A DNA stretch of 60,211 nt, the filler included, from Dugesia japonica (lineage: Eukaryota): NCBI GenBank assembly GCA_001938525.1. It is 5 parts of 5 records of this genome, joined end to end, with 100 filler letters (N's around TTAATTAATTAA, not from the genome) between each part and the next. Parts side by side here need not be neighbours in the genome. Positions count along the whole stretch, not along the records: positions 49,097 to 60,211 come from MQRL01640647.1; 4 more parts are not named here. The stretch is one strand, 5' to 3'. The notes beneath the pieces are model-generated. The model was not told the DNA's origin and made no database searches. It worked only from the letters and a program-made list of their open reading frames with translations. Positions 1-60,211 of the stretch are shown here, one piece after another; within the stretch, counting starts at the first letter, position 1, and the number at the start of each line of letters is the position of its first letter. Position numbers and translations under genes: made by a program.

Positions 1-450
1 CTTAATAATACCAAACTATCCAAAAATTGAATTTCAATCAAGGCGTGTAATCCGGCTTCAAATATATTCTCCAATCGATTTTGATAGAGTAATATCTCAT
101 TATTTGAAATCTCCTCAAAAGCGTCCATGAACACATTGAGATTAAAGATTTTTTCAGATTGTCTGCTTTGTTGGCTTTGCATTCGCTTAGGAAATCAAAT
201 TAATTCAAGCGTACGTAATTATTCGCAGTATTCTTATTTAGAAAGGAAAGAATTTTCGGAATTTTTAGATTTAACCATTTTTTCTTCAATCTCTTCATTG
301 TCTCGAACGCAAATATCAATATTTTTAATAATTTCTTCTTGTTTCAAAGATAACGGATTTATTTTGTTCATATTTTTAAAATAATGATTTATTTCGAAAA
401 TCATGAATTTATATAATTGTTGGTGTGTAAGCATGATTGTATGTAAACGA

Positions 451-577
451 TGACTCACCCTGATCTATGAAAACGATGACTCACTCTGATCTATAAAACT
501 GATGAGTCATCATTATGATTCATACCTATGACTCATCGTCTTTGTTTCAGACATTGATGAGTCATACTTATGACTCA
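451..577. promoter_or_regulatory. Cluster of AP-1/GCN4-type TGA(C/G)TCA motifs next to a Polinton-like terminus
   Basis: Perfect TGASTCA at 451, 477, 503, 529, 558 and 571, plus TGATTCA at 516. Confidence 0.6.
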
Positions 578-605
578 TTGTCTTTGTTATAAAATTTCTT
601 TGTCT

Positions 606-640
606 AGGGGGGTGATCCAGTGCGCCACAATCTACCTACT
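606..640 (-). mobile_element. Polinton-like terminal sequence, copy 1
   Basis: ccagtgcgccacaatctacctact ends at 640; its reverse complement starts AGTAGGTAGAT. The motif recurs at 3427-3450 and inverted at 12683. AG...CT termini are typical of Polintons. Confidence 0.55.
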
Positions 641-711
641 TACTAGCATTATTTTCTGGATGAATAAGTAGAGAGCTATTATTTGGTAAAGGTGTATAGA
701 AATTACTCGAT

Positions 712-1615
712 TTCAACTGAATTTCTTCTTGATTGACTATTTGTGATGCTAATATCCAACTTGGTTTTTTGTATCCATGCCACTTTACATAATATTGTTT
801 ATTCTTTTCTGTTCATTTTGATTTGATAGTTTTTTCTATTCTTTATATCTCTAGTGGTAGAATGACTTTTAATTCTTGTTCATAGAATTTTCCTTGCATG
901 ATATTTAATAACATACATGACCGGATAAGTTTCATGTTGATTTCTGTTATTTGAAACACTTCATCACTCCAATTACTATTGAAATTCTTGATAAATGGTG
1001 AAACTGATATTTTCGATATTCTCACATATCGCCAACTTTATACTTTCGCTTTTTATTTGCTTTTGGTTGTTTTCGCGATAACCATAACTTTAATTGATTG
1101 TTTTTACTTACATCAACCGGTCTTGCTCCATTTGATCTATTATGGCCAGAATGTTTATAACTATGAATAGGTTTCGGTAAAACATTTATCCAAGTCTTAT
1201 TACCAACATATACAAAGTACTTTTTCAATGCATCTCTCAATGTGCAATTAAATCTCTCTGCATGTGCATCTTTATACTGCGAGAACACACTATAATGGTT
1301 TATAGATAGATTATTTATAGGGTGTTTCACCTTGGAATTGTAAAATTCCTTACCAAAATCCATTTGTAAATTATCTGGATGTCCATTTTTAAACATTGAT
1401 TTGATTGCTGGTTCCATATCATAAGCAGATTTTGATTTAGCAGGAACAGCTCTTGCACATCTACTGAATACATCGAAACATGTCAAAATATACTTGTACC
1501 CTTTATTAATTTTTGAATACGGAATCATCTACATTAGATCCATTTGCTATAAATCATCAATACCATATGTTTTATATGCTCTTGATGGAAATCTTTTCAA
1601 CATTAGCTTGTTAAG
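712..1615 (-). pseudogene. Polinton/adintovirus retroviral-like (rve) integrase with C-terminal chromodomain-like segment, disrupted
   Basis: GYKYILTCFDVFSR, LQMDFGKEFYN, HAERFNCTL, YKVGD, NWSDEVFQI and QGKFYEQEL. Manual translation beyond 843 gives KQYYVKWHGYKKPSWI (chromo-like). Stops and frameshifts are present. Confidence 0.9.
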
Positions 1616-1859
1616 GCTATACGCTAGCTATCCAGATAACACCTTTTTCGTCTTTCTTTTTGTTTTTTAAGCTGCTTTCATCAATTTTTCTACGCCTCAA
1701 AAACTTGCTGGATTTTTTAGATTTGTCCATATTGTCTTTAGTTTCCCCATTACAACAATTCGATGTAAATTTTAAGTCAAAATTAAGTAATGATTGCAAT
1801 CAACCCATTGTTTATTAATATATTGGTCAAAAGTGACTATTTTTCATTTGAAATGAGTA

Positions 1860-2170
1860 AAGTCTAATGCAATTGGTTGATGCTGCTATAAATCCACCAC
1901 ATTGATTATCTCGTATTTCTTTCCTCATCAATCTCCTATTTGTTGTATTTACAAGCGATAGTAAGGTTTTTTTTAATGTTTTTTCAATGTTTCCTTTTGA
2001 GCTTCACTCAAATTTACATTACGACGAACAATATTTACAATAATCTCAAGTAAATCGTTCATAACATATGGTGGAAGTGATTAAAAAATTCTCATTCTCA
2101 TTGATTTTGATGATTGAATCAAAGCAGTAAAAAACGGAAAACTTCTTTCTTATTTTATTTTTATTTCCAT
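1860..2170 (-). pseudogene. Small basic Polinton protein with a terminal QxGGF motif (adenain-cleavage/pX-like), disrupted
   Basis: Manual translation gives ...LLEIIVNIVRRNVNLSEAQKETLKKH...RRLMRKEIRDNQCGGFIAA. It lies between the integrase and ATPase remnants. Confidence 0.5.
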
Positions 2171-2201
2171 AACAAAGACATACCAGTTTATTGTTTATAA
2201 T

Positions 2202-2407
2202 GATATCCATTTTCCATTCATCAATTCCAGTTTCTTTTCAGTACTCTTTTCAAGTTTTTAAACTTATTCAATTCTTTTTTCTTATTTGCATATGTTTTCT
2301 TATGTGATATCCATCTTCCATCCATAATTTCCAGTTTCTTTCCGTTACTCTTTGTAAGTTTTTTAAACTTATCCAGTTGTTTTTTCTTATTTGCATACGT
2401 TTTCCTC
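2202..2407. repeat. Tandem duplication of about 105 bp
   Basis: gatatccat...tttcttatttgcata.gttttc occurs at about 2202-2299 and again at 2307-2407. Confidence 0.8.
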
Positions 2408-2521
2408 TAAGATTGTTTCTTGTGGGATTTTTTCTAAAAAAATTGTTTTGTCTTTTTCTTCAAATAAGTGAATCAACAACAATTTTTTTAAACTTTGCTA
2501 TTTCATATAATATTATAAAAA

Positions 2522-3174
2522 TTACCTATTTTGCTTATATACTGTGATACCATTAGGATTGAATATATATGTTCTCACCCTATAATCATCTGGACATTGT
2601 TGTGTAAAGTCGAGAAATAAATATCCATTTCGTTTTTCTGTTGCATCTTGAAATGATTCAATAAGAAATTATCTGTTATTTGGATATCCTTGTCTTGCTA
2701 GAAAATCAAAAACTGTCTAATCTCTAGGATTTTTGAATAGAACCAAATATTGCACTTTTAAATTGCGGATTCTATGACTATCTCCTTGATGAAATAGATT
2801 TTGAGAAATAAATATCACAGTAACATTACGATGTCTTGATTTCTTTGTGAATAAATTATTGAAACCGTTTTCTTTGTTTGCCTTCTGATACAGATCATCA
2901 ACAACAATAACATCACCTGCTCTTAATCTTTTGTTCCAATTTTTATCAAAACCATTTATGATTTTCATTTTTATTTAAAAAATTCAGATTTAGTCAATCC
3001 ATGCTCCTCATCTGTATCCCTATGCCAGTATATGTTTTTAAATTTCGACTTTAATAAATTTGATTTCAATAATTGACATACAAACAAAGTTTTCCCACTA
3101 CCACTAGGTCCAAAAATTTGATAGACTGCATCATTTCTTAATCTCTATATCTTGATTTTCTTTAATTTACTCAT
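2522..3174 (-). pseudogene. Polinton FtsK/A32-like DNA packaging ATPase, disrupted
   Basis: Walker A IFGPSGSGKTLFV (about 3080-3120), Walker B DVIVVDDL, then SRHRNVTVIFISQNLF, YLVLFKNPRD and GYLFLDFTQQCPDDYRVRT. Confidence 0.92.
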
Positions 3175-3426
3175 AATTTAGTACATTTACACACGCACTC
3201 ACACACACACCAACTCAACTTGACCTACTTTAAATTAACCCCCTTAACAACCCAAGAAGACACAGATTTTAAAATTTAAAAATACACACACACCCAGGAT
3301 AAAAAAAACTGATCCAATCAAAAAATTTTTGATCCCAAAAATCTAAGAAAAAAAACTAGCACAAAAATACTGGCATAAAAATACCCCTGGGGAGGGGGTA
3401 TAGCAAATTGTGCTAAAAAAAGTGTG

Positions 3427-3450
3427 CCAGTGCGCTACTATCTACCTACT
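3427..3450 (-). mobile_element. Polinton-like terminal sequence, copy 2
   Basis: gccagtgcgctactatctacctact ends at 3450 and directly abuts a 5'-truncated capsid gene. Confidence 0.55.
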
Positions 3451-3993
3451 AAGGAAATTGTGGCTTATGTAATAAGCAAAGATAGTTCAACGTTTTATAA
3501 GGAGCAAATTTTTTGGAGATCGTTGATAGCAAAACTTTTTGTTGGTAACTTTTCAAAGCAGAGATAGATAAAATGGTCACTTTAAAACATAAAGCTCAAA
3601 TTTAGATCATTTCATTGTGAAAACTTTAACTCTATCTAAAAACAGTGAGAATCATATACTCAAGACTTTGAAAATGATAATTATAGCACATCATACATGC
3701 AATCAATAGTTAGAAATATTGGATATCTAAACAAGAATATGATCGAAGCCTTATCTTATTTTAAGAATATGAATTGTGGAATAACACTTGAGTAGTTTAA
3801 AAATAAATATCCATTCTTTACCTTTGTACTTGCTCCGGATTTTGATATTTATCAGAGTTAATTGCCACAAAATGAAAATATGAGATTGGATATCAAGTTT
3901 GGAAGTGCACTGACTATGCCTTCATATGTAATAATTTATAGAGTATTTGAAAATGAAATCCAAATTTCATCGGACAGAGCTTTACTAATGTAA
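3451..3993 (+). pseudogene. C-terminal part of a Polinton double-jelly-roll major capsid protein
   Basis: Manual translation from 3661 gives QDFENDNYSTSY...FKNKYPFFTFVLAPD...ENMRLDIKFGSALTMPSYVIIYRVFENEIQISSDR, the characteristic MCP C-terminus. Internal stops are present. Confidence 0.85.
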
Positions 3994-4539
3994 ACAATCT
4001 CAATATCATGAAAATAGTTATCCATAATGAAGTAAGATGTGAATATTGCGATGATATTACTTTAATTATTGATTATGATTTATTCATTCATTATAATTAT
4101 TAGTTATGACTTATTTATTGACTTATTAAAAACTATGATTTATTTATTGATTTTAATTAATAACTATGATTTATTTAATAATTTAACTAATGACCTTAAC
4201 ATTTTAATGGTCTTTCAATGGATCTAAACTTTTTAAAAGAACTTTTAACGACCTTGACCTTTTAAGTGATTTTAACTTTTTAGATGACCTTAACCTTTTA
4301 TAGATAAAATTTTACAAATAAACAATAAAACAATAAATAAACTTTATTTATTTAGGAACCTTGCAAACTATTGTGGAAGTTCAAGTCATAACAAAGACTG
4401 TCACGATATAATGGAAAAGTATTATAGTCTTATTTATTGTAGGTAAAAATATTATGTTTGTCCATCATTCACTACTTTAGGGGTAGGTACATACACAGAG
4501 TTTTATAAGGCACATATACATCACTTGTTTCAATTCTTT

Positions 4540-7500
4540 GAAAGGAAGAGTATAGTACTGAAGAAAATTCTCCAAGGACCTCCATGTAAGAAGTTTAAAG
4601 CAGAATCGGAAGTTATAGTTATTGAGGAGGATAATATTATCAAGAACGAACCAGTTGGACCAGACGTAATAGTCTTTGAATATTTTAGTATTATCAAGAA
4701 CAAACCAGTTAAACCAGAGGTTATAGTTATTTAGGATGATACTGAGGAAGAAATGTACTGGAATAATATAAAAATAATCGAAGATCTAAATGAACAGGAC
4801 TTTGTTGATGAAGATGATGTAGAAGAAGTGATGCAAAAATATTTGTAAAAAGAAGAAACACGAGTTGGTGGATCTATAGACGAATCCGTTATTGAAACAG
4901 ACTTGTACAAATGCCACCTGATCTTGAAATTAGATGTTTCAAAATTTAACATGTAAGAGATAATTTTATCAGATACTTTGGTGCAAAAACTGAATAAAAT
5001 AATCGAAGAAATGAAGGATATAAAAATCCAGTTTGGAATTCATGTAGAATTTATAAGAGACCATGAAATAAAAAGTTTTCATTTATCTAATAGTGATGTA
5101 CTACCTAGTGATAAGTTTTTTGAAGATGGGATTAGGGTATTAAACGAGAAGATTGTTGTAAGAAGCGAGTTAGGAAGTAGCTGGACACTTAGTAGGATAT
5201 TAGAAATAAACTTTAAATTGACTAAAATTAGTAAATAAGTAGATTGTCAGGTCGCAGTCATATTCCGACGCCTGAAAATCTTAAAGCAAAGAAAGCAATT
5301 GTTAACGTAAAAAACAAAGATGATAAATGTTTCATATATAGTGTTCTTGATATTCAAATACGAGATTTTGTAGACAAAAATCATGGCAATCGTACGCAAT
5401 ATAATAGTTTTATGCCAGATCTTGTTTTCAGTGAAAATGACATACCCATGAAATTGGTGAATATTCCAAAATTTGGAAAACAAAACCCTGAATTGAGTAT
5501 AAATGTTCAATCATGGAATCCGAACTCAAATGAAGTTGATGAAGATGAAGTTGTCATGAAACACCCAAACCTCGATATAATTCACAGATCAAAAGTTGAG
5601 GGTGGACAGAAAATAAATTTATTATTACTTAAAGATGATGATAAATTTCATTATACTGATGTGGTGAATTTGAATAGGCTTCTTAACAGATATATTAAAA
5701 AGAATGGAGTACAAATAAGATCTAAATGATGTCCAAATTGTCTGAATGGATTTAGGGATAATAATACTTTCAAGACTCATGGACCAATCTGTGAAAGGAT
5801 GCAAACAGGAACAAACCTTTATACAATGCCTGATAAAAAGAGTTAAAGTTTAAAGATTATTCAAACACTGTGACTTCAGCATATGTAATTTACGCTGATT
5901 TAGAATCAGTGCTGGAGAAAGATCTTGAACATTACCAGAAGCATTTGCCTATAACAGCAGGACTTTTGTTAGTAAATAATTTCACTAATGAATATCAATA
6001 CCATACATTTATCGGGTCAGACTATGTTTACAATTTCGTGACAATGATTGAAGAAATTACCAAGAACATTGTATACCTTTACTATGAAGGAAAAAGTAAG
6101 AAAAGTTGAAAGAATAAGAAGAAATTAAATTCAAAGAATCGACTATTTGAATTTATGCAAGAAAAGTATAGTAAAACCGGTTAGAGACCATGATCATTTC
6201 ATTGGTAAATATGTTGGTGCTGCATGTTCAAAATGCAATATTAGTAGAAAAATCAGATATGAATTGCCAATAGTCTTTCATAATCTTAGAGGTTATGACT
6301 TGCACCATATATTGAAATACGGACTTAGTCAATTTGCACACTGGGATATCTCGTGCATACCAACAACAAGCGAGAAATACTTATGCTTGATTGCACATTA
6401 TGCAGACGTAACCATAAAGTTTATATATTGATATCAGTTTATTAATAGCACATTGAATACGGCTGTTAAAACGATCCAATCAACATCCAAGGAGTTTAAT
6501 GACAACAGAATTATCAAATCAAAGGGAATTTTCCCATATGAATTTGCTACAAGCCTGACAGTGTTGGAAGAAACCGAATGCATACCACCAAATGGAATGG
6601 TGTCAACGAAGAATAATATCAGAAGGCTCTACAAACGTGGACTATTTCTGGATGCAAGAATTTACTGGATTACATGATGATTTATTCTTGCTAGCTGACT
6701 TTTTCAACAATTTCGAACAAAGTCGCTAGCACACAACGGACTGGAACCATTAACATTTTTTGGAATTCCAGGCATGAGCTGGGCATTAGCATTGATGACT
6801 CTAAAGGATCCTATCGAAATACTTACAGACAATGATATGTTTACATTTTTCGAGGGAGGAATCAGAGGGGGACTCACATTTGTGAACAAACACTATGTGG
6901 AATCGGACGAAAACACAAAGCCTTTGTACATTGATATAAATAACTTATATTGGTGGGCATTAAGCCAGAAATTTCCATATATGGATTTTCAAGGGATACA
7001 TATTAGAGCAAATATTGTACTAATGCAGAACATTGGATCTAGAATCATTATCATATGGCTACATAGTAAAAGTTAATATTCAAATACCGGACAAGTTACA
7101 CGATTATTTAAGCGATGTGCCTATTTGAGCCGAACATCAAAGCCCACCAGGAAGTAAGGTAAAGAAGCTGTTATTAACAAATAATACCAAACTTGATTAT
7201 GTTGTACATTGGGGATTATTACAATTGTACATGCAACTAGGTGTTAGAATCGCTAAAATACATAGAACTGCAAAGTTCACACCTGATTATATTTTCAAGA
7301 AGTATAAAGATGAAAATACTGAGCTAAGATCGAAAAGTACATCAGAACTAGACAAGAATTAATTATAAGCTTTTAAACAATAGTCTCTACGGAAAACAGT
7401 ATAAAATCTAAAGAAACGGATGAATCTCAGAGTGTGAAATTCAGCCAAAAAGCTTAATACATACGCTTCGCAGCCAAGCTTTAGGAAAATAAATGAAAAT

Positions 7501-8166
7501 AGATCAGGATTTAATTATAGTATGGCTGAAATAAGGATAAAGTTTGTCTCAATCGTCCTAGTTATATCGGCCGCAGTGTTGGACTTGAGTAAGTTAAGAA
7601 TGTACCAGCTCCAATACAATGTGCTTGAGAAATATAGGAAAGATGGAAAATGTATCAGAAATATAGTGGAAGGAGATACCAACAGGCTTTTCTTGAAAGT
7701 TAAATGTATTAGATTGGAAAGATTGTTAAAACTGGTGGTTCAGGATGACTTGTTGGACACTTCCAATTATGATGTAAAACATCCGCTTTATAGCGACAAG
7801 CTAAAATCAGTAGTAGGGAAATTTAAAGACGAAAGCAAGGGTAAGAGATACAAGGAATGGATTTTTCTGAGACGGAAATGTTATAGTCTCCTTAGCAAAA
7901 GGGCCAGCATGAAGGCTAAAGGAGTAACACTAAAAGATACCGACTTAACACATCAGTAGTATCTAGATTGTTACAATAACAATCAATCAGTTTCAGTAGA
8001 AAAATTTAGGATAGGCAAAATAAACCACCAATTGTTTAGTTTTAAGAGATCAAAAATAGCATTAACCAACAAGGACGATAAGAGAGTATGGACACACGAA
8101 AACACTAGTGTTCCATACGGACATTGTAGTTTGACCGCAATAAATAAGACTTTGGATCAACAATAG
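4540..8166 (+). pseudogene. polB: Protein-primed family B DNA polymerase of a Polinton/adintovirus, heavily disrupted
   Basis: Motifs in order: KKAIVNVKNKDDKCF, YADLES (ExoI), VRDHDH...GAACSKCN, VFHNLRGYD (ExoII), KGIFPYE, GIRGG, YIDINNLY (motif A), KLLNNSLYG (motif B, about 7367), EGDTN (degenerate motif C), GKFKDE, KAKGV and DDKR. Confidence 0.95.
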
Positions 8167-8899
8167 AATGTTCAGGTAATGAGTTTATCTGAATTTATTA
8201 GAAATTATTTTATTATTTAGCAATCAAACGAAGAATTTGAACAAAATGCATGTACTCCTACTAGCTTTTATTGAACAGACTTTTATTGAACTAACATTAT
8301 TAACTGTTTGTTATTGTACAAAATAGATTTTCTGTAATGTGATTAGTGTCTTGATTTATTATTATATTTTTAATATTGTGAGTGATTCATGTTAGTGTTA
8401 ATATTACCGTAGAGCAACTAATATTAATAGAACTGGGGAAAATTTAATGTCGTGAGCATTAAATGGTTTGTTCAGGGAGCATCTAATGTCGGTTACAGCA
8501 AAGAGTGCGTAGTTTGTACTCTGTAACAACTAATTTTTCTAACTAACATCTAATAGTATGAACACTGAAACATTCATTGGTATGAAACCTAAGCAACTAA
8601 TGTAAATATTGCTCGGGAAACATTGAATATTAATGTTAATATTACCCGTGCGGAATATTTTATGTTAATATTGTCGGGGAGAAAATCACATTCAAAAAAC
8701 TTTGCATAATTTAAACAAACATAAGCTTTATCAATAACTTTTCCTTAAAGAAACTCAAAAATTATTAATTTGGTTAAATTTAAACAAATAATCATTAATT
8801 TCGTTTAATTTCCACAAAATAGTAATAATTTCACTTAATTTAAACAAAAAAATAAGGAATTAACATAATTAGCATAACAACACTTATAATAAGTTTTAT

Positions 8900-10678
8900 T
8901 TTTTATAAATAGTATTACGTGGTTATTAGTTAATTTAAACAAATAAAATCAATAATTTACTCCATTTAAACAAAATAATTGTTACGTGAGGATTACGTAA
9001 TCATTGCATAATCATTATGCAATTATTAGTTAACCATATCGTCACCGTTATGTAATCAATACATGCGTTCTTTGGACCAATCAAATTTCAGTAATAAACG
9101 CACCAGTTACGTAATCACTCACCTAAATTTTCAACCAATCAAATTGTAGGAAACAAAAATGAGGCATTCAGACATGAGAAGGATATAGTTCAGTGGAAAC
9201 AATGAAAAAAACAAAATGGACCACGAAGTTGAACTTATGCAGAATCTAGAATTACGATAGGAACAACGAAGAGAAAGCATAGTTAAAGGAAGAAAGGCGA
9301 TAATAAAGGTAACCATCAAAACAAAGAAAATAATAACACAGCTAAGCAGGTGTTCATTAGTCAAGAATATAGAAAGTCGATTAAATTAATAATCAAATGA
9401 ATAAAAATAAATTAATTAATGAAAGAAAACGGCGAAGTTTAATTAATTCTAGATTAAAAAAGAAAAACGAACAACAAATTAGTTTTTATGAAGAAAATAA
9501 AATTAAATAATTTATTTATTTAAATAAAATAAATCATATGAATTAAAATGATTTATTTTGAAGCAGAAAATAAATTATTTGTCAAAAAATAAGTAAAATG
9601 AAGGTTCCTGCTTGAGTTAAAATTGGCAGTTAAGAAAATTATAGACAAGAAAAAATCGGGGAGTTCGAAAATGCAAATTAAAAAATCGTAACAAAATCCA
9701 GAAAGACGTTACAAGGGTTTGAAAATTGACTAATAATTTTGGAATCCCAAAATATTCACCAATAAAAAGAAATCATGTGACAAAATTAAAATAATTTACC
9801 AGTAAAAACGCCGAAAATGATAGTTAACCAATGGGAAGGACGAGAAAGTAGAAGAAACCGGTATAAATACCGATTCGATTTTCATCAGGAGAGACAAAAA
9901 GTTTTACCAAGTGTAGCAAATTCAAGCTAAATTACCAAATTTATCAAATCCAGCAAATTGTCAAGTTTACCAAACCAATTTAATCTACCCACTTACTGAA
10001 ATCCAGATTTCAACGAGAATAAAAGTTTAGAAGCAAAGAATTGATCCAAAGGTGAATTTAACGGTAATTTTTTGTTAATTACGCGCAACGATTTTCGACT
10101 CGTAAATGCAAGGTTACGGAGGACTTTTGGAATCGCTAATGGTTACCGCCGATGCTCCATTACAATTATTGTGCTTGCTCTGGATCGGGATTCAGGTCAT
10201 GTTAGTTATATTAATTGTCATATTTATTAAATTCATGTGTAACAAGTAACTTTTGACATCTTTAATTTAGTTTACGAGTTCAATTCTTTTGTTTTCTCAT
10301 TTAATTCAGTCTAAAATCATTTTATAATGGGTTTCAAATTAAAATTACTAAAAAAACGACTTAAAACCCAAACTGGTAAAAATCAAAACTAACATCAGGA
10401 CGATTCCACATATAAAATATAATAATAGTTATATAAGCTTTAAAATACTATGTTAAGGTTTGATATTACATCATTAGGACTTAATTTCGACCGAGAACCA
10501 TAAAAACGAACCCGAACTAAACGAGTGCAAGCCTGTACTTGAATTCTGAATCAACGGCTCCATTCCGAAGATCTGGAATTTTGGGGACACCAGATTAAAT
10601 TCTTCGCGGGGTTTTACAAGGCCAACCACTCTAGACTTAATTATTAAAAAATCAACCCACCTAGATGAAACCCCAGCA
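8900..10678 (+). mobile_element. Probable long LTR-like repeat of the ...GAACCCCAACA family (left boundary uncertain)
   Basis: CCAATCAAATT twice, TATAAATA at 9862, then ggccaaccactct (10620) and an end gaaaccccagca (10678) resembling the ends at 51485 and 57601. Confidence 0.4.
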
Positions 10679-11881
10679 ATAGTATTATGCGGTTATTAGT
10701 TAACAATGTACATGATACTCACGAAATTCAGAGCAAGAACAAGTAGCATCATCAAACCAGTTTTTTTTAATTTAAATCCTATCTTATAGGGTTTAATCGT
10801 AAAAATTTTTGGGCAGCGCTCCGCCTAATACTAGCTGGTTTTAAGAAACCACTGTTATTTTCTGCTCTATCAACTGAGAGCGAGAGCCGCTGTCATTTTT
10901 AAAACTTCTTTCTTACCTTTCTTAAAGATCTAAAATTTTATTGCAAGTTTTACAGTGAAAATTAGACTGTATAGGTATAGTGATCGCTTATATACCAATT
11001 TTTCGAATAATTTTTAGCAACTACCTCCTCAGAATCATGCCACTTTTTAGTCTTTTTGGTTAGTCTAAATTGATTTATCACCTCAGTCTATTATTCTTAG
11101 AATTTTTTCAGATTTTTTCTCAGACTTTTTTGTTACTATTTTTAGTAACATACCCTGATTAGACCTTTGTAAAAACCTCAATAACCTACTTTTCAATGCT
11201 TGTCTCACTTTCTAACTACAATTTCTTGAGTGTTTTACACTAAATTTTCTTACATAATCAATTTTCGTCCACGGGAACCTTATTTTTCTGTGATTTAATT
11301 TTTTAATCATAAATTCCAAAATAAATTAATAATATTTTTCGGGAATTAATTAATTGATGTATTTATTTTATTATTTTGTTATTTTCTATTTATTTATATT
11401 TAATAATTACGTTAAAGATTCCCATTGTACCCAATTTGCTGCCATTACATAATTTTTTTTAATTAATTTCAATTCTTCTTTCGATTTGTCTGGGATTATT
11501 TTTATTAACTGATTAAGTAATTATTTTTCTGATATTCAGAACCGATTCTTCCCTTCTTTTCCCGATATCAAGCGTTTTACCCCAACAATTTTAATAATAC
11601 GATTTCATATATGCGCAATGTTATAAATTTTTCACGAACTCAAATTTACATACTAATAAAAAAAATAAATTTCATTGTTTACTTTTAAACAAGTGAAAAA
11701 TCACACGTCAATTAAAAATATTTTGGTGTGAAAAAAAACAATAAATAAAATAAATGTTTACAATTAAAGTGAAATTTCGTGCCAAAGGTGTGAAAATTCC
11801 CACCTATTGTTGTTTACATTATGAGGTGTTATGTGATCTGTCAATCATCTGAGCCAGTGTACCTATTACCTACTAACATCT

Positions 11882-12500
11882 CCAATTTTGAAAATTTTTT
11901 GAAAAATTTTTTATCGAGATTTTTACATCAATCGATTCAGAATGACCTCGGGATAATTCTAGCTAAAAATGATTTTTTCGAAAAATATTTTGTTCTCAAA
12001 TTTAATTATAATCTAGTCTATTCGATATAGAATTGTCCGCTGATCATTACTGACCTAGTTAAACATCGCCAAATTTTGTCTGGGGCTGAAAAAATGGGAT
12101 AAACTCGAGAATTTCTGACAATTTTGAAAAGATTTTATTTCTAATCGTAACGAAACATGCAATAGTCGATAGAGAATTATTTACTAATCAAGATAAACAT
12201 CACCTAAAATATTCAAACTTAATTTTGACAGAGAAAATTCGAAAAAACATGGTCAGAAATCCCGAGGATGCCTAACAGACACAAATAAAAAATTATTTTT
12301 TATAATTTTCATCCAAATTTAATATCCAAGTACTATTTGATAGAGAATTTTTCACTGAACAGGAATATCTACGGTAGAAATTTGTTAAATTGAATTTTTC
12401 GAAAAAATTATTTTTAGCTGTAAATGATCCTGAGGTCATTCCGAATCGATTGATGTAAAAATCTCGAGAAAAAAATTTTCAAAAACTTTTCAAAATTTGG
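11882..12500. repeat. Foldback structure with inverted arms of about 110 bp, probably non-autonomous DNA transposon-like
   Basis: 11882-11990 (...tcgagatttttacatcaatcgattcagaatgacctcgggat...) is the imperfect reverse complement of 12394-12500. The downstream flank (catgaatttcc...aattcaacccaaact) recurs at about 24140-24224. Confidence 0.75.
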
Positions 12501-12682
12501 TATTTTCCCCCAGGATTCCCATAAAAAATTGATTTAAAAATTCAAAAATTTTCATATTATTTAAACAAAATAGACAGCTCACATGAATTTCCATAAAAGT
12601 TTTAAATTATCTTTTACAAACTTAAAAGATTAAACAATTTTGACTTCACCCATGAATTTCCTTTAAGAATTCAACCCAAACT

Positions 12683-12895
12683 AGAAGGTAGATAGTGGCG
12701 CATTAGCACACTGCACCCCCCTGAAAACCGCTCGATAACTGCTTAATTTCGAGTGTACTTTAAATCAATGGAATTTTTTGTTTAAATTAATGGAATTTTT
12801 TGTTTTAATTAATGGAATTTTCTGTTTTAGTTAAAAGAATTTTCTGTTTTAATAAATGAAATTTTTTTTTAGTTAACAGTGGAATTTTCTATTTT
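12683..12895 (+). mobile_element. Polinton-like terminus, copy 3 (opposite orientation), with about 21-bp subterminal repeats
   Basis: AGAAGGTAGATAGTGGCGCA...gcacccccct followed by about 6 copies of aatggaattttttgttt. Confidence 0.5.
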
Positions 12896-12903
12896 TTTCT
12901 TTT

Positions 12904-12974
12904 TGTTGGGGTTCTGGCGTGAGTTGTTCTAAAATTCAAAATCTTGTTCCTAACTCATCACTCCACTGTGGCTC
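12904..12974 (-). mobile_element. LTR-like end (TGTTGGGGTTC...), truncated by a gap
   Basis: The reverse complement ends ctcacgccagaaccccaaca, similar to ctcaggtggaaccccaaca. Confidence 0.45.
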
Positions 12975-13018
12975 NNNNNNNNNNNNNNNNNNNNNNNNNN
13001 NNNNNNNNNNNNNNNNNN

Positions 13019-13030
13019 TTAATTAATTAA
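13019..13030. other. Artificial contig linker TTAATTAATTAA within Ns (also at 26984-26995, 40020-40031 and 49041-49052)
   Basis: The same palindromic 12-mer, with stops in all six frames, is centred in N runs four times. Confidence 0.95.
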
Positions 13031-13074
13031 NNNNNNNNNNNNNNNNNNNNNNNNNNNNNNNNNNNNNNNNNNNN

Positions 13075-16000
13075 GAAGAAGTAATACTAACTCATGCATA
13101 TATTACTTTGGAGTAGTAATACTACATCATGCATAAATAACCTTGGAGAAGTTATACTAGATCATGCATATATTACCGTGCAGAAGTTATATTAGATCCT
13201 GCATATATTACCTTAGAGAAGTAATACTACATCATGCATATATCACTTAATAATAGTGATACTAGATCATGCATATATTACCTTAAAGTAGGATTACTAC
13301 ATCATATATTACCTTGGACTAATGATACTAGATCATGCATATATTTTCTGTATTAGTAAAGCTAGATCATACTTATATTACCATGTAGAAGTAATACTAC
13401 ATGCATATATTACTTTATAGTAGTAATACTATATCATGCATATATCACTTTGGAGTAGTGATACTAGATTATGCATATATTACCGTGGAGAAGTAATACT
13501 CGATGTTCATATATTATCTTGGAGTAGTAAGACTACCTCATGCATATATTACCTTGGAGTAGTAATGGTAGATCATGCATATATAACCTTGGTGTAGTAA
13601 TACTAGATAATGCATTTTATTACCTTGTAGAAGTAATATTATATCATGCATATATTATCTTTGAGTAGAAATTCTAGATCATGCATATATAACCTTGGTG
13701 AAGTATTACTAGATCATGAATATATTATCTTGTAGTAGTAATACTAGATCATGCATATATAACCTTTGAGTAGTAATACTAGATCATGCATATATTTTCT
13801 TAGAGTAGTAATACTAAATGCATAAATTACCTTGGATTAGTAATACTAGATCATGCATATATTTACATGGAGTAGTAATACTAGATTATGCATATATTAC
13901 CCTGAAGAAGTAATACTAGATCATGCATATATTACCTTGGAGAAGTAATACTAGATATTCATATTTTACTTTGATGTAGTAATACTAGATATTCATATAT
14001 AATCTTTACGTAGTAATACTACTTCATACATATATTACCTTGAAGTAGTAATACTCGATGTTCATATATTATCTTGGAGTAGTAATACTACCTCATGCAT
14101 ATATACCCTTAGATTAGTAATACTACATAATGCATATATTACCGTGGAGCAGTAATACTAGATCATATATATATAACCTTGTAGTAGTATTACTAGATCA
14201 TGCATATATAACTTTGTAGTAGTAATACTAGATAATGTATATATTACCTTGGAGAAGTTATATAAGATCTTACATATATTACCTTTGAGAATTAATATAC
14301 ATGCATATATTACCTTGGAGTAGTAATTCTTGATCATGCATATATTATCTTAGATAAGAAATACAACCTCGTGCATATATTTCCTTAGAGAAGTTATACT
14401 AGATCATGCATTTAATACCTTGGACTAGTAATACTACCCAATGCATATATTACCTTAGATAAGTAATACTAGATTATGCATACATTTCTTTGGAGTAGTA
14501 ATACAACCTCATGAAAATAATACCTTGTAGTTGTAATTCTACCTCATGCATATATTGCCTTGGAGTAGTAATACTAGATCATGCATATATTACCTTGGAG
14601 TAGTTTTACTAAGTCATGCATATATTACCTTTTAATGGTAGCACTAGATCATGCTTATTTTACTTTGGAGTAGAAATACTATAACTTCAAATATTATCTT
14701 GCAGTAGTAATACTACCTAATGCATATATTATCTTGGAGGAGTAATACTAGATAATGTATACATTACCTTGGATTATTAAAACTAGGTCATGCTTATATT
14801 ACCCTAGAGTAGTAATACGAGATCATGCATATATTTTTTTGGACTAGCAATACTAGATTTTTATATATAATTTTGGAGTAATATAACTACTTTATGCATA
14901 TATTACTTTAGAGTAGTGATAAAAAATCTTCATGTACTATCTTGGAGTAGTATAACTACCTCATGCATATATTACCTCAGAGTTGTAATACTAGATCATG
15001 CATTTATTACCATGCAGTAGTTTTACTACCTCATGCATATATTACCTTGGAGTAGTAATACTAGATGTTCATATATTATTTTGTAGTAGTAATACTTCTT
15101 CATGCATATATTACATTGGAGTAGTAATACTAGATATTCATGTATTATCTTTTAGTAGTAATACTACCTCATGCATATATTACCTTGGAGTAGTAATACT
15201 ACCTCATGCATATAGTTCCTTGGAGTAGTGATACTAGATCATGCATATATTACATTGGTGTATTAATACTAGATCATGCATATAAAACCTAGTAGTAGTA
15301 ATACTTGATCATGCATATATTACCTAGAAGTAATAATACTACGCCATGCATATATAACCTTGAATTAGTAATACTAGATCTTCATAAATTATTTTGGAGT
15401 AGTTAAACCACGTCATGCATATATAACCTTGGAGAAGTAATACTGGATCATCCAAATAAAACTAAGGGTAGTAATACTACCTCATGCATATATTACCTTT
15501 GAGTAGTAATTCTACGTCATGCATATATAAGCTTAGAGAAGTAATACTAGATCTTCATATATTATTTTAGAGTAGTAATACTTCCTCTTGCATATATTAC
15601 CTTGTACTAGTGATACTAGATCTTCATAAATTATCTTCGAGTAGTAATTTTTTCTCATGAATATATTACCTTGGATAAGTAATTATACCTAATGCATAAA
15701 TTACCTTGGAGTAGTGATACTAGATCATGAATATATTACTTTGAAGTAGTAATACTACCTCATGCATATATTACCTTGGAAAAGTATTACCATAAAATAC
15801 ATATATTACCTTGGAGAAGTAATAATACATGTATATATAACTATGGAGTAGTATTACTAGATCATGCATATATTGCCTAAGATTAGTAATACTAACCCAT
15901 TCATATATTACCTTAGAGTAGAATTACTAGATTTTGCATATATTACTTTCGAGTAGTAAAACTTTTTCATTCAAATAATACATTGGAGTAGTAAAACAAC

Positions 16001-19000
16001 TTCGTGAATATATAACCTTAGAGTTGTAATAATAGATCTTCATATATTATCTTAAAGTAATAATACTACCTCATGCATATATAACCTTGGAGTAGTAATA
16101 CTTGATCATGCATATATTACCTTGGTTTAGTAATACTAGATCATGCATATAAAACCATTTAGAAGTAATAATAGATCATGCATATATTACCTTAGATTAG
16201 TAATACTACCTCATGCATATATAGTCTTGGATTAGTAATTCTACCTCATTCTTATTTTACCTTGGAGTAGTAATACTGGATTATCCAAATAAAACCTTGA
16301 GTAGTAATACTACCTCATGCATATATTACAATGCACTAGTGATACAAGATCTTGCAAAATTATCTTGGACTAGTAATACTTTCTTATGAATATATTACCT
16401 TGGATAATTAATTATACCTAATGCATAAATTATCTTGGAGTAGTGATACTAGATCATGAATATATTACTTTGAAGAAGTAATACTACCTCTGGCATATAT
16501 TACCTTGGAGAAGTATTACTAGAAAATACATATATTACCTTGGAGAAGTAATACTAGATCATGCATATATTACCTAAGATTAGTAATACTACCCCATTCA
16601 TATATTACCTTAGAGTAGAAATACTAGATTTTGCATATATAACTTTAGAGTAGTAATACTATTTCATTCATATAATACATTGGAGTAGTAAAACTACTTC
16701 ATGAATATATAACCTTAGAGTTGTAATATTAGATCTTCATATATTATCTAAAAGTAATCCTACTACCTCATGCGTATATAACCTTGGAGTAGTGATACAT
16801 GATCATGCATATATTACCTTGGTGTAGTTATACTAGATCATGCATATAAAACCTTGTAGAAGTAATACTAGATCATGTATATATTACCTTGGAGAAGTAA
16901 TACTACATGCATGTATTACCATGGAGTAGTAATACTAGATCATGCATATATTACCTAGGATTAGTAATACTACCTAATGCATATATTACCCTAGAGAAGT
17001 AATACTACGTCATGCATATATTACCTTGGAGAAGTAATACTTCATGCATATAATACCTTGGAGTAGTAATACTAGATCATGCATAGATTACCTTGGAGTA
17101 GTAATACTTGATCATGCATATATTACTTTAGATTAGTAATATTATCTGATTCATATATTACCTAAGAGTAGTATTACTAGATCATGCATACATTACCTTA
17201 AAGTATTAATACTAGATCATGCATATATTACCTTGGAGTAGTAATACTACCTGATGCATATATTACCTTGTAGAAGTAATACTACATCATGCATGTATTA
17301 TTTTGGAGTAGAGATACTAGATCTTGCATATATTACCTCGGAGTAGTAATACTACTTTATGCACATATTAGCTTGGACTAGTGATACTAGATCAAGCATA
17401 TATTACCTTGGAGTAGTAAAACTACTTTATGCACATATAACCTTGGAGTGGTAATACTAGATCTTTAAATATTATCTTGGAATATTAATACTACCTCATG
17501 CAAATATTTCCTTGGAGAAGTAATACTGGATTATCGGAATAAAACGTAAATATATTACCTTACAATAGTGATACTAGATCTTCATATATTATCTGAAAGA
17601 AGTAATACTACTACATGCATATATTACTTTGGTGTAGTAATACTAGATCATGCATATAAAACCTTGTAGTAGTAATACTAAATCATGCATATATTACCTT
17701 TGATTAGTTAAACTACCTCAAGCATATAATATCTTGGATTAGTAATACTACCTCATGCTTATTTTCCTTAGAGTAGTAATACTAGATCATCTAAATAAAA
17801 ACTTGAGTAGTAATACTACCTCATGCATATATTACCTTAGAGTAGTAATATAACCTCATGCATATTTAGCTTAGATTAGTAATACTAGATCTTCATATAT
17901 TATTTTGGAATAGTATTATATAATGCCTATATTAGCTTTAAGTAGTAATACCAGATCATGCATATAATTCTTTGGAGTAGCAATACTAGATCATTTATAC
18001 ATTACCTTAGAGTATTAATACTAGATCATGCATATATTACCTTGGAGTAGTTATACTACTTTATGCATATATTACCTGAGACTAGTGATACTAGATCTTC
18101 ATATATTATCTTGGAGTATTAATACTACCTGATGCATATATTACCTTGTAGAAGTAATACTACTACATGCATGTATTATTTTGGAGTAGAGATACTGGAT
18201 CTTCATATATTATCTTGGAGTAGTAATACTACTCCATGCATATATTGCCTTGGAGACGTTTAACTACCTCATGCATATTATACATTGGAGTAGTAATACT
18301 AAATCATGAATATATTACCTTGGAGTAGTATTACTAGATAATACATATATTACTTTGGAGAAGTAATACTACATGCATATAATACCTTGGAGTAGTAATA
18401 CTAGATCATGCATATATTTCTTTAGAGTAGTTATACTATATCATGCATATATTACTTTGGATTAGTAATCCTACCTCATGCATATATTACCTTAGAGTAG
18501 TATTACTAGATAATACATATATTACTTTGAAGAAGTAATACTACATGCATATATTACCTTGGAGTAGTAATAATAGATCATCCATATATTATTTTGGAGT
18601 AGTATTACTAGATCATGAATATATAACCTTGGTCTAGTAGTACTACCTCATGCATATATTACCTTGGAGTAGTAATACTACCTCATGCATATATTACCTT
18701 GGAGTAGTATTACTAGATAATACATATTATTACTTGGAGAAGTAATACTACATGCATATATTACTTTGGAGTAGTAATACTAGAACATGCATATATTACA
18801 TTGGACTAGTAATACTACATCATGCATATATTACCTTGTAGTAGAATATTATATAATGCCTATATTATCTTTGAGTAGTAATACCAGATCATGCATATAA
18901 TTCATTGGAGTAGTAATACTAGATCATGCATAAATTTTCTTGGAGTAGTATTACTAGATCATGCATATATTACCTTGGAGTAGTAATACTAGATCATGCA

Positions 19001-20526
19001 CATATTACGTTGGAGTAGTAATACTAGATCTTCAAATATTATCTTGGAGTAGTAATACTATTTCAAGCATACATTACCTTGGAGTAGTAATACTAGATCA
19101 TGCATATATTATTTTGTAGTAGTAGTAATACCTCATGCTTATATTACATTAAAGTAATAATATTAGATCTTCATATATTACTTTGGAGAAGTAAAACTAC
19201 CTCATGCATATTTTAACTTTGAGTAGTAATAATAGATCATGCATATATTATTTTGGAGTAGTAATACTTCTTCATGCATATAATACCTTGGATTAGTAAT
19301 ACTACTACATGCATATATTACCTTAGAGTAGTAATACTAGATCATGCATATATTACTTTGGAGTATAAAAACTACTTCGTGCATATAATACCTTTGAGTA
19401 GTAATTCTACTTCATGCATATATTACCTTGGAGTAGTAATGCTACCTCATGCATATTTTTCTTTGTAGTATTAATACTAGATAATGCATAAATTACCTTG
19501 GAGTAGTAATACTACATCATGCATATATTACCTTGTAGTAGAATATTATATAATGCCTATATTATCTTTGAGTAGTAATACTAGATCATGCGTATAATAA
19601 TTTGGAGTAGTAATACTAGATCATGTATATATTACCTTGGATTAGTAATACTACCTCATGCATATATTACCTCGGAGTAGTAATACTAGATCTTTATATA
19701 TTACCTTGGAGTAGTAATACTAGATCAAGCATATATTACCTTGGAGTAGTATTACTACATCATGCATATATTACCTTGTAGTAGTTATATTATATCATGC
19801 ATATATTATCTTGGAGAAGTAATACTACTTTATGCATATATTACCTTGTAGTAGTAATACTAGATCATGCAAATATTACCTTGGATTAGTAATTTTACCT
19901 CATGCATATATTACTTTAGAGTAGTAATAATAGATCATGCATATATTACTTTGGGGTAGTAATACTACCTCATGCATATATTACCTTGGAGTAGTAATAC
20001 TACTTCATGCATACATTACCCTGGAGTAGTAATACTTGATCTTCATATATTATCTTGGAGTAGTAATTCTACCTCATGCATATTTTATCTTTGAGTAGTA
20101 ATACTAGATCATGCATATTTTACCTTGGAGTAGTAATACTAGATCATGCATATATTACCTTGGAGTAGTAATACTAGATCTTACATATAATAACTTGGAA
20201 TAATAATACTAGATCATACATATATTACCTTGGAGTAGTCATACTAGATCATGTATATATTTCCCGGAAGTAGTAAATCTAGATCATACATATATTACCT
20301 TCGAGTAGTAATTCTACATGCATATATTACCTTGGAGTATTAATACTAGATCATGCATATATTATTTTGGAGTAGTAATACTAGATCATGCATATATTAC
20401 CCTGGACTAGTTAAACTAGATCATACATATATTACCTTGGAGTAGTAATACTAGATAATGCATATATTACCTTGGAGTAGTAATTCTAGATCATGCATTT
20501 ATTACCTTGGAGTAGTAATACTACTT
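13075..20526. repeat. Satellite array, 35-bp monomer, about 210 copies
   Basis: Consensus CATGCATATATTACCTTGGAGTAGTAATACTA(GAT/CCT). Period is 35 (atactagatc at 20101 and 20136), with 32-bp deletion variants. Confidence 0.98.
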
Positions 20527-21869
20527 TCAGCCAGAAAATTGGTATAATTAAAGGGCAAAGAATTATAAAAATAAAAGAATATTATACAGAAAAATAAAAG
20601 AATACTGGTATTGATAAGGAGTAAATTGTAGTAATTTAACGTTATTTTAAATTGAAATATTTAATAAATGTTTTTTAAAAATTTGTGTGATTTTAAATTT
20701 TTCTAAATTCCAATAAATTATTAGGTAAAACAAATTAGGTAGTCAAAAGAACTACTTTTTGCACTTAACTTGACAATTACAACAAGTAGCTCTGAGATTT
20801 CAATAGCGTTTAACTTTAATAAATTTTACATTGTTAAATTAAAATAAGATTTCTAAAATTTTTTCATATATAGGAATTAACTAAGGAATTATAATTTTGT
20901 TAAACCAAGATAAAATAATTTTCGTTAATATGAATATAAAAATAATTCCATGATCATTATATTACAAATATATTTATCATTAGAAACATTTTATCAGTCA
21001 TACGTCGGATTAAAAATTAATGTATTAGTTGTCCGTGAAGTCACAAAGGTAAGAGACCACTAAGTAGGTATATTTTAGCGTACTACACCACACATACTCT
21101 CCTCCTAGTCAACATATACCATGTGTCGCTAAAATTTATGTTTTCGTGACAGAAGTTTTTTAAAATTTTTAGCATGAAAATTTTTCAAATCGAATCGATA
21201 AATTTTTAAAAAACAGAGTGGAATTTTCTGTTCGGATCAAATTTAGAACACTTGCACATTTTCGTGCTATTTATATTTAAGTGTGCCAAATATGTTAATC
21301 TATATTCTCAAAAAAACACTTTTAGCACTTAACAGCACTCTTATTTTATTGCTTTTCACTTTTTGGAATCAAAGCCTTTGCTAACCTGATTGGATCAAAA
21401 TTTTATATATACATTGTCTAAAAGACTAGCACTGAAAAGTGCTTCGTTCTCGATATAAAGTTTAGTAGCGCACTGCACCACATCATCGGTTATCGCACAT
21501 TTGTGAAAAAAGTGCTACAGTTCTTTTATTTATAGTCCGATTAGGTCAAACATGGTATCGTTAAATACTGGTGGGAAACATCACACGCAACATTCAAATG
21601 CATTTGAACACACACACAAGCAAACACAACAGGTGAAACAGTGAAGTTCATCACAAAATGTCCAATCAACCAGAACCTCAGTCTAACCAATCAAACAATC
21701 CAACATTTGATCTAACATTTTATTATCATTATGAACACTTTTGAACAATCCAGCAAATGATTATTATCCTGTTATGATTTGACATTTTATTTATTATTTT
21801 ATTATTAATAATTAATTTTGGTGTTTTTATTATCATTAAAAAATTTTAATACTTCTTTACAATTTCATA

Positions 21870-22080
21870 AAATAATTTTTGATTACTGTGCAATTTCATA
21901 AAATATTTGGAGACTTTGAAAGTCCTATCGACTACTGTGCAATTTCAGATTATTTTTATCGACTACTGTACAATTTCATAAAATATTTATCGACTTCTGT
22001 GCAATTTCATAAATATTTATCGACTAATATGAAATTTCAGTGAATTTTTATCAACTTCTATAAAATGTCAGATTAAATCT
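21870..22080. repeat. Minisatellite of about 31 bp (gactactgtgcaatttcataaaatatttatc); related copy at about 41125-41250
   Basis: Several degenerate tandem units are visible. Confidence 0.75.
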
Positions 22081-22269
22081 CATGAGTTTTAGAAAATTTT
22101 ATCCTTCTCAATTTTTCCTTACTTATCATTTTTTTAACTAAACTCAAAGAAACATACTGAGAATAAAACGAAAACCAATTTTGAATAAGAAATAATTGAA
22201 TACTTGCTTGCTTGTCCATGTGTTTGTCTAAGTAGTGAAATATCAATATACTCTAATTTAAGAGTCTTA

Positions 22270-22540
22270 TATTCAATGATAAAACCAATATTTCAATTAT
22301 TAAACCCATATTTTCATGATAAAACCAATATTTTTATGATGAAACCAATATTTCCACAATAAAACCACTATTTCCATGATAAATACTGTATTTCCCATCA
22401 TCAAACTAGTATTTTTATGATATACCCAATGTTTTTAACTATGAAACTATAATTTTATCTATTCAAAATAATATGTTCAATGTTGAGATCAATATTTCTA
22501 ATGATAAGATCAGTATTTTCTATGTTGAACTACTATTCTT
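22270..22540. repeat. Degenerate minisatellite of about 21 bp (atgataaaaccaatattttc)
   Basis: Recurrent atgataaaaccaatattt units. Confidence 0.7.
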
Positions 22541-24579
22541 TAACAATTTATCTGAATATTGGGTATTTAAAAAATGAAGCCCATAAAACCAATGAGCAAG
22601 CAGAGAACCAAGGAGCAAGCAAAGAAATTGAAGGATAATAAGATTATTAAAATATATTCAAATAGCTATATTATTTAAAATAAAAAGCATATTGTGAGTA
22701 AGATATATTATGATAATCAAATATTGATTTGACTCGTATGTATTTTGAGATTGATGCGACCTGTATGAACATTGTTAATTATATAATATATTTCCCGAAT
22801 CATTGCATCACTTATATTCCCCATGTTTAAGAATGCAATAAGTGTGTAATTGCTACTTTTATTATAATAAAATTTTATTAATTTGGATTTAGTTCTCGAT
22901 ACTAATACATTTCATACTAGGTCTCACTCAGTCTTATTGTCTTCTTTCATTATTAAAGATTAGTGATTTGGGGTCTATGAAAATATGAAGTAAAAATATG
23001 CATTAGAACTAAATAGAAAATAGACAAAATATGGATAAATACGGATAAATATGGCTAAATATATCTAAATTTGGGTAAATCAGGAAAATAGTACAATGTC
23101 AGGAAAATTTGTGTGTATTTAATGTCATTATTAGGTTTGTATTATATGACTATATTTAGTGTGTATTACTTTATAGGAATTACTGCATTTATTTAAGTGA
23201 CTTTATTGTTTGTATTATGTGTATTATATAGGTCTATTGGGTTTATAGTGCAAATAAGACCTATTAGTTTTCTATGTATAAGTGTTTATAGCATGTATAA
23301 GACCTATGGTACTTAGTGTGTATAATACTCATTTGTTTCATGTGTGCATAAGACTCTATTGTGTATATTACATGTATTATTTGACTTTATATGGGGATTG
23401 TGTTTGTATTATATAATTTAATGGGGTTTAATGTGTGTATAATATTACTCTATTAGATTTATTGTGTGTATTTATTGACTTTTTATGATTTATTATATGT
23501 ATTATATGGTTGTATTAGGTATCTTATGTGTTTTATATGGCTATGTTGGGTTATACTCTCTATCAATAGGTCTTAATAAACACAATTATCACTATCATGA
23601 AGTCTTACCTTATAGAATAATCGTTACCAACAAGAATTAACTTGAAGAATACTAGCTATCACCATTTACCTATTGATTATTCAGTTTATGGTTTAATCTG
23701 TTCATCGCTTATTCAATATAATCAACTCTATAATTCACACTGAATAAATACTTTACAACTAATAACCGGTTATTTATTTACATATTTTCACCAAAATATA
23801 GAAAATTTGAGATTTTTTCACTATAAAATCCCATTTACTTTATAGAATATTAACTTTAGGGATTGTAGGTTAACATATTTAGAATAAGGGAAAAGTTTTC
23901 TATTTAATAGATGCTTTCTTAACTTATTTGAGAAGGAAAATTCTTTCGAAAAATTTTTATTTATGAGAAATGAGCACCGTAAAATTGTCAGCAGTTCGGT
24001 ATAAAAATCTTTGATACCTGAGATATTAAACATATTTTTTCAAAAGTTTTGGACTGTTCACCCTGATTCTCAAAAATTTCATTAAAAAAATTTAAATTTT
24101 CATATTAGTTAAACAACATGAACGGTTTGCCCGGATTTCTATTAAATATTCCCATAAAAATTTTTAAAAAACTTTAAACAAATTCAACTTTTCACATGAA
24201 TTTCCTTAAAATTCAACCCAAACTGACCAGCCCGAGAAAATTATCATTCAAATTCTCCGAAAACTTACCCTTGTGAGTAAATAATTGACCAAATCAAAAA
24301 CTGACCAAAACAGACTAATGTGAGAAAATGTCGACCCATATTATTTAAACCAGGTAAATAATTGACTAAATTAGTAGTTGGAAAATGACGTTTTCCCGCC
24401 AAGGTACTGCCTACCTTCTTCACTTGCATGTTTAATGCCTAAATGAAATATCAATATAAAATTAAAAATTGTGAATTAAATTGCAGCAACAAAAAGGGAA
24501 AATGTTATTTCCCCACTACTTAGGTTGGTGTCTTAGTTTTTTAGTTTTAGAAAATATAATAAAATTTTTAAATAATGAA

Positions 24580-24869
24580 ATGAAATAATACACTTGTAAT
24601 GATTTTAAAAAAAATTTGATGGTAAAATTAATTTATATAAACATTTAGATTCAAGTGAATGTAGATTTAAAATTGATTATGAATGGCATTGTGTTTATTC
24701 TAATAAAAACTTTAGGATTAGTAAAAATAAATTTAAAGAACATAAAATATTGTGTCTTATAAATAAATTAAAACCACCTGGTGTTGTTTATACAAAAAAG
24801 GAAATTGAAGAAATTCATAAATCCAATGTTAAAAATTTTATATGTAAGAATAATCATCAAGATTTTTAA
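24580..24869 (+). pseudogene. Small zinc-finger-like (C2H2/C2HC) protein remnant
   Basis: Manual translation: YTC...DGKINLYKHLDSSEC...WHCVYSNKNFRISKNKFKEHKILC. Confidence 0.4.
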
Positions 24870-25797
24870 AAATAAATTTTTATTTATAGACACTTACATG
24901 TTTAATACCTAGATAAAATATCAATATAAAATTTTGAATTGTGAAAATAAAATTCAATACCAAAAGGGAAAATGTCATTTCTCATCTACTTGGACTGGCT
25001 TCTTAATTTTTAGTTTTAGAAAATATAATAAAATTTTATTTCTTAGAAAAACGAAAAAGTTTATTGAAGGTATAAAACAAGATCCAAATTTTTGAAAGAT
25101 TTAAAACAAAATTATATTAAAGTTATAAATTTAACACTAAAAGAACAAAGTTCAATTTTAAAAGATATATATCCCAAATCTGAATTATTTGAAGAAGCTT
25201 TACTTTAGGCTGGAAATACAATTTATAATTTATCAACCGAAAATAAAAAATTGAAAGAGGAATTAGAAATATCGAAAGGAGAACTAGAAAAATTAGAAAA
25301 AATATAATATTAAAATAAACATGGTTAATAATAAAAGTACAAACATAAACAAAACACTTAAAGCTACAACTGTAAGTAAAAATAAAAATACTAACACAAA
25401 TGGAAATCTCAGAGGGCCCCATAAAAACATGATAACAAATAGAATACAAAAACCAGTAAAATAACAAAGATGCCATTAATAGTTCTTAATAAAGAACATT
25501 ATGAATCATTAGTAAGTAAAATTATTGATAAATATAATATTAAAGCAGAAAAATTAAACAAAACTAATGAAGCAACTGAAATTGTATTTTATGATATAGA
25601 AGTACACGCACTTATGAACAATGGTTAAAAATCAGGAACGAGATAAAAATTATTTTAATGTTACTTATAATAAATAAGTGGAATGTTATAATTATTATAA
25701 AGCTAATAAATTTGATATAATATTTGATTTAACTTTTTGGGCCTGATTTTTTAATGATGAAAAAGATTTATAAATTTATTATTTTTTTATTAGAAAA

Positions 25798-26375
25798 ATG
25801 GAGCTACGCAGCATAATCAATACAAAACTTGATCTTGATAATACTATTAATTTTCAACATTTATTTTTGAAAAATGATGTTTTGAGAATTTCACCTTCAT
25901 CCGGTTCAATTAATAACTTAATGTCTTCTGGTGATATAACTTTTCAATCTTTACAATCTTCAAATCCATTAAACATTTCTAATTCAATGTTATATTTTAA
26001 AGTAGAAATTAATGTTAAAGATGGAGATAAAATAACTTTGGAAAATAATTGGTTTCCAAATTTATTTAAATCTATGAGATCATCAGATGTCGAAATAATT
26101 AATGATCCTGGAATAGCATCAACAATATTAAATTTTGTAACAACTAGATTAACTTATAAAAATATTTATTTTGAACTATTAAGTTGGTTAACAGATACTA
26201 ATAAATGCGATTTAGATGTAGACGGTTTTGATACAAATCTAGGTTTTTATAAAAAAAATAAACTTTATAACACAAAAAAGAAATTTGAAGGATACTTTCT
26301 ATAAAAAAATTTATTTGGATTTTTATAATGTTATAATAAATTATTATATAATCCAATAATTGAATTTTATTTAAG
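25798..26375 (+). pseudogene. N-terminal half of a Polinton/adintovirus major capsid protein
   Basis: GDITF, SMLYFKVEI, TLENNWFPNLF, VEIINDPGIASTIL, NLGFYKK, then after the stop KNLFGFL*CYNKLLYN. Followed directly by mariner sequence. Confidence 0.8.
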
Positions 26376-26939
26376 TAAAATAGTCACCATCAGATTCTAC
26401 ACCTTTTTGCCATCTAGAAACTAGTTTCAAAATACTATTAGCGAAATTTTTTTTCTCTGGAGTCTATGAATTCGGATATGGCCATTTTGACATCCTTCCG
26501 ATCAGCAATAATTTTTTAACCAAAAATTTATCAAAATGCTTAAAAAAATGATACTCTGTCGGAGATAAGTTGGGCAAATATGGTGGATGTGGCAAAGTTT
26601 TGCGACTCCTTCTTTTCCACATGTGGTCGGGCATTATCATGCAAGAGAATGATTCCTTTCTTATTGACCAATAAAGGCTGTTTAATGCATAATCTTTTGT
26701 GGATTAATTCAATTTTAGTACAGTATTTGTCTGAGTTAATAGTTTGACCTTCTTCTTACAAAGAAAAATGTATGACTCCAGCTATAGACTACCAAACTGT
26801 CAGAATTGTCTTTTTTGAGTGTAAATCCGGTTTAGGACAGTGTAAAAGAGGTTGATCGGCATCTAAGCATTGTGCAGAACGTCTACGATTGTGATGAATA
26901 ACCCATTTTTCATGATAAGTGACAATGCAATCTAAAAAA
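26376..26939 (-). mobile_element. Mariner (Tc1/mariner) transposase fragment
   Basis: Manual translation gives IVTYHEKWVIHHN, KPDLHSKKTILTVWWSIAGVIH, TINSDKYC, ILLHDNARPHV, PPYLPNLSPTEYHFF and LVSRWQK...ESDGDYF. Confidence 0.93.
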
Positions 26940-27039
26940 NNNNNNNNNNNNNNNNNNNNNNNNNNNNNNNNNNNNNNNNNNNNTTAATTAATTAANNNNN
27001 NNNNNNNNNNNNNNNNNNNNNNNNNNNNNNNNNNNNNNN

Positions 27040-28990
27040 AAAGCAAGGAGAGTTAAGGCGAATACTAAACATAAAGAGAAAATCAAGCAAATATAAGTGA
27101 TTGAACCGAACAACGAGGAATCATCATGGAATGAAATGAGAAAAGCGTATCAAAATCAACAAGATAGTAGAAAAGATCAAGATGTGAAATTTAAATCAGA
27201 CTTTTACTTAAAAAATAACAACTATAATATCAAGTCCTGGAAGATAATATAACAATTACAACAGAAATTCTAGTTCAAGTAGAAATTGCGAATGGAATGC
27301 AAGTCCAGCAAGAGGGTATAATCGAGATAATAGAAGATTTAGTCCAAAAGGATATGATAATAGAAGAAGTCCAAGCCCATATTTTTCAAACGAAGGTAAG
27401 GATAAATTGAATAANAAAGTGCAGATAAAGTATTACAATTGTAATAAATATGGACATATGACAAGAGTATACAGAAGCAAACCAAATGATTCCAGAGATA
27501 TTCTGAAAAAAAATGTATCATTCAATCCAGTAACAAGAGAAACTAGTGCTATTGAAATAGTAGACAATGAAGCTTATGAGAATATGAAAATTGAATTAGA
27601 AGATGTGAAAATACATTATCAGCGAATGATGGAACGACAACAAGAAAGAGGTGAATATGAAATAAATGTGTGTGTGAACCAATAGAAGTGGATTTAGATG
27701 TAATCAATGAAAGAAAACAAGAGATATTAATTGAAAATGTTAGATAAGAAATAACAAAACAAAGAACTAACGAACTTAGATTGCTGCAATATTTAAAAAA
27801 TTTTAATGAATATCCCATCAATTTACAAAAAATCAAATCATTTAATAATCACGTTAGCAAAACATCGAAATAAAATAGAAATATCAGAAAATCTTGATGC
27901 GATAGATGAAATTCTCCAAAAATATAGTGATAATGTACAGAAAAATGAAAATTTGCAAGAAAATCTAAATATCCAAATAACGGCAGGGCAAGAAAATTGT
28001 TCTCTGACAGCATTAGAATTAAAAATGCATGCGTGTACAAAACCAAATAAACTATAAAAACAGTGAAAAAAAGACTGGCCAGTAGAATTGCAAAATGAAG
28101 GCGTGATACAATTATCGATTTATAATACAGAATTAAATGAGAATAAAGCATTAATTGAATATTGAGTTATTCCAGGTAATGTCAACATCATAAAAGCGAC
28201 AATAATGAAAATGTACCACAAGCATTAACAAATGATGAGCAACAGTCTATGGAAGAAATTTTGAGTATAATGGCGCAAGCAGATAAAGTTGATGAGGAAA
28301 GAGCGAGCAAACAAAAAAAGGAGACAAAACAGCTACCAACATCAAGCACAAGAGATGAAAGACCATCAACATCAGATAATGTAAAAAGTGAAATACTGAG
28401 ACAGAAAATATTTAAAGATAAGACATCAGATTACAAAAGATCAAGAGGCAGACCAAAATCAGAGGATGTTATACCAGAAAAAGTGCAAGTTGAACATTTA
28501 AATAATATATCACAGAGATATGATAAACAAGCATCAGCAGGATAGGATCAAGGACTTATAAGGATTCTAATCAAATTTGTGCATGCTGATCTATATGACT
28601 GTATAATAACTCAAAATAGAGCAATAATGATATTTGAAGACATGAAACTCATAATAAAAGAAGTGAACAAATTGACAATAACAGATCCCAAAATTGATGA
28701 TTATAAAGTATTGAAAACAATGATGAAAGAGGGAATAAACAAAAATAAAGTAGTTACAGCTATTTTGTATTTAATACTCAAAAATTGGGAACAATTGGTT
28801 GAGAGGCCTGCTAAAAATATTATGGTTTGTAGAACGATTAATTAATCAGTTCTTGAATAAAGGAATCAACGCGTGGATCACGCAAGAAGGAGGTTGGAAA
28901 ACGTCTTATCTAACAAGTAATCGAAAACCAAAAATTCAAAAAACAAAGCAAGAAAATGAAATAAAAAACTCATTAAGAAAGAAACAAAGA
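27040..28990 (+). pseudogene. gag: Gag-like region with a degenerate CCHC zinc knuckle and long coiled-coil/unknown extension
   Basis: KYYNCNKYGHMTRVYRS fits C-X2-C-X4-H-X4-C with two Cys-to-Tyr changes. Confidence 0.6.
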
Positions 28991-29009
28991 AATAAAATAA
29001 AATAAAAAT

Positions 29010-30800
29010 ATCGAATCCAATAATAATCCACTTGTATCAGGAATCTGATTTTATACACGCGGATGCATATGAATGTAGTGTAAAGTTCGAAGAAAAAGTA
29101 TCATATTGTGCCAATACACAAATAGTATCACTGATACCAGCTTGTTCTCCGGACATAGTAGTAATATATGCAAGTGATTTTGAGAAAGCATTTAAAACGA
29201 AAACCTTAAAAGTACATGGTAATGAGTTACAAGTAAAGGTTGGTGCAAAAGTAAAGCAAAAAGTAGATATTGTGGGATGGTCCACGGTAAGCGGATACTG
29301 TTAAGGAGGAAATTATAAAATATGGGGACAGGTAAAAGCCGATATCCTAATCAGAAGACAATATCATGCTCAATTAAGGAAAATAAAAGCAAAATTCGAC
29401 GCCGCTACGGAAAAAATGATGAAATATCGATTTTGTAGATTAAAAAATGCAGGTTGTGATACCAGAGAGTCCATGATTACATACAAAGTAAACCCATTTG
29501 AATGAACACTTACAAAATTAAGAACAGTAGAAGTTAGTGGAACTCAACCAACGAATAAGTCACCTAACATCCGAGATAAAAAGATGAAAACAACAGTAAT
29601 AAATGAAAAAGCAACACAAACAGTGAATTTATCAAATTCAACACAAGAAGCGTTAATACTTATTGAAAAAAGAGCAGACGCCAAGTGTGGTGTGACAGTA
29701 AAAGTAACCAATTACAACGGTTTATATTTGTCAACAACGGAAATTAGAGATGCCAGACCAGAAGTAGACAAATTGGATATGAGAATAGCTACTTATTTCA
29801 ACAAAAAAATTGATTATCTATATCATGAAATATTGAGACAAGTAGATAGAATATATCAGGTAACTATCATGAGAAATTGTAAAACCGACTGAGAATTATT
29901 GAGAACAAAAATGGCAATGGTAGTCACAAATCCTGATTTGGTTGCACCACTTTTGTTTGAGGAAAGAGAAACATTTTGGAAAATAGTGGGAGAAACTTTA
30001 GTGAGTTTAAAATGCAAACCAGTAGCAGTTACGCTTATAGATCATGAGAAATGTACTAATGAATTATTAGTAATTTATAAAGGAAAAAAAGGATTCTTGC
30101 TTCCAATAACAAGAATTCTAACAGGTGATTGAAAAATGCAATAACATTCTTGATCCGTATGCATAAATTAACTGAAGAGGTATGGATAACAGTATCGGAT
30201 AGGAAAACAGCACCAACTCCACTAATGAGGGAACTGATAGGGCTCAGTAGAACAACCGAAATGGAATGGATTGATAATATGGAAAAGCGTGGTATTTATA
30301 CAATTAGCGATATTGAGAAAGCAAGAAAACATGCTTTTTCCAATACAAAGAGAAAAAATAATATCAGTAATGGTGGAAAAATTAGTGGAAAGAATTGAAA
30401 ATATGGAAAATTGTGGTATCTATACAATTAATGATATTGAAAAAGCAAGAAAGCATATACTTTTTCCAATACAAAGAAAAAAATTAATATCAGTAATGGT
30501 GTAAAAATTAGTGAAAGGGAGTAATGGAGACGATGTAAATTTTGAATCACTGTTACACGCAGATCATTTTAAAAGGGCAATGCTTAATTTCGTAGATAGA
30601 TTTTTGGGGGAAATGCAATGGTTTGGCAATATATTCTCATGTATTTTATTTGGATGGTATGTATTAACGTTCGTAAAATTAGCGGGTCATCAAATTCTTT
30701 CTTTAAAACAATTATATGCAGTTTTTGGTTACACATGGAAACTAGGAGCATGTTTATATCCATTCATCGCAAAACATATAATTATGCAAAACAATAGTGA
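29010..30800 (+). pseudogene. env: Chuvirus-type (class III, gB-like) envelope glycoprotein, disrupted
   Basis: Motifs in order: LYQE..ECSV..SYC, VGW...GYC*GG.Y, FCRLKNAGCDT, KCG...TNY.GLY, YFNKKIDYL, NC, VGE..SLKCKPVAV...KCTNELLVIY...FLLPITRIL, GIYT..DIEKARKHILFP, then hydrophobic WFGNIFSCILFGWYVLTFV and LYAVFGYTWKLGACLYPF. Confidence 0.82.
30270..30519 (+). repeat. Tandem duplication of about 124 bp inside the glycoprotein
   Basis: IDNMEKRGIYTISDIEKARKH.FPIQREKIISVMVEKLV is repeated as IENMENCGIYTINDIEKARKHILFPIQRKKLISVMV*KLV. Confidence 0.9.
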
Positions 30801-30999
30801 AAAAATAAAAAATCTAGAGAAACATAGAGGCATATATACAGTAAACATAGATGATAAACAAGAATTAACTAAATTAACTAATGACAAATATTGCAAATCA
30901 TTAGACATTGAATATAAGCCATATAAACATGAAAATATCGAACTAAAAGATATAAAGATTAGTGATCAATTGCAATACAAGTATCAAAAAAATTATTCA

Positions 31000-31350
31000 A
31001 TTTCAGTTATAGATTCAGACAATTATCTATTAAAAATAGATATCATAATAAATGAAATCAGTATACCTTCACTAATAGATACAGGAGCAGTATGCTCAAT
31101 AATAAAAGAGTCGTGGTTAAGTAACTCTCTCAAGCAAAAAATAAAAAATTATAAACCAGAGGGTATAAAATCCTTTACAGGTCATTTAATAAAAATAAAA
31201 GGCAAAATTGAATGTACAGTCGCAGTTGGACAAGAAATTAGTACACGTTCTTTTAGAGTTATGGAGAAAGGAACACAGAATTGTATTTTGGGAATGAATT
31301 TTCTTACAAGATTTATGGGTTATGGTATTGATTTACAAAATAATACACTA
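31000..31350 (+). pseudogene. Retropepsin aspartic protease domain
   Basis: SLIDTGAVCSII and CILGMNFL, within ORF 30511-31428. Confidence 0.92.
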
Positions 31351-31939
31351 ACGATGGTGACGCTGTTACCATTACAAATTGAGTATAATGAGGTATTCGT
31401 AACAGAATTAATAACAGTAGAGCGTTGAAGGGAATGTATAATACCAATAAACACAGAATTACAAAGCAAAAATTCATATATTTTTGAACCAAATGATAAA
31501 TTAATGGAAAAACAAAATTTATCAATAATGCCTGAATGTGTAGAACCAAGAAAGGGTACAATACCAATAAGAATAGCAAACTACGACAATTATGGTGTGA
31601 CACTCCAAAAAGATACAAAATTAAGAAAATTATTTGAAAATGGTAATGAATATGAAATATATGAAATTGTAGTTGAGGAACAGGCAAAGAAAATAAATTT
31701 AAAGAGAAAAAATAAACAATTTTTATCTNATTATCCAAAGAGCATAAAATCAGAAAAAAAGGCATGTCAGTTAAATTGTCACGAACTATTCGAACTTATA
31801 GTGGATCAACAGGAAAAAACTGAAAAACTAACTGACACAGAATTAATAAAACCAAAACAAACTATTACGAGAAAACAAAGATTACGAATACAGATCTTAC
31901 GATGAGTTAAAAGCAACAAATACAGAAATTATTAGATAA

Positions 31940-33130
31940 ATATTAAGATGCATTTGCTAAGCATGAATTTGATATGGGAGGAACAAATATTATAAAACAT
32001 ATAATTGATACAGGCGACGCAGAGCCACTAAAGCAACGACCATATGTAGCACATATGTGTTGAGGCCAGAGATAAAAAGACAAGTAGCGAAACAAAATGC
32101 AAATGGAATCATACGGGATAGTTTTTTTTAATGGGCATCACCATTAGTACCAGTTAAAAAGAAAGACAAAGAAATTCGAATGTGTAAAGATTATAGAAAA
32201 CTCAATGAAGTCACGAAAAATGATACTCATCCATTCCCAAAGATACACGAGCAATTTAATAAATTAATGAATGCGCAACATTTTGCAAGTTTAGGTGCCA
32301 ATAAATGTTATAATGTAATTCCAGTGCAGGAAGAAGTTCGAGAGAAAACAGCATTTTGTACCGATGATGGGCTATATGAATTTTTCAGATTATCATTTCG
32401 ATTATGCAATGCACCAGCTACATTTTAAGGATTGATGAACACAGTATTAACATGTGTGGAACATGTAGTTATATATATAGATTATATACTGATAGCATCC
32501 AAATCGTTCGAACAACATTTGGTTAACATAGAAAATGTCTTGTCTAGAATCAGAAAAGCAAATATCAAATTAAAACCAACAAAATGTAAATAAGCAAAGG
32601 AAAGTGTTTTATTCCTCGGACATATTGCATCATTAAAAGGATTAGAACCAAATCCAGAAAAAGTGAAAGCAGTTCAAGATTTCCCAGTGCCAAAAAGCGT
32701 ACAACAGTAACAAGGATTTAATGGCGTAGTGAGATATTACTAGAGGCTTATAGAAAACTTTTGCAAAGATAGCAGCACCATTGGTAGAATTAACAAAAGG
32801 CATGAAAACCAAAGGTGAAAGTAAAAACATTATGATTGTAGAGCTTTTAGATGAAAAATCAAAAAAACCTCAAAAGAAGTGGGGTCCAAAGCAACAAGAA
32901 GCCTTCGATACACTAAAACAACGACTGTTAACAGCTTTAATACTAAGATACCCAGATTTTACCAAACAATTTATAGTGATGACACATGCAAGCGGATATT
33001 CCATGGGAGCATTACTGGGACAAGAATACGAGAAAAATAAATACTGTGTCATCGCATATACGATGAGAATGTTGAAAGGAGCACAGAAGAGATAGTCAAC
33101 GATTGAGAAAGAATGCTTAGATATTATATG
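31940..33130 (+). pseudogene. pol: Gypsy reverse transcriptase and RNase H, disrupted
   Basis: IKHIIDTGDAEPLKQRPY, WASPLVPVKKKD, RMCKDYRKLN, KTAF, LCNAPATF, VIYIDYILI (degenerate YxDD), FLGHI, FAKIAAPL, YPDFTKQFIVMTHASGYSMGALLGQ and STIEKECL. Confidence 0.95.
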
Positions 33131-33732
33131 CCTAAAAAGAAAACTAGTGTTAACCTAGTAGATGAAACAGTTGTCAGAGAAATCTGACCTAGATCATTAG
33201 AAGCTATAATCGATGAAATTGATCAAGGTGGTGTATTAAATGAACCGGCGATGTCAGATACATGCTGTAAAATCTTACAAGTAAACAGAAAATTAAAGCC
33301 TGAAATGAAAATTGAAAACGTTGGACCATGGGAACCCAAGGAAGTTAATGCTGTTGTTAAAATAAATCTCTGAAAAATTATTAAAAAGATTATTTGATGA
33401 AAATACCAGGAACATAATTCATAGCTGCTCAAGCCTTGGCAGTGTCAGCAATAATTATTCAAAATTCATTGTTGAGTGAAACNNNNNNNNNNNNNNNCTT
33501 AAATTAAAATTAGCAAAGCTATCAATGATAATTTATAATGTATTTGAACAATTGACAATGAATTCAACTAAATGTAATGATCAGCAGCAAAGTAGTGAAG
33601 AACCAAGATATGAAATCAATATTGAAAAAAGTGAAATACCATGTTCCGAAGCAACAAACAGAACACTTTAGCCTGCAGAGAGAGTAATAGAGAATCCTAT
33701 TCAAATAATACTAATGATATTGATTATATATA

Positions 33733-34105
33733 TTGATTATATATATGATATTGATTATATTGATTATAATGATATTGATTATATTGTGGAGAACAAATGG
33801 GTTAATTACATATAATTGTCATTATTCTAGCTTTACGGGAATCTACTCACTGGTGGATGCAGTGAGATTAAGTGAAGCATATCCTACAAAATTACAAGTC
33901 CATCGACCAACAAAGTAATATATTTACCAAGAAACAGAGTATTATTGAACTAAAGTTAGAGAATATTGAGTACAGAAAGCAGTGTTTGAATATTATTGTA
34001 GAGTTCATGGTTATACTAATGTTTTATAAGCCAAACTCATACTAATGTGCCACCTGAAGACAGTCAGGACACATTTAGAACAGGAAAGTTAAAGTTCGAG
34101 ATCAA
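33733..34105 (+). pseudogene. N-terminal fragment of a second chuvirus-type glycoprotein
   Basis: Hydrophobic signal-like stretch, then GLITYNC...YSLVD, YIYQETEY...EYYCRVHG and PPEDSQDTFRTGKLKF. Confidence 0.6.
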
Positions 34106-34199
34106 ATAAAGCTATAGTAGAAGATAGTCTTCTGAATAAAATAGACAGAATCTGTAATTAAAATAGAAAATTATCTCACTGGAACAAATGGCGGAAAAT

Positions 34200-34450
34200 T
34201 ATATATTATTAAATATTCATAATGTGATATGAAAATGTGCGATGAAGATATAAAACATGATGTCAAAATCATCCAAAGATACCCAGTCAAATGTATTTTG
34301 TATTTGCTAGTATTTGCTAGTAGACGAAATACAGGAGTAAAAACAAGAGTACCATTGAAACCAATGCCAGTTTCTATATTACCAATAGAAATTCTCGCGA
34401 TGGATGTGTTGGGGTCATTCAAATCAACAAATTATTTATCTCACGAGTGT
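34200..34450 (+). pseudogene. Gypsy integrase N-terminal fragment
   Basis: VPLKPMPVSILPIEILAMDVLG follows a degenerate zinc-binding region. Confidence 0.7.
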
Positions 34451-35444
34451 ATTAGAACCAGATCCAGATTGGGATAATGACATGATTATATAAACGAAGA
34501 AATCAAAAATACTCTAGAGTGAAAACCCAGAAAATACTTCGGACAGAGTTACTTTTTGTGAAGGTCATAGTGAATGAGTTGCTAATGACATAAATACGTA
34601 TAAGAAAGACTACACAATATTCAAACGGGGAAACAAAATTACACAATATGGTGGCAAAAATGTAAAGAAGACATTCCTATTTTTCAAATTAAAATCCAAA
34701 CCACACCACATCCAAACGACAGATCAGGTTTAAAGTGGACTTTTGTCTCAAGTATTTGTGGATCGTTAGATGAGAGTTGCTTACGTTTATTCTTATTGTT
34801 ATGAAGCCAATCAATGCTCAGATCTAGTTGTTAATGTCTCCAAAAGACTAATGGAAAATATTTTCAAAAAAGCAAGTGACAAAGACCCAAACACTTGGCA
34901 AAAGCTTGATTCCAAATTCAAGTTACCAGTAAGATATTATTGTGGACAAGAAGTTGAGCAGTTTGCTCTATTAAAATTTGACATAGATAAAAACCGATTA
35001 TATGTTAGTAAACAGTCCTATATCTTGTACTCAATGGTTTATATCCTCGAGCACATCGGAAAATCACTGTTCACGATTCAAAGATTTATCAATGACAAAA
35101 AAATTGGTCAACAAACTGGTCAGCTAGGTTGAGGTTCCTAAAAAGAAGAAAAACTTTCAGCTTGCAGAAGTGCAGAGTAGAACAAATCCAAAAAGAGAAA
35201 AAGTTCCAGCAATTTCGTGCCTATGATCTTTTTTTCTCAATATCTCGAACCTTAGTATATAGTGGATATGACTTTTTTTAGCAATCCAAAATTTAAATAT
35301 TCTATCTAATACAACTGACTTTATATTTTATTTGTATTGATACTTAATTGATATTTAATACAGTACAAATTATGTATTGGACAATTTGTTATTCTTATTG
35401 TTTTAGTTTTACTTTTAAAAATGTTGATTTTGATAAAATTTTCA

Positions 35445-35493
35445 GGACGAAAATATTTTTTCGGGGGAACATATGTGATGAACCATCACATAT
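35445..35493 (+). mobile_element. Polypurine tract and start of a 3' LTR
   Basis: aggacgaaaatattttttcGGGGGAAcata followed by TGTGATG at 35474, a typical Gypsy PPT-TG junction. Confidence 0.6.
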
Positions 35494-36332
35494 AAAGTTT
35501 TAAATTAAGAATAATTTTTACTAAATTTTAGTTTTTGTTTTAGTTAATAAAGGGTAAGCAATATTTAGAATATAATTACAAAAAATTAGTAATAATAATG
35601 AATTGTTAAAATAATGTTTTCTTTAAAAATTCCTAAAAATTTTTAACATTTAATAAAAAATGATATGTAAAATAAACAAAAAATTATTTAGAAAGAAATT
35701 ATGAATGGAGTTACGTTGGCTCAGAAACTTCCCTATAGATGCTTTTGAAATTTGTTCAAATAAATTATTTTAGTGTTTTTCACGTAATTTTTAAATTTTG
35801 TCAGTACATTTTTAAATTTAGCCAAATTTGTAATATTTAAATATCATTTTTAACTAAAATTTACCGAAAAGCTTACTCNAAAAATTTAAAATATTTTTCC
35901 TTTTTTAATTAAAAGTATGAAAAGTAATTTCCAAACACATTTAATTTAAGTATGGCTTAAACAAAAACAATTTTTAAAATTGAAAGTCCAAAATTGATTT
36001 TCTAATTTTTAAAATGACATGTCAAAAATTAAAAGACAAATAAAAAAAGATAACATTTAGTACTCTTAATATTCATTTGTTAATTCATTTAATTATTGGA
36101 AAAAATTTATTAAACTTTAAATGTGTGTGTTATGATATTTTATGTTTCGCTGGGTTTAGTTTTCTATATACTTTCAATTGTTTTCAAACTTGTCAAACTG
36201 AAAAAGTACCCAGAAAATTAGAAATTATTTTATCATAGGAATTCAATAAAATTTTAAGAAATAATCACTCTTTTAGTTATTTTTATTTACAAATTATTAA
36301 TTTTTATTAGTATTTATATTGAATCTAGCATA

Positions 36333-37160
36333 ATGCAAAATGAAAGTTTAAATGAAAAATCCTTTCATTTTTCAGATAAGTTGTTTAAATAATCATATAT
36401 TATAAATCAAATTTTAAAGTAATATAATGAGTGAATCTTTTATAAAATATGCTAAGGCAATCGGTGTAAATATTGAAGATAATGACATTCATCTAATCAA
36501 TATAGCTTATAAAGGTTTTACAGAGGAATTAGGTGTGAAGTATGTTTACGAAGTAATTTATTTTAGATCATAATTTTTATTTTTTTAAATATAGATAATT
36601 AATAAAAAAATTGCATATAAAAATACTGATAGTGGTGATATTTATGCTATTCATCCAAATTATAAGTTATATCGTAATATTGTTAATGATTATAAATTAA
36701 AGCGTGTTTCTTTTGAAAATATTCTAAAACATAACTTGATACATCAATTTGATAACAACATTGATGAACTTGAAAAAGATTTAAAGAAGTTAGATTTTGA
36801 ATATCAAACTGAAGTTGATTTAATGGGAAAACATGTTAAGAAAGCTTGTAGCCATTTGAGTGACAGTAAAATATTATTACTTGCTGAACTTACACAAAAA
36901 TATGATAACATTGAAAAGTGTAAGGAGGAGTCTAAAGTATTTGATTTAATAATAATATTTGGTTAAATTAATTTTAGACATTATATAAAATTTGTCAAAT
37001 TGAATTAGAAAAAATTTGCGAACAAATGATCTCTATTGAGGGGCACAATCTAGAGAAAGAAACAGAACCATTATTAAATCTTGATTATTCTACTGATAAA
37101 TCACTTCTCTATATTAAATCAAATTTTGATGAGAATTCGGAGGAAGATTTTGTGTTGTAA
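36333..37160 (+). CDS. Predicted 4-exon host gene, 234 aa; divergent CEP164-like N-terminal region followed by coiled coil
   Basis: Exons 36333-36379, 36420-36552, 36595-36936 and 36978-37160, with GT-AG introns of 40, 42 and 41 nt. The spliced frame is open from ATG to TAA (705 nt). Confidence 0.72.
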
Positions 37161-37468
37161 TTGAAATTATTACGAAATTTCGTACTAAATTTTTCAAAAT
37201 TAAAAGCTGCACAAAAATGATTGGTTATTTTAATGTTGCTAGATTGCGAAAATGTAAATGTAATCGATTCTGCTGCATAGTATGTTTTAATGTAGATTTA
37301 TAATAAATCCTATCAATTAGTTTTAATATATTCTCTTGATTATTTATTTATTGATTACCTTTAATTATTTATTTTTATTAAAATATTATATTATTTCATA
37401 ACTTCTAATGTTTATCTATGAATTTAATATACATTGGAAAAAATTCACTATTTTAATAAGTCAACTAC

Positions 37469-37660
37469 TCACAGAAAACAAAAGGTGATGAAAATGTAAC
37501 ATTTGTTATTATTTATTAAAGTTTTAATCACATTATTACGAGCTCCCGTATCCAAAAGACCTTCCATTACAACTCCAATTATTATTGTTATATTTGATCT
37601 GTCCTGCATTTTATCGAAACTTATTTCTACATGTTGACCTCCTGACAATACTCCCACCCA
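37469..37660 (-). pseudogene. Isolated retropepsin fragment
   Basis: IIGVVMEGLLDTGARNNVI. Confidence 0.65.
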
Positions 37661-37734
37661 CTCTTCAACATTATCCGCACGAAACTTCTCTTTTTTCAGA
37701 AAACTATATATTTTCTCAGATAAGAAAATATTGT

Positions 37735-38296
37735 TATGATTGTATAGGGTTAATGAGTATATTATTTGTATAGTTACCTTGTATTATTTACATAACAACC
37801 ATGTATTATAAGGATTATGAGTGTATTATTACATAGTAACCCTGTATTATAGCGTTTATGAGTATATTATTTGCAGTTAACATATATTATTTACATCCAA
37901 CCGTGTATTATATGGTTTACGAGTCTATTATTTACATATTAACCGTGTAATATTAGGTTTTTAATTGTATTATTTGCTTTGTTACTATGCAATATTTACA
38001 TAACAACCGTTTGATATATGGTTTTGTGTGTCTTGGTTACATAGTAACCATGTTTTATCGGGTTTATGAGAATTTTATTTACATATTAACCGTGTAATAC
38101 AAGGTTTATGAGTGTATTATTTGAATAGCAACCTTGTATTATTTATATAGCAACCATGAATTATAAGGTTTATGAAATATAAGACTTATGAGGGAATTAC
38201 TTACATAGCAAACGTGTAATATAAGGCTTGTAAAGGTATTTTTACATAGTTACCATGTAATATAAGGTTTATGAGTGCAATATTTGTATATTTACA
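37735..38296. repeat. Minisatellite with units of about 42 bp interspersed with subunits of about 22 bp
   Basis: tatttacatagtaaccatgtattataaggtttatgagtgtat is repeated degenerately. Confidence 0.85.
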
Positions 38297-38347
38297 TTGT
38301 ATTATTTACTTAAAATTATAGCTAATCAAAAGATTACTGAACAGGCA

Positions 38348-39219
38348 ATGCAAGAACGCATAGAAAAAGATGATAATACTACTAAAATTATTGAACCTCA
38401 AGACGACCAAATAAATTATGCATCTGAATTACATCATGAATATAGAAAAACAAGAAGATTTTTAAAAGTACAAATACATGATAAAGATCATACATGGGGA
38501 TGCGATATTGCGGATATGGTTAAAAAATCTATTGATCGAGATAAATATAGATATATTCTAGTTTGCATTGATTTATATACAAGATATGCTTTTGCATTCC
38601 AATGATAAATAAAATTCAAGAATCTTTAAGAGAAGCTTATGAAAATATATTTGAAGAAATAATAGAATACCAGATTACATCTGGTTTGATAAAGAATCAG
38701 CAATAAAATCAAAATACTTTGATAAATTTCTTAATGAAAATAATATTAAATTATATCACAGAGAATGAAGGTAAATCAGTTTTTGCTGAAAGATTAATAA
38801 AAACTTTGAAAAATAAAATGTTTAAATATTTTACATCAATTGGGAAACAGGAATGGAATAAAGCATTATTAGATAAAATAGTTAATGAATATAATAATTC
38901 AATTCATAGTAGTATTAAGTTATCACCAAAAGAAGCATCAGAAAATCCTGAGAAAATAAAAGATATAATTAGTCAGCATAATCATGCGAATGATAATATA
39001 ATAAATAAACATAGATTTCAAATAGGTGATAGAGTAAGAATATTCAAATATAAAAATAAATTTGAAAAAGGATATTCAACAAAATTTACTAATGAAATTT
39101 TTATAATAACTAAAGTTTATCATACTAAACCAATTACATATGGAAAAACTGATTTAAATAATGAAGATATATTAGGAAGATTTTATGATAACGAATTATT
39201 AAAAACTAATTTTAGGTGA
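38348..39219 (+). pseudogene. Second Polinton/adintovirus rve integrase, without chromodomain, frameshifted
   Basis: ASELHH, TWGCDIADM, YRYILVCIDLYTRYAF, WFDKESAI, KSVFAERLIKTLK, YNNSIHSSIK, FQIGDRVRI, FEKGY and GRFYDNEL. Confidence 0.92.
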
Positions 39220-39609
39220 ATTATTAAAAACTAATTTTTAAACGCAGTAACTAAAATAAATCTTCAATAATCTCTTCTTTTTCTCTGTCTAAATAGATAT
39301 AATTATATTTATCTTTCCAATGGTTTCTAATAAAATTATCAAAGGATAATTTATCTGGTTCTAATACTAATTAAACAACAATAATGATCATGAAAACGAA
39401 ATTAAATTTAATTAACCTTTGTCGATCATAGTTCAACTTATTTATTTCTTTATTTTTATCTTTAATCAAATACTCTAATTTCCCAAGAGTAAAATAAATA
39501 TTTTTTATATCCAATTCATCTATTAATATTTTCATGCGTATNNNNNNNNNNNNNNNNNNNNNNNNNNNNNNNNNNNNNNNNNNNNNNNNNNNNNNNNNNN
39601 NNNNNNNTC

Positions 39610-39975
39610 AATTCCGTCGATATTTGAATTTTTTACTCGTATGGATAAATTCCTTTTTCTTAATTAATTCAAATAAAGCGTCGGGAGAAACTAATTCAAG
39701 AATTGCAGATTCTATATTTAATCCCCCGCCGACATTATTAGATATTCCTGTATTTATAGGATTACCAATAATATCATTTATTGTATTGCCTAAAAATAAT
39801 CTTATTATGTCTGGAGTTAATCTAACTGATTCTTCTTTACAGAAACTATGTAATATTTTACTTTCTTCTTTTGTTAATGATTTTGATATTCACTCTATTG
39901 AGTTTTGTAATAATTGGTAACTATCTAAAAATCTTACTTTCCCATATGATAGACATATAATTCTCTTCTGTTTTA
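39610..39975 (-). pseudogene. polB: Fragment of a second protein-primed PolB
   Basis: Manual translation: KTEENYMS / YGKVRFLDSYQLLQNS ... LFELIK / KGIYPYE. Confidence 0.75.
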
Positions 39976-40288
39976 NNNNNNNNNNNNNNNNNNNNNNNNN
40001 NNNNNNNNNNNNNNNNNNNTTAATTAATTAANNNNNNNNNNNNNNNNNNNNNNNNNNNNNNNNNNNNNNNNNNNNATGGTGTTAATAAACCAATAGTAAG
40101 AATAGGGTTATATCAGAAACCAAGTATAAGTACCGTTACAATTTCCATGAAAAATCATCATAAAACAAATTCACTATTCATTTTGTAAATTATTAGTAAA
40201 TATTACAGTGTTTTATTAAAAATATTTTTTACAGATTTGGATTATTATAAAATAGAAAATTGATGAGATATGGATGTATCCAGTGATA

Positions 40289-40848
40289 CAGTGGATGGCA
40301 ACCTTTTTTCGCTCAAGACACACTTCACTGAAAAAATATTTTCGCGAAATTATTATATTATAATTTCCAAAACTATTTATTTTCATTAGTTAAATTTATT
40401 TATCTAACTTTTACAATCTGTTCTAATTCACTAAAAACATTTATGACTAATATAACACTTGTACTTGTTTTTTTTTTTGAGCAGATGAGTTCAAAACGCA
40501 GTTCCATGTAAGTCAAGCAAACTCTCATCTCCTGGTCGATCATTTGCAATCTTTCACGTTTTTTAGATTTAATTTCCATTTACCAGCTGATCAAAATTAA
40601 TAAAGAAATTCTTAAATTTTCACTGTTTTTTAAATATGATCACATGTTTCAACGAGGTTTCAACGAAGAAAATAAGATTTTGATTTGAAAGACATTTTCA
40701 AAGAAAAATTTGCTTCAAATTATTTTTAACCGTTTTAATTTTTATTTTTTTAAAAAAACATTATATTATACTCTAAAAAATAAATAATTTCAAAACCTTT
40801 TCACGACACATTTAAAACTTTCCGTGTCACACCAGTTACCAACCACTG
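40289..40848. mobile_element. Non-autonomous hAT (Charlie/Buster-like) element, 560 bp
   Basis: TIRs CAGTGGATGGCAAC and GTTACCAACCACTG (12/14 match). Perfect 8-bp TSD CAGTGATA at 40281-40288 and 40849-40856. Minus-strand remnant EIKSKKRERLQMIDQEMRVCLT resembles a hAT C-terminus. Confidence 0.9.
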
Positions 40849-42579
40849 CAGTGATAGGTAAATAAAATGTGGATAACATAAATGTGTGTATAATAAGCTG
40901 AATGTGTTTAATAAACTGGAAAAGATGTCCGCTTGTGTGCTTCATGCTCGACTGAAAAGAACTTTAGTGTGCTCAGCAAAAATTGACAAATCTATATAAC
41001 AATGCCCAGTGCTTTGTTCCGGTTGATTACCCTCGTTCATATTAGTTTAATTGTTTTTATTGCTTAAATTACTTCACCGTAACAGTAGATGAATAGATAC
41101 ACACGAGAATAGTTGCAATTTGTTTTCAATTTCTATGCAATTTCATAAAATATTTAGCGACTTCTTTGCAATTTTTTGTTTATTTTCTTACATCTATGCA
41201 ATTTAATAAAATATTTAGTAAAGTCTATACAATTTCTAAAAGTTTTGTGATTATTCTATGTGAAATAAATTTCAACTGTCCTCGTGTGTACCTATTCATC
41301 TAATCGTAACGATCATGTAATCAACAATTGATAATATATATTTTTACAATTAAAAGATTCTTCTAAATTATTTTTAACGATTATTTATAGTTATATTGTT
41401 TTCTTTAATTTGTAATTGCTAGTTATGATTTTTGGTAATAATATTCTCTGAATATTATGTACTAAACTGATAAAGATTAATGGTATTAATTTATGATGAT
41501 AACAATTAAGTTTATCTATCTCAATTTCTTGCAAGAACATGACAAATATAGAGGATTTCCATCGATTATCTATTGTACGTGTTAGGAGTTTAAAATTAAA
41601 CTCATATTTGTAATTTTAAAAATCATCATTTTTAAATAGTTTTAATAAATTTAATATTGATTATTATAGCTAGTAAATTTGTCAATATTAAAACGATTTA
41701 GTCTTGAAGAACTTTGTTTAAATATTCTTAATTAGAATATTAATATTATATTGTTAAATAAATTTTGAAATTATTGAAATTATTTTATGGATATGGAAAC
41801 TGAACCCAATTACTTAGCGATAGCTAACAGTACTCATTCTCAAGATATAATACCGATATTGGTATGGATAATGATAATTGCAATAAGAATAAGAATATTT
41901 AAACAACAACAGAGACTACTAATAAATAAATATTGCAAGAATAATTACCTTGACTACAAAGCTCAAGAGGTTACAAATTAATGATAATAAAAGCTTAATG
42001 ATACACGATATAAATTCTATGGAATTCCTCATCGTAGACAACTCCAAAGATAACACCTCTAATTAGAAAGATAAAAATTATTTAACAGTCAATGAAATGG
42101 ATGTTAGAAATGTCGATGGGCCTTATGAATTACGTTCTGATCCTGAAAAGTGAGGTCTATGAAGAATTCTTCAAAGTTAAAAAAGTATTAACAAAGATGG
42201 CGTTATTGCAGATAATTGACAAAGAATTCATTGAAATAATAAATGAAATATAATGAACCAGAACAAGTATCTAAGATATATTTATTTACTTATTTTAGTT
42301 TACATTTGGAAGGATCAGTCTCAAATGCACAAGCTGAATTGGGACGCCAATGCAACACAGTTAACAGCGCGTACCAAGCAATGAATAAAAAAAGCTCAAG
42401 ACCTAAATAATAATGAGTAATTTATTTAGATTCAGGTCATCACTTTGCTAATTGAAGTGTATAAATGGAGCTGGTATGGCCCGATCCAAAACTTTGTAAC
42501 CTTCTGTTTATGTATTTTATTGAAGATTCCTATATCGACTCTTTGTTATTGTTTTTTGTTTATTTTATGAAAATCATCA

Positions 42580-42762
42580 TTGTTAGGTAAATCTTCAATT
42601 GTTAATTCCTTTTGCAAATCACAATTAATATTTTGAGACATCATATATTTTACTTCTACAAACTATAATTCATAAAATAACTAATATTAAATACAAGAAT
42701 TTCAATATTATTATTTAGATAACTCAATTTCAATTAGGTGAAATTAATAATTATCTCCTCAT
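42580..42762 (-). repeat. Dispersed leader plus ORF-start repeat (other copies at about 44670-44860 and 54690-54755)
   Basis: Shared AT-rich leader, followed by MSQNINCDLQKELTIEDLPN here and MSQNITSDLQNELRIEDLPN in the 44670 copy. Confidence 0.75.
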
Positions 42763-42769
42763 TTACCCC

Positions 42770-44665
42770 AGCTTTAAAAACTTCCTACGTTTTTCACATT
42801 TCTATCTAATCGCTGTCCATTTTATCCTTGTACACCATACCATCTTTCATGAATTTTCTCAATTATTCGATAAGACCCTTCAAATCTCTCTTGCCTTTAT
42901 TTTTTGTTTCTATCTTGATGAGTAAAACATCGCCCACTTTGAATTCTCTTTTAGTATACACATCTGGAATGTTAGTAAGTTAGTTAGAATGAATTAATAA
43001 TCACATCTTTAGTTTTTATCTGAAACGTCTGACTCGTACCACTTTTCTCTGCTAATTTTCTTTCCAAAAACGACCTTTGCCGTGCTCTTTTCAGTCGTCT
43101 TCTGTTTTGTTGCGTTAAGTGTAAATTCTATTTAGGGTAAAAGATCTGCCCAATCTGTTGGCTCTCTTTCCTGAAGTGTTGCATTAATCAAATCTCGAAT
43201 TTTCCAGTACTGTCTCTCAATTTGTCCATTTGCATTATGATGATATGGCAATGCAAACTCTCTCATAACTGGATTCAAAAGCTTTTCCACAATCTAATCT
43301 TATCTTTCTTGGACATCCAAATCTCAGTATCCACTTTTCAAAAANAGCTTTTCGTATTGTTTCCTCATTGTCTTGTCTAGACAATGGTATAAAAACCAGA
43401 TATTTACTGTATTGGTCGATTATTCCAAGAATGTAATTTTTTCGTCCACTTGTTTCCCGCATTGGCCCACATATATCTTTGAATATAAACTCTTTATCTT
43501 CTCTTTAGTTGCTGTCGTCACTACTTTGATCTTCTGACAAATTTCACAACTACGAACTATCTTCTGTATTTGNCTCAACAAATTATTTGCAATATATTTG
43601 TTTCTTATATATTCGTACACCTTTTTAACTATTGCATGGCATTGTACACATACCTTACATCTTGGTCTAGATAACATATCTGCATTACCATGTTGAATTC
43701 CTTTTCTAAATTTTAAAACCTTATCTAAATTGCTCAGATAATTAATCCATGTTTGGAATTACGACGTAATTGGTTTCTTCGTCGTTATTATGAAGGTTAT
43801 AGCTTTTTGATCTGTTCTAAGAGTAAATCTTCTAACGTACAACTAATGTTTGAAATGCATACAGAAATAATACACAGCCAATAACTCTTTTTTTGTAATG
43901 CAGTATCCCTTTTCATGACTTGTCATTGAGTGTGGTCCATAGGCAACAACTCTTTCTTTTCCTTTCTCTGTGACAATTCTGCTCCAATTACATCGAAACT
44001 GGCATCTGTATCTAATATAAATTCTTTGTTTATGTCCGGAAAACACAATATTAGTGCAGTCATTATACCCTCGAAAGTATTGTTTATTTCATCTGTTCAT
44101 TCTAATTTCTTGTTGCTTGGTCCGCTACACAACTGCTCGAATATCTTTGATTTTCTTGCGTAGTTTTCTATAAATTTCCTGTAAAAATTACAAATTCCCA
44201 AGAAACTTTAAAATTTCTTCACACAGTTAGGTTTGCTAAATGTTCTTATAGTTTCTATTTTAGATGAATCAGTTCTAACACTATCTCTACTAATTATGTG
44301 TCCAAGAAACTTGATTTCACTTTGAAGGAACTCACACCTCTCTGGAATAATTCTTAGACCAGATTTCATTATTTCCATCAATACTTTTTCAATTACTTCA
44401 TAGTGTTGGTCTTTATTGTTCGTAAATATCAGTATGTCATCAAGATAAACCATGGCTCCATTGATTCTGCCCACCACTTTTGTCATCATCTCTTGAAATG
44501 TCCCTGGTGCCGCTGCGATGGCAAATGGAATTCTATTAAAACAATGTCCGTGTTTCGTTGAAAACGCCGTTTTTTCTTGAGATTCTTCTTCCAGGTCTAC
44601 TTGATAGTATGCATTTCCCAAATCTATTGAACCAAAATATTTTGTTCCATTCCACCGCTGCCCCC
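42770..44665 (-). pseudogene. pol: Gypsy pol remnant (RT-RH-IN)
   Basis: FGSIDLGNAYYQ, KTAF, APGTFQ, MVYLDDILIF, FLGHII, YCITKKELLAV, SCEICQ, GIIDQYSKY and RLDCGKAF. Confidence 0.93.
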
Positions 44666-47600
44666 ATATTAGGTAAATCTTCAATTCGTAATTCGTTTTG
44701 TAAATCACTAGTAATATTTTGAGACATCATTTATTTTACTACTACAAAATATGTTTCATAATATAAATAATATCGGAATACAAGCATTTCAATATTAATA
44801 TTTATATAACTCAATTTCTATTGGGTGAAATTATTAATTAATAATTCTTTCCTCATAATCTACTGATGATACTTTTTAATGTAAATATAATGATGATTTA
44901 TTAACAATTCTATACACTCAAACCTGTTTTTGTGCGATTTGTTTTGTGCGGTATATGAATATATGAAATTTCCATCTCCCTCACAAAAATAATTGCACAA
45001 AAACAGGTTTGAGTGTATTGCAATTTAGTTATTATTTCTGGTTGATATGAACCAGTACAGGTAGTGATTAAAAGTCTTATTTAATCAATTAACGTATGTG
45101 ATGCAATGTACTCTTCTTGTAAAAATAGATTAAAATTCTGGCCTTGTGCATTTTTAATGTATTTCTTTCTACAATATTGTGCAAATTGACATTAATACTT
45201 ATGATATCTGGGCCCCATTGGTATGAGTTGTAATCTTTCTTGATGATAATTCAGTCTGCTTGGATTAATAATAATGTTTATATGTAAATCCATTTTGACT
45301 TCACTTGAATCTGAAAAAATAACGATTCGAAATTGCAAGTGTCTACAACGCTATACATCCATGTTGTTTGTAGAACCCGGTCATATTTAACCGAGCCAAT
45401 CAAGAAATGCACATTTCATTGTAAGTGTTTGCAGCACAATATACTAATAACAGCTAATTTTACTAACCACTAACACAAAGAAAAATTGTTGTTCACTTGT
45501 TGAATATTAATCATTTCTAACTGTTCACATTGGTATGTATATTGAGTACCGATAATAGGAAAATTCTCGTGATTATCTGTGAAAAAGTTTTATCAAGGTA
45601 CTTAATATGATAAACTTTCTTATAGGTTTCACAGTTGAATAGCCTAATTGTTAGACGGTGACAAAAATAGAGACATTTTAATGGTGTCGTTTCATAGTTT
45701 TTATTATTCTTTCATAGATATTTGTTTCTGCTAGCAAATAATATACACAAAAATTACAGAAACTTCGACGTATTCTTGTGACTTTTGACAATTATTTCNN
45801 NNNNNNNNNNNNNNNNNNNNNNNNNNNNNNNNNNNNNNNNNNNNNNNNNNNNNNNNNNNNNNNNNNNNNNNNNNNNNNNNNNNNNNNNNNNNNNNNNNNN
45901 NNNNNNNNNNNNNNNNNNNNAAATACTAAACTGATTTTGTCAGCCTTACGATTATTCACTACGATTAAATTTCTTATCGTTCGATCTAATTTTACTAATA
46001 AACTATTAACATCTTAATTTTCTTCTGCATTCACAAGAATTATTCTTTCTTTTACAAACGTAATTTTATCCGTTCAAATAGTTATTTATTCGTCTGGAAT
46101 GGTTAAATTTCTTACATGCTAATCTTTGACTAGTCTCAACTGGAAAATATTTGAGATTCTTTGTTAATTACCACTGAAAACGAGATCTTTTCAATTTGAT
46201 TTTATTGACTGAAAATTCGATATTTTACCTCTTGAATATTTATGAAACAAGCTAACCATATATACACAATAAATTCGTCTACATTTTCTTTGTATTCTGT
46301 TTTGGTGAATTATTATTTTTCATTTTATATTTTAATACATTTATAATATGAAATTTATATTTTAAAATTAACGTGCAAATGGTAACGAGAAATCGAAAAT
46401 ATAAATATCAATTTCAATGTCAATATTACTTTAAATTACATAAATTGTTTTATCATTAAGATTCGCTGGTAAATTTGTAATTACAAACAAATAACGGTGA
46501 TCATTTACTGTTTGAATAAGTTCAGAAAAATAAGAAAAATTGTAAAATTTCAATTTTATTAAAGTTGCTAAATTTTGTTGTAGTAAAGTTTGAGAACCTT
46601 GGTTTAAACAAATAGTCACAATTAGAATTTCGCATGTAGAAATTTTTCAGTGACTTCGCTTACTTCACAGACGGTAAGTATCATTGGAATAATGCAAGAT
46701 AACGAATATAATAATAACATGTGCATATTTTCAGAATTTCCTAATTGGCCCAAAATCCACCATTCAGATTATAGATTACGTCATACACAATTATTAAAAG
46801 AAAAATATAATATTTTGGTTAAAATATTTATTTTTGATAGTATGGATATTTTCGATCTGCAACAAAGTATGTCTCATACCTGCAGACATTTTCAATCCAA
46901 TCCGTATTAATCACACATTTCTTTCAATGAAAACAAATCTTGAAAATTATATATTATCTAAATGTTCGGTAGAACACTTGAAAAATTATAACGGATAGGA
47001 AACAAAAAGAAGATAGTGACACATGAGTAGGAAGTTGTATAAAAAAAGGTTAAAACAATCCAAATAGAATCAAACAAGGGCGAATGTAAAATCAAGGTTG
47101 AAGTATCATAACAGTAATACGAGACTAACAAAATAACAAGCATAAAGTTTCAGAATAAAGTACTCTTGAAGGAAGCAAAGAAGAAATGAAACGAGGATGG
47201 ATCAAAGTGCAAAAGGACAGTACGAAATTCTTATGAATTGACAATAATTAACGACGAAAAGAAATAAAATAAATTAATGGAGATTAAAAACTGGAAAATT
47301 ATTCAATTCCAAATTATTTGGGTAAAGATGAAATAATTTCAAACAATTAGTAAATTCAATAGAATATCAACAATTTATATAAATTTGTGCTTCCTTCCAA
47401 CAGGAAACAACTAGAGATTGAAATCACGTTATTCGATCGATAATCGAGAAATGTTTCGATAAATCATCCTATTTAAACTTATTAGAAATTACCATAAACT
47501 CTGGATCGCTATGAATATTATTCTTGTCGCGCGAAAACACACACACACACGATTTTACATATCGTGAGGGAAAGAGATAACTTGTTACGGCTAATATTAT

Positions 47601-47905
47601 GTAATTATTTGTTATCAAGTGTTATTTGTTTATAAATTTTCGCCAGATTTTCATGCTCAACAAGGACACTCCGGATCAATAAATTCCCAATAAAAAAACG
47701 GGCAGCGTGACTCACTATAAAAAAAGATAAATAAATAAAATTTTAGTCGAACCTTGTGCAAATCATCGTTATGAATTGCACACAAATTTTTGTTAAACTT
47801 GTGAACTGAACTGAACCAAACGAAACCAACGCAAAGTGAAACATCAACAAATCATCCAATCAAATTTAACAAAGCAAATAGACTGTATATTTATTTTATC
47901 CAGTT

Positions 47906-47908
<3 letters not shown>

Positions 47909-47950
<42 letters not shown>
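47909..47950. repeat. (ATC)n microsatellite
   Basis: Uninterrupted atcatc run. Confidence 0.95.
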
Positions 47951-48739
47951 TCACTCGGTAAAACTCAGAACAACGCGACAAGACCTGCGCCCCTCCCCCC
48001 AGACTGGATGGAACACAACTAGAACTATTTACACGGAAACAAAACAAATCCACTGCTCAACTGTTGATTTCTGCTCTGCTCTGCTCTGATGCTGCTGCTG
48101 CTGCTGCTGGTGTAATTGAGGTTGGCTCTGAAAGACACTGTGTAACACACTCTGAAGTCAAAAGCGCATTCTCTATGATTCGCTGTCAGATTCGCTATCC
48201 GACGAGTCGGACTTGGATGACGACGAGTCTGATGAATTACTGCTGGAATCTGTGAGTTGGCCTTCCTCGAGTCCGTCAGGTGCTGAAATATCAATATTGG
48301 ATTAGACTGAGTACAATTTAATTAATTAATGCAGCACAACACAACAATCAACAATTTGCAGCATTATCATTCCACTCTCAGTGTTCTCCTCTCTATCATG
48401 AAACATTAACATTGATTCGAGTTTGGAACAAATAATCAGTTAAACAAACAAAATTTTAAACAAATTAAATATTATCTATATAAAAAGGGACAAGTAATAA
48501 TCGATAAATGCATTCAATATTTCCTCAATGCATTATTTGATAAACAAAGGAAGATATTATATTATTTCTTAGGAAACAATCAATCCATGTTCAAATTTCT
48601 CTGGGATACGGACAAGATTTTAGATTAATACAATTAGATTAATAATAATTACTTATAATCAATAATATATATATATATATATCTTTATATACTATTATTA
48701 TTATGTAATACACGGGGAAATAATATCAGTAATAAATAT

Positions 48740-48996
48740 AGTTATAGCCAATAATGACAATCAATCATTAATAATAATAATCAATAATGATGATCAATAA
48801 TACTAAAATAATAATCAATAATATTATTAATAATAACCAATAAACAATAATCAAAATTAATAATCAATAAACCATTATTTATAATAATAATAATCAATAA
48901 TAATATTAATAATCAATAATAGTAATAATAATCAATAATATTAATAATCAATAATAGTATTAATATTCAATAATATTAATAATCAATAATATTAAT
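48740..48996. repeat. AATAATC low-complexity repeat
   Basis: aataatcaataat units running into the gap. Confidence 0.8.
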
Positions 48997-50375
48997 NNNN
49001 NNNNNNNNNNNNNNNNNNNNNNNNNNNNNNNNNNNNNNNNTTAATTAATTAANNNNNNNNNNNNNNNNNNNNNNNNNNNNNNNNNNNNNNNNNNNNATTG
49101 ATACGAATTTTCATTTATGGGATCAAACTGCCATTAAGGGAAACGATTTTATCATAAATAAATAAATACATTTGTGTTCTTTAAATTGACTCGTGTTGAG
49201 TGATTCCGTACAGAGGGTACTCTTAATTGATTGCCTGTTCTTAGGTGTCTACTGAGGAATCTTTACTTTGACATACCCTCTCGTCTATCACTATTACTAA
49301 CATACAGTTTTAAATCATGAGGAAAGATCGCAATATTTTATTTCCATTGACCAAGTTAGGTTGGTAATTATGTATTAATATTGTTACTACTCGTGGCAAG
49401 TTCAATAAGTGCCTGATAGGTTTTGTTATTTCTTTTTGTTTTGGTTTTTAGATTTCGGGCTAATGACAGTTATACTCATTACTACCCATTGTATGTTCAA
49501 TAGTAGTTAATCTTTTTGGTAGGTAGATGAAATAGTAGACGAATTGAGGGCCGCGTTAAAGCTAATACGAAAACAGCGTCAGATCTCACGACGGAGGCAA
49601 TTAGTTGCCTATTTTTATTCAATGGAAGACTAGAACATCCTGACGAAACAGATCTCGCCTGCTTTGCAGAGATGTTTCCATTACCCGTGGGGTAGCAGTC
49701 TTTTGAGCTTCCGAATCGATAAAATAATCACTGTTCATGATATATGGAAATAAACTATGTTTTATTAATTGTTTTAGTTTAATATTTAACTCTTTTATGA
49801 TGGTTCTCTTCATTGTCACATTAAGAATAGACTTTAAATGGGAAGTGATATGTGACAGATACTCGGGAAAGACATACTTTAAAAGGTATAGAAATCCTCA
49901 TGACCGCGCTGCGGGAGTGTGTTTTAATTATTCTAACCTTCCACCCGTAGAANCTGAAGATTTACGTCAGTGTCACGCGTATAAGCGGCGGGCTTATTAT
50001 GAGTGGAGAGGCCCTGACCGAAATAGTGAGGTGTATCATAAGCGTATATATACTACAGCTGATGGTTGCAACCCCAGTGAACTGATAGAGGGGTCCGCTA
50101 TGATTAGTGTTCCCCCTGAAGCGGCTCCTGCTTTCTCCAGTTTAACTGTTAATCTGCAAGGCGACCTATTAATTAATATAATACTTATAACAATTGGTTA
50201 TTTCAATTCGTCTCACTAATTCGGTTTCAAATAAATAAAATGGGTTACCTTTAGGCATTGAGTAAACTTTCAGGAAAAGATAATTTTTCTTTGTCGCTCA
50301 AAGGTTCCTTGTCCACTTGGTTTATTTTGAGTTATTTTATTTTGGTTATATTATGTTAAAGATAAGGTACTTTAG

Positions 50376-50717
50376 TGCATTCGTCATTAAACGGATCTTC
50401 GGACCCCAATAAACAGATGAGAGACTCCAGTGAGGATACTGAAATGTCCTAGGAGTTATATCGACTGGCAAAACGCCGTTTCAAAGGCGAGATAGCCACG
50501 GCGACCGCAAATGTGAAGCGTTATAGGAATGGAAGCTGTGCACGAACAAGAACGAGTATAAAAGACGCAGGTGGAATCATTCGCCAAAATTATCTGGTCG
50601 AACCATGACCGTGAAAATAAACTGGTCAACGATATTTTGCGCCNNNAAGAAAAATCCTATCTCGAACCCCTCATGATTGATAAGAGCACCCAAACTAAAT
50701 CCGTATCACGTGACTAA
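50376..50717 (+). pseudogene. Accessory exon A, copy 1: basic/coiled-coil protein ending in DKSTQT
   Basis: Starts after tttAG. Reads EMS*ELYRLAKRRFKGEIATATANVKRYR...HDRENKLVND...LEPLMIDKSTQTK. Homologous to 56559-56914. Confidence 0.7.
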
Positions 50718-50852
50718 GCATTTCTATACTTGTAAATACATGATTAATTAGTGTAATCGTTTCCTCAGTGTGAATAACCTTGATTTAATTAAAGAATTTT
50801 GTTGTGAATAATCATGTTATTTCTCTCCTTTCATTAATGCTTAATTATCTAG

Positions 50853-51235
50853 TGCCACGAATTACCTTGCCAAACAACTTACGACGGTGTCACCGGATAA
50901 TGCACCGCTTGCTCCTTGAAAGGCAACTAAAACGTAATACAGATCGGGCTCTATTAAAACACCTGACCCAGAGGGACCAGATGATAAAGAAACTAGATCT
51001 AATTATAAAAAAACAAGCTAATTTGGCTACGCAAACTAAAGCTTTGGAAGACGAAACGAAGCTATTATTATAACGGAAGATTGACTTTCTAAAGCAGTAT
51101 ATTGCGGATCTTTCCCGTCAGGTAGGTAATCCCACTTGGTTGCAATGGAATGACGATGATGATATAGCCGCCTTCAACTTCCTAACGACGGATCCGGCCC
51201 AGTGGCTAGACCCTGGTGCATTGGATCTCCTGTAG
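50853..51235 (+). pseudogene. Accessory exon B, copy 1: coiled-coil protein with acidic WLDPGAxDL tail
   Basis: PRITLPNNLRRCH...MIKKLDLIIKK...KIDFLKQYIADL...DDDDIAAFNF...WLDPGALDLL*, with AATAAA just downstream. Confidence 0.7.
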
Positions 51236-51309
51236 TTATCATGTAAAATAAAACTTTTCATTGTTCAAACATTTATGGTATTCACTAAATTCAAGATAAT
51301 AAGTGAAAT

Positions 51310-51485
51310 ATTTGGACCCGAATTAAAGGTTTAGGGGTGTGCACTTCTCATCAAGTAAGAGGTCAACCGCTCTGCACTGAAGGCCTAACTTAGGAGCGTT
51401 AGGTTAAATTCTTGAAAGGGTTCCCTGAGGGCTGTTTTTTCCCCAGCCACGTTTTTCTTCACCTAACTCAGGTGGAACCCCAACA
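51310..51485 (+). mobile_element. LTR-like 3' end
   Basis: aaattcttgaaagggttccctgagggctgt...ctcaggtggaaccccaaca, shared with 57519-57601. Confidence 0.75.
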
Positions 51486-51632
51486 TAAATTTGAAATCAA
51501 ACAATTCAAATATCATTCTCACACAAAATATTGGACTTTTATTTAACTTTTTATAAACTTCTTTATGTCAATTTTAAAAATTATCGGAATATGCATATAC
51601 GATCGGTAAAAATAATAAAAATTAAATAAAAA

Positions 51633-51826
51633 TGTTGGGGTTCCACCTGAGTTGGAAAATATTGTGACTGGGGAAAAACAGTCCTCAGGGGAACCCGTTC
51701 AAGANNNNNNNNNNNNNNNNNNNNNNNNNNNNNNNNNNNNNNNNNNNNNNNNNNTTACATGTTTATTTCTTTTTATTATGTCTTTCCTTGCTTTATTTTC
51801 TGCTTTAGGGGTGTTCCACCCCAACA
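51633..51826 (-). mobile_element. Solo-LTR-like element whose interior lies in an N gap
   Basis: Begins TGTTGGGG and ends CCCCAACA, flanked by AAAA on both sides (possible 4-bp TSD). 51633-51704 is an inverted copy of the end at 51410-51485. Confidence 0.65.
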
Positions 51827-52260
51827 AAAATATACATAGATGAAAATTTCCAATCAAGAAACATAATTATAAAATGAAAGTCTGCAATTAAAATATGATA
51901 TTCAAAATCTGAAAAAATAAAATGNNNNNNNNNNNNNNNNNATATTGATTTGATCTCGATCGTTTGATTGTTGAATATTGTTGGTCAGATTGAGCATTCG
52001 TATTGCTTGGATATTTGACTGCTTGTGAGTGTATTTTTTTTTTAAAAAAACTATTTTAAAATTTCTTTTCTACAAATTAACTTTACCATTGATCTGTATA
52101 TTAAACAAATATTTTGAAAAACAAATTTTCTTAAAATTTATTTTCAAATGCAAATATCAAAATGATGTTCTTCTATTTTCATAGACAATTCAATATTTTG
52201 GCTACGCCTTCTTCAGGAACTATTGCAATAAAATTTGTACTCACACCTCATATAAATTTT

Positions 52261-52906
52261 GGTTCTTTTCCGTTATCAGGCCNCAAATTTTTTCCATTGT
52301 TTTAAGAATTGTTAACTCAAAGAGTTTTTGGTTTTAATATTATTTTTGAAAAACGCATACTAACAATGAAAACCAAAATTAAATTGAAGACCAAAGCGCT
52401 GCAATATCTTTTAAAATCGCGATTATTCAAAAGAGTTTTCCACATGTATTCCGCCAAATATGAATCCATAAGAGTTTCACTTTGCTTCTTATTTGGAAAT
52501 TGGACGCTTCTCAACCTTCGTTCAACTGTTTGTGTTTGAGCACCAGTAGTAATTACACAACTCACGCATGTAATTGCTCCAATCCACTATCACATTATGA
52601 CTACCCATGTCTAATTTGAGTTCACAGAAATCCTCAGAAATGACATTTTATGAGCCAAACAGTAGATGAAATAAGCAGCAATTTACAAAGATAATTCCTA
52701 ACCAATTAGAAACCCAAAGAATTTTATAACTGCGACATGCGGTTTTATCACACCAACGAATTTTTATCCCAAATTGTAGCTTCATCTGATGATTATTCCT
52801 TCCTGTAAGATATGGTGGTATTTTTGTATGCTTAAAAGTGGTTAAAAAAGTAAATTTAATTAATTAAAAATGCTTAAAACTTTGCAGCCAGATAACGAAA
52901 AGTACC
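52261..52906 (-). mobile_element. Internally deleted Merlin (ISXO2/IS1016-like) DNA transposon
   Basis: TIRs GGTTCTTTTCCGTTATCAGG and (reverse complement) GGTACTTTTCGTTATCTGG. Remnants VIVDWSNYMRELC and TGAQTQTVER...DSYLAEYMWK are juxtaposed. Confidence 0.8.
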
Positions 52907-55885
52907 AAAATATTCTAATTATTTTTCCTTATTTAGATAGTGATGACGGTCGCCATTGTTCTAAAATGGTTTTCAGTCNATAGAGGATAAAATTTGTAAA
53001 TTTCTTATGCGATTTGAGCAATATTCTCGTCAACTTAAGCCACATTACATATGGATAATTCTAGCTAATAATGTTAGTACTTGTTGGATTTGTTCTTTGC
53101 GTGTCCAAAAGTCGTGAATTTTATGACCACTCTTGTAATTCTTCTTGTAAGAGTATTTTGAATTTTCCTACTAAACATTTCAAATGTATTTTGTGAGCAT
53201 TTTATTGTTTTTGATAGTAATTTCTTTAAAATTTGTTTAACTTATTCAATATTGATTAATTTTGGCTCAAACAATATCAATAATTGTGTTTCGTTAATAC
53301 CTTTTAAAATAATTGATCTCGCCAAATTCAAGACTTTAAAACGATCTTTGGCTACTTAGCCTTCATTTTCATAAAAATATTAATGTTGATAAATCTCAAA
53401 TTAAAAGTCGAAATATAGAATTATTATAAAAATCAAAAAAAAAATTCCGAACGAATTTTTTATTTTAAATAAATTCTGAAAAACTATCAAAACGAATAAT
53501 TATTCTCGCAATCGTAAAATCTGAGATTATCAATAATAGTGATGCCTTTGNGTTATGATTATAATATACTGATTGAAACAGTGATAATATCTGAAGTGGA
53601 TTGTTTTTCGACTGATTTGAAATCAGTTTTATTCATAGGATTTAATCAAAATTTTTGCGTAACTGTTCAAAGATTCGAAATATTTTCTTTTTTTAAAATG
53701 TTTTCCTCGAAATACTTTAAATCTTAAGATTCAATTCTTACGAAATTCCTCTAATTTTTTAGATGCATCACAGATAATCAATTTGATAAATATCAAGTAT
53801 TGGGCAAAAGAATCCTCAAAATTTTACTTATTAACAAGTTTAAAAATAATAATCCAGTCTCCATGAAAGAAAAACCATTTAATAACTTCTTAACTAAGAC
53901 TATGAACAACAATATTTTTGGGAATGCCACGAAAGTGCATAATAATCCTGATTTTATATAGGATAATGGCAACAATTTATCTAAAACACAACTCAAAACA
54001 CTATTTTACATCTAAAATTCAGTCCTGAATATTTTGATAATTATACTACTGATTATTCTAAAAAGAACAAATAGTTAATTGAGAACCAGTTTTTTAAAAT
54101 TTTAAACAATTGAATAATAATGGCGTTCCCTATATTATTCAAACAAGCAATCATTTTAAAAATGAATACAACGCATTTATTAAAGGAAAAAATAAATTTA
54201 AATCTAATATGATTTATAATAAAATGAATTAAAAAAATTCTGTAAACAATTTGAATTCTACTTTTAAGTCTTATCTTACAAAAAAATACTTGGAATTTCA
54301 AAACTACCAGTTTTAAAATTCAATAGTAATTTAAATTTGAAAATTAATTCCAGTTTTGAAATTAAATATAAATCTGAAATAGCCTTTTATTAAAAAAAAT
54401 AATAAAATGAACAAGGATAGTTGTTAGGTAATTTTAAAATTTAATGCAATAATGTTTTTATTAAAATCAATGTTTATTAGTTTAAATTTTTAAATGTAAA
54501 TTTGAAATTTAATTGTANNNNNNNNNNNNNNNNNNNNNNNNNNNNNNNNNNNNNNNNNNNNNNNNNNNNNNNNNNNNNNNNNNNNNNNNNNNNNNNNNNN
54601 NNNNNNNNNNNNNNNNNNNNNNNNNNNNNNNNNNNNNNNNNNNNNNNNNNNNNNNNNNNNNNNNNNNNNNNNNNNNNNNNNNNNNNNNNATAATATTTAG
54701 TTATCTCAATTCTTATTGGCTGAAATTATTAATTAATAATTATTTCCTCATAGTAAATATTTAGTAAAAAGTTTAAAAGCCTCAACTGATTGGGATCATT
54801 TTAGCCCAGCACTCATTTTGTATCCGGATGAGACGGATTTCTCTTTTTCGCAGAATTATTCCCGCTTCGAACTAACGTGGACTTAGATCAGACAAACTGA
54901 ATTTTCAACTGTTTTCGATAAATAAAATCATTAATTAAGTTCATGTTTTCCTGTTTTATATACAAATTATTCAGCAATTACCAATTCCTAAATTTTTACC
55001 TAAGTTTATATTTCAGTGGACATCATATAGTTACAGACATGGAATCAACAAACCCAACGTATTATTTTCTGACGTCGAATCAACCCGAATAACCGAGACG
55101 CTAGGATCTCGGTGAATCAACTTAACCTGCCGGCCGTGGAAGCTGTCACAGCGCGGGTTCAATATTTAGCGTAGCGGCATCGCTACCAGACGTGGCGAGC
55201 ACCATCTTCGGGTCTAGCCACTCGTTTCTCCTACCGCAATAATCCAATTCCACCTGTAGCGAGAAATAGTGTTGAGATCGAATAACACANNNNNNNNNNN
55301 NNNNNNNNNNNNNNNNNNNNNNNNNACACAGCAACATCACATAGCATCACATACACAAATAAACCTTCAACAATCACAGCCTTAAAATAACAATCTATTG
55401 TCATTCAATGCAGATCCAATCAATCCTCAATTAGTTCAATTATCAAATTCAACTCAATATTCGGAAAGCAGTTCAATTATTGGATATTTAAATCGATATT
55501 GTTTATAATAGACTTCATGATTTATAAAAATGATCGATATTAAAATCTTGATGTAATTTGTGAATTTATTTCATTTTATTTTATAATCAATATTCATTAT
55601 TATGTACAGTTAGTCTAATAGTTTTTATTTTTTGAAAAAAACAAAATTATTTTAAGGTCATAAAAATTTCTGTATATATATATTTGACCTTATTTCATTT
55701 TTGGGAAAACAAATAATTTTTGCATATATTTGACTTTTAAAATTTTTTTTGTAATTAATGTGACATTTAAATCAAACAGAAAAATTTTTGTTTTTAGTAA
55801 AAAATGATTGATTTTTTATTAATAAATGTTGATGTTTGTATGCAAAATATTGAGGTTGTATGCATGTATGTAGTGCTCAATTCAG

Positions 55886-55920
55886 TATAAATACTGATTG
55901 AATTTGATAGATTTTCAGTC
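55886..55920 (+). promoter_or_regulatory. TATA box plus initiator
   Basis: TATAAATA at 55886 and TCAGTC at 55915 with canonical spacing of about 30 nt, upstream of the accessory exons. Confidence 0.5.
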
Positions 55921-56558
55921 GTTTTATTTACAGAGACACTGACCTCTCAGGGAAGCTGTAATCTGGTAAATTAAAATTAGCTGATAAGGTTTTATTGATA
56001 GACGAATATTTTGTTATACATAAAAAATAAAGGGTGTTTTAGAAGTGTGTATTTATTTATTTATATAACAACATACACGATATAACCCTATTTATATCTT
56101 TGATTAAAATATTTATTATATAATATTGTACCTACATATACACAGGGATACAATCAACACTCATAAAATCACGAACCAAATATTTATTCACTAATTTCAA
56201 ATACGAACCATAATATCTTTTGTTGAGTTGAAATACCCAACAATAGTATCAATAATCTCTTACGGAACATCCGAGACCCGACAAATTCGGAGAATAGGGA
56301 AAACATTGACTTTGTTCCCACTCCTGTAATTCCTAGTGATGTTAAAAATATGGAATCCCAGTCAACTAGTTAAATTTAGTTATATTAATCTGTCTATTTT
56401 TATTTGTTTTATATCCCATAAATAAATATTGTTTGACTAGAGGTGAGAGTTGGTTCATTGATGTTTTTTAAATTAGTTTCAGTTTATCAAAGTTTATCTT
56501 TTCTGCATTATCATTACATCCATTCTGAAACAAATTAATTGATAATAACAAATTCTAG

Positions 56559-56914
56559 TGCATTTATTGATCAACCGTTCCGTGGCCCCCACGAAAAAGG
56601 TCCGAGAAAACAGTAAAGACCTAGAGATGTCCTGGGATCTCAATAAATTGGCTAAACGGAAATGGGAGGCCAAAACAGCCACTGCAAGCGCTAAGGTGAA
56701 GCGTTACCAAAAGAAATGTCATAGCTACCGATTAGAAGCAGAGGCCTCCCATGCTCAGGAGCGTATTTGAAAACGTCAGGTAGAACCCTTCGCAAATATT
56801 ATCTAGTCCCTCCATGACNGTGAGAATAAACTGGTGACTGATTTGTTGGAAATGCGAAAGCATGTTCCTTTAGAGGCTTTGATGGTGGATAAATCCACGC
56901 AAACCCGAAATTGA
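56559..56914 (+). pseudogene. Accessory exon A, copy 2
   Basis: Starts after ttctAG. Reads EMSWDLNKLAKRKWEAKTATASAKVKRYQ...ENKLVTDL...LEALMVDKSTQTRN*. Confidence 0.7.
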
Positions 56915-57008
56915 TTATTTAAATATTTTGATGTAAACAAACCTTTCTGTAATTAATTCAATATTTTGATAGTTTTTTTAGATAAATTTATCATATCTTT
57001 ATTTTTAG

Positions 57009-57373
57009 GGCCCAGAATCCAACTACCGACTAACCTAAGACAATGTCATTGCTTCANCCAAAATCCTTTACTTGAACGCCACCTTAAGCGTCAAACAGAA
57101 CGACAGTTATTGCGCAACTTAACACAACGCAATCATATGATAAAGAAACTGGGTATTATCATCAAAAAACATCGAGAGTTAGACGCACACATCCAGAGAA
57201 TCCTCAACAACAAAATAGCATTCTTAAAACGCTACATTGCCGACCTGACAACCCATTTGGAAATTGAGAACTGATCGCCCTGGCATAGTGAGGATGACGA
57301 GGCAGCTTTTGATTATCAGGAGGATGAACCCTCCAAATGGCTCGATCCAGGGGCTTTTGATTTAACTGAATAA
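57009..57373 (+). pseudogene. Accessory exon B, copy 2
   Basis: PRIQLPTNLRQCH...MIKKLGIIIKK...KIAFLKRYIADL...EDDEAAFDY...WLDPGAFDLTE*. Confidence 0.7.
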
Positions 57374-57424
57374 ATGTTTTTCCTATTTAAATTTGTCATT
57401 TTTTCTATTATGAGTTAAGGGGAA

Positions 57425-57601
57425 TGAGGAACCCGAATCAAAACAATAGAGTGCGTACTCCAAATACATGATGGGAGCCAACCACTCTAAATCAAAAACC
57501 TAAATAGAGACTTTAAGTAAATTCTTGACAGGGTCCTCTGAGGGCTGTCTTTTCCCCCATTCATGATTTTTTCTACACTTAGCTCAGGTGGAACCCCAAA
57601 A
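57425..57601 (+). mobile_element. LTR-like 3' end, copy 2
   Basis: aaattcttgacagggtcctctgagggctgt...ctcaggtggaaccccaaaa. Confidence 0.7.
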
Positions 57602-58443
57602 TTATTTAAAAATATAAATTGGGAAAAGCAAATGTTGAAAGAAGCGTTCAAAAACCAATGTTGAGATACCTTGGGGGATTTGGCAAAGATAAGTCAACAA
57701 TTCGTGAGTTTAGCAAATTTAAGTTCAAATAATCCCAGTATATTAATGTTATAAAATTGAACTTATAAACCTTAATATAGCTACTATAAATATAATGATA
57801 TAATGTATATATAGGCTATATAGTAATCCTTATAAAAAATAATGAAAATTCACTTTCGTATATAAACTTTATTATAGANNATAACAATTTACAAAGTAAT
57901 TAGCGTTTTATATTTTTAACCTTCGTTGTAAATCTGAAGAAGATTTAAACGATTGAACGGTTTTAAATTGGTGGTTCAAACTAAATTTCAATCACTATTT
58001 ATACTAAATTTGAGATAAAAACGGAAACCATAAAATTATCAAAGTTTTACATATTATTTTAAATGACATAAATAATAATAAATAAAATTTACATTAATAA
58101 TGATAATTCTGCAAATACTTTTTCAAATAAATAAAATTTACATATAAATAAAATTTACATTAATAATTGTTCAACGGAAATAAATAAAATTCACATAANA
58201 GAATTCACATTTCAANGCTTATTGATTCAGTAATAATTATNCAAAGGAAATAAATAAAATTTGATTCAATAATAATTATAGCGTTTAAAACTTTAAAAGT
58301 GATTTAAAAATAAAATAAAAATAAAAATTTACTATAAAATAAATAATGATTATTAAAAATAATGATTTTCAAGATAATATTTACACATAATCGACAGTTC
58401 AGATAGTAATATTCAAATCACAAAAATATAATATTAGTCCAAA

Positions 58444-58538
58444 TTTTTGATTGAATTGTTGCTCAAATATTGATTTTTGATTGAATTGTTGTTTGAATAT
58501 TGATTTTTGATTGAATTGTTGTTCGAATATTAATTTTT
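58444..58538. repeat. 30-bp tandem repeat, about 3 copies
   Basis: tttttgattgaattgttg at 58444, 58474 and 58504. Confidence 0.9.
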
Positions 58539-59479
58539 GGATTGTAGTTTGACTCGAATATTGGATATTTATTGTATTTATATGTTTGTATATTATATAG
58601 GTGTATGTGTGCATGTGTATTTAAGGTTGGTNNNNNNNNNNNNNNNNNNNNNNNNNNNNNNNNNNNNNNNNNNNNNAATTATTTGTATTTTAAATAAAGT
58701 ATTGAATCAAAAAGTCTTATTTTAGTTGGTTTAAATGAAAAAACAAATAAACCTAACAATAATAATTTAACTTCCTATCAGGTTAAGAATAACCTTAATA
58801 AAGACAATATTAAGGCTTTACAAATGAAAATTTTATCTAAAACTAATATAGATTGTAATTCTTATTATATAAAACTAAATTTAAAGAGGGTAATTCCAAA
58901 ACCATGGAGAAGAATTCTGAGTGCTTAACTCTAAAATTAATTTAAAATTACGAGATAAAATAAATAAGGATAAAAAATTAGAAACATTCAGGTTTTCTGA
59001 ATACGCTATTTTAGTGTCTAATGAACCAATTGTTGATTTGCTGGCTCTTCAATCACTAAGTACTAATTAGAGGCCAAATGTCATTGCTTCATTCTTTCTC
59101 ACGGATTTTAGCTTGCCTGAGTATTTTGTTGTTAATGAAACTACTCTATTCTCTTTTAATAAATCAAATCATCATTGCATTGATGTTGCATTGATGTTAG
59201 CAGACCAGAAAAATAGTGTCTTTAAAGAAAAAAGAGTGCTTGCAACTATTTAGATACAAACGTAGGAAGAATCTTAACTAAGAAAATACTCCTTTAAACT
59301 CTTCTAAAATCTCATAACTGGGACAGTTGCCCTTTCAATTTGTAGAGATGATCTCAGTTTTTCTGATGCTGAAAACATTCCTAATAAAATATCTGGCGTA
59401 CAGAGTAAAATACTCATTTCTGACNNNNNNNNTCCACAATTGCCTTCGATTGTGCTACTTCTTTGGCAATTGCAGAAAA

Positions 59480-59915
59480 CCGAATGTCTACTATCAGCCT
59501 AAGCAAAAGTTGGTTTAGTGATGAACAAATCAATGCTTTCATGAATACCCACGTTCGGGATCTAGAATTTTTTATCAATATGCTTGTAACTCATATTGTG
59601 GTGGCCAAGAAGGAAACTTCTTCTTCGTTTGATTATGACATTTCAAAAGTTACTGAATCCAGCACAATTGTCTCTGCAATGAATCTTTTCAACCAAGGCT
59701 GAATTCTCTTTGTTTTAATAGACATATTGTTAGAGCCTACAACATTGATCCTCTTAAAGTAGCTTTTATGTCAAATATGTCTGTTAAGTATGACATATAT
59801 ATGACAAAGGAGCCTTATAAATTCATTAATAAAACTGCTGTGTTTTGTAATGAGGTGGTAATCAAAAATGAAACAGTAGAATAATTATGACTGTGACACA
59901 CTTGTCTGCAGCTCT
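59480..59915 (+). pseudogene. Ulp1/SENP-like (C48) protease domain remnant
   Basis: SWFSDEQINAFM, MNLFNQG*ILFVL (position of NHWxL), YNIDPL and KQ*NNYDCDTLVC (position of QxNxxDCG), in the expected order. Confidence 0.68.
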
Positions 59916-60211
59916 GGAACTTTTAAATTGTTACGCTCTTTTTAACTTGGAAATCCGGAAAATTAGAGAATTTGTTGACCTAAAAAGAAGGATGCATTAC
60001 CGGAGCAACGCAAATGCAAAGCAGACCTAAAGAAGGCTCGAAAAGAATTAAGAAAAGTTCAAGAAGAAATCAGAGAGATACAAGAGTAAAATAAAGTCCT
60101 GAGAGATCCTATCAGCGACAGCGATCGGCATGAACTATCCATTATGCAAATCAATTACATGCTGCTTGAAATAAACAAAAATTATGTGGACAGAGAATCC
60201 TCAGTCCTAGC

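Follow-up and report, generated by a model that had tools for sequence, protein, structure and literature searches.

The window, a stretch of 60,211 nt from Dugesia japonica, is a gap-rich patchwork of repeats. Positions 27041-33128 very probably hold the decayed, incomplete remains of one copy of a Ty3/gypsy retrotransposon that is present in many copies; the element likely belongs with the Burro-like GAG-ENV-POL elements of planarians and, when intact, likely encoded a single polyprotein. Stops, about eight frame changes and deletions have left this copy without intact ORFs, and an assembly gap that ends at 27039 has removed its 5' part. Neither an LTR nor a primer site nor a 5' end could be seen after this gap; a comparison of 24001-40000 with the window gave no flanking direct repeat, the 5' end lying in the gap and the 3' end being lost, and a tRNA search found none. 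The following features were annotated:

27041-27685, + strand: Gag end with a degenerate zinc knuckle (27431-27472), from sequence and weak matches to relatives
28435-28461, + strand: short basic motif that we take to be AT-hook-like, also in relatives P0004, P0006 and P0017
28546-28912, + strand: likely Bcl-2-like domain in two frames (BH1-like about 28699-28782, BH2-like about 28844-28912)
28913-29010, + strand: A-rich junction; roughly 40 N-terminal residues of Env are lost here, together with an internal signal sequence
29011-30882, + strand: class III fusion glycoprotein (Env), chuvirus/herpes-gB-type, with stops, a frameshift and a duplication
30262-30516, + strand: 124-nt tandem duplication inside env (copies 30262-30390 and 30386-30516, 87% alike)
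30619-30690, + strand: predicted Env transmembrane anchor (Kyte-Doolittle 1.74)
30712-30768, + strand: second, weaker hydrophobic segment (Kyte-Doolittle 1.05) in the Env tail, likely a helix lying on the membrane surface
31024-31314, + strand: retropepsin (LIDTGA at 31072-31089), sharing its open frame with the Env anchor
31390-31640, + strand: domain between protease and RT, common to relatives, in the position of Burro's dUTPase-like domain
32048-32800, + strand: Ty3/gypsy-type reverse transcriptase (RVT_1), with stops and a degenerate active-site motif
32850-33128, + strand: truncated RNase H (RT_RNaseH_2, E 1.5e-18)
33720-34047, + strand: remains of another env, distinct from the first (signal-like hydrophobic stretch and Env N-terminus)
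34247-34432, + strand: integrase-start fragment, candidate for either element (P0004 1952-2007, 51% identical, E 2e-8)

The domains thus run from zinc knuckle through a chuvirus/herpes-gB-type fusogen, protease and RT to RNase H, the order given in a preliminary description of this DNA; the Pfam domains lie in that order, with weak support for the knuckle. The latter retains two of four ligands and matched knuckles of relatives at E 0.006-0.12, whilst Pfam gave no knuckle match at 27431-27472; Gag evidence, weak in the window, is clear in six relatives. These relatives come from a HMMER homologue search (384 found); word-indexed searches returned none at E 0.001 (2850, 2269 and 692 candidates) and, together with contig scans, retrieved no intact copies of the window's own family. 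Scans of metagenome, viral and genome contigs likewise gave no DNA loci of relatives.

When 28996-30132 was read with X at its four stops, it matched PF24664 (Monjiviricetes_fusion) at E 2e-30, and the upstream Env pieces matched the model in order (57-153, 241-340 and 470-504). A structure model of Env (pLDDT 90.5) was matched by Foldseek to gB (E 1e-9) and chu-like G (E 2e-23), with TM up to 0.81. The similarity to class III fusogens that had been anticipated was therefore recovered, and the modelled fold supports Env as a fusogen of this chuvirus/gB type.

The longest stop-to-stop ORF in the window, 30505-31428 (307 open codons, GTG at 30511), is shared by the Env anchor and the protease. 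It holds the C-terminal part of PF24664 (E 1e-7, model 516-633) as well as a retropepsin (gag-asp_proteas, E 2e-7), bearing out the reported stop-free run from the anchor into LIDTGA; the 48-codon linker between Env and protease contains no stop either, a state reached by 0.6% of 20,000 base shuffles. The accompanying argument, that eight ORF pieces lie in one frame, stood only in part: all eight starts are 1 mod 3, but the coding frame, as read by homology to intact relatives, shifts about eight times (2-1-2-1-0-1-0-2-0 along 27041-33128). Env departs from the frame of the pieces at a frameshift near 30130 and regains it only via the 124-nt duplication, which cancels the earlier shift, so that the piece at 30271 begins outside the coding frame. 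The common frame of the pieces is in part coincidental; we rejected it as evidence on its own. A contig of run X3 skips the duplication (joint 30256-30389).

The Env-protease junction is not unique to this copy. Ten of the 17 long relatives scanned carry both domains in one unbroken ORF, with five reaching RT and four reaching integrase, and two of the 17 (P0003 and P0016) run from a CCHC knuckle through to integrase. The proposed single Gag-Env-Pol polyprotein is therefore found unbroken in relatives, and from these, at 21-36% Env identity, we infer a single ORF for the window's own family. It is hardly credible that a chance insertion of a chuvirus glycoprotein fragment, or a misassembly, produced the fusion in the window copy only. 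The patchwork nature of the window and the env remnant downstream would fit such an event, but the recurrence of the junction in relatives speaks against it, as does family-level depth over the linker (thousands of contigs from three runs across 27041-33088, falling to about 100 past 33088). Moreover, Env groups with polyprotein-borne Envs rather than free viral ones: in a tree built by a quick method with rough regex labels, the window Env fell in a 16-row clade (SH-aLRT 98) that contained nine of nine protease-bearing rows and none of 60 free-standing glycoproteins. This explanation is as such already largely refuted. From one poly(A) run, 200 reads aligned to the window, none at 99% alike and three at 95-99%; these reads therefore belong to other copies and allow no firm conclusion about expression.

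The assignment of the RT to Ty3/Gypsy was upheld: among eight PDB matches, Ty3 RT (E 8e-46) led the next group (E 6e-14) by 30 orders of magnitude, and the window RT was 39-48% identical to those of five relatives. That the element is instead an Anakin-like BEL/Pao retrotransposon, in which env reportedly lies behind pol, is highly improbable given this Ty3 match, even though the comparison, with no BEL RT among the matches, was not a direct test. In the relatives, RT_RNaseH, Integrase_H2C2 and gag-asp_proteas domains occur but none of Pao type, and P0055, the sole row with DUF5641 (which we take to be Pao-type) before env, sits deep among free glycoproteins. In favour of such an affiliation, chuvirus-type env is described in mosquito BEL/Pao elements in the available text of PMC13524379, and Anakin comprises BEL/Pao elements with a chuvirus glycoprotein (Dezordi et al., 2020, PMC7642597, as far as available), the same fusogen family as the window Env in another retrotransposon superfamily.

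Protease, RT and RNase H are followed by the integrase fragment downstream, most of the integrase having been lost from this copy; the full order including integrase was present in four of 17 relatives. The domain at 31390-31640 aligned with P0003, P0004 and P0012 at 19-29%, gave no PDB or Pfam match and was negative in a dUTPase-like test. The env remnant at 33720-34047 drew tblastn matches from eight of 13 relatives and matched PF24664 (model 5-94, E 4e-4). It spans the same Env motif as 29035 in a different sequence and probably derives from a sister family; we rejected it as the element's own displaced signal.

Directly before Env, homology to relatives points to a likely Bcl-2-like domain, each score being weak and all agreeing. 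With a 2-kb target, tblastn of P0008 and P0017 gave E 2e-6 and 8e-6; the sole Pfam match at 28835-28921 was Bcl-2 (E 0.058, below cut-off); a profile of the domain from four relatives matched Bcl-xL (E 8e-4); and the fold matches of a P0017 domain model were all Bcl-2-family (best E 0.0017). The window piece by itself returned only unrelated chains in a PDB search, and atlas searches with the domain gave no usable match. P0017 has the order knuckle, ubiquitin-like, Bcl-2, Env, which is the Burro order, with ubiquitin-like and Bcl-2 Pfam scores under cut-off. At the junction that follows, 49 codons separate two anchor motifs, compared with 90-120 in four relatives, and no hydrophobic stretch was found in any frame; a Bcl-2 tail in the window copy was rejected. 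A contig of single-copy depth spans 28916-29204.

Two hydrophobic segments had been noted before a protease that must end up on the cytosolic side. Both are present, but only the first scores as transmembrane. Its equivalent reached a Kyte-Doolittle value of 1.6 or more in all 14 polyprotein-type rows (median 2.15), compared with one of 14 such rows and four of 43 free-standing rows for the second (median 1.27), which contains 1-5 charged or proline residues and is therefore likely not transmembrane. An internal signal plus one anchor would then place the protease in the cytosol; this signal would supply the missing second crossing, lost in the window copy, so that the puzzle likely dissolves. 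Of 13 relatives inspected by eye, 12 have a hydrophobic stretch immediately ahead of the Env start, whilst a positive-inside check lent the topology no support (mean K+R 2.3 before and 1.7 after the anchor). We consider it unlikely that both segments cross the membrane, with full read-through leaving the protease lumenal and Pol made via splicing or a skipped signal. The second segment is conserved, at 1.4-1.7 in five of 14 rows, and several split-read joints in DNA contigs omit parts of env, though these are DNA deletions; its low median and its charged or proline residues argue against a crossing, as does an equally weak segment common to free-standing chuvirus-type glycoproteins, whose tail comes after it.

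With a single transmembrane anchor, the intact polyprotein would likely have read Gag knuckle, Bcl-2-like domain, internal signal, class III Env, protease, RT, RNase H and integrase. Gag and the Bcl-2-like domain would be synthesized in the cytosol, and the internal signal would direct the Env ectodomain to the ER lumen and be cut by signal peptidase. The upstream part would stay anchored through the signal, much as the flavivirus/HCV core stays membrane-anchored through its own. One transmembrane helix would bring the chain back to the cytosol, with the second hydrophobic stretch resting on the surface of the membrane; the protease would cut itself loose and release RT-RNase H and integrase as well. 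The three products Gag, Env and Pol would arise in equal numbers, Pol being bound to the Env tail until cleavage. An intact element would likely leave its cell by budding, as an enveloped particle, and enter neighbouring cells by fusion; particle formation is not shown for any member in the literature compared.

The novelty implied earlier is not supported, as an in-frame env between gag and pol is in print for the Burro gypsy elements of planarians (PMC6431247), and gB-type GAG-ENV-POL Ty3/gypsy elements for three phyla (PMC13524379). The layout, though genuine, has thus been described before, and with the copy dead it carries little weight as a discovery. According to the available text of Arkhipova & Yushenova (2019, PMC6431247), the Burro set (GYPSM1 and Burro-1 to -4, gypsy-like LTR elements) carries a BCL2 domain followed by an in-frame env, which lies between gag and pol and matches mononegavirus glycoproteins. 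Compared by description rather than sequence, the window element shares Env in frame with pol and a BCL2-like domain before it. Burro1, however, has a 4,873-aa ORF with MATH, BIR and ankyrin, for which four pieces of 27248-28845 gave no Pfam match (sequence before 27041 not being visible), and in the window element no more than about 1.6 kb separates the knuckle from Env; it therefore resembles either a compact relative or a copy that has suffered deletion. Chary & Hayashi (2026, PMC13524379, as available) describe gB-type GAG-ENV-POL Ty3/gypsy elements in Platyhelminthes, Nematoda and Bryozoa; these errantiviruses likewise have a Ty3/gypsy pol and, between gag and pol, a gB-type env called chuvirus-like, but are intact and described as three ORFs, whereas the window copy is decayed. 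Smed_errantivirus_3 was closest (a hand count by eye gave 86 matches over the first 171 aligned positions of Env), and the other five Smed errantiviruses appeared less alike in Env, again by eye; at about half Env identity, the alignment places the window element in a sister family, not Smed_errantivirus_3 itself. The available main text of that paper does not mention Burro or Bcl-2. It does cite non-canonical nematode endogenous retroviruses (Sacco et al., 2022), metaviruses with env and pol flipped, a likeness known here through that citation. The available text of PMC8532177, PMC11410931, PMC10084718 and PMC12440569 held no account of the window layout.

More tentatively, Burro and compact GAG-ENV-POL gypsy elements may form one lineage, founded by a single ancient capture of a chuvirus-type fusogen and expressed as a flavivirus-like polyprotein, in which the Env signal doubles as tail anchor of the Bcl-2-like domain and Pol is packaged one-to-one via the Env tail; we regard this as possible, if somewhat less than an even prospect. 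We found no such topology in the literature compared (Sacco 2022 and Grohme 2018 lying outside it). If true, the signal-anchored Bcl-2-like domain would be an ER-anchored apoptosis regulator. Apart from this reading, the window element connects the elements of two papers (Burro and the Smed errantiviruses), yields a definite proposal for the membrane topology of a retroelement polyprotein containing its own envelope, and suggests a membrane-anchored Bcl-2-like protein made by a retroelement in an animal that relies on cell death for its tissue turnover. Additionally, three relatives (P0003, P0004 and P0015) carry a second signal-led ectodomain behind integrase, a candidate attachment protein; those of P0003 and P0004 had no Pfam match and a best PDB E of 0.066, and a short motif prompts the guess of a fibronectin-III domain.

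The element forms a single purine-skewed block at 27041–33128 (+), its 5′ edge being an assembly gap. A Pfam scan placed PF24664, the chuvirus-type fusion model, on four consecutive pieces in model order, with retropepsin in the last of these and RT and RNase H downstream; the RNase H is truncated near 33128, with the remnant of a second env and part of an integrase beyond it. ORF 30505–31428 (307 codons without a stop) is the longest in the window, and the 48-codon Env–protease linker is stop-free, which was equalled by 0.6 % of shuffles. With X at its four stops, 28996–30132 matched PF24664 at E 2e-30, the remaining two frames containing 52 and 31 stops. The RT was closest to Ty3 (E 8e-46); between protease and RT lies a domain common to the relatives, for which a dUTPase match was sought and none obtained. 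This order and the open Env–protease ORF bear out, in the main, the Gag–Env–Pol reading of the preliminary description.

The chuvirus G/gB-type fold expected for Env was likewise recovered by structure prediction. The model of the Env piece (92-row alignment; pLDDT 90.5) gave listed PDB matches that were all herpesvirus gB except one, GP64 (best E 1e-9), and its best viral matches were chu-, qin- and xinmo-type glycoproteins (E 2e-23, TM ≤ 0.81). The profile of this alignment likewise matched gB only, and weakly (34 rows, best E 0.004). As for the single frame claimed for the polyprotein, the listed ORF starts do agree, but ∼8 frame changes are present relative to intact relatives, and the Env frame shifts near 30130 to be restored via a 124-nt duplication, absent from one contig of sequencing run X3. 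Chance thus accounts in part for the shared frame, and the single-polyprotein case rests on the open Env–protease ORF and the relatives.

A full HMMER search returned 384 proteins at E 0.001, of which 150 were listed and 17 long ones scanned. Env was followed by protease in a single ORF in 10 of these 17, the ORF extending to RT in five and to integrase in four, and a Gag knuckle or Gag domain preceded Env in six; in P0003 and P0016 the ORF spans knuckle to integrase. An env 3′ of gypsy integrase was found in none of the 17; in P0055, DUF5641 lies upstream of env. In a quick Env tree (93 of the 152 stored proteins, those covering the span; row labels assigned by pattern) the window's Env sat within a clade of 16 rows (SH-aLRT 98) that held every one of the nine protease-bearing rows and none of the 60 free-standing glycoproteins. 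Six relatives (P0004, P0006, P0007, P0008, P0013 and P0014) carry two to four protease-like repeats after Env in a single ORF. The database record for P0003 is a hypothetical protein from a Flavobacteriaceae MAG; animal DNA binned with bacterial sequence is the likely explanation. Contigs from three public runs numbered 6170–8203 per run on the element, with summed depth of ∼900 to 50,000 across 27041–33088 (vs 7–20 for single long contigs) and tens or hundreds beyond 33088; the family is therefore large, though these figures give no copy number.

Overlooked in the preliminary description was a Bcl-2-like domain upstream of Env, where window pieces match relatives P0008 and P0017. A four-relative profile matched Bcl-xL (E 8e-4), and a moderate model (pLDDT 65) had exclusively Bcl-2-family fold matches (best E 0.0017). 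P0017 reads knuckle, ubiquitin-like, Bcl-2, Env, its accessory-domain (ubiquitin-like, Bcl-2) matches being under cut-off.

The layout is real but, as a kind, already described in print. The planarian Burro elements are reported to carry Gag knuckles, BCL2, Env, PR, dUTPase-like, RT, RH and IN in a single ORF, with an Env matching mononegavirus fusion glycoproteins, and are termed there the first case of in-frame env between gag and pol (PMC6431247). GAG-ENV-POL Ty3/gypsy elements with gB-type, chuvirus-like env are described from flatworms (nine elements), bryozoans and nematodes in PMC13524379, which cites Sacco 2022; a hand count over the first 171 positions gave 86 identities between the window's Env and one of these, Smed_errantivirus_3. 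This match and the A+T content point to a probable planarian host. Most likely, the element belongs to a compact Burro-like family, of which it is a decayed copy, perhaps not yet catalogued itself.

By eye, 12 of 13 relatives have a signal-like hydrophobic stretch directly upstream of the Env start; the window copy lacks it, together with 40–70 codons around. Two membrane segments had been proposed before the protease. Hydrophobic-segment scoring (91 of 94 hits, Kyte–Doolittle scale) upheld the first, which reached at least 1.6 in 14/14 polyprotein-type rows, but not the second (1/14); free-standing glycoproteins gave the same pattern (39/43 and 4/43). An internal signal and one anchor would place Env in the lumen and Gag and Pol in the cytosol; a charge test of this topology gave no support. 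Cellular Bcl-2 proteins have a C-terminal anchor, and signal cleavage would leave the Bcl-2-like domain with one. Three of the four integrase-reaching relatives (P0003, 2253–2570; P0004, 2484–2743; P0015, from 2775) have, beyond integrase in the same frame, another signal-like stretch and an ectodomain-like region, which had no family match, with a further anchor clear in P0003 and P0004; P0016 stops within integrase, and no such post-integrase region was seen in the window. What would be modestly novel, if true, is the membrane topology along with the anchoring of the Bcl-2-like domain and the relatives' second ectodomain, a reading that we hold to be less likely than not.

Other features of the window.
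33720–34047 (+): second env remnant, its motif region nearer Smed_errantivirus_4 than _3 by eye
43060–44726 (−): second decayed gypsy-type element with RT, RNase H and integrase pieces, 34–40 % identical to relatives' RT
1022–1528 (−), 5235–7959 (+), 25774–26304 (+), 38261–39219 (+), 39608–39889 (−): integrase-like, DNA-polymerase-like and capsid-like ORF pieces
About 13030–20200: long satellite, 35-nt unit
12975, 26940, 39976, 48997: four assembly gaps, each made of two runs of 44 N separated by a 12-base palindromic spacer

The four gaps are scaffold padding, not biology. No env was seen in the second gypsy-type element. Contigs of single-copy depth span 32942–33729, so that the second env remnant is probably joined to the main element in the genome itself. 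The integrase-, polymerase- and capsid-like pieces, which resemble Polinton remnants, gave as their sole family matches rve at 1025–1528 and, weakly, at 38261–38602.

Follow-up and report, generated by a model that had tools for sequence, protein, structure and literature searches.

A likely array of alternatively spliced accessory genes beside the terminus of a high-copy, probably Ty3/gypsy-type element in the planarian Dugesia japonica

Introduction

Small exon-like segments lie in a row next to the end of a repeat in the genome of Dugesia japonica (assembly GCA_001938525.1), and the locus raises the question of whether spliced protein genes can reside inside the terminal repeat of a retroelement. 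HIV nef and MMTV sag are accessory genes reaching into U3. The foamy virus gene bel2/bet also reaches into U3, as stated in an excerpt of PMC6950176. The window, meaning the whole stretch of DNA analysed, is 60,211 nucleotides long and contains linker joints at 12975-13074, 26940-27039, 39976-40075 and 48997-49096. A preliminary description of it had proposed multi-kb LTRs that contain an alternatively spliced transcription unit, present in two diverged copies.

Results

Layout of the two cassette copies

The features are as follows.

49527-49695, plus strand: exon-like block D of copy 1, behind a phase-1 AG at 49525-26; frameshifted, with a PDETD motif
49831-50219, plus strand: exon C of copy 1; phase-1 acceptor, 129 codons and a stop, AATAAA at 50230
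50376-50717, plus strand: exon A of copy 1; phase-1 acceptor, two stops, a 26-nt frameshifting deletion, C-terminus IDKSTQT
50853-51235, plus strand: exon B of copy 1; phase-1 acceptor, one internal stop, end WLDPGALDLL
51236-51485, plus strand: tail of copy 1; AATAAA at 51247, purine-rich junction at 51300-51308, terminus CCCCAACA
51633-51826, minus strand: third family member; same end at 51633-51704, other end starting TGTTGGGGTGGAACACCCC, AAAA on both flanks
54753-54886, plus strand: 3′ part of block D of copy 2; left side cut by another high-copy repeat at 54691-54752
55017-55269, plus strand: 5′ part of exon C of copy 2; phase-1 acceptor, three internal stops, broken by insertion Z
55270-56242, plus strand: nested solo LTR Z, TGTTG...CAACA; another family, outside the cassette
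56247-56373, plus strand: likely 3′ portion of exon C in copy 2; open until the stop at 56371-73, AATAAA at 56421
56559-56914, plus strand: exon A of copy 2; phase-1 acceptor, two internal stops, C-terminus VDKSTQT
57009-57373, plus strand: exon B of copy 2; phase-1 acceptor, one internal stop, end WLDPGAFDLTE
57374-57601, plus strand: tail of copy 2; AATAAA at 57369 overlapping the B stop, 177-bp block at 57425-57601, terminus CCCCAAAA
57417-57426, plus strand: PPT-like run of copy 2, AAGGGGAA-TG
9327-10678, plus strand: distant relative on another contig; A-rich block, TATA-Inr at 9862, terminal block ending CCCCAGCA
11042-11587, minus strand: element started by TGTTGGGGT, whose first ~550 bp are colinear with the A-rich block that precedes the 9862 TATA

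Two diverged copies had been reported at 50376-51485 and 56559-57601, and the alignment between them indeed covers A, B and the terminal block. The reported limits are too narrow, since C and probably D precede these segments in both copies. The order (D)-C-AATAAA-A-B-AATAAA-terminus is collinear in copy 1 and copy 2, and three or four small coding segments thus adjoin the element end in a row. Protein identity between the copies is 49% for B and 49% and 60% for two parts of A, while the spacers have diverged as described (the A-B spacer stands at shuffle level, z=-0.3); the terminal block aligns with z=25.5 (0/300 shuffles). The exon C pair (49831-50219 against 55017-55269 plus 56247-56373) gives a tblastn E of 6e-5; similarity of 56247-56373 itself to the C-terminus of copy 1 was not detected, 926/1000 shuffles scoring as high. 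Homology between the D blocks is weak (4/1000 protein shuffles; DNA z=1.5), and block D of copy 1 has a GC content of 0.44 against 0.26 in the next spacer. By these sequence comparisons, the upstream extension of the cassette probably takes in block D. Both copies are broken by stops, frameshift or insertion, and their left ends and the promoter lie outside the window. The AATAAA said to stand about 230–250 bp before the end was measured at 239 bp in copy 1 and 233 bp in copy 2. As for the conserved end, copy 1 carries it as CCCCAACA, and copy 2 departs from it by one mismatch (CCCCAAAA).

Coding constraint and splicing signals

Coding constraint is borne out by the 218 codons of A+B, where pN is 0.30 and pS 0.87, giving a pN/pS of 0.34 (bootstrap 0.28–0.41; two copies, with synonymous sites saturated). 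Identity by codon position is 0.65/0.75/0.34, and the A+B frame contains 3+3 stops, compared with 5–19 per copy in the remaining five frames. Judged from the substitutions between these two copies, the A+B coding segments are under purifying selection.

The AG-led exon starts were confirmed, and all six candidate acceptors compared are in phase 1, as is that of D. B is conserved from the AG onward: of the 42 residues that precede the first Met in common, 25 are identical. A start codon common to both copies is absent in B and C, and no GT[AG]A donor common to both copies was found near the exon ends. Splicing from an upstream exon is supported indirectly, in that phase 1 is shared and B is conserved from its AG without a shared Met for 42 codons. 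It is likely, from these signals, that each exon is spliced singly to a common leader lying upstream, and the array likely represents alternatively spliced accessory genes of a Ty3/gypsy-type element.

Proteins of the array

The absence of a recognised protein family held up: homologs of A, B and C were not found in word-based searches (length-limited except for one on B), though curated planarian repeat libraries may describe them or the LTR. Pfam and PHROGs gave only sub-threshold matches for the cassette proteins, and no transposase or integrase similarity was seen in A, B, C or D. The A-core pattern had 0 matches in viral and prokaryote contigs. Matches from a metagenome 19-mer scan were rejected as chance, 6/6 being without similarity outside the pattern. 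The single Rfam match (E=0.91) lies outside the cassette.

In copy 1, B has a predicted basic long helix and an acidic tail. The AlphaFold model of B, built from 2 sequences, is one long helix (pTM 0.37), with no viral fold match. B is predicted to form a coiled coil of basic character that carries an acidic tail.

The C-terminus of A, [IV]DKSTQT in both copies, is an LC8/DYNLL-type motif that is kept through different codons (Ser AGC vs TCC). Against the consensus [DS]-K-x-[TVI]-Q-[TV]-[DE], A matches from -4 to +1 in both copies, as the natural DKSTQT with Val/Ile at -5; it differs at +2, where K or R takes the place of D/E, and this speaks against binding. In excerpts of the literature, an Ac-VDKSTQTD peptide binds LC8 with a Kd of 0.07 uM (PMC3078936), and many TQT peptides fail to bind (PMC6607443). 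The motif predicts that A binds LC8/DYNLL, a hub protein of the host, through [IV]DKSTQT, and the contact would serve dimerisation or dynein-linked transport. The motif offers a direct and cheap route to a functional test.

Copy number and transcripts

The family is high-copy. Summed DNA depth, which is not a copy number, reaches 57,943 over the exon A core, or 55% of the 105,019 at the terminus, with single copy at about 12; the exon A core thus corresponds to thousands of single-copy depth equivalents. Three RNA runs were read to 25%, 25% and 6%, and 695, 117 and 86 reads were placed, nearly all of them partial. Among the 15 of 71 joint rows listed, no RNA joint occurs, and RNA depth is zero over exon B of copy 1 in the three low-coverage runs. 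In run X11, most family reads that cover the A core and the tail have the exon-sense strand (22 vs 6 at 50602; 14 vs 0 at 51395), if the library is stranded in the usual way.

A nested solo LTR within copy 2

The TATA-Inr at 55886 had been put forward as the promoter of the cassette. It is rejected as such because the TATA belongs to the separate nested solo LTR Z (55270-56242), which splits exon C of copy 2. Z is flanked by the TSD ATAG at 55266-69 and 56243-46 and contains, besides the TATA at 55886, an AATAAA at 56026. Position 55270 is the sole start with exact TSD and inverted repeat in 4073 nt (0.019 expected). Summed DNA depth is 114,131 at 56214, and a loose RNA end falls at 56242. A TATA equivalent to 55886 is absent from copy 1. 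TGTTAGG at 54422 was considered as the start of Z and discarded: exact TSD and repeat occur only at 55270, and the single-copy contig stops at 55289.

Terminal block and other family members

The element at 51633-51826, described earlier as having TGTTGGGG...CCCCAACA ends, was confirmed, with AAAA on both flanks; these flanks are of low complexity, lie across an N gap and come from one element. It displays the family ends as a 9-bp inverted repeat, TGTTGGGGT / ACCCCAACA, of TG...CA type. With 72 nt on each side of a 50-N gap, its length is 194 bp as assembled only. Its end at 51633-51704 is 82% identical to copy 1; its start at 51826 is unrelated to the tails of the two copies (z of -0.5 and 0.5).

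The statement that neither a start nor a PPT lies between the exons and the end needs qualifying as to the PPT. From exon D to the end, TGTTGGGGT with at most one mismatch is found on the plus strand of neither copy, and between exons and end there is no run of at least 11 purines. Nevertheless, a PPT-like 8-mer followed by TG (AAGGGGAA-TG; 0.012 expected per 60 nt) stands in copy 2 at the start of the conserved block, 177 bp from the end. The aligned position of copy 1 is likewise 177 bp from its end, where the conserved terminal block (51309-51485) with the terminal stem begins. The run of copy 1 has one pyrimidine, and 359/365 depth units differ at 51304, so most copies are without it. Non-coding homology between the copies begins at this run (block z=6.7; preceding 60 nt z=0.2). 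The blocks start with TGAGG in copy 2 and TATTT in copy 1, not with TGTTGGGG, and neither AATAAA nor TATAAA occurs inside the 177 bp. The flanks do not fix the orientation, because none of five family ends has a PBS after it or a PPT before it. The terminal stem has z scores of -3.7 (minus-strand element), -2.2 (10678), -1.6 (copy 1) and +0.7 (copy 2) and folds on both strands. In four sequences 3/12 of its pairs change on both sides, too few for covariation to be counted as shown.

Related ends had been listed at 10678 and 12904, both on another contig. Homology is clear for 10678 (z=7.0 and 5.3, 0/500 local shuffles) and weaker for 12904 (z=4.3, mainly the last 11 bp). Homology with the 10678 relative begins about 170 bp from the end; no PPT is present there, and about 640 bp of this relative lack A/B homology. 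Its TATA-Inr at 9862 lies 816 bp upstream of the end and points to it. The element at 11587 aligns with the A-rich block at a score of 113, against a best of 94 in 144 background windows (2/200 local shuffles); this homology is modest and AT-rich, and the part after the TATA is not aligned (z=1.1). A decayed start at about 9250 matching the 51826 start was rejected (z=-0.1), as was TGTTGGGG at 34407 as a terminus, which by eye falls within integrase-like coding sequence.

Discussion

Our leading proposal, held tentatively and at somewhat less than even confidence, is that the spliced accessory array lies inside a long (>2.4 kb) LTR of a high-copy Ty3/gypsy-type element. A promoter upstream of the visible sequence would produce a leader with a phase-1 donor at its end, and this donor would be joined to the acceptor of D, C, A or B, each acting as a terminal coding exon. 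The RNA would terminate at one of the two AATAAA sites, behind C or behind B. The last ~180 bp would form U5, which would hold the terminal stem and the end used for integrase attachment. The proposal is favoured by the lack of a TGTTGGGGT start between exon D and the end, and by the 51826 start, which is unlike the tails despite the 82% match of the other end. It is also favoured by the 10678 relative, where the same block occurs with a TATA-Inr, without PPT, and with an A-rich block that aligns colinearly with the element starting TGTTGGGGT. The placement of AATAAA 239 and 233 bp before the terminus, with none in the last 177 bp, points in the same direction, as does the depth ratio of 55%. 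Weighing against the long LTR are the PPT-like run with TG in copy 2, the 177-bp length shared by both blocks, the 194 bp of the minus-strand element as assembled, the modest 10678/11587 homology, the lack of a match there for the 51826 start (z=-0.1), and the few RNA reads.

Alternatively, the array may be internal, at the 3′ side of a gypsy-type element, and be followed immediately by a PPT and a short LTR of ~177 bp. Subgenomic RNAs would then be spliced from a 5′ donor, in the manner of env or of complex-retrovirus 3′ accessory genes, and solo LTRs would be gene-free. Because of the PPT-like run at 57417-57426, 177 bp before the terminus, this arrangement is nearly as likely. The onset of non-coding homology at that run and, in the 10678 relative, at ~170 bp agrees with it, as do the equal block lengths and the 194-bp element with its 4-bp flank match. 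A depth ratio of about 0.5 (0.55 from A core to terminus) is also expected where two short LTRs flank an internal gene, and the TATA cited for the long LTR belongs to another element. However, the block starts with TGAGG or TATTT rather than TGTTGGGG and holds no AATAAA or TATAAA, the start of the minus-strand element is unlike its first 70 bp, the 10678 relative has no PPT there, and gag/pol sequence was not recognised beside either copy.

It is improbable that the terminus marks one end of a DNA transposon whose TIRs are very short (TGTTGGGGT) and whose TSD is 4 bp, with the exons as passengers and 51633-51826 as a MITE-like unit, although both ends and the flank match do occur on a ~200-bp unit. 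In the excerpt of PMC2836005, Ginger1 and Ginger2 resemble the family in their TGT...ACA (TGTNR) termini, in the introns of some transposase genes and in a 4-bp TSD, to which the 4-bp flank match of the family may correspond. There the Ginger TIRs measure 40–270 bp (Ginger1) and 50–180 bp (Ginger2), whereas the family has 9 bp, and the flank is AAAA rather than CCGG/CCGT or RTATAY. The shortness of the inverted repeat upholds the earlier preference for LTR-type over Ginger ends. The cassette, seen without the 5′ part of the element, which lies outside the window, shows no integrase-like transposase. Moreover, Z with TGTTG...CAACA and a 4-bp TSD displays the LTR-type signature in this genome.

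Still less probable is that the CTCAGGTGGAACCCCAACA end is an LTR start (U3) read on the minus strand, with the array as an antisense unit inside U3. Five ends without PBS after or PPT before them would suit this, as would a stem folding on both strands; the TATA-Inr of the 10678 relative points toward the end, however, and X11 reads are mostly exon-sense under usual strandedness. A host gene cluster or segmental duplication beside a repeat end by chance is very unlikely, since the acceptor-led exons with coding constraint that would suit it come with a depth of thousands of single-copy equivalents over the exon A core, two broken copies, and a fixed spacing to the TG...CA terminus in both.

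Under the long-LTR proposal, the array would be copied as part of the LTR, and solo LTRs would therefore carry it. Solo LTRs, usually seen as non-coding relics that supply promoters, would then be protein-coding units spread by retrotransposition. A stronger version is less likely than not, namely that the multi-kb LTRs are self-contained cassettes with one promoter, a leader and four or more same-phase terminal exons, among them those of an LC8 binder and of a coiled-coil protein with an acidic tail, and that thousands of solo LTRs disperse expressible, host-acting genes without gag/pol. Wherever the array lies, a gypsy-type element of an invertebrate that has three or four accessory genes, alternatively spliced and belonging to no known family, would come close to complex-retrovirus organisation. 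Both would have small 3′ ORFs spliced to an upstream exon, at or in the terminal repeat. The known viral cases, as far as the excerpt of PMC6950176 goes, are vertebrate with one U3-overlapping ORF, whereas here three or four same-phase terminal exons and two AATAAA occur in an invertebrate. No sequence similarity was found between the cassette and complex-retrovirus accessory genes.

The closest setting is that of the giant Ty3/gypsy elements of planarians, Burro/GYPSM1. According to the excerpt of PMC6431247, Burro has an internal region of up to 25 kb and a total of >30 kb, and hence multi-kb LTRs, which agrees with the long-LTR proposal, with thousands of copies and accessory ORFs. Its cargo lies in the polyprotein or an upstream ORF, and that excerpt does not mention an array of spliced terminal exons. 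Planarian stem cells use an anti-apoptotic domain encoded by Burro1 (cited in PMC13465017, excerpt), and therefore more element-borne proteins may matter in planarians. In smedwi-2(RNAi) animals, LTR elements escape repression (PMC8532177). A Burro-like element on another contig of the window differs from the cassette family in that its LTR start seems to be TGTGATG after a purine run. In this Burro-like element, a mononegavirus-type fusion domain (Pfam PF24664) lies directly before the protease.

Two copies of an exon array

The last contig (49097–60211) carries two plus-strand cassettes of exon-like coding segments, in the order (D)-C-AATAAA-A-B-AATAAA-terminus. The array is a real, constrained set of accessory genes, located at the end of an LTR-type element of high copy number, and splicing of these genes is likely. 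The features concerned are:

49527–51485, +, cassette copy 1
54753–57601, +, cassette copy 2
55270–56242, +, nested element Z (TGTTG...CAACA, ATAG on both sides)
51633–51826, −, third family member (minus element)
49170–49320, +, possible fifth exon, richer in GC and lying ahead of D in copy 1; no partner in copy 2

Two diverged copies with lasting protein similarity had been proposed in the preliminary description, and the alignment bears this out. It covers exons A and B and the terminal block, and the ends stand far from shuffles (z=25.5), while the spacers are no better than shuffles (score reached by 184/300 for A-B, 220/300 for C-A and 192/300 for D-C). Over 218 aligned codons of A+B, identity by codon position is 0.65/0.75/0.34, with pN 0.30 and pS 0.87. 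The resulting pN/pS of 0.34 (bootstrap 0.28–0.41; two copies) comes from a codon alignment built through the protein, which favours a low ratio, but each copy has 3 stops in the coding frame vs 5–19 in the other five frames. The two copies are both dead: private stops occur in each, several of them facing Trp in the partner, and A of copy 1 is frameshifted. The stop at 50450–52 of copy 1 is absent from most other copies (6,878/6,896 depth units differ at 50451).

The cassette had been drawn as A, B, an AATAAA and the terminus. These exons and the terminus stand, and the unit extends upstream to C and, weakly, to D. ORF C of copy 1 matches 55043–55207 (33%, E=6e-5), and block D lies upstream in both copies with a common PDETD motif, of weak statistics. 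The coding parts of C sum to 130 (copy 1) and 127 (copy 2) codons; the segment right of Z in copy 2 has no similarity to the C-terminus of C in copy 1, and is therefore assigned to C by its frame, length and position. The copies are otherwise collinear: the A acceptor follows its preceding AATAAA at 146 and 138 bp, and the last AATAAA is 239 and 233 bp from the end. The additional C-to-A distance in copy 2 is Z itself. The 49170–49320 block is preceded by AATAAA, its frame open except for two TGA.

In 4073 nt, where 0.019 exact TSD-plus-repeat matches would be expected, Z is the only one. The DNA run's single-copy contig stops at 55289, RNA reads end abruptly at 56242, and the summed depth at 56214 is 114,131. 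Since Z holds its own TATA (55886) and AATAAA (56026), its sequence reads as that of a solo LTR, with a 4-bp TSD, from another family of very high copy number. The TATA-Inr at 55886, formerly counted as a cassette feature, must be reassigned to that family. RNA reads at 56214 have a strand pattern mostly opposite to that of the cassette (26 vs 4, run X11).

Splicing and transcripts

Phase 1 is shared by all the acceptors compared, six belonging to C, A and B and one to D of copy 1; the chance of such agreement is 1/9 for three exon types and 1/27 for four. B is kept from its first codons, with 25/42 residues identical ahead of the first shared Met and a codon-position pattern of 23/34/11 in this stretch, and no donor common to both copies was found near the exon ends. 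These three observations together suggest that D, C, A and B would be alternative terminal exons requiring an upstream leader, and an array with splicing is likely.

The RNA reads placed number 695, 117 and 86, nearly all partial, from 25%, 25% and 6% of three runs. No junction to the exons was seen among the 15 of 71 joint rows listed, all 15 being DNA-contig rows. RNA depth over copy 1's exon B is zero in these partial reads of the three runs. In run X11 the A core and tail are covered by a few family reads, mainly on one strand (22 vs 6; 14 vs 0).

Position of the array relative to the LTR

The element family is high-copy with an LTR-type terminus. Summed contig depth, which gives an order of magnitude and no copy number, is 105,019 at the terminus, 57,943 at the A core, 981 at B, 146–472 at C and 78–365 in spacers, with single copy at ~12. 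In the last ~65 nt a stem can form in 3/4 ends by predicted fold.

The spliced-array reading, common to a long and a short LTR, is quite probable. That the array lies inside a long LTR has somewhat less than an even chance. In its favour, the start of the minus element is unrelated to either copy's tail, AATAAA does not occur in the last 177 bp, and a distant relative on another contig (9327–10678, +) has the same terminal block, without PPT and with a TATA-Inr 816 bp upstream. The sequence ahead of that TATA can be aligned to an element at 11587 that starts with TGTTGGGGT (score 113, with 94 the best of 144 background windows; 2/200 shuffles), but what follows the TATA cannot. Were the array inside the LTR, solo LTRs would carry expressible genes, the boldest claim and one less likely than not.

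Alternatively, the array could stand just upstream of a short (~177 bp) LTR, which is possible at a lower probability. The terminal block is 177 bp in both copies, the assembled minus element spans 194 bp, and the depth ratio of 0.55 (A core/terminus) fits one gene per two LTRs. In copy 2, AAGGGGAA-TG falls precisely at the onset of non-coding homology (0.012 expected per 60 nt), and the interruption of the purine run in copy 1 is absent from most copies. The earlier statement that neither start nor PPT separates exons from end survives in part: in favour of the long LTR, no TGTTGGGGT-like start occurs within 2.4 kb upstream of copy 1's end or anywhere in the cassette segments of copy 2 (three unconvincing sites with 2 mismatches), but copy 2 has the PPT-like AAGGGGAA-TG. 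A Ginger DNA transposon, also raised before, does not fit, since the minus element, with both ends present, has an inverted repeat of only 9 bp, as against TIRs of 40–270 bp and different target sites in the excerpted text of PMC2836005.

Encoded proteins and known systems

Homology searches gave no relative for A, B or C, and no protein family exceeded threshold for the array ORFs (Pfam/PHROGs). DETD in block D resembles, we presume, a caspase-3 site. The N-terminus of C (49830–49890, 55019–55080) we take by eye to be WW-domain-like; Pfam returned no WW-domain match there. B has a basic N-terminal half and an acidic tail; its structural model shows one long helix (residues 7–90) and a low-confidence tail (pTM 0.37).

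A ends in IDKSTQT in one copy and VDKSTQT in the other, with 5/6 DKSTQT codons differing (Ser AGC vs TCC); [KR]xTQT occurs only once elsewhere in six frames of the window. The natural LC8 consensus is DKSTQTD, and Ac-VDKSTQTD binds at 0.07 uM (PMC3078936, in excerpt), while the TQT anchor alone gives no guarantee of binding (PMC6607443, in excerpt). The A tail is a predicted LC8 motif, and its binding is likewise a prediction.

Comparable accessory genes are nef and sag. Foamy virus bet is spliced onto bel2, whose 3' end extends to the U3 region (PMC6950176, in part). Among literature listings and abstract beginnings, none describes an invertebrate LTR with a multi-exon accessory array inside it or next to it; these sequences may already figure in the primary Burro papers or in Repbase. 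The portions seen of PMC8532177, PMC11410931, PMC13238120, PMC13309565 and PMC13465017 contain no account of Burro LTR content.

Genomic setting

The window DNA is AT-rich and eukaryotic (GC 0.23–0.36), in five contigs with N-linker blocks between. Other features are:

27248–35500, +, decayed Burro-like gypsy element: CCHC-like knuckle, Monjiviricetes fusion domain, protease, RT-/integrase-like pieces
42900–44726, −, second gypsy pol fragment (RVT_1 E=9e-23)
13075–20530, satellite of 35-bp units, ~7.5 kb
1022–1528 (−), 5235–7959 (+), 25774–26304 (+), 38380–39219 (+), Polinton/Maverick-like pieces, by eye from ORF lists
51486–51523 and 54691–54752, −, starts of a further LTR type (TGTGAG/TATGAG); related, 42709–42770 and 44796–44857

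ORF 52317–52586 (−) is presumably, by eye, a Merlin/ISXO2-like transposase; Pfam gave no supporting match. The Polinton/Maverick-like pieces resemble integrase, DNA polymerase B-like and capsid-like proteins. In the decayed gypsy-like element the fusion domain immediately precedes the aspartyl protease (Pfam), the layout described for planarian Burro elements in the excerpted PMC6431247, and this likeness suggests a planarian-like genome. The element is far shorter than the Burro elements described. Its purine run followed by TGTGATG is a probable 3' LTR start near 35474. Of the TGTGAG/TATGAG starts, one adjoins copy 1 and one truncates copy 2; further copies run on into a purine tract (loose ends).
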